A stretch of DNA of 64,000 bases, from assembly GCA_000934665.2 (NCBI GenBank), contig JYFJ02000499.1:1-64000 (forward strand), written 5' to 3'. The number at the start of each line of letters is the position of its first letter. The stretch's first letter is position 1. Shown one piece after another: positions 1 to 64,000 of the stretch. The notes below the pieces were generated by a model. It was not told the origin of the DNA. It ran no database searches and saw nothing but the letters and a program-made list of their open reading frames with translations. The stretch is from Catajapyx aquilonaris. Lineage: Eukaryota. A program made the position numbers and the translations under genes.

Positions 1-172
1 GCCTGAAACACAGAGGCCGGCAAGTTCTGCCTGAGTGTGCGGCAAGCCTTTGGTGGGAAGGTTTACTCTCCCGTAGGCTTCGTTTCTACCTGAGAGAATA
101 ATCATCCGGTGCGTGTTTCGCGTGAGGTCCCTTAAACTTTGGGAGGGACTGACAAAGTGCGGATTCTTGTGA

Positions 173-200
173 ATTTATTTATTTATTTATTTATTTATTT
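173..200. repeat. (ATTT)7 microsatellite upstream of the ATG
   Basis: Direct reading. Confidence 0.95.
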
Positions 201-237
201 CGGATTCGTCCATATCTCCACCTTGCGCCCCCCCGGA

Positions 238-273
238 TTTTTTTTTTTTTCCCTCTCTCGGTTTTTTTTATAG
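238..273 (+). other. Candidate 3' splice site upstream of the start codon (would imply an upstream exon outside the window)
   Basis: About 32 nt of T/C tract followed by TAG at 271-273, 26 nt before the ATG. A weaker alternative acceptor ends at 76 (tttactctcccgtAG). It may simply be pyrimidine-rich 5' UTR. Confidence 0.45.
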
Positions 274-299
274 TTTTTACCCCCACGAACTTCACTAAT

Positions 300-375
300 A
301 TGAAGATATCGCTGATCTGGACTGCGGGGATCTTGATCTCTATTTGCATTCTGCAAGGATTAACACTTGTGCACA
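300..375 (+). CDS. First coding exon (signal peptide) of an LDL-receptor-family gene
   Basis: ATG at 300 with A at -3 and no other ATG in 1-299. Translates to MKISLIWTAGILISICILQGLTLVH (basic residue, then a hydrophobic core). Ends after 25 codons + 1 nt at a consensus GTAAGT donor (376-381). The phase-1 end joins the LDLa exon in frame (A+GC = Ser). Confidence 0.82.
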
Positions 376-3300
376 GTAAGTAGACATGTGTAGCCTTGGG
401 TAATCCGGTTTCATTTGACGTGCCACGTGAAACTTAGCCTCTGTGATCGGACCACCAGAAATTTTTTGGGGGTGTTTGGGTCATTTAACCATTGCGGAAG
501 ACATGGGGTTATTCACTCGATCGGCTGTTATTTAAAATTGCAATTAACAGGATATAATTCCGGAGCTGATTCAGGCGGAATCGGGAATAGTGATTGTCAA
601 CAATGTGACTGACAGTTACATGGAAGTGACGCCAATACCCTAGTTCCATTAACCGCGCGTCTATACATATGCAAATAGGCAAATTGAACAAACCCCTACA
701 GAATAGGGGCGCAAGTCCAAGGTAATAAGCATGGAGTTGAAGTGCACCTGTTTGTGCAATTTGGCATTGTTGGGATGCGCTCATTTCAGTCTCCTATATT
801 CTGACTATATGAAGTATCTTCCGAATGAAAAAAATATATATTGCAATTTTTCGACACATTGATTGTCGATGCGGCGGGCGCAAATTTTTGAATGCGGCTT
901 AAGATTCCGCATTTGCAGCCTACACCTTGTAAAATTTTGGCAATTAATTTCCGGTGGTTTCTAAAGATGTCAGGGGTTATAGTCGCGTGGCTTTGGAAAC
1001 TAGGTAGTCTTCAGAGGCTACCAATTCCCGTTAATTTATGCAGAGCTGGCTGGGGAGCAGTAGTGGTAACGTGTAAAAGGGAAGGCCGACTCCATTGGGA
1101 TTATGCAGTAAAATGCCGCATGGCATTATGGGTAGTGTGGACCCAAGTCTGGAAAAAAAGAGAGGGGGGATGCCCTTCAAATAATACAAAAAAAGGAGAG
1201 ATGGGGGCGCTTAACTATGCAGAGTTGATCCCCTTTGAGAGAAGCTGGGTCCAGTCTGTTGCATCCTAAATGAAGGATTTTGTATTCGGACCCCCTCCCC
1301 AAATGATTTGTATCGGGATTGGTCGTCGGAATGGTCCAATCGAATTTTGCGCAATTAATAATACTTTTGTGGTTCTCCTGCCGGGAGAATAACAGATGAT
1401 GAGGGAGCATCGGGGGCGAAGGCTGTGGAGCACCAATATTGATTTTAATTAGGGTTAGTTAATATTGCATTATATGTTTGCCGGTGTTGATGCTTTTAAC
1501 ATGCAGACAGAACAAACCCGATGGCTAATGCGCCACGTCGTTTTTTTTTCACAACCTCGACCATCGCATCGGTAACGCGTTTTTGGAAAATGCATCCCAT
1601 GTTTATTTCGCTCTGAAAAAGGGGCAATATGACAGGTGGAAATAGGACCACTGCACATTGCGTGAGGTCTAGTTAAATAGAAGGATAATCCATCAAGATA
1701 TGAGTAATGCTTAGCAGAAAATTCTTCAGCAGTTGGAAGTGCAATTGCTATATACTTTAATTTTGAAGATTTTTTAAAAATATAGAGATGCCCGGATTCT
1801 ATTCCGATTATAGTTTTTATCGGAGCGTAACTACATGCCGGGGTGGTTGGGGAGGAGTGGAAGGGGGTTCAAGGACGTCTGACGCGCTTTGAGATGTTCC
1901 TCTTCATTGAAGCCTTAAGGTCATCTGTAGATGGTGACCCTACGTCTGTCTCTTTCCCGTCGGATGTTCGCCCCGGAGGCGTCTCTCATATCTGTCATAC
2001 AATCGTTGTTCAAAGGCAGCATTTTTTTTTGACTGAAAACCCTTAGCCGTTAGGTCAACATCTCGTGATGAGACCAAGTCTCCCAAAAATGCCGATAATT
2101 TGCGAGCCACCGTGAGAAATTGGCATTTTTATAGGCGGAAATATCGATTTAGCACATCTACGTCTTTGCAGATACGTATACTGTATTTTAATTTATGATA
2201 TCCCCAGCTATTTGTTTTTACGCAAAGTAATTATTAGCCTGGTGCAATACGGCCTTGGTTGCTGCTTTGGAGGAAAAAAAAATCAATGCAATTCTCTAGG
2301 CGGTTACGTTAATGTTGTGAGGCTGTCATGTCCGTTATTTGGGAAATCAACGCTGCAACATTTTTCACCGCATCTCTCTGTGCAAGAGTAATTGGCTGAA
2401 ACTTCCGAGCTGTTATAACGCAGGACGACAACTGATGTAGTACATATCTGACAAGATATTGTTTGCGAATAATGGAAAGTGCTTGCCAACAACTACTTTA
2501 AATGGCAGTTCAGTCACACCTCGACTTCTTGTGCCATTGGAATACATTACATGAGTCACAAGTTAATACTAGTGTGTTGTAATTCGACATAGTCCCCCAA
2601 CTCCACAGGATAGAATATACCAGCAGTACAGCTTCCGGCACGTACATTAGTTGGCAGATAATCGATGATACAAGTTACACATTTTAATATCGGATGTCAC
2701 CAGCTCGGTGCTTTTATGAGTGGCAGTAAATGTCAAAAGTTGTTGACGTTTCGTTTTATACGTGAAAAAAAACCTCTTCCACCGAGAGCTGGCTGAAAGT
2801 GCTGAATCAGCGTTGCCACCACCGGGTATTTATTCCATGGAGCAACCGGATACTTCCTGCTGCACAGGCTCCAGCTCTTCTTGCAACCCGAGACAATAGA
2901 TTGGTGGTGCGATGCTGTGGCCTTGCAACAATCCCAGGCGTCTGGGTGTTCGGAAGCAGCGCATTAGTTGTGGCCACCAAAGCAAATGAACTGCAGACAT
3001 GATTATCATTAAACTCGAGCCATCCTTCTAGCTCCTTCCCCCATCCCCCTCCCCCAACTCCTCCAAGACTCTGGCGGCTTTTCTGCTGAGACGACTTCCA
3101 AGTCCTGGAGGGAATAAATTTACTGATACCCCGCCCCTATATAAAACTTTCATCTACTTCCTGAACCTCTGCTGTGCCTTCCCTGCAGAGATGCTTTTTC
3201 TGGATGTTGCCAACTGTGAGAGGGGAAAAGGAATGAAAGTAATGAGGGATACTCTGTCCACATGCAAGAGCACTCAAAACGCCATCTATATTTAATCCGA

Positions 3301-5656
3301 CTGAAATATGAAAGTGTAAATTTAGTGCAATGTGCGCTCAATGATTCATGCTTCAGTGTCCCGAATTTTAGATATTTTTTTTCCTCCTTCATGGCGAGGT
3401 ACCGTACGAGGGGGAGGCTTGTAATTTTTTTATGCCTCATGAGAGATACGAGTCAAGTGTAAGGAATTATGAATGAAATGTGAATTGTATAACAGGCTTT
3501 TTTTTGCTTCCATTTATGTCCTCGTAGGTTCCTCGTCTAGCCAGTTTGAGATAGGGTTTTTCGTTAGACGAGGTTATAGGTAATCGATAGTAATAGTCTC
3601 CTATATCGTGTCACATTTGGCCCAAGTGACGAATGGATGGATGTACAAGGAGATCCATCGAATCCCTTAAAACCAATATGAAGGGCTAATGCAAATCCAA
3701 GTGCGCCTCTATATTGAATCATTGAATTCAGAATATTCACAGCACCTGTCTTTTTATAACTGTCAATTGCAAGTTTGACTTAACTTTTGATCAAACCTAG
3801 CTGTTGCTCCTACAAAAATATATATCATGCTGTACTTGTAACCTACCTTGCAATATAAGTACTGTCAGTTAACGTACAAATTCAATGGCTGGTATTGCAT
3901 CAGAGCGTGTTCCAATATTTCTTTGACCATCACCGCTCTGTGTACAGGGCAATCTGACCATGTTTGTCCGGAACAAAATCCGGGAGATTGGCATTATATC
4001 CCGCAATTTTCGGAGCAGCAAAGTATACCTTCTTTCTGGCCGAGTTTGGAGAAGGGCTTCCGGAGGCCTTAGAGCCTCCTCCTGGGCCCCGAAGGAAAAG
4101 GTATGGAGAGCCTATGCGTTAAAAGGTAATGCATACCAACGAAGGCAGAGTCTGCGAAAATGACTGGGAGAAGCCCCACCCTTCTTTTTTCCTCCGATAT
4201 CCCCAAGCCCAGGCATCAAGTACACGGGTTTCAAAATGAGAAAGTGCGAAGGGGGAAGCCTGCCATTTTTTCTATCATTTCTTCTTCCTTTTCATCTCCA
4301 TCATTTTCTTTTTCCGGTGCTTCTGGTGGGGACGTCGGGAGGCAGTTCATATATGGATTTCACATTTCCCGCGAAAAGGAGGGGTTGTTTGCAATAGTCT
4401 GGCTGTAAAACGGTCAAATGATGCTGCAGGGCTTGCCTGTTAAAAGTTTGGGTGAAGGACTCTTCTCGTCATTGATGGATTTCCAATTTTCCCCACTGCA
4501 TCGATTCCGCACTACTTCCCCCCGAAAACCTCCCACAGATTTTTTTCTTCTTTCTTCCACCATTCGCCTTCTCTGTCTTACGCTTTTTTTTTACCCTTCC
4601 CTTCTCACCACCTAGGACATAAAGCTTCGCAGATATTGTAAATAGCAGGGATTCTCCGAGGCGAAGTGTCATCAGGAAGAAGCATGGGGTCCTTCGGAAA
4701 CGGAATGGTATATAGGATGTAGTTTGCACTTCTGGGAAAAAGTACATCATCATTATCATCATCATTTGGCACATCCTGCAAGGAGCTGAGTGGCTCATTA
4801 ATTGCGCTAATTGAAAAATAGGCTCTTACGGGTGTTATGTGATCGTGACATTGAGGAATGGCGGTCCACTTCGCTAAAAGTATAATCCTGTCTTGAATCA
4901 CACACGCCGGGAATAGAAATATGACAATGAAAACAATGCAAAATTACTGAGAACTTTTTTAATTGGCTTTCCAGAAAAACTCAGGTTTTTGCTATTTATT
5001 AACTAATATTATACGTCGTCACCTTATCACCAGTAACATTCCAGATATTGATTCGTTGATATTTATTACCGATATCTGGATAAAGCCATCATTGCAGTTT
5101 GTTGCGTGATAATTACTCGAATTTGAAGTTTGAGCTATAAAATTTGACGTTGATGCAGTCTTATTAAACGTAAATTGACAATTTGTATTGACGTTAATGT
5201 TGTATGTAGCCGCCAACGATGCGTGTGAATCATGCAATTGCAGTGTGTGCAATAGTGTCACATGGCGTGTCGAGATGACAATCAGAACCGCGTTAAATCT
5301 GTGACAAAATGTCAAAATGAGTTATTCCCACGACGATGAAAATTGGACAACAAAATATAACTCACAGTGCTGATAATTTTGGCGCAATTGCGTCGAGTTT
5401 CACGCATTGTTGACTTTTGACTTTAACATTAACCGCTTCTGCTGCTTTTTTTTGTCTGCCTGAAGGCATCAGTTTCACAGGCATCGTTTTAACATCGTCG
5501 GCGTAAATACTTCATCGACTGCCGACATCGATGGTAGCCCATCGGAATGAAACTTTGATCGCGTGGCATCTATACCTGGAGGACGTGAAATTCAGTTCTC
5601 TCGCCTTTCCCACTCTTGTTGTTTTGGTTTTCAAGTGTTGCTTTCTCTGTCCTCAG
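376..5656 (+). other. Intron 1 (GT-AG, phase 1, 5281 nt)
   Basis: Donor GTAAGT at 376; acceptor ttgctttctctgtcctcAG ending at 5656; reading frame is conserved across the join. Confidence 0.8.
5193..5433. repeat. Degenerate inverted repeat (arms 5193-5241 and 5384-5433), MITE-like foldback
   Basis: Left arm GTTAATGTT-N12-CAACGATGCGTG-N6-ATGCAATTGC; reverse complement of right arm GTTAATGTT-N12-CAACAATGCGTG-N7-ACGCAATTGC. Confidence 0.7.
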
Positions 5657-5779
5657 GCGTACCCTGCTCGACGCACCAATTCGAATGCGGCAACGCACGC
5701 TGCATCCCCATCTCTTGGACCTGCGACGCGGAAAATGACTGCGGGGACAACTCGGACGAGACCATACCGGAGTGTGAAG
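5657..5779 (+). CDS. Exon encoding one LDL-receptor class A (LDLa) repeat; first ligand-binding module of a lipophorin receptor/VLDLR-like protein
   Basis: 123-nt symmetric phase 1-1 exon: (S)[40 protein letters not shown]. It has six Cys in LDLa spacing, F-x-C, C-I, and the Ca-binding W-x-C-D-x3-D-C-x-D-x-S-D-E signature. It is flanked by a pyrimidine tract + CAG and by an AAG|GTAAAG donor. The domain call is firm. The subfamily is inferred, because many mosaic proteins begin with LDLa. Confidence 0.95.
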
Positions 5780-7364
5780 GTAAAGTTACATCTTCTATAT
5801 ATTTTTTTTCTCTCTTTCCTTGAAGCCTCAACCTCTGGGACTTTTCTGACCAAACTAGTGCAAATTGGTGACGGAGACAAAAAAAAAAGAGATAGGATTA
5901 TCAATCCTACTTTGGAGGGGGTGGTCTTCGTTCATGATTGAACACGTCTAACGATACGTGGCATGCGATTTTGTCGCAACATTTGAAGGGCTTGGGCGTC
6001 CCCCGGTCCGGGCTGCCAAATTGAGTTATTGAGGCTGGCAGGATTCTTGCTGAATATGCTGTAAATTCATGCGTTGGATGATGTATTCATATACATATTT
6101 TGATTGGTATGACGCCGTCACTAATTTGCTGGCGTTGGATGCGGCCAATGAAACAAGTGAAATTCATAAATAATAATTTAGGCGGATATTTGAATACCAT
6201 GAAATGAATACTAAGCCTGTAACCTAGTCATACCTGAATGTAAATTTAGAGCGACGCAGGTGTTAGTCAAAGCTAAATGCAAATATTGTACTGCGGTGTA
6301 AAAATATGCAACATTTTCAGTAAGTCGTTTGCTTAGAAATATGCGCGGAAATGCACCATTATAACACGCATGTTTTTGGGCTGAAATGATGATTATTACT
6401 GTGACATTTTTTTTTCCGTGCCCTGCAAATGTTCTCCATTTGTTACACTTTCTTGCCGACTGGTTCGTTCGTTATTCTGCAAAAACGTGAAAACAGTCGC
6501 CCAATAGAAAAATCCGCCCCTTTTGACAAACGTGCGAGATTTGCAGATTTTTTTTTTCTTATAGCGTATGACGGGAAAGCCCTTTGCAACAGATTGCACG
6601 TGATACATTCAGTGAAAAGCGCTGACCCTAAACTGTCATTTGAAAATGGCTGCTATTTACTTCACACGGTGTTGTAAAAGAGCGAGCTAGAAAATCGAAA
6701 AAATTCATCACCTTTTTTTTTTCTTCTTCGTATTTCCTTGATTTTTTTCTATACTTTTTTTTCTGTAGCCCTCTCCCTGTGACAAGTTGAGGATTTTCAT
6801 CTTTGTCCCAGTTGGGCCACGACAGGCCGATTCATCTTGGTTAAGGAATTTTGATGAGAACTTAACCAAGCTCTGTGTGCGGAATTGTGAAAAGCAGCAG
6901 GTCGTCACCTGAGAGCCTGGCCGGAAGGAAGGGGGAGGGGGGGGGGGAACTGAAAAGAAATAGAGATGTTTGTGTGTGCGAGACCAAAAATATAGCAAGA
7001 AAAAGTTTTTGTAACGAACACGGAAGTTTGGTATTAGCGCCATAAATTTCGATAAGCCAGGTCCAGTAGTGTTGTGTGCGCCTTGCTGATATCCTGGGCT
7101 GACATTACCGCCTGAAGGTAAATGCTTAATTCCCGCTTTGTTTTGATCGCGTGCGTGTTAATGCGAAGAACGCAAGAATGGCGGGGCTCAACGGGGGAAT
7201 AGAAAAAAAAGAGGGGTGATTGGATGTGCTGGTTTGCCTTCAATGAGATGCCATGGTGCGCAGCATTAATTCGTGGAAAGTTGATGCTGCATCACGAAGG
7301 GTCCCAAGTTATTCGGAAGAGGTCGTCTTATTCTCAGAAACAAGTACCCGCATCGAGGCCTCTC

Positions 7365-7417
7365 TGCGCAGTACGCACAACGCTATGCGCAGTACGCACA
7401 ACGCTATGCGCAGTACG
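7365..7417. repeat. 21-bp tandem repeat, 2.5 copies (TGCGCAGTACGCACAACGCTA)
   Basis: Perfect copies at 7365 and 7386; partial copy at 7407. Confidence 0.95.
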
Positions 7418-9551
7418 ATTTGCGCATGCCTACTGCGCACGGGCATTTGGACAAACAGCCGATTGTTCCGGATTTTTTTTTTTTTGAGTGGAATTGTAGC
7501 AAATTGATTAAATGGGCACGTAATCGTCGATTACGAATTGATGAAGCCGTGTGATAGGGTTGATTAGGGAATAGACCGCCGTAATTTGAGCCGTAAAATT
7601 GAGGACCGTGAGTGTAAACTTGTGGAGGGGGCAGAGCCCGTTATAGCAAATTGCATGTTATGAAATTAAAACGTTGATTTTGATAAGCATAAAACGGCAA
7701 GTTAGCAAAGGTTCGAACAAACATTATTATGGCAAAGCATTGGGGAAGTTTAGTGCTGATTTTAGAATGATGAAATATTTTTATTGGCTGCACCAACTGG
7801 GAGGGCCGTAAAACTATTTATAGAGTCGTTTTAAACCGGTCAAAAGTTATTTATACGTACCGGATAATTATGCATAATTTGCAAGATGCACTCGAGGCAA
7901 CCTCGCTCCTGTGACTGTATATAGTTAATTCGCGAAACCCCCGAACTTTGGATAGCGGTTAAATTTTAAAAGTTGGTGTTTGCGAATACTCACTCTCCTG
8001 TCTGGTTTCATAACTCAAACTGGCGACAGGCTCTCAAAAATTAATCCAAGAAGGACCACGCCAGCATTAACTTTGCAATCGGACCCCCGCGCATTATTGA
8101 AGCGGGGAATAAAAATTACCAGCTGTAAAAGCTTCCGGAGACGGCCCCCGGACGCAATAAAATCGTCATTTAAGAGCAGCCATTATGGCCGAAGTCTTCC
8201 CCGAAATTCTCCCTTCTTTTGTCAACTTGGCGGATGAGAGATGCTGACTTGTACCCAACATAATCCTGACCTAATCTGGAACTTGACAAGTGAGCCCGTA
8301 ACTTACTCGACTAGGCGCAATCAAATTAAGCAGAATTTAACGTCGGGTGAGGAGCAGTTACTCGCGAAAATTGTAGCCGTGCAGTGCAGTATAATATGGG
8401 CAGGCTTTATGTCACCCGAGTGTTAACTTGAACGGCCAAACAGTTATTGCGCCCCCAAAACAACACCGACGCTTCCAGGATTTCGCCGATAAAATTTGCA
8501 CATAAGGCGAATCTGTGTTGTCAAACCCTTGTTGTAACACATGTTTTGTCGTCGAATGATGACCATAAAAAGCGGAGGTACACGTGCGTTTTAAATTATA
8601 TTCAGGATGTCGTGTTGCAATGGGCTGATCGTCACAATTTTTTGCATGAAATGCCCTCAAGGCATAAAGGGATCGTTTTGACCTCATATTAAACGAGCTA
8701 GCACAAAACAAAAAAATGCAAGGTCGCTCAGCTTGGAAGGAAGAAGCCGGAATATCTTGCGGTACTCCGTGTTTATGAATCGAATGTGTGAGATTTTCAG
8801 CAAAGAATAAGGCAACATAGTTGAAGAACGAGGAATTTCTTGGGAGAAGAAGGGAAATTGGAAAATAAGCAAATAAGGGGCAGAAGTCTGCAGAAGAATC
8901 CCAGGAATGATATTGAATCTTCGTGACCCAGTTATCTCATTCCCTCAAGCATTGTATGAAATGCGGGCCACCTCTCGAACGAAAACACACTGCGGTACTT
9001 GTTACGTAACTGACAAAGTGGATGAAGGAAAAAAAGAGAGGATCTGTCCTGTAATTTCAGCACGAGGAAGAAGAAGAACCCTTAATATGAAAAAAAGGGA
9101 ACAAGAAGAAGAAGAAGAAAAAAAAATGAGAGGATCGTGGCCACCGGAAAGAACTGGCTGCCAAGTTCGTCGCAGACCTAACCAACGACGCTAACTAGCA
9201 GTAATTCAACGATTCCTCTCTTGGGGGAAGGTATAATTAGGTTTCCCGACGCGTTCGAAGGCCAAGAGGAGTAGTTACACAATCGCTGTAATGAAACTAA
9301 ATCGGAGTCTAATCTGTATCCGAATCCTCCGCATTATTCAAGGACTTGTGATGTTCTGAAAATTGAATCACGAGATATTGCAACAGGGAGTAAGAGTGAT
9401 GCACCATCATCCTATGGATGCTGCTTTTTTATAGGCAGTTGGCTAGATAATTGCAATTACACGCAATTCTTGTAATTAGCATCGGGCGAGTTTAAACCAC
9501 CAAGCGATGTACAGTATAATGAGAGGAGATATCTCAAGTGATGCATAACTG

Positions 9552-9602
9552 TTGGAATTTTTCTCGGAATAATTATTATAATTTTTCAGAGAATAATTCC
9601 AA
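9552..9602. repeat. 51-bp near-perfect palindrome
   Basis: TTGGAATTTTTCTCGGAATAATTATTATAATTTTTCAGAGAATAATTCCAA; 22 of 25 symmetric positions are complementary about 9577. Confidence 0.9.
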
Positions 9603-12027
9603 GGGCGAATTTATTTATAAATAGTCCACATAAGTCAGTGCAGGATCCAACCTAAACATTTACATAAATTTGCAATATTACTGCATGTCGTACCATTTGG
9701 CTGAATTTCTCATGGCCTACTATACGAAACACGAATAGCAGAATTCATCGCTGTTGGTACAATACAACAACCAGTGTGAGATATTTACTTACAATACCTT
9801 ACAAAAATTACTAATGCAAACTAACGTGTACAAGGCTGACCATTAGCCAATTCCATCGAATGTTGCTGATTCCAATTCGTGCAGAAGCGTCAGAGGAATT
9901 TTAATTAACATGCCGTTAGGCGTGCGGTTCATTCGTGTAAAGCAAATGAAGAAATTACAATTTGGAGAGTTTATGATCGTGCAGAATATTCGCAAATGTA
10001 GCGTAGATTATTACTATATGTCCAAAAGATAGGCCCACCAAGGCACATAGCAACTGCTGCAGGGCACACCATCAATTGGGCCAGGATTTCATAAAATAAT
10101 CCAGAATTAATTACGTAAAGCATCCCTGGCCGTCGGTGCAGTAGCTGCCCAATGTGTACGCAGCCTTGTTGGTAATTTAAATTTGCAATATAGTTTGGAA
10201 GCCGCCAGGGGCTTCAAAATGTTATGGGAGAAAGGCAAACACCGCAAAGTAAATGTCCACTTTTGCTTACGCACCGTTCGCGAAAAAAAAAAAATTTGTC
10301 GGGTAGACGTGCCCATAACGCAGCATCCATTTTTCCACGATAAGAATACTATATACTCATACTCTCCCCCAGTTTCCAAAGAGAAAAAAAAATCTCCCGT
10401 ATAAATCTCTCCGAGGCATCAATCGCCATCAAGGTGGGAAATGGCGCTGGTGGGAAACCGACCGCGAATAAAAGTGAGGGACATCAGCACATTTATATCG
10501 AACCTGTTTCTTTTTATTGGTTCAGAGAGACTCAGGCAGTTTATTCGGTGTCAACGGACCAGTTCAGAAATCTTTCCCCCCAACACCACACGGTGTATCA
10601 GAATATTTTCAAATCACCATAGTTTACAGATGACTATACATTGTCGACACATTTTAGTCCCAGTGTACAGTATATCTTTAACATATTCCGAGGATGAGGT
10701 TAAGTTTGGGCCACCCTGTGTGTACGGCAAGGGGTTGGGAAGATATGCATGGAGACATCTCCTAGGTGATGTTATTGATCGAAGGGAAGAGGCTGCTTTT
10801 GATCAGCTGCGTTTAAAAAAAAAACTTGCATTTTTTTGTAGCTAAAAAAGGGTTGGTGTAGTGGCGGGTGAGGCCTAGGTTTAGCACAGAGCTAACTAGA
10901 TTAGTGCAGGAAGCGACGGGGGGGATCGTATTTCCGCATCTCTGAGAGTACCGAGTCCAGCAAGAATTCCATTCAGCGCAGCCATCAGGCATCACTTCCC
11001 GAGCAATATTCTCTTACCAGCAATTTTCCTCTTGGATTGATTGGCAGAGATGAAAGCCGGAGCAAAGCGGGCATGTCGATCCGGGGCACTATTTGGGAAT
11101 TATCACTGCTCGTGTTACGGGAATGGGATTATCCGCACGGAAGAAAAAGTGATTTGCTGATTGCTATACCAACCCTTTCTGTTAGATCCATTTTAATGAT
11201 CTGTATACATTATGCAATATGTGTTACTTTTTAATAAATCACGAATGATCAACATGTCACTTTGGTAATGTCCAAACCGGTTTATAACAGATTTTTGGGA
11301 CTGCTTTTCCAATAATATTGTTGTTTGGGGCTTCAGTGCATTTTCCAGTGGTACAATTGCATAGAACATTACTATGGAATAGATGTTTCTTCATATGCCA
11401 TTTTCGACTGGAAAAGCAGGTTGTACTATCGATTTTGCTCCCGTAAAATCGGGGTCTTAGCGATGAATCCAATAAGAAACTTGTGGAATATTGAATGCCC
11501 CTGGTCTTAGCATCTGTGTCACGGTTACGGCTTAAAAATACGACCGGTTGCGTGCAAGTATCGGCATATCAATGGGAGAAATCATTCCGAAAAAAAAGAA
11601 AGACTATACATCATCTGGATTTCCACTGGATTTCCGCAAATCTAACAGCAATTTCACACAGAATTAAAGCCTCTTCTCTTACAAAACCGTCCGGATGGGC
11701 GTGTATAATAAGGCAATATTCAAGTCGCTGTTTGCACACCTGCGACGTCATTCTACAGTAGCCATTTAGAAATACAGATATGCATGTCACACCTGGGAGG
11801 AACGTCCTCGCAATAGCAATTACATGTAGATTTCTTATTGACGTAATAAAACATGTTTACGGGAATAGACATGGTAATTGCCTCAATTGAAAACTTTTCC
11901 CCTCCCCATTAATAAGTCACAATGCAAAATTTCCCGCCTTTTCCCCGTGCAGTGACGTATATTCGGTCTTTCGAGGTTGTGCAAACACCTCAGGTGATAC
12001 ATGACCTTAACTCCTACTGAAAGGAGC

Positions 12028-12031
<4 letters not shown>

Positions 12032-12061
<30 letters not shown>
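12032..12061. repeat. (GA)15 microsatellite
   Basis: Direct reading. Confidence 0.95.
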
Positions 12062-12065
<4 letters not shown>

Positions 12066-15000
12066 TCGGGATCTTAGAGAAAAAAATAAACTCGGGAAAG
12101 ATAACATCTGTATTTCAGTCCAAATCTCGAGAGTGCTTGCCCCCCATCCCCCGTTTCCTTTCAAGGGTTTATCCTAGCTAGGAGAGCGTTTCTTCGCAGA
12201 TGTCAAATCTCGGATGAAAAGAAGTCACTTCAGGTATTGGTCGTCCTGTAAAAAGCTGACCTCATCATTTTTTTTTTTTCGTCGAAATGCACTGGCTACC
12301 TGACTCCGTGAGAAACTTTTGGTGGCACTCAGCTGCTTATTTTCAGTCAGTTGTATCAAAAAATATATTGCATGTCCGGATATTCTTGTCGTAAGTTGAG
12401 TGGACATCATCAGGTCTCATTTGTCACGCAGATTGGATTTCGCAAACAGGACACTTTTTTCTTGCACGATAGGCTGTCTACACGCGCGCAGGCCGCAGGA
12501 TCCCCGGCTAAGGTGAATGAATCCTCCTCCGGCAGCAGCTGTTATTTTGTGGCCTGCTCATTGTGTAACTCGACTAAGGTCACGTGATGGCGTGATGCCG
12601 CCTCACTTCCGGGGGACCCGATCTGCTGAACTGTGGGAGAAAACTACTATACACTACATTTGACACCTTTCCCCCCCTGGTCCGGCGGCTCGACAACCGC
12701 AGAGGATGGCTCCAGAATTGCGACGTTTCCAACTCCTCCCGAAAGGATCGTGTGCACTTGGACCGTTTTTATTTCCAGAGCGAGCTAAATTAAGCCGGCG
12801 ACACAACGATGCCAATCCGGACCGACCAGAATAATTAGTGCATATGCTGAATTGGCAATGTCACCGCCCCAAGTGGCCGTGATTGTTGCCCAATCAGCCG
12901 GACTCATTCGTATACAGCACGTTTGGTCCCAAGTTGCGAGTTGCCACTATTAGAAAAGAAGACAAAAACATTGCGTCTGGCAGGTGTCTGGACGACTTAT
13001 CTGGTGCACTCGTGCGTGACACTTAACTTGATAGGCCTGTTATGTTGCTCTAATCTGAACGAATTGTCAAGGCCAGCAATGACAGCCGGCAACTATTTTT
13101 GTATCCTACATTGAGGTCCGGTATATTTGCATAATTTAGCAACTGTTGGCGACATGGTAAAACACCTCGAGGGCAATATTGCGGTAGGTCGCTTTTATAA
13201 TTCCATTTGCGAAACACGTCCCGAGAAGCAGGTCTGGTGACCATTGCCCTCTCTGTTAGTGGCCCCGGGGCAAAGTGATCCTCCGTGGCGATTAAAATTA
13301 GTTCTGGCGGACCAGCAGCCAAGGCTTGTAACCAGTCCTTGCAGGCTTATAAGTAAGTGTACTCTGTGTAGAGTGTTCACCTTCACGCGCCTCGTGGCCG
13401 TTGCCAGAACCGAGTATAACAAGGGAGGGAGAAAGGGGGGTCTCGGCAACCATTGGCTGCCTCTCGGTCACACCATACCACGTGACTGACAACGCCCTCA
13501 GTGTTGCCAGTGACGTAAGGCATAATTCAGATTCTTAGCCAAGAAAGAGCTCTAGGGAGGGTTGTGGAAAAACCGGAACGGGACCAGCAGGCTTGGAATT
13601 AACTGAAGGGGGAGGGAAAAAAAAGAAGGGCAGGTGTGGATCTTCTAGTCGATGGAAACGAATTCGCGGTTCATTGCCGTGAGTTGCCCGGATCAAATAT
13701 TTATGCGCGACACAAAGGCTCTTATGTCAATGTGAATACTTCATGGCGGGGCTGTCTAGTGCGGTTTTCTGGTTCGGTGTAACTGAGAGTAATTAATAAT
13801 TTTCATCCTCGCAACTACATTAACATGCTGGGTATAGTACAGGTCCCATTTTATGCATACGCCTTAACCCTGACGCGTTGAATAATTCGAGCAATTTATC
13901 CGGTGCCGGTAATAGCGAGGCTGGCCCCTACCTCCGGTAATTTCCCCCCGGAAAATTTTGATAAAGTGCATTGAAATGTGGGAGGCACAGCTTGTTATCA
14001 TGATGCGTAACTGGGATGGAAATTAAATAGAAGATCCAGCCGAATGGGGGTGAGTTTGAAAGACCTATTCGTGGTCGGATGTTCTGATGGCGTGAAAAGG
14101 AGAAGTTTGGGTCTGAAAACGAGGCATCATCTAAAGGGGTTGCTCCATAAACGCTTCACTTTATTTTACTACCACATAATCGAGCTTGTCGCACTTTTTT
14201 TTTCTCGGAATCGTTTGAGCACATCCGACCTATTAAGTGACCGATTAGATAACCTGAATAGGAAGGATGATAAGCCGCACGATTAAGACGTGAACGAGTA
14301 CTTCAGAGTTATTTACTTGGGATGCATTGTCACAATTTCATTGTTTAGAGCCATGTTTATGTGTGTTAAACACACAAGTAAAGGGTCGTAACATGAGCAG
14401 TGTGTTGTGAAAATTCGCATATTTGCACTTTAAAATCGCAACTATTGGGACTGGCGTATAGCCAATATAAATATTTATTTAATGGGAGTGGACTGTCCAC
14501 CTTCCCATTTGAACTGCAAAATTGTGGAACACATAACGGCAGGCAAGTAATCTCATGCAATTAAACTTGGCTGGAGATCCAACATTTTCATACCGATCTA
14601 GACTGTGTCACGGAAAGGCGCCGAAGATAAACAAAACATGTGTCGAATCATCTAGGTTCTGCAATAAGACAATATGTAACACATCCACGTGTTTTTTTTC
14701 CTCTGCAAATATTGACAGTTAGAGACAAAGAGCTAAGACCTTGTCATAATTTCCATTGTGTCCCGAACCCTTTGAAGTCTGCGGGCGTGGGGGGCCTTAT
14801 CGCATAGTAAATGATGATGCAACTGGTTACCGAGTACAGACCACGTCAAATCACCTCACACTGTACCAGGAAGTGCGTGTAATACTCCCGCCCATTTTGA
14901 GCGTCATGAATCGGTGCACACTAAAATTATGCAAATAATTTTTTTTTAAAAAAATGAAAGTTCAATGAATGGGTTTTCCGCCCGCCTTACTGCGACCTCG

Positions 15001-16074
15001 CAAGGACGCGGCCTTTGAAGTATAGGGTTAGCCAGACCTCCAAGTTGGTCTAAAAGAAAACGTCTGGAAAATATTTCCAAGCGTCGTTTTTGCTCTCTCG
15101 GGGTCTCCAGTTCGTTCCCCTCTTCACAAAACCCCCGCCACGTCCCTAAATAACAACTGGTAGAACAGGGTGCGTGCCAGCTGGAGGGGCAAGAGACAGG
15201 ACTTGTATCGTAATTGGATTCTAATCAGTCGTCATTGCTCGTCACCCGATTTCTGACTCAGACGTTCAATTGCTTAGGTTCAAGTCTTCCTAGTAGGGGT
15301 CAGTCTGGGGTCGATTTTTTGGGGTTATTTTTTTTTTCATCCCTCCATAGGACTGACTTTTCCTTGGGGACCCCGCCTTATTGGTCAGAATTCTTTTCCC
15401 TTGGCCAGTGAAAGTGGGTCAATGCTGAGATTGCATCGATGGCAACCGCTGTCAGGTGTATTACAATGTGCCTACGCACAATTCGATTTTAATCAATTTA
15501 TTCCGAACACCACCCGGGGAGGTTTAATAAAAAAACGTGCCTAGGTCATCATGCGTCTGGATTGGAGCAACAGGAGTAGGTTAACGAGTTTTTTGCGCCC
15601 GTGTGGACATGACCGTCTAGAGCGTCGTACGTTGGCCGTGAACGTGAACCGAAGCACGTGCTGGGTTTGCCGCCCAATTTTGGTGAGATTAAAATTTTAG
15701 CGGGATCGCTAAGAGTGTAATGAAGTGTGGTCCGCGGTAAAACTATCCATCTTTCAACCCATTTGGCCCGCGATTGCTCTTTCATTTAATACTTAGCCCA
15801 CACGCAACATTGGCCACTGTTGTTTGCGCGGCCCGTAACGAGAATACGGTCCATGCTTTATTCATGCCCCTCTGAAGCCCCGGTGTTATTTAGGTTAAAG
15901 GTGAAACAAGCGCTCGCGGTCGGATACGGCCGAAAGCGGAAAAACCGCAACTTCCTGTGATTCACCTGCTGGAAGAGATGAGCCAAATTGGAATTTTTTT
16001 TGACTGCGCTGCTATTCAAAATAATTAGCAGCCATCTTTACCCTTGCGGCCTTGCCAACCCCTTACTGTGGTCC

Positions 16075-16322
16075 TAGTACCGCATGTTTCACATAGATGG
16101 CGCATCCACCCTCTCCGCACACTACTGATGACTTACCGCGGACAGAGGGAGTGACCGAAGCCAATTCTCTACATGACTAGTGAACCCGGTGCCAAAATTT
16201 TGGCAAAACCTATAAGTACGACAACAGTATTATCAAAAAAACTTTAATGAGATGACCCACTGATTTACACGTAGTACTATACTTCACGCATAGATGGCGC
16301 AAGCTTCCTCTGCACACTCCTG
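16075..16322 (+). repeat. Diverged direct repeat pair (~50 bp; 16075-16127 and 16272-16322) with CATAGATGGCGCA core
   Basis: Both copies read TAGTAC..TTCAC..ATAGATGGCGCA..CTC(C/T)GCACACT(A/C)CTG. Confidence 0.8.
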
Positions 16323-18720
16323 CCACCTTCAGGTCGTGCGAGAGATAGCGGTACTATCAGGTCGGACAAACATCCGACGGATTAGGAGAAAGATGCGTTT
16401 ATAACGGACTTGTCTTTCTTTCTCGGTCGTTATGTGGATTTGTCGAAAACATAATGGAAACCTGTTCAGTAGAGAGTTTTTTTGGGGAACGACGCGACGC
16501 CGCTCGATAGAGCCAGGTTTCATTGTCTAATAGACAATAGGATCCAAGACAGCAGAGGACTTGTTTGTCACCAGCAATTTCTGCGGGAAAGAATGGCAGA
16601 ATGTAACAAATATTCAGGTCACCCTTTTTTCAGCACTTGCATCGATTACGTTTTTTTTTTAATCTTACATACGTAGCAATGGGACTGCTATTATTCAAGA
16701 CCGGTGACAAAAGTCGCAGCGATTTTGTCACGCCACCACCTGGTGGCTCCATATTCCCAGGCGGCGATTGGTCGAATGGGACCAATGGGGAGAGGCCGAG
16801 CAGGACGAGAGCTGCGGTGGCGGGTTATTTTACTTGCGGGGCCATTGGACAATGGGTTATTAGGCCGATATCATGTAGCCGGCAATGAGCATGAGTGGGA
16901 CAAAGGGTGAAACTAGGCGTGAGATTTGCATTTGCATCCTTTTGTCCATCGGGGCTTTAGTTGAGTGCCGGGGACAATAAACGCCCATCAGGCAATTTGA
17001 AAGCTGAGGGAGGCCCAAAAACCACCAGATACTCATCGCACCCACCTTTTCCTAATAGCATATTTGCACATATTCCCTAATTCCCGCATCGGGGGTTGGC
17101 TTTTTACACCCGTACAGCTGTGTACGGCAGGGATGGGTTGCAGCTCGGGCGAAATAGGGCGTGTCACACATTTAATTACATCGTCACATTCATACTACGT
17201 ATTACAAACATTAATTGAACACAGTTTAGATTCCCGCAGTGTATTGTCGCATTTTTAGTCCACAATTGTTGCAGAATTTTATTTTTAAAAAATACACTGA
17301 ATGATAGGATCTGCAGCCTACCTGTTATGTGTATAGGGGTTTATTATTTTTAGTTGTGTCGAGTCCATTGATATCATACAGGACGAGAAATTAGGCAAGC
17401 TGTAATTAAGCACTTTGCGAAATAATTACCAGGATCTCGGTCTTATTATGTGGTTACTCTTCCGGTTAGATTTCCTTTCTTGACAGACCACAGCCCCTTC
17501 CTTCCCTATCCCTAATCTTATATACAGAGTGATGAAATAATGCATGATAATTCTTGAACTCCGCAAATTGTTCCGGCCATCAAAAACCCAGTTTCCATTT
17601 GTACATAATGAAGTTAAAATATTATGGTGATTGTTGTTATAAATTTAGCTTGATACAATTATTTTGCATTGAACTGAATTATTCTGTAATTCATTACTTA
17701 AATTGCATTCACCCTAAACTGTAGTTTCACACAATTCCGAAGTTAATTAAATGGAACACAGTTACATTTCCACTATTCGAGTATTTATTGAACCAATCCA
17801 CAAATAGTGTTGACCTTAGTTTAGCGAAATGTTGTTCAAAAATAAAACTGGAACCGAAAATATTAATCGAGCTTGAAACATTCATCTGTGTGACGTGATT
17901 TTTAGCGGAATATTTGCACCGCTGAGTACACTTTCACCAAAAAGCTCTCTCCAATTCAAATATTAATATTCGTTACACATTTGAATGAACACAGCCAGTT
18001 ATTTTGAAGCTTTTCAGACGGAAATTACCTGCATAACTGTTCATCAATATTATTAATATGATTGCTACTGCATAAATGATATAAATTTTGTGCGCTCTTG
18101 TATACGAATATGTAGTTCGCTACCTGGGTTTATTTTTAAAATTTATTCCTGACCGCTATATACAGTTGCCATTATGCGGAGAGGCCTGAACCATTTGCAG
18201 CGACACATTTCAGAGGGTGCCATCAGCATGTGGGAAGCCCTAAAACTAGTTTGAACCCCATAATGCAACCCGGTTTCTTGTCAATCGCGACATTATTTTT
18301 TTTTCGTTTGAAAATGTGAATGGACCGCAGCAGGTATCTGAAATTAATTACGTGTCGCGCGTTCGTTACAAAAATATGCTCGAGTAAGCGTTTTGAACCT
18401 GCTTTTGCCGGAGACTCGCCAATATGGCCAGTGGAACAAACGCACTTTTGAAGTTGCAAAACACTAATGGCTCCGTAATTGAATAAAGTTTACCGGCAGT
18501 TGGTACCCATATTGTCAGAAGTGGTGCAAAGCCGGAAAAGTTGGCTTAATGCGCGTTTCACAGGTCGTGTCACTATATCGAGGGGCCACTATTTACACAA
18601 TTTTTAGTCGCAATTAAAATAAATTAGAAGCTTGGGTCGAGCTTGAGCGTGGTCATTTAATGAATCATTTGCAAAATTGCTGTGACAACGCTAAGAGGGG
18701 CCGCGCTGATTGTCTATAGC

Positions 18721-18840
18721 GCTGCACGTTAATTAAGTAAAAAGCTATTCCCAATACGTTCAGGTTTTTAAACCAAAAAAGAGAGAACCATGGTGATTGT
18801 CTGGAGCAGCTGCATATGAACGGATTTAAAAAGCTATTCC
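18721..18840 (+). repeat. Short diverged tandem duplication, ~89 bp period
   Basis: GCTGCA at 18721 and 18809; TAAAAAGCTATTCC at 18738 and 18827. Confidence 0.6.
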
Positions 18841-19067
18841 TCAAAAAAAACTTTTGTTTTTAGAAATTGCATAATGCTCACAATAATTTGCGCCAGTTTA
18901 TTAAGAAAGGAGAGATGCTATGAATTGTTCACCCAGGAAACTAGTTGGAACGTTGGCAGCAACAATCAGTGCTGCACATGTCATGATTGTTCCTTCTTGA
19001 TAAACTAATTGCGTTGACGAGATTATAAGTTCACTAGGTCTCCATGGTTGCACTCTGGCTTTGGACT

Positions 19068-19587
19068 CTGTACATGCGCTACGGTATGTGAAATGTCAAA
19101 TTAAAATCTGTACAGTACACGCTCTGTACCCAAGCTTTGCAGCAATTGACTGCACATCCAGTATTAAACTCGCTTTGAACACGACATGAAAAAGGTAATT
19201 CTGCAGTACTGCGTCCATTTTTGAAGACTAATTAAAAATGTAAAAGTTATTACATCAGATTTGTTATAGGAACACTCGGCTGGGGCAGTTCAAAAGTAGG
19301 AAAGGAGAATGGGAAGCTTTGGTAATATTATTACATCCATCACTTGCGCAGGTCAACTGTACTGTACATGCCGTTTGTATAAATCTCTCCTAATTGCAAT
19401 ATTATATTAAAATGTGGCTCTGCTGGATGTCACTGCAGCCTTCATGCAGCAAAAATTTGAAAAAAGTAATTCCGCAGTAAAATCCAGTGTCCATTTTGAA
19501 ACGTAATTAAAAGGGTGAAAATTGCATTTTCTTAGGAAAGATTCTATGCAAATTCAAAAATGAGGTTTGGGTAATTACTCCTTTCAC
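19068..19587 (+). repeat. Diverged tandem duplication, ~270-290 bp period
   Basis: TGAAAAAGGTAATTCTGCAGTA..GTCCATTTTTGAA..TAATTAAAA at 19187 versus TGAAAAAAGTAATTCCGCAGTA..GTCCATTTTGAA..TAATTAAAA at 19458. Flanking matches (CTGTACATGC, TAGGAA, TTCAAAA, GGTAAT) are collinear. Confidence 0.8.
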
Positions 19588-19726
19588 AGCAGCCGTAATA
19601 CAGTTTTATGAGCTTTTCCTACAGTCTTTTTTTAAAAAATCAGCCATATTGAAGCTCAGAAAGCATAATGCTGATTGGCCCCGCTGCAGCTGCGTAACAT
19701 TGCGTAAGTCAAAAATTACCCCCAAA

Positions 19727-19759
19727 GTTAATCCTGCCATTTTCCCATTTCAGGTAAGG
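19727..19759 (+). other. Candidate recursive splice site (ratchet point), junction 19753/19754
   Basis: gttaatcctgccattttcccatttCAG|GTAAGG: branch-like TTAAT, pyrimidine tract, and an acceptor directly followed by a strong donor, on the gene strand. Confidence 0.55.
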
Positions 19760-21335
19760 CCAGAGACGATATCCCTGCTCATAATCAACATGTATTAAGG
19801 TACAGTGCTCACTAAGTACATCTGAATAGCCTGCAGTTGCCGGCTGGGTTGCTCCGGAGTCCCATGATATTAAATATTACTGTACACCGGCTCGTTGTAC
19901 AGTGCACCGCGAATCCAATTGTTATAGCCTTCAAGCATGATGTTCGCCAGACTTGTCGGAATTACGGTGTAATATCGATCCGGAATTTGTATCTGGGCGT
20001 TAAAGCCGTTCTGGTGTCAGGCCACTGTGGCTTTACGCCCCCCCCCCCCTCTACCCACCCACCACCAACCCCATTTTTTTTCGCAAACCCACACTGGGTA
20101 GGAAATTCCAGATATGAATCCAATGCGAAATCTGGGTGCAATCGTGTGCAAATTTCACCCCCCATTTTGTGATAGATTTTTTTTCCCCCTCTGTACGGCG
20201 CACTAACTGTCTCCAACCAGCTCCCCTTTTTTGGTGATAAGTGACCTGGTGAAAAAGCCTGGATCCTAGGTAATATCCGGGGTTAATGGGATGAGTAATT
20301 AATTCCTCCGCAAACGAGCCAATGAGGCGCGCACCAACTGTTTGCCCCCAGACTTTTCGAGCGTTGCCAAAAAAAAAGGAAGAGAATTTTCGCAAAGCTT
20401 GAAAACAAGATTCGATCAAACCCAATATCTGGAAAAGTCCAGGCCGCAGATTATGACTCAGGATATTCAGCTGATGTAACACGGATTTAAATAGGAATCT
20501 TATTATTTATACGCATGCAGAAAACCAATAGCAACATTAATGAGCTGTGAGAGCAGAAGGAACAGTTAATGGCAAATTGCACTAAATTACTGTGAAGTCA
20601 CACCTAATTCCACATCGCCTGCAGATATACATCCGAGATAATTGCCTTAGCTACATATAAGGCGCTTAAAAACTAACCAAAGTACTTTGCAAGTAGTGTG
20701 TCTCAGTGCGGTCTTTGCTCCTTATATTCGCGCAAGTTCGGCTTCCAAGTTTTAGAGTCGCTCTTAAGTGACTGGAATTTTGTAACGAGCAAGTTACCAC
20801 CACTATAGTTCTAATCAGCTTAAGAAAACTTTTGCCCAGCCTTGTTAGGCCTATCCCTCCCCACCCCCTTTTAAATTCACCATCTCTTCATGCATATATT
20901 CCAAGTTTTTACCCTCCCATCTCGTTTCCATGTTCAAGAGTTTAGCTGCCACTGCGCACTAGAAATTGGCGCGCGTTCTTAATTTACCTGTTTAATAATT
21001 AACCAAGGTTCCGGCCCAGCCACCAAAAGGTTGCCTCTGCTGTACAAACATTGCACTTGATTTTGCGGCCATGATAACATCCCAACCTTTGTTGCGTGCA
21101 AAATCCGCGTTGTAAACAAAATCCATAATACATTACTAGAAGAACCCTCGCTTCGCTAATTTTTTCTAGGCCTGCGGCATACGGTGGTAGAGGCCATATT
21201 GTTAATTGCTTCGTCGTGGGGGGACTGCGTGTGTGGGGGAGCGAAGTAGACATTCCGTCCGTCAGCGAACGGATAGTTACTCTTCCACCCACCAGAGGCG
21301 CTGTCTCCACCCACAGCGCATGCGTAGAACGCGGA

Positions 21336-21423
21336 CCAATCGGAAGATTCGCGGTAACAATATGCGGGGGACTAATCAGAAGGCATATACATACACCCCC
21401 ACGATTTTATAGATGTTGTGATA
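21336..21423 (+). repeat. Short interspersed repeat, copy A
   Basis: 51/60 aligned columns are identical to the reverse complement of copy B (38805-38900). Core CCAATCGGAAG....GCGGTAACAA.ATGCGG.GGAC.AATCAGAAGGC. Confidence 0.85.
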
Positions 21424-24400
21424 CTTGTGTGTCGCCTTGCTTTCAGGCAACCTGGCCTTACAGGAGAAGAGGTTTGGTTGCGTAGGTGACAGGATGAGTG
21501 GTCCACCGCAGCTCTTCCCCCATTGTGCATTTTGAGGGCAGCCAGGTTTTTTTCCGGATGGTCAAAGGGCAGGATGGGGATTCCTGTGGGGGGGAGAGGG
21601 GGTTCGATTGAGAGAGAGAGCTGCGGCTGAAGAGGTTAATTTCGTTCGCATTGATTGGGAAGCCCCACTTGGTTGGAGGTCCCCACCTCGTTTTTCCCGG
21701 AGCCAGGAAAGGAAATAGAATGGGCTCAAAAGCATGACCGGTTTGGCTTCTATTATACGCCGGAATCCATTGTCGGTTGATGAGAGAGAAGAGGGTTGGG
21801 AGGAAGGGGGGGGGGAGGGGGGGCTATGATCAGACCCATTGGCCCACCCCCCGAAAAAAAAAGGGTCATGCGTGTCGTTGGTAAATATTGATGCGGGACC
21901 GGTTGCGGACATGATGAGATTGGGAATCGGAAGTTAGGGTAGTCAAAGTAATCCGGGCACAAAGTAGGTTGGGAACGAGGGAAATACAAATGGCAAACCG
22001 AAACTGCACCGGGTGGAACATGTAAACAGGAGGATTATATCAGTCCCTGCACGTTGTGTTGCACGACCCATATTGATGCAAATTTTCCCACAGTTGCAGA
22101 TTGGAACACTGTTCTCTCTTTGGATCTCCCCCCCCCCCCTTTTTGGAGGGGGTCTGGTTTCCTTTTGCGATCCGGTCAGCTGCATTGCAAATTGACTCGA
22201 CAGTGCAAAAGCTGCCTGTTACAACAAAACTGATCTTCAGAATGCTGCGAATAAGAGCGGAAGAATTTGCACAAACGCGATCACATTTGTAATCTGCACT
22301 GTATCCAGTCGATAGTGGACTCGGCAACTAAGCCCAGGAAATATATATAGGCAGGTGCCTGCAGTATGCCTCCGGTGGCATAACTCATTTCGCTGGAGAA
22401 TGTTAGTGAGTGCTTTTGGGCTTTTTGACTGCCGAAAGAATGCGCGAGGCTTTCGAGGTATGAGGGAGTTCATGTCAAAGGTCCAATCAGGTGAGGCGGG
22501 AAGGAATTCAAACCTGGTCTTTGCAAAACACGTTTAACATTTCATCTAAAATGTTGCGACAATTTGCTATCGGATATTTCCAGTGGCACAAACGGTTTAT
22601 ACCGCCCGAAAAAAGTGTCAACTGTCCCTTTTACTTGAACTTCGCTTAATATTAGATGAATTAACCGGGCCTGTACAGTGTCTCACTATTCCAAACCCGA
22701 CATGTCCCATCTCTGGTACCTCGCATGTTAGGAAAATGGAAACACTTTGTCGGGCCAGCTGTAACAAGACAGGACACGGCTCGTCCTCTGGTAACACCCC
22801 GAAAATTTTCGGACACTTGCTGCAAGTTTGAGCCCAGCAGCAGGTGACGCCGAACATCGTCCGGAAATAGGCAACCAACCGTGTACTTGCACTTATTAGA
22901 GGGACCGTTTGAGAGCGTGAATATTCTCTCTGATCCTCCGTAATTGGCAGGTCCGCCAGTCTCCAGGCTTTTTGATATTCGGTCCTCTTTTCAGTCAGCC
23001 TGAGGGCCGCTGCAGCAGACCAGTTATGGCAGCCGATGGGTCCTTAATACGGGCCCCCAAAATATCACTGGTCCCTTCACTTTTGGCCCCCCCCCCCATT
23101 TTCCCTCCCCACCGTCAACTGAATCCCAAACTTCCGCAGGCCTGTGGGTCTAAGCTTCGCCTAGCTTGGCTTGCTTGGTTGGGGAGTTTCTCTGGCCTCG
23201 GTATTGATCCAATCGGTCCAGGCCTGAAGGAGAGAAGAGGGGGGGGAAGGGAAGGGATGCTGTGTGAGAGAGGACTCTAAGAGAAGAGGACAGGCAGGGA
23301 TTTTGTTAACTGCACGAGCATATAAGATTCATCTAGGTGTAAACTCTCGCTTGGCCCGGTTTTGCCCACAATCGAAACCGCGGTTCGATGGCATCGACTT
23401 GTCTTTCTCCATCTCCCCTTTCCCTTCCCCCCTCGAAAATATATGTCGGCGCGACCCCGTAGAAGGTAAAGATTAAATTCTTCAATGCCCGTAATCCCAC
23501 CCGGAGGATGAGAAGCTGCAGCGGCGTCCTCACGCGAGCCTTTTACGACTCATAAAAATCTTGGCTGAGCCCTAGAAAAAAATGTGGGCTTTGTCGCCGA
23601 ATCGGAGGGAGACGACCCTTCTTTTTTAAAAAAAATGGATTCTTATGTTCAGATGAACATTTTGTACTATTGTTCACTGCAGTTTCATTACTAGACATCA
23701 TGATAAGTAGTGCGATTTGGTTACGAAACACCAACTAGTACACGAAAACTATGATTCATGCGACGGATGGGTGATCGTTACGACTCATTTGAGCCCCACG
23801 ATATCCTTTCCTTTCATGCTATATTGCTGTCACTCTGTCCCCAACTGTTACTCTTTACGCTCTGTTGGCTATCTTTTTCGGGAGGGTAGAGAGAGACTGT
23901 CGCTTTGGATTATGCACCCATGCGTGTGCCATCCTGATTGGTATCGATTCAGGGGAACAAATCCGTGCTTTTCGATGCGTACATTTGTGTTTTGAAGCAG
24001 CACAATAGAAATGATTTGGGCTCCCATATCGACCCACTAGTTTTCCCCGCTGTTGCTCACTTTTTTTTCCATTGTTAATTTAGATTTTGCAAAACGGCCA
24101 CGCACTCTCCCCATAGCGTGCCAACAGGTGTTTAGAAATGCTAAAGACCGCTTAGCACAGGTTGTATCGGATAAGTATCAACCCTCGTGCATTACAACAT
24201 CGGGGTTGGTGGCGTGCAATTAAAGCACACCAACGCCTTTTTCCTCTTCATTCAATGCTTCGTGTCGGGTATGGCAGGTCTGGCGTGTACTCAACAGAAG
24301 GACTTGAACCTTGGTCCGCTGATCCGTGTAGTGGTAAAATACCTTCCGGGTCTGTAGAAGAGTGGTTGCTGGCACAAGAGAGGAGCCTTCCCCCTTTGAT

Positions 24401-27400
24401 AATTAGGACAAGTCGCCGCCTCTTACTGCATTAATGGGGATTAGGGGAAGGGAGCCCAGGGTATACAGAAAGTTGCAAACGAAGCATGGCGGTTTTATCT
24501 GGCCCACTTGGCGTGCGTGTGTGATTTAATACTAGCTTGACACTCTCCAAGATTAGGTTTAATGACACGGTAAATTTCGTGGGCACTGTACCATAGCAGC
24601 CTTCCAGAATTTTTTGACAAAACCTACCCGCAACTTGTTAGCACCCTCAGGCTTAGCCAACTTCTGAGTACGAAACTGCTGTGTTGTAAGCCAACAGTTT
24701 CAGAACCCCAAGTTGCACCAGAGTATATATCCCAACAGGTATATCGCACGCTGGTTGCTAAAGGCAGAGTGATGATCGGACCCATGTGTGAGGCAGGTCC
24801 GATATTGTGTCGGACACTGCTGATTTATCACCTGCAGAGTGTCACCGAAGCGCTGAACGGTGCAGTTTTTCCGGGCATTTATTTCCTGCCCCCGGATGCT
24901 GAGGCGAAAAACGGAGCACACACACACAAAAAAAAGGCGATGGCCGAAGCGAAAAATTCTCCTGGAGCAACATGAGCCCATCAGGAGGAAGCCCCCAGCG
25001 CTTGATGAATGACCATAAGTGGGCTAAGCTTTCATGGGGAAAGAGGGTTCGACGGAGACAAATTAGCTGACAAGTCGTCGAAGAAAGCTTTGCGGAGAAG
25101 GAAGATGGCTATAGTTTTTTAAAAAAAGATGGCAGCTTCTGGAATCGGCTATCCTCAAGCTGGCCGTCACCTGCTTTTACTGAAGATGGGAGCTTGTGTT
25201 TATTTATGTACTTCCTCTGAGAGGACAATGCTCTTTTCTTAGATGGAATTTTGCGTAGATAAAAATGTGTGAGGGAGGTGGAGTGAATTTTCTGCGCAAT
25301 TGGCATTCCGGTTGCGCGTAATCAGAGGGCGATGAACTTGCACAGATTACAGATAGAAACGGGCCGGAATCGATTTATCGGTTTTTACGTGTGTACATCG
25401 CACTCGTGTAATGCTCGTGATTGGACGTGTCAGGTGTCACTGAAAACTGATTGCCCATTTTCTCTCTACCTCTCCCATCCTCTCCTCGAAAATTACCCGG
25501 TATGCAAAACTACACGCCCTGTCATTCAAGAATCGCGAAATAATAATGTCGACGCCATTCACCGAATACCATACCGCCCCCCACTTTAATACACAAGTGC
25601 AGCAACTATATCCTAATTGCCTTGTCATTTTGACAGGGTATCAACTGTGTGGCATTGTTATTAATGCAACCTAAACTCAGGTCCCCGTGAATACTTGGAA
25701 TGCAGCAATATTCCCCCACCCATACACAGCCAACCCGATTAATTCCAGCCGGCTTTTGACATGTAAATGTCACGGGCTGTTTGTCAACACTGATGAGCCC
25801 CAGTCTCTTGTTTTGAGTGTTAATAATATATTAGCACAGGGGCCGGTCATCACCGAGAGAGGTCAAGACAACATTGCCGTTTCGGGGGGGCATCTAAACA
25901 TATATGACCCTATTCGCTGGGAAACCGTGTAGTGAAAATAATCGCATTCAGTCTGGCGCAGCCTGGTGCATGATGATAACCCAATTAATGCGGAAATTGG
26001 AGCTAATAATTTTGGCAGGATCTGCACTCTTTGTGATTGCTGTTTTGCGTACGTATATTTTTTGGGGGAGGGGGGGGGGCGGAAAATTTCAATGGTGAGA
26101 GAGGGGCTTCAAGAATGATAGCGTCTCTTTGAGTGCACGTCAAAAGGGAAAAGATTTTATTACTGCCAACTATGGAATGATGAAAAGGGCTTTTCAATTT
26201 CCGCCCTTCGTTTAAGTGAAGGGGAAAATATACGGGCTAGGAGAAGGCAGCAGCAAATTGCTATCGTTACCCGGATGAGCTATTCAACGCGGATCTCCGG
26301 AAACAATTCATGCAACCCTGCACTTGAGTCGTGCACCGAGCACCGACGTTTTGTCGTAGCATTAATCAGTAGGCAGCGTTGCACGACATATTAAACGGAT
26401 TATTACAAACTCGTCAAAAAAATTTTTTTGGCTGGTGGGAAAAGGCAATTGGCCTGGCAGCACCTGTCATTTTTCTGCAAAAAGTAACGAACAAAGAACT
26501 ATTGGTTTCGGCTTGTTGCACCGATTTTATAGAGATTTTTGCAAATCCTCTTGAAAAGTGAACTCTGTTTTACCCACGCTTAATCTGGAATGATCCGAAT
26601 TAGCATCATTAAAGTTTTATATATTGCGCACCTAGCTCTATAAGATTGATTATTGGTTGCTGAGAGGACAAATTATGCCTGAATCACGCTTTAAATTTCC
26701 AATAAAATAATCAATGTTAGTTGACTAGAATCAGGATAAAACCTGCATATTTGACTACAATGATTTGTAAATCCATGTAAATCATTCCATAATCACTATG
26801 ACATACCGTCATTGCAACAAATGAAACATTATTCATAGGATGGTTGATGGTGATATTAAATTAGTTATGAAATAGTGTAACAAAGTCGAATTTTTAATGT
26901 AAATTAAGCAGGATTGAACAGCATTTTTAAACTAATTTTGCTAAACGTGACTGTTACATTTTGATATCAATCCTTTTTTCGCATTTTCTCTTCATTAAAA
27001 GCGCGAAGCTTCAGTTCAAATTTCCAGCAAAAAAATAAATAGTTAATCTCACATCCCTGTGAGTCATGCGATTGATGCCAATAATGCCCTGCGATAATTC
27101 TGATAAACTTACCTCCTGGTTTTAATAGCCATACATGTTGGAATGAGGGATTAAAGGCCCTGCAGAATCCTGGGACGGGTTTAAAAAAAATAACGGGCCG
27201 TTAATCCTGGTTAAAGAAGGGACTGCGAGGGTAAATGGATTCTCACTATATAGCTGCTGAAAATGAAAAGTTATGGAAGGTGCAATAGCAAATCAAGCAT
27301 TTTGGTGGTGATCCCCCCCTCCTTTCTTGGCCAAAAAAAAAGGTTGGCGAGGGGATGAGAGAACAAATTGATGCGAATCCTCTGGAGAGCTGCGTTTCAG

Positions 27401-27557
27401 TAGGAAAGAGAATCTTCTTTTATTCATGATTATGATGGGCGGGGCGTCGTTAAGGGAGCATTGCTGGAACGTGCGTCTTTGATGAAACTTGCATGGATGG
27501 ATTCGAGTACAGTGAATCTGGGGGATGGGGGATTGGACTCAGCGAAAAGGGAATGGG

Positions 27558-27577
27558 GAGAGAGAGAGAGAGAGAGA
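27558..27577. repeat. (GA)10 microsatellite
   Basis: Direct reading. Confidence 0.95.
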
Positions 27578-28022
27578 CGACTTTGATTACGTCCTTGCAC
27601 TACTTAATAAGGCGGAATGAAAAGAGCAAGCATCAAGGGGGCGCCCTTTGATGCTGCATGCGCCGAAATTCCATGGTTAAAAAAATATTGGGGGCGAAGT
27701 AATTGCCAGACAATTGCTTGCTTTAGAGACTTTTAGTCAAGCTCTAGTCAGCAGTAATTTAATACTGTCATAATTAAAGAAATGGTTCTTCAGTGCAGCT
27801 GTTCTGATAAGAAACGTCCGGTTGCTTGACATCGCAGAAGCGAAACATGACACATGATCATCCAGCAGTAAAATATGAGAAACTTGGCATTAGGTGTCAG
27901 ATAAATGCAACCCGAGCCCCGTGTACTTGCAACTCAATTACCAGTATTTTGCTCCTGCAACTTGGGTCCAAGGTCCGACCTGAGGATGTCGAACTGGAGG
28001 AAATCCGAGCCCGTAATTTCCG

Positions 28023-28032
28023 GTGGGGTGAT
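28023..28032 (-). promoter_or_regulatory. Perfect SRE-1 motif (ATCACCCCAC)
   Basis: GTGGGGTGAT on the + strand, identical to the classical SREBP element of the mammalian LDLR promoter. Function here is untested. Confidence 0.3.
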
Positions 28033-31000
28033 CTCCAAGAGGCGGTACGTGATTCCTTATATACCTCCCCATTTCCACCTCTCCTTGAATCTGGGTGCTG
28101 CGTCTCTCTCTCTCTCTCGCCTTTTGGTGTCGGTTCACCAAGCCTAAGCTGCAATGATGCATGCTCCCTGCTCGGGCATAACAGGCCTATTCATTACCAA
28201 CCGGGGGGGATGCGGATGTCTCTATCAATTTAACAGGTGATGCATTAGCAAATTAGGTTGGTTGAAGTCCCCATCCCTTTCTATAGTCTCTGCGTTGAAC
28301 TTGACTTAATAAATCAACCTCCCCTGGATTTTTCCGACGTAAAAAATAGATAGGATTAGTGTCACTTTCTTGTCATTAATTCGTCCGGATCCTTGTTTAC
28401 CAGCCAAGTGTCTGTAAGCATAAAACTTCCGGGAGATGTCTCTTTTTTATGTGTGTGTTCCTCTGGGTTGTTTCACCTCCGGAGGGTGCGGGTTGGGGGT
28501 TTAATTGCGTCCCGTCCCGTCGGATAAATTGAGGGGTTGCTCCGGGGGAAGGGTAAATTGACGGCGACAGCTTGTAGGGGCTGCACAATTGGGCCGACAT
28601 GGACGCGGACAAAGCTTTTTGGGCACCTGAGCCGAAACCCAAGCTGGCCCAAAAGGAAGAGCATTACGTTAAAAAAAAAAAGATCGATGCGTATATGTGT
28701 GTATATATATTCCGTGCGTTGAACTCCATTGCGAAATTTTTTTCTCTCTTTTCTCTCTACTGAATTCGAGGCGTAATGAATGTGGACTGGCTACTTCAAA
28801 AGAGGCGCGGGCTCTGACATGTAGAATGCAAATGGAGTGGAAATGGCGCGCGTGTGTCGCAGTGGGGGCTTTGTGATTTTCGGAGACCGTGTCTTAATTG
28901 GACGCAGGGGGGGATAAAAAGGGTCGCATTACAGCAGGTTTCAATACAGCACGTTGCGAAATACGGCCATTGTTGCAGTGTGGTACATGGACGGATTATA
29001 AGATGAGCCGAGGGACGCGGGCCGTCCAGTACTTTAGGTTGATTTGAGGGTTTCTATTTAAAAAATGCAACCCCGACGTCCCCATGTCACTGCCCGTTAT
29101 TTTGTCATCGTACGCCGCTATTTCGATAATGTATGTAGGAATTACAGTGAGAAATCATGATGGACAAATCAGGGCCCATATGTAATGAATGTGACAAACG
29201 CACAAAGGAAACAACAGTTGTGGTGTTGTAATATCAGCTTAATTTAACTATAGGATACAATGGTCGATTGCATATACACGGTTATATCCGATTATCGACT
29301 AAGCATTAATCCACACCGTGTACAGTAATATATGGCTGTAATATAATCGGCTGTGTAGTCGTCATTGTGCGGTGTTAAAAGAATCCTTGAATCCATCACC
29401 ACATGTATACAGGTGGGACAGTATTGGTGGCTCATAAAGGGGGTTTCCATGGACATGACCGATGCACTGTCCCGTTTAATGTCAAATTCGCAAAAAAGTC
29501 GTACGTAGCTTGTAGATTTACGACATATTTACGACCCTACAATTAAGTTGGCCATACAAGTAGGTAACGCCAACAGAATTTATCATTTGTTGATGTGAAA
29601 ATAGATGGACAGCAATATGCTGTCTTTTACAACGGAATAGCGGGCGTGTTCCTCAGTATGAATGGTGACCACTTATCGTTTTCTGAATCTTCTCGTTGCT
29701 TCCAGATGGAAGCATGATTGAAACCCCTGCAGTTGCATCTACGGTGCACTTAAACGCTGCAGATTATTGGTCCAGCTTTTAACGCCCAACCAGCCTCACT
29801 CTCTCTATCCTGCGCAAACATTGAACATTGATGCTGCATACACTCACTCGTTGCATTCACATTGAGCATGAAACCCCCGTGGGATCCAATACCGTATGCA
29901 TAAACAATTGCGCGGTCAACCCTGGGTATTCTGAATCGATGTAACGGCCCGCTATTTTGCCGGCATTGTTTACCTCAGAGCTGGCACTCCCGTTTATGAG
30001 TAAACTTCAGTAGTCGTTATTTACCCAGCATTCACCGCCGCGATTTATAAACTGCATTATGAGGTGCAGGGGGACCCTGCGCATCATTGTACTCAGCCCC
30101 GGCCGCAAAACCCCCGATGTTTATGAATGAATCAAGTTAAACAGCGTGCCGTACATAATCGAGTAACATTACCGGAATCTGCCCCCCTCATAACCCTCAC
30201 CTACCCTTCCCCCCCAAAAAACAAGCGGCTAGATATGCCACCCAATTAGTTCAGAATAAATTCCTGGCCGTGGTCCTCTTGTTTGTGTATCCAGTGTTTT
30301 GGGAACCAAGCCTTTATAATTCCACCTGCCAAGCGAAACCTGCGCGGTTTATGAGAAACGAGCCTGGCAAATACTAGGTTATTAGTACCCCTTGTAGGCC
30401 TACCAGATGAGAAATTGAGAGCTCGGCCCTGGAATATTTTGGAAGAGAGCGAGAGAGAGAGATTCCCTCTCCGGATACACAACCGCGGGATATAATTTAT
30501 TTCCAACTCATCTCGGGGAGTAACCCAGGGCTCATTTGATTAGAATGTTCAGAGTATCCCAAACCCCGATCAAAAATAACAACACCTTGTGCCTGAGGAG
30601 GCTTTTAAATCATGCAAAAGGTTAGCCTCCGGGGCTTGTGGCCAGAATTTGAGGCAGATGAAACAGTATATGGTTAGTAGATCCTTTCACTTTTGTTGAG
30701 ACTGTAATCCGCTCCAGGTATACAAGCATCGGAAGGATTCGCATTGCAAACAAGTGCTACAAAATGACTTTTTTTTTAAAGTTTTAATTCCTCAAAATGC
30801 TCCTATGAGCTGGATGTCTCACCTTCCCTGAAAAATTCCAACTGGCGCACTTTGAGAGATGAGGTGCGGCGGTATAAGTTAAACATATCGGCAGTGTCCG
30901 GTAAAACCGTGTCCGGAAATGAATCCCTCTCCAGTTGGCTCCTCTCCGGGGCAGCGAAACATCTCCCCAGCGGGTGATAATCCGGAGGGGGGAAACCCGG

Positions 31001-34000
31001 AGTTTTCATCTCGCCGGCCCAATTAAAAGCGTTATCATTAGGGCATCGATTTCCAGTGTCGCCTCGCTCCAGCTCTGCAGGCTTGTCTCTCTCTATATAG
31101 CGTTGCATGCCACGCCGAATTGTCCCGTCTATAGCACCGCTTCTGGAGATATCGACACCCATTTTTTTTAAAAAAAAGGTGCATCGCGTTTAAACTATCC
31201 CCCTGGGGTGGGACAGATGATGATGACCCTTGTCCATTGGTGATGGGCAGGGAGATGCTGTTTAATTGCCTGATAAGATAAGTGGACGAGTTTTGCATAA
31301 GGGAGGTGTCTGGGGAGAACTGTCTTATGAAATGTCGTCTGGGTTGTTGACACAGTGTAATTGATGTGTTGACATGTTGTGACTAGTGACGACATTAGCG
31401 CTAATCACTGTGCGTCGCTCAACAGTGCCCCCCCACTTGAAATCGCATCAAGTCTTGGAGCAACCCGTACGCAGTGTTGCAAAGTAACTTTTGCAATTTT
31501 TCTTATGCTACCATTTGTTCCATCGTAGCGACAGATGGCGACATAAGGGTTGCACCATCTGTTGTCCTGGAGTTGAAGTGAGCCCCGTATAACCGTGTCC
31601 TGCGGACTTTGAGACAAAGACGCCAAGCGCCTCTGAAGGTGACATAACGCTCGAGCGGCATTTGTGGGCGTCTGTAACAAACCGCTTGTTATCTTGGCGG
31701 CCCAGAGATGGGCCAAGAAAGGCAGGCCGCAGCTTCTTAATTAAAGGCCCCTCAAGACTCCGGTCGAATGAGCCCTCTCTCATCCTATAGACTCCGCACA
31801 GGGTGTTTTCGCAATTGATTCAAACTTAAGCGTGTCACTTGGGCTGGAAATGTTGCTGGAGGGGAATCAAGATGGCTGCCCCCCGGACTACAAGTGGCGG
31901 GCCATAAAATAATCATGAAGGTGGTGAAATTTCCATCCATGCCTTTCCGCCAATTCCCGGAGCAGCCTCGCCTTGAATCCTATCTCAAGTGGCATCAATT
32001 TGACGGCGGACGAGAGGAGAGAAATAAAACCGGGCTGCCTTCCGGAATGATAAACTCACTGCTGCTGCCACCACTGGGTGCCAGAGGAAAAAGGGAATGG
32101 GGCGTAGCCAGTTTGGCACGACCTTATACTTGGTGCAGCAAGCCTGACCTTTATAGCCATGCGTTCAGTGGTGGAGGAAAAAAATCAGGCTTTTTTGTTT
32201 TTTTGGCAGCGATGAAGTTTGGCCAGAAATCGCGACATGCTTGAGTTCCGGTTTGGAAAGAGCAGCAGGGTGACCTATCAGAGGCCATTAAGAATCTAAT
32301 CAGCGGATTAATGGGTTCAGATTAAATTTGCCCCGACGTAAAATGTAGGGCCTTGTTGCAGAACGCGGTTTCAGCAAATCTCGCTCTTTGTCGATACACT
32401 GTATCGAGGGGCTGCCGGCAATTACAAAATTGCATAATGTGAGTCTCTATAATAGCATGTTCCATTTAAACTCAGACTACCCGTGTTATAACAGTTGATA
32501 GGCAAAATTCAGCTTCTCATAGGTCCGGTCATTAATTAATCTGAATGTCTACGTACCGGCAGATTGAAATTGTCTCGAATTCATCTGTATTTTTTTTTGC
32601 TGTCCTTGTGTCTGATTGACAATACCTCTTGGACGCACCCTTGCATATATACAGCTCACCACACTTCCCCCACTTCAATCGAGCATAGAGGACCTGATGT
32701 TCTTTTAACAATGGACCACTTTACTGATTAAATGACTTTCATATGCCGATTCGGCACGAGGCTTTTCCCTCCACCAATTAGTGTAGCTCCGTCATTAGAG
32801 GCTGGTGACAAAAGTGAGCCTGTTGGGTATGACACAACAGTACCAGATTCGACCTGCGCAATATCCAGCATTTCCGTGTATGGTTATTACACCGACACTG
32901 GGGCAGGTTGGACCAACTAAGTAACATTTCTTACGAGCCCAGTTTATTCAAGCAACGTTCTTCATTTTGGGCAACCCTGCTGCATGATAGGGTAAGGAGG
33001 CGCCAGGCTCTTCATAAATTCCATGTTTTTGACCTGAATAACCGTGACGCAAAACAAGGCCTGCAGCATCCTCACCCCACCAACCAACTCAAGCCCTGGA
33101 GGTCTTGGCTTCTTCTTTTTTCAAAGGTGGGAATTTTTTTTATCGCTGGCAAAGACTCACTTTCCTCCCTTGAAATAGTGGGTGGGGGTGATAAGGAGGC
33201 CCCCCGAGAGGGCGCCGCCGAATTCTCCTTAACAATGGCCGCCCCAGAAGGAAGGGAGGGGGATGGAATTATCACCGTCCAAAGGATGTGATTCATCGTG
33301 CAATCCGAGTAGAAATGGCGATAAGTTGCTTGGAATAATGATGGCCCCGAGGCTGATTGAGCCAGGAGTAAATCAGCGATAATGGCCGTGTTAACTTATG
33401 TTGTTAAGAGGCGGGGGAGGGAAAAAAGGGTGGGGGAGAGTGCACTGAAACGCCCGTAGAATTTTTTTAATTATTGGCTAGCAGGCACTTGGCTCCCAGG
33501 GCTCGGGGAGGTAAAAGTTGGGTCGTGAATTCTGCTCTTTAAGGTCACGTAAAATTGTTGAAATTGCCACCGAGACGTTGGCTAATTGATAGGCCTTCGT
33601 CACCAGACACGCAATTGTAGGTTTAATAAACTTCGTTAGGAGAAATGTTCGCCAGGAAGGGGCCGGATTTAGCAGTCAGGGTAAATTAATATCCACTTTG
33701 GGGTGTGATTAGCATGGAATAAGGAATAACGACTTTTGAAGGAGATCGAGTGGGAACTATAGGGCATATTCACCCGTATTCACCAATAAGATCTGCAAAT
33801 GTTTTACAAAACGACATAGTTATGTACGGTTTTTAATATTCAGAGCAGCTCGTGAATTAATTTGAAACTTATGTGTACTGCTGAGTGATTGTGGCAATGC
33901 CAAGTGCATTTTATGAAATGACGTAGGCTTGTTTTTTTTAAACAAAGCAAAGCTCGTGACGTAGTCTATACTGTATTTCATTATGGCGAAATACCTACCT

Positions 34001-35295
34001 TTCATCTAGGTGATTTACAATTTTTTTAAAAAAAGTTGCATAAATATGATGAAAGCTTCGTTGTGTGTTGTAATGAGTTGTTGCCAGTGTACTGTACATT
34101 CGCTTTTTTTTTGTAGACCTGCTTCTCATCAGCTATGCTGTGTTTCTCAACCTCATGTCAAGCTCTGTTGTTTGAAGGGAACGATTGAAAAATTTTAAAT
34201 CACCACACCGTCCTGTACACACATTGCTCAAACCAGTGCAGTTTGAGTCTTTATTAAAACATGTAAGCAGCGAACACACACTGAGAATATTCCAGTTGAA
34301 ATACAACATCAATGCCGATGGTCGTAGGTTTTAATTAGTATTATGTCGGTATAGAAATTGTGACTGTTTTTACATGCTACTTCAGGCTGATTCAATAACA
34401 AACAATCATATCGTTTTGCAGGGTTCCGTTGCTCATTAAGTGTTCCATTTGATGTCTTATTAATTTTCCGCTTTTACCCACTAATTTCGGCAGTCATTTT
34501 TCAACAATATTAGGCATTATCGGACATTTAAGGAATTTGTATTATTAGGTTGAACGCATATATTAGACCCCAAAGAATGAATATTTCACCTTCACTTGTT
34601 GGCATCTGAGGTCCATGGTGAAGATTTTTGGTTTTTTAAATCTTATCCCCTAATATACATCTATTCTGTCTAATATTTGCAGTTAGTATTGTGGATAAGC
34701 CCTGAAAGTAACCCCTAAATAAAAAGAAGCTAAGTGCAAAAAACATCGCTAATTGAAGCTCAAACATAAATTGCAACGCACTGTATGTTCATCACACCCG
34801 TGACACACAAATGAAGTAAATATTTGTTGAAACTTGACACTTAAGAGAGGAGCTGTTGAGTCATTAAATATTAGCCTACATGAAGTGTGACGTATTTGAG
34901 GCGCGCCAATTAGAACGCAATGCATTATTTGAACAACTCCTGTTTTCACACGCTTTTTTTAAAAAAAAATGGTGCGTCATTTCCACCTCGCGTCGTAATT
35001 TTCTCTGAGGTACACTCGGGCGCCAATTAGCCTCCACTCATACGCATCACATCGCGTAATTATATTCAGTTCGGACTAATTTGGTCTCCAAACTCCGGGA
35101 GAAGATTTACGGGTCCGCTCGAGCAATGTGCAGCAGAAAATTTCCCAGCTAAAGTTTGAAAACTGGCTCCTTTTCGCCAAGCAGACGGGCTGGGAACATT
35201 AACCCAGGCCCCCCTCCTCCTGGGCTCTTATGTCATGTGGGGTGACCCCCCCCCCCCCTCACAAGCCGCAGACCTTTCTAGGCCAGAGTAGAGCT

Positions 35296-35315
35296 AGAGA
35301 GAGAGAGAGAGAGAG
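35296..35315. repeat. (AG)10 microsatellite
   Basis: Direct reading. Confidence 0.95.
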
Positions 35316-38300
35316 CACTTCATTTTGTCCTATTACCATGCGTCCTTCCTCAGCTGGATAATGAGAAGAGCCCCGGTTATCATCCGGCGCAGTATGTAGA
35401 ATATTCTCCTAAGCCAGACAAAGGCGTAGCTTCCTCTAGACCCCACCATGGGAGGTCTATTGGGGAGGCTTTTCCTAGTGCCTCTAGGCAGAGACTATGC
35501 AACTTCTTCCTTAGGAAGAAGAGGGGGAAGAAAAAATTGCAGGGCTTGAAAGGCAGTAACATTTTTCCAAGTGGCATTTAACGAATGGCCGATTAGCATT
35601 TTTATACGTGCAGTTTAGTTTGGCGAAACAACAAAACGTGAGGGTTTAAACAAATCATCTTGAAGATCGTAATTCCGCTGATGTAATTTGAGGAGCTGTA
35701 AGATAACGGAAAACATAACATCTTTTTAATTATCTTGCCCCAGTTTAAAAAAAAAACTTCGAGCCATTCCAGGCATTCACAAAGTTGAGGTTCTGTCTGA
35801 GGGAGTTTGGTCACGATTCGAGCCAAAAATATTTCGCCAATATTCTCCAGGTGGCAAGAGTTCAAATTCCTAGAAAATTTTGAAAGCCCTGCTCCCTGCT
35901 CCCTGCTGCTGTGTTGGCCTCTACCTCCTTTTTTGTCCTAATTTATCATCGGTCCACGTCAGGAGCAGGGGAAAAGCCGTGCCCATCCCTCTAAATATGG
36001 ACCAAATGAACAAACAAGCGGGAGGTGGGGCCCTTGCAAAAATTAATCACCAGGCCGAGGAAACCTCCAATTAAGCCTTGATGAAGATGACGTGTTCACA
36101 AGCCTTTCCGCCTTATGAGAATGTGCAAATGCGCTTTCTCTTTTCTGAGCATAATACACTTGAAAACGGTTTACAGTGTGGCGCTCAGATGGTTCATACT
36201 CTTTGTAGCTAAATAATTGGCTCTGATAGCTACAGGCTGCGAGCAGAGTTTTATCGCGAAATACTATGATGTTCCGGGAACTTTAAAATAATAAAAAAAC
36301 TAGGCAGAGAAGTAGGGCAAAACCTGCATACAGGCCATTCTGCTCTATAATGAAGTTTGTGTTTCGGAAGCTGTACACATCCACTGTCGGGTGTACCATT
36401 GGCGAGTAACATGATTAATAATCTCTGAAGTGCATGTAGCCAATTATTCTGACAAGGCCCAGGGACTTTTTGACACCCAGGCTCGCAGCACATGAACTGA
36501 GCTTTGGAAGCAGCTGCAGAATTGCGAGGAGTTTCCGTTTGGGAACAGCATCAAATATGCATGGGGACGAAGGGAAATACTCAAGCTGGCCAAATCTGCC
36601 TTTCTATCAATCCCTTAGGATTTTCAGGTACAAACACATACGCAACAATGTGCCCTATACATGTGTGCCTTCCAGTTTGTCGAATCAATGGCGATTGGCG
36701 GACATCCCAACACTTTTTCCCCAAACTTTCCCAGCTGGGTTGAAAATACGCTGTTCCTATGCAGATAACACTTGGGCAGAAGACAGATGCAGCTCTTACA
36801 ACACTCCACACGTTCGCGTGTAATGTAGCGAGCACACAATGGGTCACATTGCCGAAAAAATCGATGGGTTCAAGTGGCACTGGGAGAAAAGTAGAGTTCG
36901 ACGGGGATCAGTTTGGACCAAGGTTGGGATGCTGTATATATAGGAGGAAGCACTTGCTAGGTGATCTGGACCGAAGAAGGATGTTTTCTGAAGGGAAAGA
37001 GAGGAAACACAAAACCTCATTTTGGGTGTCCCCTAGTTGGATGGATTCACTCAGCCGGTCCTCTATTATTGTCCCTGGCACTTAAGCTGGAACAAGTGGC
37101 TCGGAAATAATTGGGAAGCGAACGTGCTGACCAAAAATGGCGAAAAAATAGACCTGGCCTGCATTTATACAGGTCGTTAGCAGATTGTTTCCGGAAGCAT
37201 CTGGCCGCTTCGGATTTCATTAAATAATAGGTCCTGTTTATTAACGGAGGACAGGTCCGCCCGACAGTAGTTTTCTTTCCCGATGGGTTTTGAGAGCTTT
37301 TCCAGCAGCCATATGAGCGAGGATTGGGACCGAAAAGGCCAACAAAAATTCTGCAGCGAAATTATGTAAATTATATTTCATCAGGCTAATGAGGATGAAA
37401 ATGAGGCCTGATAGCGGGCAGCCTTTTCCTCGGGGGAGGAAATCTAATCAGTCCTCGCTGAGCGTCCCCATCAGTCAAGAAATGTTGCACGAGCCATGCT
37501 TTTTTACTAATCATATATTCTACGAGCCGTTTTGCTGGGAGGAGGAAAAGTCATGAAGTTATCAGCGAAGAGCAAGTGCTATAGACTATTCAGCCGATTT
37601 TATACATGGTGGTAAAACCAAACGCCATTAAAACTAACGCTGGACCGAGTTTGAAAAGTGTGTTGTGGAGCAATTTGCGGGACTTTTCATATTCAAGTGC
37701 AAACAATAATTGGTGGACCATGGTTAACGCCAGAGTGCAATTTTTTTTGTTCGTTCCCGCCTCTGAAATCCGTGAATATTCCAAGCTGGTCATTAGGTCG
37801 TAACTCTGTGGGATTGCGGCCCTCTGGTTGTTTAAAAAAATCGGGTCTCCTTCTTGACCCATAATAAATGGACTAAATAATTTCTCCAGGCTTGTTCCAT
37901 GTATGACCCTTATGTGCAGGCGACTCGTGCGAATTTGAAATTCTGCAAGCTCATCCTTGAGGGCATGTATTGCACAATGGAGAGAAAAAAACCCCAGTGT
38001 TTTTTTCCACCTAGTACTGCATAAAAAATGCGCGAACAATACGCAAAACTGGAAGCCAGGGGGGGCTGGTTAGTTTTTCCTACTTCACCCCACACTCTTG
38101 CAGAATTTATTCTCCACTGTGTAGTCAATTACGAAATGGAAGTGATGGTAACCGGAGTACTTCCCCGAGGGACTAGCAGAGCTGGCCAGCATTGCAAAAA
38201 AAAAAAAGAATTATAAAAAAATGCGATGGGGTTTTTGTTCTTTATCCCTTGAAGCAAATTGGCCTGTGGGTATATATGTACAGTACGTAGCGGGTAGAGA

Positions 38301-38804
38301 TAGTTTAGTGTCGGACGTGTTCGAAACGGAGAAAATTTTTGCACGCGTGTAAAAAGAGCGAGCTAATTTGTACAATCCCAGAATGTCTTTCCGTTTTCTG
38401 GCTTAAAGTCTGGAAAATTTTCTGGTTGTAATAAAGGCTCGAGTTCGGGTTTAATTCTGCAAAATCGCTTTGACGACGAGCCAACATTCCGGAGGCCCGC
38501 TGACAGTTACTTAATTCCAACACCTCGAATAATTTTGCGAAGCCGCCAACTGATTTCGCCAGACTGCAATTTCTGATACTGCAATCGAAGTCATTAAGAG
38601 AATTCTAGTCGTCCGGCAAACTGCAGATTCAGCAAGTTTTCAACACCCCCCCTCTTCCAGAGGCTTCGAGAAAACGCTGTAATCACTTTGTCCTTGGCAT
38701 GTTGGGGGCCGCATGTGTCGCATTGTGCATTGCGGCGTGTACTTTCCGGTGCAATTGCACTGACAATAAACATTGTTGCATGCTAACTAATTGTAACACA
38801 CTGC

Positions 38805-38900
38805 ATTATAACATCTATTGTATAATATTAAAATCTTTCGTTGTTTGGATAAGCCTTCTGATTGGTCCGCCGCATTTGTTACCGCAACACTTCCGATTGG
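38805..38900 (-). repeat. Short interspersed repeat, copy B (inverted relative to A)
   Basis: See copy A. Similarity continues to GATTTT...ATAGATGTT with an insertion in B. Confidence 0.85.
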
Positions 38901-41900
38901 CCCCCCTCACACAACACTATGAGTAAACAGTGTCCTTCTGTTGACGCTGTTTACTTATATTGTTGAGGTCATTTCCATGGAAACTTGAAAAGTTGGAGGT
39001 TCCATAGTTGCATTTTGGGAGGTCCTTTGGGACGGCAATACATTAACAATAAGTCCTCCACCACCGCAGGCCGCAGGCCTAGAAAAAAGCTAGCATATAG
39101 CGAGGGATTTTCTAGTATAAGTATAGAAAAGGAAAAATATGTTTAAATTATTTATTATAGGCTAGGTATAAAAAAACTGCAGAATTTATTTCCGTTGCTG
39201 TTTGGCTGGTGCAACATCTACGCCGATTTTTACTCCTCGTTTCTTTCGGGGTTGAAATAGTTTGCTCCAAACTCTAGCCCCGAGAGATGAAACCCAGTGA
39301 CCCTTCAAGGACGCCACATCCATTCTTACCGGTCAGCATGAGACGACAAAAAAAGACGAAAAAAAAGAGAGAAGGTTTCAGCCGAGTTTTTCTCTTTCTC
39401 TCGGACTGTGGAGAGCGATAGGAAGTTGGCGGAGAAGCTTTCCCTCCTTTTCTCAGATGGATTTGTTCATTGCGTTGGTATCAATAGACGAGGCGACTGA
39501 TAACAAATTCGATCGCGGAAAGACGATAAAAAGGAACGACGTTTGAAACCGATTACCTTGGGACTTTGCGACGAGACCAGGAAATGCTGTAACGACATTT
39601 TGTGGTGCATACCATTTGAGGGTTGAAGACCTGAAATTCACAACAGGTATTAATTTCGAGACACGAGTGTTTTAAATATATATTTTTTGCTCCCCTTTCT
39701 ACGTAAAAGAGTTTATTGCTATTGCAGGAAATTAGCACGAGAGACGAGTCAGACAACGCCAATAATTTGGACCAAAATGTGGTCCAGATCAAGGCTTTAG
39801 TTATATTTCACGTAGAATATGTACAATTTCACTGAGCACTCCAGGCTGTGTTGTGATAAATGGTTGCAATTTTGCGCTTTTGTGCAAGGAATAATGAGCC
39901 TGTGTTGAGCCGATGATTTAGTAATGGGGCAGTTCATACCCGACGGTGCATTGTATAATTTTTTTTTTCAAATCCCATCCGGTGTTGTGCATCCGCAGCA
40001 GTTTTCCCGGAATATGGTCGAGTGAAACAGGTCCCCGATGCAGTAGAGAATCGTATGGTTTTCCCATGAATAGCTGGCTCGGAATAAGCAGCTGCAGAAT
40101 CCAATCGAAGGGCTGTTGTTTTCTATCCCGACGAACGATTGGGATTTTCTCCCAGTCGAAATCGCACCCAGGCTCCACCACCACCTCTCTGAAAATGGAA
40201 AACCGCGTTGGGTGTGTTTCGCGCATTTCCAATCTCTCGCAAATGGGGAAACCACGGTCCAGCTTCGTTTTATGAGGCAGTCAAGGAATGCTCGCCCACC
40301 CAATTTTTTGTGTCGGTATATTCCGCCCTTGGTCTCTTTAACTTGTGTTCAGCACCTGCAGTTCAATATTCGAATTTAATATTGGTGTGCACAGAACTTC
40401 TCTGGAAACTTCTTCTCCGGGACGAACCACTGTATATTTGAATGCGGCTTTTGTCTCGCCCCGTGGCGTCGGAATCCCGTTTTGTGTAAGATGCAAATAA
40501 AGCAGGGTCGGATTGATGATATCTGCTGGAAGCTGTTGGTGCAGTGGTGGTCTCTGGTGGAGGATGGATGGCAAGGAGAAGCCGGTTAGCCATGACGCGG
40601 CATAATCAGCCATCATTACCCGTAGGGGCAAACCAGGGATTTATCATCTGGCCAAACAGACCGCTGCCTGAGTTCCCTGAGAGTAGTGTAGTAGGCAGGC
40701 GTGTCACGTGTCGCGCGATGATGGCGATGGGACACCGCCACTTGGCTCCTCTGATGGATGCTGCGGGACCCAATCCTGCGTATATTTCCGACTCCGCTGC
40801 TCCAGACATCCGAATTGCCAAAACCCCAGGCAGTAGTCGCTCCCTTTGACTGCCTGTTTACCTGCCGACGGAAACGTCAGAACTGTTTTTGTGCTGCGGT
40901 CACCTACAGTGTGCAAACACCTTTTGTGTGTACATTGTTTACGCTGCCCGTTACAGGTACAGCGAATTGTCCGGACCATTTTCACAGCTATGACAGGCAT
41001 TTGACTCTATGAAAAGTGCACCCCAAAAGTATACCAAACCGGTCGAGTTAAAATCGCTCATTGGTCTCCATTTCTCCTCTAATCCGAGTGTACGTATATC
41101 CACGAGTAGCCAGTACATCACTCTGAAGAGATCAACATATGACTCCGGAAACAATGGGCATTATGGCAGCAACCCCCGAAATTGTATTCAACCTGCTGGA
41201 AACACATCAAGAGCAACAAAAGGGATATGGCCCTTTCTATCTCCCCAGCTTTTGGAGAGTATAGTATAGTGGAGGGGGGCAAAACACAGGGACCTCGAGG
41301 CAATATAAATACTACCCCCTCGCCCCCCTTCTCTCCTCATCCTATACACTTTCCAATCCTCGTGTTGGGAATGGCCGCGAGCTTTAAAGATCACAATTTT
41401 CCAGCCCAGCTCCCCCAAAGTTTCTCCAATTAAGTGAAGTTCGTAGTGTTGCTTGAACGTTGCAACTCGAGAGACTGAAAAGCAGTCTGCCAATTATAAG
41501 TAAGGAGACTTGTGGAAGGGGGGGATGAGGGGAGGGGAAAGAGAGAGGGGTTACTCCAGCTCCATTATCGAGGAAAGCAAAAGAAGACGTGATTTATTCC
41601 TCTCGTCTGCTGCTGCAGGAAATTGGTAGCCCAAGGACCTTTTTTTTCCTATTTAAAAAAACCCTGCAGCATCTCATGTGATAACCTTTCACATCCTGTG
41701 ATGGCGAACTGGAGACTTTGATACCGAAGCATGTCTCTAGGGGGCACTAGATGAGCCGTGACTTCTTGGCTCGACTATCTCGAGAGGACCTCTAGCGGGA
41801 TCATAATTATTTGCATACGCTGCATAAACATGTGCAGTCTAGACTAGTCATATGTCACCTTTTGCATCTGAAATTCCGGGTTAGACCAAATCCCTGCAGG

Positions 41901-44900
41901 CAAAAAAAATTTAATCACTAGGACAGTCTCATTGCGGACGAGTGTAATCTGGTTTCCCCTGCACAATCACGTGATAATTTCGGGTCCTAAATCACGGGCT
42001 AATTGAATTGTAGAGAGACAGGGGTTCGAATCACAAAACCTTCTGTGGGGGGATGAAACTGTCTGTGCCTGTGCTGTGTGTGCAGCCTCAAAGAGCAATC
42101 CGTACTAAAACCCCATGGTAGCATCAGGGCAAGGACAAAGGCAAGGTTTTCATAGAAGCTTTAGCTTGCACTTAATGGATTACGTTGAGGTTGGCTCTCT
42201 TGGCGGTTCGCTGTTCGGATCATTATGCATGTGCTTCTGATATTCGCGCTTTGCTGCTGTTCGGAGGCACAATGGTGGAAATTTCCGGTGCCTAACCTTC
42301 TGTTGCGGTTTTAGCAATTCTAGACACATGTGGAGTAGGGGGGGAAAAAAACTTGAAGTACTAAGCACAACATCAAACAATTGCAGTCAGATCCGCCGAA
42401 AATGAGTTTGCAGTGCTCTGTGCAGCATATAAACTGGTGTCCCACAAAGGACTGGAGGGGTCATGACAGGTTTCAGGAAATGTTATTTTTCGGGGGGAGG
42501 CTGTGACCTGATGGGAAATGAAAAGGGGAAACTGGCAGGGTGAATGTTTTAAAAAATCCGGACATGCAAAAAAAAAAAAAAGAGTTTGCTTGGCCATTTC
42601 AAAAAAAAAAACATGTCGGTCGGCGCTTTTGTCGCAGTTATATTCGAGTATGAAAAGAGACCATGGTTCGAACTGTTTGAATGTAGGTTTCCAATATGTT
42701 CGGCCACCCTGTTCGCGGATTTTTTTGAACGGCATCGTGGGTGCCGTGTAATGACGAAATGGGTGGCTTGGAGCCAGGAGCGGGTAAATTTACTATCCGG
42801 TAATACTGAAGGTAATCCCTGCTGCTGCATCCAAACTTGAAGCGGGCCATAATAGCGTGTTCACTTGAGTTATCGATCCTGGCCTTTCGGTACATGTAAT
42901 CCGACTCCCATAAAACGCTATTTGCGAATGTATTTACGACCATCAGGTATAGGATTGTCCCTGCAGCCTACTACACACACACACACAAAAAGTGTCGCGG
43001 CTCAAACTTTTTATTATTATTTTCTGGAGGACGGTCCAGACGACAAAAGAAGTCCAAACAGGGTTGTGGATGACAATTGAAGAGAGAAAGAGAAGAGGAC
43101 AAAAGAGGACTGGCGGACTAATGGCCTGTGGGGAAAAAGGAGTTGGAAAGTTGGTAGTACAAGACTGGGGGCAATTTCGCCGGAATGGGGCTCTTGTTTC
43201 TGCCCAATGCCCCGCAGCCACTAGTTGAGGTCGTGTATATGGAGCCTTAAAGGAGGTCCGGACCAGTGGCCCCAAAACAAGGTGGGCGGGTTGGGGTCGT
43301 ACTTCTCATTAGTCACGGTCCAACGCAACTGGAGATCTTTGGGTATTGCGCGAATCCGGGATTGACGTGGATTGCTCTTGGGAAACGGGGGCATATTCCC
43401 GGATTTAATTTATGTGCTCGGATCACGTCCTGCTCCCAGATTGCTCCGGGACTGCCCCAGAAATAGGTTCATCCTGGATTGTATGCAACACACGGGAGAG
43501 TTAAACGGTCGGGCTATCCACCAGGGGCACTACGACTAATCCAGATAATATTTTCTCAATTCACAGTTTGAACTACTAGTATTAGCCACCCATTTGGCTT
43601 CACTGGGGAATAAGCAGGCCCTTGTGTTGCAGTGAGTTTTGATCCGGGCCTGATTATGTAAGCTTCACTGCACCATTCTCGCCTGCCTCCCCATTCTACC
43701 CGCGCTTATCATCATGCGAATTCCCTTTTCGCCCGGAATCGTTATCGAGGAAAATAAGTGCGTCATGAGGATAACGGCAGGAAGGTGCAGGAAAAGGGGT
43801 CGCAATTCCCAGCTCAAAAAAAAAGAGAATTGAGCAGCAGTCCATAAGAAAACAAGGGGAGGGAATGGCTGCATTTTGGGATCGGCCTCCTCTATTACCT
43901 CAAACTCACAGGTTTTTCCACCCTCATCCTGACGTGGGCTTAACTTAGTCCGGGACCCAGGAACTCCCTTTTCTGGTTGGCCTGGAAGTCTCCGGGCACC
44001 CGGAATTAATGGGCCATTGTCAGGCGCAAATAGCAGGAGGGAAACAGATTCAGGGAGCTAATGGAACTTTGCTGATCTCTTCCTCTCTCCCTATTCGCTT
44101 GGCGGCTGCACCTCTCTCACTCTCTACTTCTTCTTTTTTTATATATATTTTAAAGCGTCCTTCCCCATTCTCTCCAGCACTAAATTTTCTCCTCTTGCTG
44201 ATTCGAATCTTCATACCAGACTCTCCTGCCAACCCTTATCTGAGCTCGAAATTTGGCCGTAAATTCCCGATGTTTACGCCAGATGGGGGTGGCTGCAGTT
44301 TTCGTATATACCAACATGGCCGCGTCTTTTTACCTCGATTATGATTGGCTGCTGTTGAACACACATGCGCAGAAGCCACATTTGCTAATCGGGCGATTAC
44401 GAACCAGTTAAAACCTCCTGGCAATATTTAACCGGTTTGTCTCTCCGGGCTGTTGGTTAGCCCCACCAGGCCGGCTCTTAAAAAACATGAGTTGAGCGTA
44501 GAAACCTGAGTGAATCTGGTAAAGTGCATTGGAGGATCAGTGCCGTATTGGTCCCGAGGGGATCGGCTGATGTATAGTGCATGGCGCAGCTACTTATTGG
44601 GCTAGCTTGGGCCGTAATGTCACGAGGTGAGGAGATCAGAGGCAGTTTAGCCTCCGGGATAGGTAAGGAGGGGATGGATGGGATGGATGGGAAGAAGAGG
44701 AGGAGGGGAGGCTTCTCTTCCTCCCCTGCAGGAATGCACGAGTTGAGGAGCTGTCGTGTTGCGGCTCCCGAGGGAACAGGCTTTGACGCGCTCTGACTAA
44801 CTCGGCACTATGGGGCCGCGGGGAGAAGAGGGTTAGAGGGGGGGGAGGCGCCTACTAGATTATGTTCCTGGAATCTGCCGAGCAAGTTTGGTCGCAAGTC

Positions 44901-47125
44901 ATCATCGCCTCCGGAAGTCAAGTTCAGCTTCAATTTTCATTGGCAGGCTTGCCATCTGGATATTACACACTTTTCTTTAGCGGAATGCTGTGATGGCGCT
45001 ACTTCTATGGGACAAGTCGGAATTAAAATATTGTTTTGGAAATATTGTATCCATTAACAATAGGAAATCCATTGAAATTTATATCACAAGCCCAATTGAA
45101 CAATCTGTCTTCCTCTTGAATGTACTTAGATAAACCTACCATCCTGTGTTGGCACAGTACATATTCGCACCCTGGAGTGCAATTAGGGCTGCCTCGCAAA
45201 ATTCCATGGCATCCGCATAAATAGGGGCAGAAGAGACATACCAAATGAGGCCTGCAGTTTTGCGATATCACCAAGCAAGGCATCATGCCTCATCCGCATT
45301 CATATTAAGCCCTGGCTATGGCGCTGCTCTCTCTTTTTTTCCAGTAAAATGTTAATCAGGGCGAGTGCGCGCATAGCACACCAACTTTGATATCTTTTCC
45401 CAGGAAATAAGAAAAGTTGGCGGAGGTTACCGGATAGGAGGTGGAAAGAAAAAGATGCACGTGCTTTAAAAAGTCCCAGCAGTCTCTCCCCGTTCAATTA
45501 TTCAGGTGCATGGGAGCGTTTGCATGCTTATATATATCTCGCCTTCTGCAGCATGGGGAAAGGAAAAGTCCCTCGAGGACACTGTCTAGTTAAAAACTTG
45601 GGTCGTCATAAAGTCGAAATACCGTGAAATGACGAGCTGCTTCGAATTAGATTAGCGACGTGTCTTGAGAACCAGGCATCCGGAGGCTGGGTGGGTGGGT
45701 GGTTGGGGAGACGATCGTTAACCAATTAAAGTTGAGGGACCGGCGCGATGGGCTACAATTGCTTGTCCGCTTTTTTAGCCGAATATCTCCAGATGAAATC
45801 CTGGCCCGCTGCTGCAGTAGCAAGAACTTTGTATAGGGTAGTTCAGGAGTTAATTTTGCCAGCTATTTCACGACTCGTTTCCAGCACTTTTGAGTCCCGA
45901 TCCTTTTCATTGTTGTAGTGGTCGCCTGTTGGATATTTCCATGAGCACTGGGACCGTGCATGGTCTCCCCTGTAATCTTCTTGGGGTGTGTCTCTGGGCA
46001 GATGGCAATTGACCCCTCTTCTCCTGCTAGATGAGAGCAGGGGGACACTACGAGCCAATAACCTCATTTCACACTCCACAACCCCGAAACACTTGGGCCT
46101 AACGGGGTCACACAAAGCCGGGCGATTATTTCCAACCCCGCGGTGTAATTAGTTGCGTCTTCACACTTAACTGGGCACAGTGCGAGAGGATGAGGAGAGA
46201 GAGAGGCTGCTGGTTGGCGAATTTCAGCCTCAGGTGCCCACTTGGCCTGCCTTTCTCTCATGCAGCACCTAGCATTGATCACATTTGGAAGCTAGATGGT
46301 GGAAGGTTGGCAGGATATTGAATTTCACAGGAAGGCTCAAGTGCTGCTGCTGCATGGCTACAGGATCGGGCCAGAAAATCAAGTCGCACACAGACCTTCG
46401 ATATATTTCAACCTTTCAGCCACTGCAAATGGCACTGCTGCAGTCCCTCGGGGTTGGCTGTATCCACTAGAGGTTTTATGGGTTTTAAACCCACTAGACT
46501 TTCCCATATCCACCCACTGAGCCGCTGTCTTCCCCCCGAAAATAAAATAGAAAATCTCACGTAGATGCGTCATCTACGTACAAAAGCATGTCGAGTAACA
46601 TTACAATCTTCTAGTGCATATGTAGCGTAGAGGGACTGAATCCGATTCAGGGACGACTAGATGACACTCCATTCCGTACTCCCCGAGCGAATAAATAGCC
46701 CTCGTAATATAGTGCTAATCTAATAATGCAGCTTTTTCCGGCGAACCTTTTCGCGCAAAAACATTCCCTGCAGTTCGCGTGCTGATTTTTTTTTTGAAGC
46801 AGAGAGAGATGGTGGTGGATGTAGTCAGTAGTGGGAATGTGACTGACTCTCCAACGCATGTTGGCTGGATTGTCGACATACCTGCTGTCCGCCAGGAGGG
46901 GTAATATTGGTACGTTAATTGGATTTCCATTGAGTCGATTAAACCCGTAGCATGTCAGGAGTTGTGTGCGGGAGGGGGGGGGGGGAAACCCAGAGAACAG
47001 ACTGGGTTTGTCTGTTCAAGCTTTCCCACCAGATTAGCCCCAAAGTTCAGCTTGCGGACATGGCCTCGGCTCACAAGGAGGCGAATACGTCACGAGGAAG
47101 TTGCCCCAATCCTCATTCCAGGACA

Positions 47126-47205
47126 CAGGGTGTTTCAAAATGATACAGCAAACGGAATCGTTTTAGCTTCAAGGACCAAATGACATGTCATTACGAAACA
47201 GCCTG
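47126..47205. mobile_element. 80-bp Tc1/mariner-type MITE relic
   Basis: Terminal inverted repeats CAGGGTGTTTCAAAATGA and (rc) CAGGCTGTTTCGTAATGA, 15/18 match. Flanked by CA on the left and TA on the right, consistent with a mutated TA target duplication. Confidence 0.6.
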
Positions 47206-50200
47206 TATAATTATCCGGAGCGTCTTAATCCTTCAGAATGCTTCCTTGTCTAAGGCGAGACATCGGATAAAGAAAATGGGGGTGTAGTAGATGCGACCCT
47301 GGGTATTAAATTGGGTCGGAGGAAGAGAGTAGGTCCTCTGAGGAATGGACCTGTCGGGGACTCGCGTTTAGGAGGATTTTGTCCCCGTGTTTGGGAGGAC
47401 AGTTAAGCAATTGGAGCTTGCGGGGACTAATCTTTCAAGAGATGCAAGAGTTTCGGACCCGCTAATTAATCACAGGGCCACAGGCCTTAACTCTGCACAT
47501 CTGAGCCTAATTCCACCAGTCCTGAGGAAGGATGCTTGATGCCTTGAGAAGTAACCGCGATTTGTTCGTTCCGTACAAAAGGTCCATTCACATAGGACTT
47601 GCGGACATGCGGACTGGAATTGTGTAGCTTCTCCTAAATTTTTATCCTAGAATGTACTGTTGATTTACAAGTACAATGCAATTCAGCGACGTTAGTAAAT
47701 TGACTCTGTCTTTTGGGCAAAATTTGGACTCGCATTTTGTAAACAAGCTTCAGGTTCCAGGCTATGATACAGTAAGGCTGGAACTGCAGTGCAGCAAAAT
47801 TTCATTGTGAGTCAGTTCCATGTTGACGAGCAGAACTGGTACAGTGTCTGAGTAAGTATTCTTCTCTAAGGTGCCTCAAGTGCCTCTCTAGACAGACACT
47901 GACACCAAATTACGGCTCTTGTATAAAAAACAAACATGGAACTTTCCCCGTAACTCCCGTCCCGACATAATGATGCGGTTCCTTCGGATTATACGAGTGG
48001 CTCCATGGTATATATAGATCCATCTCGCTCGTTACTCAGAAGCTCTCGCGAATAAGAATGGCTTTGGCTCAGTCTCACCAACTTTGATTTTCCCCCGGTT
48101 GTGTGAATAAGGCGACGAGTGTCTACAGTGAGAGTGTGACACTGCTGCAGTTATTGTCACGGGAAGTTCCCTTTCCTAAAGAGGTAGACATGGTGCTTGG
48201 CGTTGTCATGCAGAGTAGAGCCCCTAAGCTGAGCCGTGAAGGACGGGGCAATTAGACCGAATTCCGAAGGGACGGTGCGGACCTGCCACCTTGGAAGGGG
48301 CCCCTTCTCTCCGCTGATTAGTTCGTCCCGATGTGCGCCCAACTCTTGGCCCTAATGACATTAAGCAGCGTCACGATCTAATGCAGCGGCAGAAGCAGCC
48401 GGAGCGAGTCCAAGCCCTGGAGAAATGTCTCCGGACATTTTTTTTTTTAAACTCGAGGGTTAGAGCTCCAAAAAAAGGCTGCTGCTACTGAGCGTCAATA
48501 TCAATTGAGACAGGAATGGAATTCAATTATGGACTGGAAATGTAAGTGTAAGTTTGTGTTACATTGGTGACCATATAAGTAAAATAACATTTTGAAGTCA
48601 CGTCCTTCATTGCCAAAAGCTCCTATTTAAAAAAAATCACCACCCAAAAGGCAGCCTTATGGCGACTTAGTGGAATACCCCGTCCTAGGCCATTACAGGC
48701 TCAAGTTGGCCTAAATTACTGCTGCAAAAGAGGTGTACTCTCCTTTTTTTGTTACACGGTTCTCTCCTATAAAAGAGAGAAAAAAAGCGGCGCTCTTTTC
48801 TTTTGTGGTCCCCAAAGATAGATGAGAGGCATTAGGAGACGGTCTAGAGCTTTAGACTTTGGGTACGGGAAAAATTTGGAAGTGAAGTTCGTAGCCAGCA
48901 GACTGATAAATTAGCTCCTTTTTTATCGTGCTAAAAAAACCCTCCCTTGGAAGACAATTCCCTGCATTTATAAAGCATTTCCCTCCCTCCTTTTATTTCT
49001 GCAGAAGAGGAGGGGGGGGGGGGCAAATTTACTTTCTTCACATGCACGGGAATTTTGTAATCTTGGTTTCCGTAGCAATGAAATGTTCCGGTCTTGATTT
49101 AGTACGACGTATCGCCTTGAATCGTCACTGTATTATGTATATATATTTTTTGCGCACTGGCAATTCGCACATCCTTCGGCCTCCCTAGGCTGTTCATTTA
49201 CTCTCGAGACACTTAATTATCGAGCCGGAGCGTGTGTAAACGCAGCAAGAAAATGTACAATTAGGGACTGTAACCGGGCGCAAAACGGACTTAAAGTTGC
49301 GCCGTGTGTCCCATATAGAGTTGCATTTTGTCCCGGTGATTTTGTCGCGCCAGAGTGGGTGTGAGTTTGGAGTAGAGGAGAGAGAGTGGAGGAGGGGAGA
49401 TTTTGCGAAAACGCTGCCTGGACCATGTGTAAAATGCATCTGGCTGGAAAACTGCGGAGGCAGAAAACTGGGGATAGGGCATAATGCCGGCTATAACTGC
49501 CGGTGAGTGTAATTTGTTGACGTTTTTAGTCCACGGAGAAGGAAATGGCCGCGAAATCCGGCGCTGAATCGCGTAAAAGGGACACCAGAGAGAAAATAGG
49601 ATGACCGTCCGAAGAAGCATGGACGGAGAGCACCCCGGATCGTAAAAAAAATTATACGATGCTTTTACCGCGTTATTAAGGTGAATATTGTACATAAACA
49701 CCGGGATTGTATATCTGAGAAAATGTCGGATTGTCTCCGCATTGTTGCATGTCCATAGGAAATTTATGGCCGCCCTGAAAAAAACAATGGAAAATACTGT
49801 ATTAGGCCGTGAATTTTCGATCATAAATTGTGGACACAAATATGAAGTGTCAGCACGTAGACAAAAATTAAATTTAAAAATGAATCATCATTGTCTGTTT
49901 CTAACAAACCTATTAACAAATATATCCATGAATATTGGGGGAAGAGTCGCTTGCTATTTATTTTAAAGCACAATTCCTCATTGAACTATATACTGTTATA
50001 CGAGGCGTTTGGGGATTTAAATTTGCGGTTGAATAAATTCCCAGATTTCCTGTGTGTAGGTAGTGGGCATTCTCTGATCACATGGCCGGTTGCGCATTCC
50101 TGCAAGTCCGGGGCCAATTTCTGGGCTCCTACATAACCGGGGGTAAAAAAAAGAGCTGGAAAAAAATCCGGGTTGGGTGCAGAGAGAGCTAGAGAGAGAG

Positions 50201-53200
50201 AGAGAGTCGACCCGATTTTTGCGTCTCTCGTGACATGACGAACAGCCCCCGACGCAGATTACGGTAATTGCCAGAGCACACGCCACAGTTTTTGACGAAT
50301 TCTACTCTCCCCTTGATTTTAATCAGGCTGGCAAATGCAAAAATTGCGGGCTTATAACTTGACCAACTGTTCCTTTTTTTGAAAAAAAAACTCACTCTGC
50401 TGGCCCTGCGTTATATATAGGAATATCGCTAAAGCAATTTGGACCACATCTGTATCCTCTCCTCTTTTTTTTCCGGTCTTTCTACGGGCGTGTATCGAGT
50501 AAAAAAGATCCGGAGCATCGGTCTGGAAATTGCGAATCGGGGTCCAGCTTCCTCGGAATTGCTTATGGAAATGACCCGGAACCACAGCTTATTTATGGGT
50601 AAGCCGGCCCCCCCGGTCTTTGCACTTTTCATATACCCGCGAACACTATATGTCGACTTAACTCGGAGACTTACATGAGCATCGTCGTAACTTTGGGTCC
50701 CTCGGATTTGAACTGGGCTATCTCGTTGTAATTCGGCATCATCGTAACTTGCGGCCCATCCTCTTTTACTGCCTGAATATTGCTCTGCCAGGTTGCAATC
50801 AATTTTTTTGGTGGGGAAGCCATGTTTAGAAATTCAGGGGGAACTACCTATATTCTGTTAAAAACATGGCCACATTGTCGTTTTCCAGTAGTAAATTTGC
50901 AGCATCCTAATCTGGGACAGACGCCATCATCCCAATTGGAGCGCGTTGCGTCGCATTGTCTATTCTCCCACCTTTTCGCCCACCGACTTTTAATCTAATG
51001 CGATTTTACGCCCGCCTAATTTTTGCCCTCTCTCCTGTTGGCTAATGCCGTCACCTGAAATTGCGAATGACTTTTTTTTATATTCCAACTGCTGTATGAT
51101 GCGGGCTTGCACACGTCACAGTCGCCTAATGAAAACGTCGGCTCTGTTGTGGCAACCAGCTGGATACATTCTGACAAAAAAAGTCTCGATGTAAGAACCC
51201 GTGAAATGTGTCCTGAAACTGGAAGTTTCAAACATTTTTTTTAAAAAGCTTAGTGCTCCGTGACGGTTGGCATGAAAGTGGTAGTATGGTAAAATGACCA
51301 CCAATCCTCTGCTGCACCCCTCAAAACGGCCTAAACCACCGAGGCGGTCAAATGCCTTCTTATCTTTGGGAGGAGGGGGGGGGGGGTTGAATCTGGCTTC
51401 AGCACAGCCAGCCCCTGAGGAGAAAGACTTGTGCAGAGTTTCGCCAGGGCGCAGGGATTTGGAAAAGGTTTCGAGCCTTCTATCGGTCCCAGTACGACCC
51501 TCAACGCCTAACGCAGATTCACGGTCTTATAGGGCCCTGGGAAAAACGGCTTCCGGGGGCCACGGGATTCCGGATCATTCGAACCCATTTTAGAGGGTAA
51601 GGGTTATAAGCAGCCACGTTAAACTTGTGCTGTTCAGGTCCCCAAACATAATTATATAGGGAAACTTGCGCTATTGCGTTCAGAATTTAATGAGATTGAA
51701 AAAATAATGCACGTGGTCCACCTGCGGGCCATTCGTAAAGGAGCTGGGGCTCGCCTTTTCGCCGAAACTCGACGATAACTTATATTCAGCTAGAAAAAAA
51801 TTCGCCGAAAATCTACAAAAAGAATAAATTTGACAGCTTAATCCCTGGGTAAATTAACACTTTTCACTAACTGAAATTTTGAGAATTGGCTGCCAGATTC
51901 GATCCAATCACACTCAACGTCGCTATACACTGTATCCTCGGCGTAACTCTTCCTCCTGTCATATAACCACCCCTGATAAGAAGCCATATTCGTTGGAATG
52001 AACAAGGCTTCGGTCCGGATATCTTTTCCGGGTAGGGTCCAAGGGGGGGCTCCTGATCCGGGGCCAAATATCATCATCCTTCATTGGTGCTGTCCGTATC
52101 CCTGGCAGATAGTCGGCGTTCCGGAGATGCCACTCGGCGCTGGGGCAGGACACTTTTCCTGGAAGGGGAAATGGGAGGGAATCGATCCCGGTTTGCTTCA
52201 GAAGGAATGGCGCCTGCCGAAAATTGGGCAAGTGAAGGGCGGCCTTGTCCTTTGTTGTCGTCGTGTGTGTGTGTGTGTCTGTATATACGACGAGTGACGT
52301 GGACAGGCTGCCAGAGACATGCATCTGAGGAGAGGGGAGTTGGGGGGGAGGGTCTCAGCTGGGCAGACCCTTTATCACAAACTTCTTTATCCGGGATGTC
52401 ACTTCTTACATCCAGAACTGGGATGACAACGCCCGGGTTGAAAGAAGAAAGGAAAAATACGGGGAAGGGGGAAAAAAAAAGAAGGGGTGGCGGATATCAG
52501 TCATAAAGGAACTGGGAGGGGTTATGGGCAGGAAATTATGGAAATATTGGAGGAAAATTTACTTTTCGAGGAACGGTAACGAATTCCTACCCGGGATGAA
52601 ATATTGCGTTATATTTTTAGGAAACTCCTTTTTTGGGTTAAAGTGAATGAGCGAGGGAGAGGTTTTTCTGTCTCTCGCTGTGCTTGAACATGTTCGTGCT
52701 AATTTTGCCAGAAAGCGAGGATGATTTTTCATTGTTATAAATTGGGGAATTTTCCGGAAAGAAAACATGCACTACATAATAATAAAATGGAAACGTCCCT
52801 AATAAAATATTGCAATAGTTAGTGTATAAATATGCCAGATTATCTCTTGGAGTTCATGCTTATGCAATATCAACGGAAATGTCCATTTGCATAAAGGTGG
52901 ATTGTTGGAGCTGTTTATTAACTATATAATATTATTTCAAATGTAAAACTATAGCCTGTTCAAATACAAAAATTGTGTCAATGCATAATATACAACATAC
53001 CCAAGTGTGTCATTTATTTTTGTAATATATTGTATGATATATGAACGTGTTCGGCAAGACTTTGTCACATTTTTTGGCATTTGCACAGTTTTTCTACCTA
53101 AGGCAAACATGCAATTTACAGTTTTATGATTTGACTGATGCATATGTAAAACATTGTTATTTTTGCTCTACGCAAATATTTACACAACAGCAACGAATTC

Positions 53201-56200
53201 CAAAAATGAAAGATTGTGCTACATTTTATGCTATTCTTTTTTTTCTGACAATGAACAAGGCGAGCCTTTTCCCCCTCGGCCCTGCGTGCTATGCTTGAAA
53301 TACGCACACAATTCTGCTTCACTAGAGTGAAAACGTGCTGTAAACAAAAGGTTTCAAAGCATATAAAATTACCTGCAATAGGTTCAAATGTACCGTACCG
53401 TACAACAAAGCATGTCTACGTGTAGGCCTACAAAACGACATGACTATATTTTATGTCGCTTTTCGACCTGTACCCATCAATCAGCTTGGAAAGCCTTTCC
53501 AAACTATATCCACAACACATCCACAAGGTCTCTGAAAGTATTGGAAAAACTGAGGCCAGCGTGATGACGTGCGCCCTTAAGTTAGGCCACCTGGCGCACA
53601 AGAGAGTCGCAAGGGTTGCGTTCAAATGTCAGGATAAAGAAAACGTCCACTTTGTACAGGGTGAATAACAGTGGCCATAATGAATACAGATGTGTTAACT
53701 TTGCCCCCGCCCGTTTAAAGGGCTAATTTGGGCTCGACGGGTAAGCACCGTATATCGCCTGGCAGTAGTTAAAACGCCAGGGTTCGACGATAGAGAAATG
53801 GAGGTTTGCGAAAACCTAACTTCCTCGCAAGTGGATATGGGGAGCGGATATTGGCAGTTCGGGACCGTAAAAACTTGGGGCCTGGGCCCGTAAGTCACTA
53901 GTTGGGCCCCCCCCGTCTTTTCCCCCAAAAGCCGTTCCATCAACTTGTGAACTTTGAAGATAGTTGGTTATAAGTTTCAGTACGGTTGCGGACTGAGTTA
54001 GCACCTTTTAACCCGAGAGGAAATAGACCCGGAGGCTTGTCCGGGGCCCTTCGGAACACTCTATTCCGGTGGGAGAGAGGGCTCAACATTTCATTCCCAA
54101 ACTCTGGGTCCCGGATATTTTATTGCCACAATTCCTAACTGTTGGAGAACTGTGCTATACAGGATGACACCCACACCAAAGAAAAAGTTGTGGCGGCATT
54201 ACTTGTCGACGGATTGACCGAGTTACAATCAACAACTAAACAATATTGCAAGTTTCTGCCAAAGTTAACTCAATTCGCATGAAAAACCCTAAATGCGGCC
54301 GTATCCTGAGCGGATTTAGCCAATCAAGTTTCGCAAATTGAGCTATTGTACACCGGGAGTGTGGCAAGTTTTGTACAGTTAGGGTTTTGAGAGTTCCTTA
54401 ACCGCTACTCATCAGTTGGAGAGAGGGAAGCTGAGGGGAGGTGGGATTGGTCTGAAGACATTTTCCAGTCGAGAAATCTGAAGAGCCCAGGTGGGATGAG
54501 GTGGTATTTGAGGCCGGAGAAACTCAGTCCCGACCATCTCCGGATTAATTAAGGGTGGTACTTGCACAATGTAGGCTGTAAATCCGGACACACACACTCT
54601 CTCTCTCTTTCCGATTAGAACCGCGGAGTTCTGATGGAATTCATTATCGTTGGCTTGAATGTGCTTCACTGGAAGGGGCACAAGAAGGTTCCGTAGTTTT
54701 GAGGTCACGCCTCCGGATAAAACCATCTGAAAGGGTCGGGGGGGGGGGTCCTAATGCAAAGATTTGGTTCTAGGGTGAGTTCGATTTTACTAATTGCCTT
54801 TCGCTTTAGTAAGCATAGCAGCGTTCGAAGCCCCCTTTGAAAAGAGAGCTAATAACTTTTGATTGATTGGATGGCTTGGGAAGGAAGGAAAAGAGAGCGA
54901 GAGAGAGGTTTTCCGGTGGGACCCAAAATGCGGAACTGACTTGGGGATTGGATCTGGCCATTAGGCTAATTCCGCATCTCTTGTCCACCGGCAGCGATAA
55001 TTTGCTTATCGGATGTGGGGTTGCGGTATAATATAATAATAAAATGCCAGTCGCTTTGAGAGAGGCGGAGTATTGTGAGTTGCAGGCCAGAGTTTTTGAG
55101 ATGCCCCCCCCCCCCAACTCTCTACCCGCAGTTTCAACCCCCCCTCCTCTTGACTTCTTGCATACGTAAGGAGACGCGATATTGGGAGGGGAACACCGGC
55201 TGCTGCTGGAGTAATACCCAGCTCTGCAAAGAATCCATATGCACGAGGCTGCCATGATATTAAAAGTCTTGGTTCAAAACCCCGCCCAACCCTCGTATAT
55301 TAACCCTTTAGGTGGAACCCGCCTGCCTTGCTCCATCGTATATATCAGTATTTGCACACTACAGGGCGGTTTAACCGCTGCTGATGGAGGCTCCGATCCA
55401 CAGGGTGGATTGTCTCATTGAATTGCCAGAATTACCAAAATTGGTAGACTTCGAATTTCTTTAATGGTGTCTGCCTGTTGGCAGACAAAGCATACTTTCC
55501 TGTAGAGAAACAGTTCAGCTATACATAGCTTTTTTAATAAAACAGTAACGTCATGTACAGCACACAAGCGTATATGAGAGTCGAATTTGCGCATACAGTT
55601 CTTGCATAATTATCAGCATACTTACGAACCACCATGAATAGATGGAACTCTCTCGCCCTTGTTTTATTTATAGAGGAAAATAATAGCAGCGATATGAAAA
55701 TGAGAAGCAACTTCTAGATACTTCACGTAGCTCCATTAAGGTCATCAAAACAACCTTGTGATCCTCAGCCAATAATAACAGAGTCGAAATAAACATAGAA
55801 CTGACCTACCACATTTTTAGTGTCGTTGCCACTCTTGTGTCCACACTTTTGGCTCAACTTGCCAGTCGATTCTTCCTCATCGCTGGACATTTTGGCGATT
55901 AAACTCAACTTTTATTCAATCCGATGCCTCTCCCTGCACCAAGTCTTATCGTCTCTCCCCCCAGTTAGGCTGGCTTGTAACAAAGGGTATGATGATAAGA
56001 AATCTTTTTGTTTCCGGGCCTCCCCCCTCTAAATACTAGGAAAGGGGTAGGAAGAGAGTGGTTTATTATCAGGAAAGGGGGGATGTCGGAGGGACGGACA
56101 GGGCTTTGAGGACAATGGCGTGGATTTTACAGCTCTCCGGATGCTGCTAGAGGGGGGGGGGAGGGTTTCTGCTCTTTAATCTGGTAAAAGGATACGTGGA

Positions 56201-57490
56201 GGTATTAACTTAGGTGCAAATGGGCGCCTGGGAATTCGAGTCCTCCGCCTTTTGTGGCCGCCTTTAAAGCCCTCTTTGCGGACGACAATGCTGCTATACT
56301 AATGCTGCAAGTACAGGGCGGCGCACAGCTCAGGTGCACTGTTCAATAGGAGAAAATGTGAATTGTTAATCTCCAGATCGGCCAACAATCACCGAACTGC
56401 TTTTTCAAATAATTAATGATGATTATGTTCAACTCGTTGAAGGTACACAGTCTACAACTTGTCCTACTCTGGTACAGTGTTGACTAGAGCAGTGCACCAC
56501 CCTGTTTACACCAGGGAGGATGGCGCAAATTGACCATGTGCACCAAGTACCGGTTTTTGGCAATTATGCTGCTCCGAAACGCATTTTCTCAATGATGAAT
56601 TTTGGCGATTGCGGCGCATTAATTCGCTCGGAATGGGGCCGTTAAAGGGTATTAAACCGGCCACAAACGGCTGTAAATGTTTTTCTTTGGTTATCCAGAT
56701 TTGGGCGCTAAACAACACTTTGTGGCCATACCTTCCAAAAAAAAATGTGTGCATACAGGGTGAATCCCAGACTGTATAAACTCTAATGAGTAAAAGTACT
56801 ACTTTATTGCGACACACCTTGTATGGCAGTGTTCTTGAGTTAATGCGGATGAGGTGTGGAGCGTTAATTCGTCATTCCGGAGCTTGAGTGCAGGGCGGCC
56901 GCATCAGCCGAACAATCCCCGTAAAATCCTAATTAGCATTGTTAATAGTAGAAATATCGTCAGATAATCGGCAGGCAGTGGCAGGCATGAAGAGAGTGCA
57001 TGGATTTTACATCCTATACAGTGATCACTCTCATCTTTATTTAAGGAACCAAATTGGCCAGATTTGGAATGTTTCGCATTTTTTTTGCACACAAAAACAA
57101 ATCTGCCAATTTTAGGGATTCGTGTATACTTCCGCTTATTGATCCCTTGGAATTCTCTGGCTTGGCTTCTACCCCTTCCCCGCGAAACTTGGCCAACATT
57201 GGTCTAGACTTGGCGTTGCTTATGCGGAGGCGGCGGAAATCAAACAAGCCGACGCGATAATTCGCGATATTCCGGGGGGAATCCGGAGCCCACAAGTAGC
57301 ACCGGGCACAGGGAAAGGGGGAACTGCTGCTTGGGAAAAGCTGGAGATGGGAAAGTTTGCAGATTCAATCTGAGGAAAGGGAAGGGAGCTTTTCCTGCAT
57401 CAGTTTAAACCTTCAGTTAGTGCAGTTATTGGCTGCTAATATTGCGATTGAAATTGTTTACCTTGTATGCAAAGTAGGTCATGTCACGGG

Positions 57491-57526
57491 TTTTTTTTCA
57501 CTTCTTTTTCTTCTTTGCAGGTAAGC
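57491..57526 (+). other. Candidate recursive splice site (ratchet point), junction 57520/57521
   Basis: ttttttttcacttctttttcttctttgCAG|GTAAGC: 26-nt almost pure pyrimidine tract, with the acceptor abutting a strong donor. The downstream phase-1 frame reaches TAG after 17 codons and is not LDLa-like. Confidence 0.7.
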
Positions 57527-60500
57527 CGCTTCATCTGTTCCTGTCAGCAAAAAGGGTCGTGCTTCTGGTGTAGCAACAATAACCACCTGTGGGGTAGACC
57601 TCGGAGCAGGTATTTTCGCATGAATCTGCGGCGGCGAAGGCTGCAGCAATTTTTGCAGGAAAAACGTCAGACGCAGGGATTGGCATTATATACACTTTTT
57701 TTTGCGAAACTGTGGGTTTGCTACTGGTTGGATAGAAAAGCCTGTATTTTTTTTGCGAGACGCGTGTCCGGGACAAAAAAATAAGCGAGAAGTGTATAAG
57801 GTTTTTTTTTTTCTTCTGTGAGCTGTCAGCACTCTTCACCACACGCTGCTCTTTGAGCGGGTTCGATCGGCTTGACTTTTCTCTAGAGATTTTGTTGGTT
57901 TGAGGGGGAGGGGGAGATGCTGCAGACAGGTCTCGTTTTGCGACTCATACTGACGTGGATTATGTGCCCTTTTTCCTATCGAAGTGACACACTTCAAGCT
58001 GCTGTATATACGATATATATTTTTTATACGTCCAGGTTATAGATATCGAGCATAAAATGGCAGGCCTGAGGGCGGAAGCCACAATCTTGGCGACTATAGG
58101 CTTTTATGTTAGACAAACTCTAATCTCGTAACAGTATAGCTCCTGGCAAACTAATAGCTCAAGTAATGGCACGAAGAATCTGTGATGTACTTGTAGGAGC
58201 CAGAACATACAGGTTGCCAAGTCCTTCACACCCAGACTGTAACGGGCGCATAAACTTGGGCCCCCTTTTTTGGCCACGATGCTTGGGATGGCCGAGATTA
58301 GGTGGCCATTTTAACATGGTGGAAAATAACTCGTTTGATGTGTGCTTCGTCTGTTAAGGACATGATCGTTAAAGGGGTGGGCGCCAGAAAAAGAGTGCGG
58401 ATGATAGGTGGTGCGGCACAATTTCCTTTTGATGACGGGTGCCAACCACTCTGGAGATGTTTGCATTAGAGTTGGAAGCAAACTGAAGGCTTCCTCCTTT
58501 AGTGGGTTTGGTCCAGATGCATTTTGGCCACTGGCTATATGGTCTGAGGGGAGGCTGGGACGAGTTTACATGGCAAACTTTCCACCCCTCTTTTATTGAT
58601 TTCATTGCAGATCTGGCTCTCTCTCTCTGTGCCCCCCCATGTATATATATACCCTCACATATAGGACGCATATTTTCACATCAGATAACACGCACATCGC
58701 ATAAACGTAGCACTTGTGGCCACTTTACCTCGTGTTATCTCCCGCTCTGAATTGGCGGGGTTGCCAGTTCGTTCTGTATGCTGATGCTTGGTTAGCAGCC
58801 CCAGTAATTATTAGCCACGTGTTTATGAAGTGTTTACCGCAATAACACCCCTGACGTCACCTTATGCCAGATTTGGAGCATACTGGTGGTAAAACATGTT
58901 TGCCAGATAAATTAATACCAGCCGGTGTTTCATCTCAACTGACAACATTTAAGAGCAAGTTTCATCAAAATTCATATCAGATCATTGTATAGGATTATTA
59001 TTTATATGCTAAATAATCTCGAAAAATGCAGTTTTTTTCCCCTCACCCGCGGTGTAGCCGTCAACTTGGATATTAGTAGTTAATATTCTTGCTTCATCTC
59101 CCAAGAGTAATTGCTCCGAAAGTATTAAGCAGCTTAGTGGCAATGTTTCTCCAACTACTTTGGGGCGCAGTGCATTGTAATAAATCATCCCACCGGCAAA
59201 CTGGTTTCACCACCTATTTTGCTCCAGCGGACACCATTGATTGCTCTTGCATTTCACGCGCGTTTTAGTTGGGAAAGGGGGAGATAGGATGAGAGGGGGG
59301 GGGGGGACATGTTTTAACAAAATATTTAATAACCCGGGGTGATGAAAAGGTCGGCACGTGACGACTTGACTTCCTCGTCACGTCTCTCCAGTTTTCATCC
59401 GTCCCCTTTTCCCCACCCTTGTCAGGTCAGAACTTTTTGTTTGACACCCTGGGTTTTTGGAAGGGGCCGTTGGTTGGATTGGGGGGAGGCTGGATATATG
59501 CCGAGGATATATCGTCGTGGACCAGGGGTAGATGGGGGGAGGTTGAACCGCGTTGAGGCCAATATTGGAAGGGGTCAAAAAGCTGAGGCATGGGCGCGGT
59601 TCTTGCTTTTCTGGCAGCGTAGTAACGCAGGGGATCAATAACTGCGTGAAAACGGATGCTGCTGCTGGAGCCGAGAGAGAAAGAGGAGGCTTCATGCCCC
59701 CCCGGAACATCAAGAAGCACGCTCTTTCGCCTGCCGCCAGTACAGAAAAAAAAGGCTCCAGTGCACTTGGACGCCGATGAATCGCGCCTTGTGGTCACAA
59801 TTGGAAGAGAGAGGGAGTGGAAAAAAGCACCTTTTGAGCCGCGTGACGTCACACCCCCTACCCCATGTCACGGTCTGTCACGTTGACTTAAACACCCCCA
59901 ATTCCACCGTGTTCTTTGATATATACGAATCATGTTTGGGAGTAAACATGAGCATGTGCTAGTACTGCACTGTATATGCCGCGGGCTTAGAACTGCGCTG
60001 AAACTAATTGCCCTTGCTGGTACTACACCTCTGCCAGCGAGAGGGCTTGACCCGAGTGAGAAAACAAACGCGCCCGGTTCGAACAGACTATGTAGCAATT
60101 CATAATAAATGCGTTAACTCACCAACCCGGGCAGATAGAGTGGGAAAATAATTATATTACACGTGAACAAACCGGCTCTCCAAAAAATAGCGATTTTTTT
60201 GGGGGTAATAATAATTTAATCATTTTCCAGTCCACGTCATTGCAGTATTTCCAATAATGTATATCAATATAGTTACTGATATCAGTATCAGTTGTGCACA
60301 GGCTGTTTGAATGACCATGTGACATTATTGTTAATCAGTGATGACAGAGGTTAATTTCTCAACATTGGTGTGAGGTGTCTGGGTCAAATTTTTTCTCTCT
60401 CTTTCATGTGTGCAGTCTCAGTCATGATTGTTTATTACGACGTCATGTAATACCCAAAAGCGTTACGTCTTGACATTATGTAGTATGAACATGGCCTGAC

Positions 60501-63500
60501 CAGTGGACTTTTTACCTATAGTAAAAAAAGGGGGGCGAGAGAGCAAAGTGCGCAGGTTTTAGCTTGGCGTATACACAAACCGCAACCGAAAGAGAATTCG
60601 GGAGAAAATCTCCACTTGATGGATTTCGCCAGAATGTAAATGAAGTTCCCTAACTAGAATTCAAACTTTTCTGATGGACTTCTGGATATTTGACTTGCAC
60701 AAAGTTCGGCAGTAGTTTGCATGCAAATTGAATACGCACCAAAGGTGTATAGTCCAAATGCAAAGTATTTCTTCCCGTATTTTTTTTTCTGTTTCCACCT
60801 CTCCACCTATAGCAACTTAATTATGGACGTGTGTACGGACCACCACTACAAACGACCTCTTAATTTGCTCCACATCCACTGTCCGGATTTATAGGCCTGA
60901 AATAGATAGAGTACACCGAGAGCTGTGTATGAAAGGAGCTAGAAATCTTGGCCAATGAACCCTCACTCCTCTGCTGCAGTGTTTCGAATTCGTATCACGC
61001 CAGCCTTTTTGGGACACGTGCTCTAGCGGGTGCCAGCTGTACACGACCAGAACTGATTGCACCGACTGCTGTTTGAGCCCAGGGAGAGAGAGAAAAAAAA
61101 GCCTTAAGGGAGTGTGTCTCAAAGTCCGGAGTGTGTAGGAATTAATTGCTGAACTTGAGGATCCGACTGTTATTTGTATTATTGTGGGGCGTTTCAGCTG
61201 TAATTAAGCCTGACCTCTTAGGTGGTAATTGCTTATCGGCAGGTGCTAATTAGTGTTAGCAGATATGCTAATTTCAAGCCATCAGTACATTTCTGTCTGT
61301 ATATAGGCTTGTCTGCTGTGTCTGGGAAAAGGAACCTGATCGAATTAGGTCGTGAAACAGAGGCTTAGCTGGCAGCCGGTGATGCCCTTTCCCAAATCGA
61401 ATCCGGAGTCTCCATCATCGGGGCTTGTAGTTTGATTAGGCCCGGAGCTGCATCCGCGGATGAGGGCTTAGGTATTGGAGGCTTCTTCACCCAAGGTCGC
61501 ACCTAAGTGCAGTTCGGGATCCGGCCAGAATTTCTGCCCACCCGGAGATCCGGGTCAGGGAGAAAAGAGATGGAAACATTACCCAGGGGCCCCCCACGAA
61601 AGGAATCCGAGCTCTCCCCTGAAATTGTTCCCCAAGATGGCCCCCACTGTCCGAGAGAGAAGCTCTAATCCAACCGGATCCGGAATTGAAGGGAGCCCGG
61701 AAAATGGCCATTTTCGGCCCTTGACCGGGTATAATGGGCGCGCTTGTTTTCTGATGCAACGTTTGCCATCATTCAGGCGTCGGGTTGAATGGCATCGGCC
61801 CTCCCTTAATCGCACTAGCCAAGAAGTGCGGCACAAAATGTCTCCATCAGCATAAAAGTAGTTGGAGCAACGCGGAGCTCCGGGATAGCTTCACTCAACA
61901 CTCTGCTCCTTTTTTGGGGGGTGGTCCTTCCGATAAGCGCCTGCTCTAAAGATGGAAGTTTGGTCGTTGCGCAGCACGGAACAGCATTTCGCACGAGGAG
62001 GGCTAACGCCAAGTTGGAGACATCAAATCGTATGGTTTTTGTGTGGGCGAAGGGAAAAAAGAGAAAAGAAAAAAAGGCATGTTCGGTGCTTGACGAGATG
62101 CACATTACATGGAATGTGCACTACCAGCCAAATAAAAAATATTACTGCAGCAGTTGCGAGTGTGTAAATCGCATCTGCAAGTCCAAATAATAATTGCAAT
62201 GAAAGTGATGGCCTTTTGAAGCTGTTTATGTCTATTACAGTAGGCTATCAGTGACTTGCTTGTTGACTCAAAAAGTTTAATTCCGCATACCCACCAATTT
62301 TGTGCTGGACTTGTGCCCTTGGTATACATGTTGGTTCAAGCAGTTATTAACCCGAACTGATGGAAAGTGAAAGGTGCAAGGTTATTCCAACCTTCGCATG
62401 ACAGTTTCAAACTCGGAATTTCATCATTCTAGTGACAGGTTTATAATGTCGACCACCCTAATTTAACTAATTCGTCGGTTCAGCGCGCAGCGCTAGTTAA
62501 ATTAGATTTGGACTTGATTATGTATCCTTTGATATAATTAATAATGCAAAATTAGTAATGATGTGCCTTTAATAACAATAATAATCAAAATAATAATAAC
62601 GGATTAGCTATCAATATGCAATGATGATCATTATGTAATTTTTGGCGGGTGGAATATGATACCCCTACATGCTATTGAATCTCCTCAGTTAAGTCAAAAT
62701 CAATTGGTACAATAATGTGGATTTTCCCTAATATCTTTTAGAGGATTTCAGACACATTGGTACCGTATACCTGAGGACATGTCGAGCATACTTACTCCAA
62801 ACCACTTGCTAACGCTGCAACGCTCATGTAAATTGCAACCAAAGTCCTTCACTTCTAATGCAATCCCCATTCGTCCCCGTTTAATTTTCGAGCAATTAGG
62901 GCTTTAAAAAATAAGTGGGGGGAAATAAGCGGAAGGCCCTTTAAAAAAAATAGCAGCACCTGTTTCCAAATGTTTTTCCAGGCTGCGTTTAATATCCATG
63001 AAAGGGGGCGGAATCAAGCCCAGCAGCCCAGAATATTCAGTTGACAGTGATCATTAAGTGGAGGGAGGGGGGGGGGGGGNGGGCTCTGTTGTTTTTTGGG
63101 AGTGTGGGCGCAGCCGTCTTTTATTAGACTCCTACCCATGCACCTCACCCTATACTTTTCCATCTCCTCTGGGAATATATAGGAGCCCACTTTCCACTCC
63201 GGGAAACTCGTCAGCTGAACCGAAAAGCGCGCCTGTTTCATATTTAAATAGCTCGCGAAGGAAAACGAGTGTGAAAAATGAGGCATTAGCCGGACTGCGC
63301 ACAGTATAATCCCTTTTCTCATCTGGTGAGTCGTGGCGCGGGAAAAGAAAAATGTGTGTGTATATAAAAGAGAAGAACTCTCGTCTCCAGCAAGTGGAGC
63401 ATTTGCTCAAGCGATTTTCTGATGAGGATCAACTATTTATCCGCCAGCAAGATCTGGCCATTTAGGCTCCCACCTGCTCCTAAGAGAGGCTGCATGGAGA

Positions 63501-64000
63501 TAAATTAATAGAATTAATAGTTTTTTTTCCCTTAATTTGTGTTCATTTAATATGCGTTTTGTACAGTACGAGCCCAAATTGCTCAATTATGAATATTATG
63601 ATTGTAAAAAAAATCAGGAATTCTCTCTTACTTTCTGTGCATTTAGCGTTAAATAGATAATAGTGCATTTATTGCATCGTGAAAAGAGGCAACATTGCCC
63701 GAAGGAACACCCTGTACTTGGACCTGATCTGAACTATAAACTGCGGCTGAAATCAATCACCAGATTGTTATCAAGCTATTTTAGGCTTAGGTACGTAGCT
63801 TATGTGTACTCAGTTTCATGGAGATAAACACCCATAAATCATCTGCACTAGCCAGCAGTAGGCGCAATCTCAATTTTTCGGTAATTCCTTGATGTATACG
63901 TTGCTCGTAAATAACGCTGCACCCAATTACTGCTGCTGGCGCACATGATGGCATAACCTTTTTTTAGAAACATTACCGACACTCCCGGTAATTTAACTTC

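Follow-up and report, generated by a model that had tools for sequence, protein, structure and literature searches.

Does the fused acceptor and donor sequence at positions 57520/57521 of a Catajapyx aquilonaris contig act as a ratchet point, at which a very long intron is removed in steps? Recursive splicing is an established mechanism in Drosophila, and a sequence-only reading of the first 64,000 nucleotides of contig JYFJ02000499.1 (the window; positions past its end are prefixed C194) (126,849 nt in all) had called the site a strong ratchet point deep in a giant lipoprotein-receptor intron. Our analysis describes it as a probable but atypical ratchet point, and not as a strong one.

The gene that carries the site is the lipophorin receptor (LpR/VLDLR) of a non-dipteran arthropod, encoded on the + strand and running past the end of the window. 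Its LDL-receptor class A exon LA1 (5657..5779, +; 123 nt, phase 1/1; Pfam PF00057, E 4.9e-13) aligns to LA1 of the homologues, and the LA1 donor AAG|GTAAAG at 5779 opens the giant intron. The next LDLa exon (LA2) begins at C194 86434, and the intron therefore spans 5780–86433, or 80,654 nt, with 5780..64000 (+) inside the window. Further LA, EGF, YWTD and NPVY-tail exons occupy C194 86434 to 107 kb on the same strand as LA1. Lipophorin receptors of cockroach and termite match the tail exon at 77% identity, and proteins of spider and millipede at ~70%; the best identities for the body of the protein, 61–64% to cockroach, termite and katydid proteins, are rough values from tblastn pieces. When used as a homologue query the beta-propeller exon was swamped by LRP4/LRP6, and it was the tail exon that retrieved the LpR relatives. 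Upstream of LA1, a scan of 1–5656 returned only one candidate signal-peptide exon, predicted for the long (8-LA) isoform at 300..375 (+; 25 codons, hydrophobic, phase-1 donor GTAAGT), and it is this prediction that makes the earlier label "exon 2" for LA1 right in coding terms. An acceptor-like tract ending at 273 precedes this exon (273–375, +), and a non-coding exon may therefore sit upstream of it, off the contig. Inside the intron, tblastn of 67 homologues gave zero matches below E 0.1; Pfam matched none of the 91 other window ORFs tested (92 were tested of 961, the remaining one being LA1), and the window has no Rfam match. Further along the gene, a Ser/Thr-rich region for O-linked sugars is followed by apparent small optional exons (L006:240–700 and 1480–1680; C194 104.2–105.7 kb). 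Downstream of LpR lies a second gene with SNF2-helicase-like motifs (L007, C194 about 115,200–122,100, +), which we take to resemble RAD54L2/ARIP4.

At the site itself, a polypyrimidine tract with an acceptor-like TTTGCAG end occupies 57491..57520 (+). Pyrimidines fill 25 of the 26 positions in 57491–57516, followed by a G and by CAG at 57518–57520, and the nearest upstream AG is 43 nt off. The donor GTAAGC, the candidate ratchet-point donor, follows directly at 57521..57526 (+) and would be restored once the AG had served as acceptor; the junction lies 51,741 nt from the LA1 donor. A putative 89-nt cryptic exon (57521..57615, +, with its donor) would end at CAG|GTATTT, 57609/57610. Read from the phase-1 LA1 donor, this segment meets a TAG at 57571–57573, and since its length is not a multiple of three it would shift the frame. 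On all of this the sequence-only reading was accurate: its coordinates are correct throughout, from the near-pure 26-nt tract with CAG and GTAAG, through the distance of about 51.7 kb from the exon-2 donor, to the cryptic exon with an in-frame stop and the giant lipoprotein-receptor intron on the gene strand. It had also allowed that the gene might end before this point, or that 57521 might start an ordinary exon. The same-strand LpR exons that continue from C194 86434 rule out the former, and an ordinary coding exon starting at 57521 is excluded by the in-frame stop, the frameshift and the lack of any homologue match there.

Other properties of the site are less typical. The regenerated donor at 57521 scores 6.9 in its genomic context versus 2.6 for the weak +89 donor, a value that 11% of background 75-nt windows reach and that equals the median of the genome-wide class described below, all on an approximate donor weight matrix that is not specific to the C. 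aquilonaris genome. No N-T-[AG]-A-Y branch motif was found at -40..-18 and no GTRAG donor at +25..+75. Possible non-consensus branch points, GTCAC (A at 57486, -35) and TTCAC (A at 57500, -21), lie at 57483..57501 (+); both positions fall within the fly branch-point range, given as -36 to -21 in the accessible part of 10.1101/006163, which also gives ratchet segments of 2.6–63.6 kb. The motif differs from the class consensus. A TCAC of this kind occurs in 4 of the 48 class members, and the genuine LA1 acceptor likewise has no consensus branch motif. Predicted RNA structure over 57470–57630 gave no signal (z 0.08), and no informative repeats were present at 55500–59500. A weaker fused acceptor and donor, CAG|GTCAGA at 59425 (+; pyrimidines 18/20), lies 1.9 kb downstream of the site.

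The site is the sole exact match to Y14-N-CAG|GTRAG on either strand of the window. Over the whole intron this strict pattern occurs once on the sense strand and never on the antisense strand, against 0.003 expected per intron-length strand, and an order-5 Markov model (300 simulations) puts the expected chance count of such sites on the intron sense strand at 0.001–0.003. When at least 13/16 pyrimidines are allowed before CAG|GTRAG, two sense sites (19753 and 57520) and no antisense sites are found, against 0.033 expected; a still looser scan gave 2 sense versus 3 weaker antisense matches. The added site is a second candidate ratchet point (19728..19805, +), with CAG|GTAAGG at 19753/19754 behind 13/16 pyrimidines, TTAAT as its branch motif (A at -23) and AAG|GTACAG as a weak downstream donor at +46. 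Were both sites used, the intron would be divided into segments of 13,974, 37,767 and 28,913 nt.

A search of the whole genome places the site in a larger class. Y14-N-CAG|GTAAG occurs 26 times and the corresponding |GTGAG pattern 23 times, while the reversed patterns occur 5 and 5 times and the other 62 GT-NNN classes have a mean of 8.5 sites (524 of 573 overall). The background is ~5–9 sites per GT-NNN class, and ~5–9 of the 26 GTAAG sites are expected to belong to it. We compared 48 of the 49 loci, 57520 included and L052 omitted as a tandem copy of L051, with the first 30 of 430 control loci. The branch motif N-T-[AG]-A-Y is present at -40..-18 in 36/48 class sites versus 9/30 controls (Fisher p 1.4e-4), and a GTRAG donor lies 25–75 nt downstream in 18/48 versus 1/30 (Fisher p 4e-4; class versus local background, p 7e-10). 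The branch motif accompanies every one of these 18 downstream donors. The TTTGCAG ending is found at 13 of the 36 branch-bearing sites and 3 of the 30 controls. Additionally, pairs of class sites on one contig are co-stranded in 6/6 cases among the 100 matches listed of 117 (tandem repeat C1156 left out), and control pairs in 7/14 among the 100 listed of 430, as counted by eye. The contigs with site pairs are nearly devoid of recognisable coding sequence: a Pfam scan of 149 of their 3,329 ORFs, covering all of C708 and C769 and 40 of the 69 kb of C1040, gave one real match (AhpC-TSA). Judged by these motifs, the genome holds a class of ratchet-point-like sites with the Drosophila layout.

Within this class, as far as sequence features tell, 57520 is a weaker example than most. 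It is among the 12/48 sites with neither a branch motif nor a downstream donor, several of which look like background, and this, together with the missing consensus branch point and the weak +89 donor, does not sustain the earlier description of the ratchet point as strong. One class member (L046; C913 20808–20830, -) is an ordinary coding exon starting with GTGAG, whose reading resembles the Shaker potassium-channel T1 domain. Two further features were seen among the loci. A 39-nt tandem repeat at L051/L052 (C1156 7484–7782, +) carries PPT-CAG|GTGAG in each unit and accounts for 8 listed matches. The AhpC-TSA match is a peroxiredoxin-like frame (E 3e-23; L071:757–1197, C769 about 50.8 kb, +) on the strand opposite to that contig's ratchet-like sites; it may be a nested gene or a retrocopy.

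The reading that we favour, and hold to be somewhat likelier true than false, is that 57520/57521 is an intronic ratchet point in the long-isoform lipophorin receptor pre-mRNA, a dual use of the site (considered below) included. The LA1 donor at 5779 would be spliced to the AG at 57520, either directly or via the 19753 candidate. This joining would set the exon-end AAG before GTAAGC and so recreate a strong donor, which would outcompete the weak +89 donor and splice on to the LA2 exon at C194 86434. Removal of the 80.7-kb intron would proceed in three segments (14.0, 37.8 and 28.9 kb), none of them retained in the mRNA; the +89 donor, if used instead, would introduce a stop and a frameshift. 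Every one of these splicing steps is something that we infer from the DNA. We favour this reading because the site has the sense orientation within a giant intron, the chance count is low, and the class shows both an excess and features of its own, and also because of the TTTGCAG end, the co-oriented partner at 19753, segments within the fly range and the presence elsewhere of a better first-exon candidate. It is weakened by the missing branch motif and GTRAG donor and by a +89 donor that is weak and lies beyond ~50 nt. Further weight is taken from it by background sites and one ordinary coding exon in the class, by the weaker antisense matches of the looser scan, and by the fact that 57520, alone of the 48, has upstream TCAGTY plus a phase-1 ATG frame. 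The earlier claim that this intron is recursively spliced stands in so far as the sense strand, the long intron, the lack of a coding exon and the genome-wide class agree with it; it had overlooked the 19753 candidate and the possibility of a first exon. The likelihoods given here and below reflect a rough weighing of counts, with no formal model behind them.

That possibility, which we consider unlikely, makes 57520 the donor of an alternative first exon, transcribed from an internal promoter and giving a 7-LA short isoform. Transcription would start at a TCAGTT doublet (57400..57418, +; copies at 57400 and 57413), which we take to resemble the arthropod initiator. From the ATG at 57481, a 13-codon frame, MSRVFFHFFFFFA (57481..57520, +), runs through the pyrimidine tract to the phase-1 donor, and its 13-residue Phe-rich leader would be joined in frame to LA2. 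The "pyrimidine tract" would then be a run of hydrophobic codons, and both the missing branch point and the weak downstream donor would be accounted for. The phase-1 end of the frame is the phase of the LA2 exon, CAG|GTAAG is also a plain optimal donor, and an N-terminus of their own is joined straight to LA2 in 18 of 67 full-length homologues, 16 of them named insects. TCAGTY occurs twice upstream at 1/48 class sites, namely 57520, and at 0/30 controls, and only 57520 among the 48 combines upstream TCAGTY with the phase-1 frame. The intron contains two TCAGTT-type doublets in the sense orientation and none in the antisense; 37448–37476 (+) holds the sole other TCAGTY doublet within 25 nt. Precedent comes from Drosophila, where a proximal promoter skips LA1 (PMC9454125), and from the separate signal peptides of the short and long receptor forms (PMC4486166), as stated in the accessible parts of both papers. 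Like the short first exons of insect LpR genes described there (Drosophila LpR1/LpR2), the proposed exon lies in the LA1–LA2 intron and would join LA2 with its own putative leader, but the leaders of the homologues exceed it in length and are not poly-Phe. The 13-residue leader would place LA2 at residue 14–15, versus 21–129 in 17 of the 18 short homologues; the remaining one has LA2 at 17 and a leader that is not signal-peptide-like, as judged by hydropathy only. Moreover, a phase-1 ATG frame of 10–40 codons is found at 8/48 class sites but also at 10/30 controls, such frames being common because any pyrimidine tract reads as F/L/S. Finally, a first-exon scan of the intron returned 6 candidate donors on the sense strand and 0 on the antisense strand, and the best fit is not 57520 but C194 65472–65583, 8 kb downstream, which matches the leader lengths of the homologues. 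This likely 7-LA first exon (C194 65430–65589, L002:1430–1589, +) lies just past the window and ends in the phase-1 donor G|GTATGT; its hydrophobic leader would comprise 37 codons from the ATG at 65472 or 26 from the one at 65505, and TCAGT lies 42 nt upstream. A weaker first-exon candidate at 44581–44662 (+) has a 27-codon hydrophobic frame, the phase-1 donor TAG|GTAAGG and another phase-1 donor at 44626. We rejected it as a ratchet point, with pyrimidines at just 9/20 positions before its AG.

Three other accounts of the site were weighed. A T/C run, common in the genome, may have come to lie beside CAGGTAAG by chance, the site being used never or only noisily. Both class features are missing at 57520, as the branch motif is in 70% of controls and the downstream donor in 97%, each GT-NNN class carries its ~5–9 background sites, and the site had been selected by its appearance; we nonetheless think chance improbable, given the expectation of 0.001–0.003 for the intron sense strand, the correct strand, the TTTGCAG end and the co-oriented 19753 partner. 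Alternatively, the 89-nt segment could be an expressed cassette (poison) exon with its acceptor at 57520, and its inclusion would route the long-isoform mRNA into nonsense-mediated decay. The acceptor-like sequence, the +89 donor, the stop codon and the frameshift would all suit such an exon, and expressed RS-exons are known in flies (PMC8605326, accessible part). The same part of that paper indicates that the stronger donor usually prevails in flies, and with the regenerated donor at 6.9 against 2.6 for the +89 donor we regard a poison exon as very unlikely. The last account combines two uses: the site would be a ratchet point for transcripts from the distal promoter and a first-exon donor for transcripts from the internal (TCAGTT) promoter, and the pyrimidine tract would also encode the hydrophobic core of a minimal signal peptide. 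We give this combination only a slight chance. Zhang et al. are said to have described dual-specificity splice sites in mammals in 2007, and 57520, as a YAG|GT candidate for acceptor use in some transcripts and donor use in others, would be like them. If the dual use were true, one sequence would serve as both splicing signal and protein code, and stepwise intron removal would be coupled to a switch between LA1-bearing (lipid-uptake) and LA1-less isoforms.

Seen as a ratchet point, our preferred reading, 57520 shares several properties with the Drosophila ratchet points that have RS-exons (Ubx, kuz, luna and Bx; 10.1101/006163 and PMC8605326, accessible parts): a fused, sense-oriented YAG|GTRAG far inside a very long intron, segments in the size range, a ratchet donor that exceeds the downstream one in strength, and a cryptic exon that is out of frame and contains a stop. 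Unlike those sites, it has no consensus branch motif, its putative exon is 89 nt long, compared with the ~50 nt that the accessible part of PMC8605326 gives for fly cryptic RS-exons, the donor of this exon is weak, and the site is known from sequence alone; its host, moreover, is a non-dipteran arthropod. Beyond Drosophila, Table 2 of PMC2773006, in its accessible form, lists predicted RP-sites in introns of >50 kb in mosquito, bee, beetle and sea urchin, with ratios of >>10, 4.0, 8.0 and 8.2. The C. aquilonaris evidence resembles this in kind, being a motif excess in the sense direction of a large intron outside Drosophila, and the genome-wide class adds branch points and downstream cryptic donors to motif evidence of the PMC2773006 type. 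The earlier remark that recursive splicing is poorly documented in other invertebrates accordingly needs to be divided. It agrees with our literature search as regards experiments, since within the papers in reach, which left out most subscription papers, we found no experimental study of recursive splicing in other arthropods; it does not hold for computation, where the motif enrichment in the four animals of PMC2773006 has been published. Within the same reach, lipophorin receptor and recursive splicing were not found together. The supplements of PMC6110457 contained neither the names LpR1/LpR2 nor the FlyBase ids used for them; ush, the positive control, was found, and the id used for Ubx was not. 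That list is thus incomplete, and the absence of LpR1/LpR2 from it therefore says little.

If 57520 is used, the lipophorin receptor gene of a non-dipteran arthropod would join the recursively spliced genes. The stronger result is the genome-wide one: far from Drosophila, the AG|GT class is accompanied by branch points and by cryptic donors 25–75 nt downstream, and this suggests an ancient origin of the cryptic-exon mechanism among arthropods. The class also amounts to a testable list of sites. A metagenome search returned 25 loci at 42–81% protein identity, with neither a close relative nor an orthologous intron among them, and one of these loci (L083) resembles the mRNA of the long isoform.
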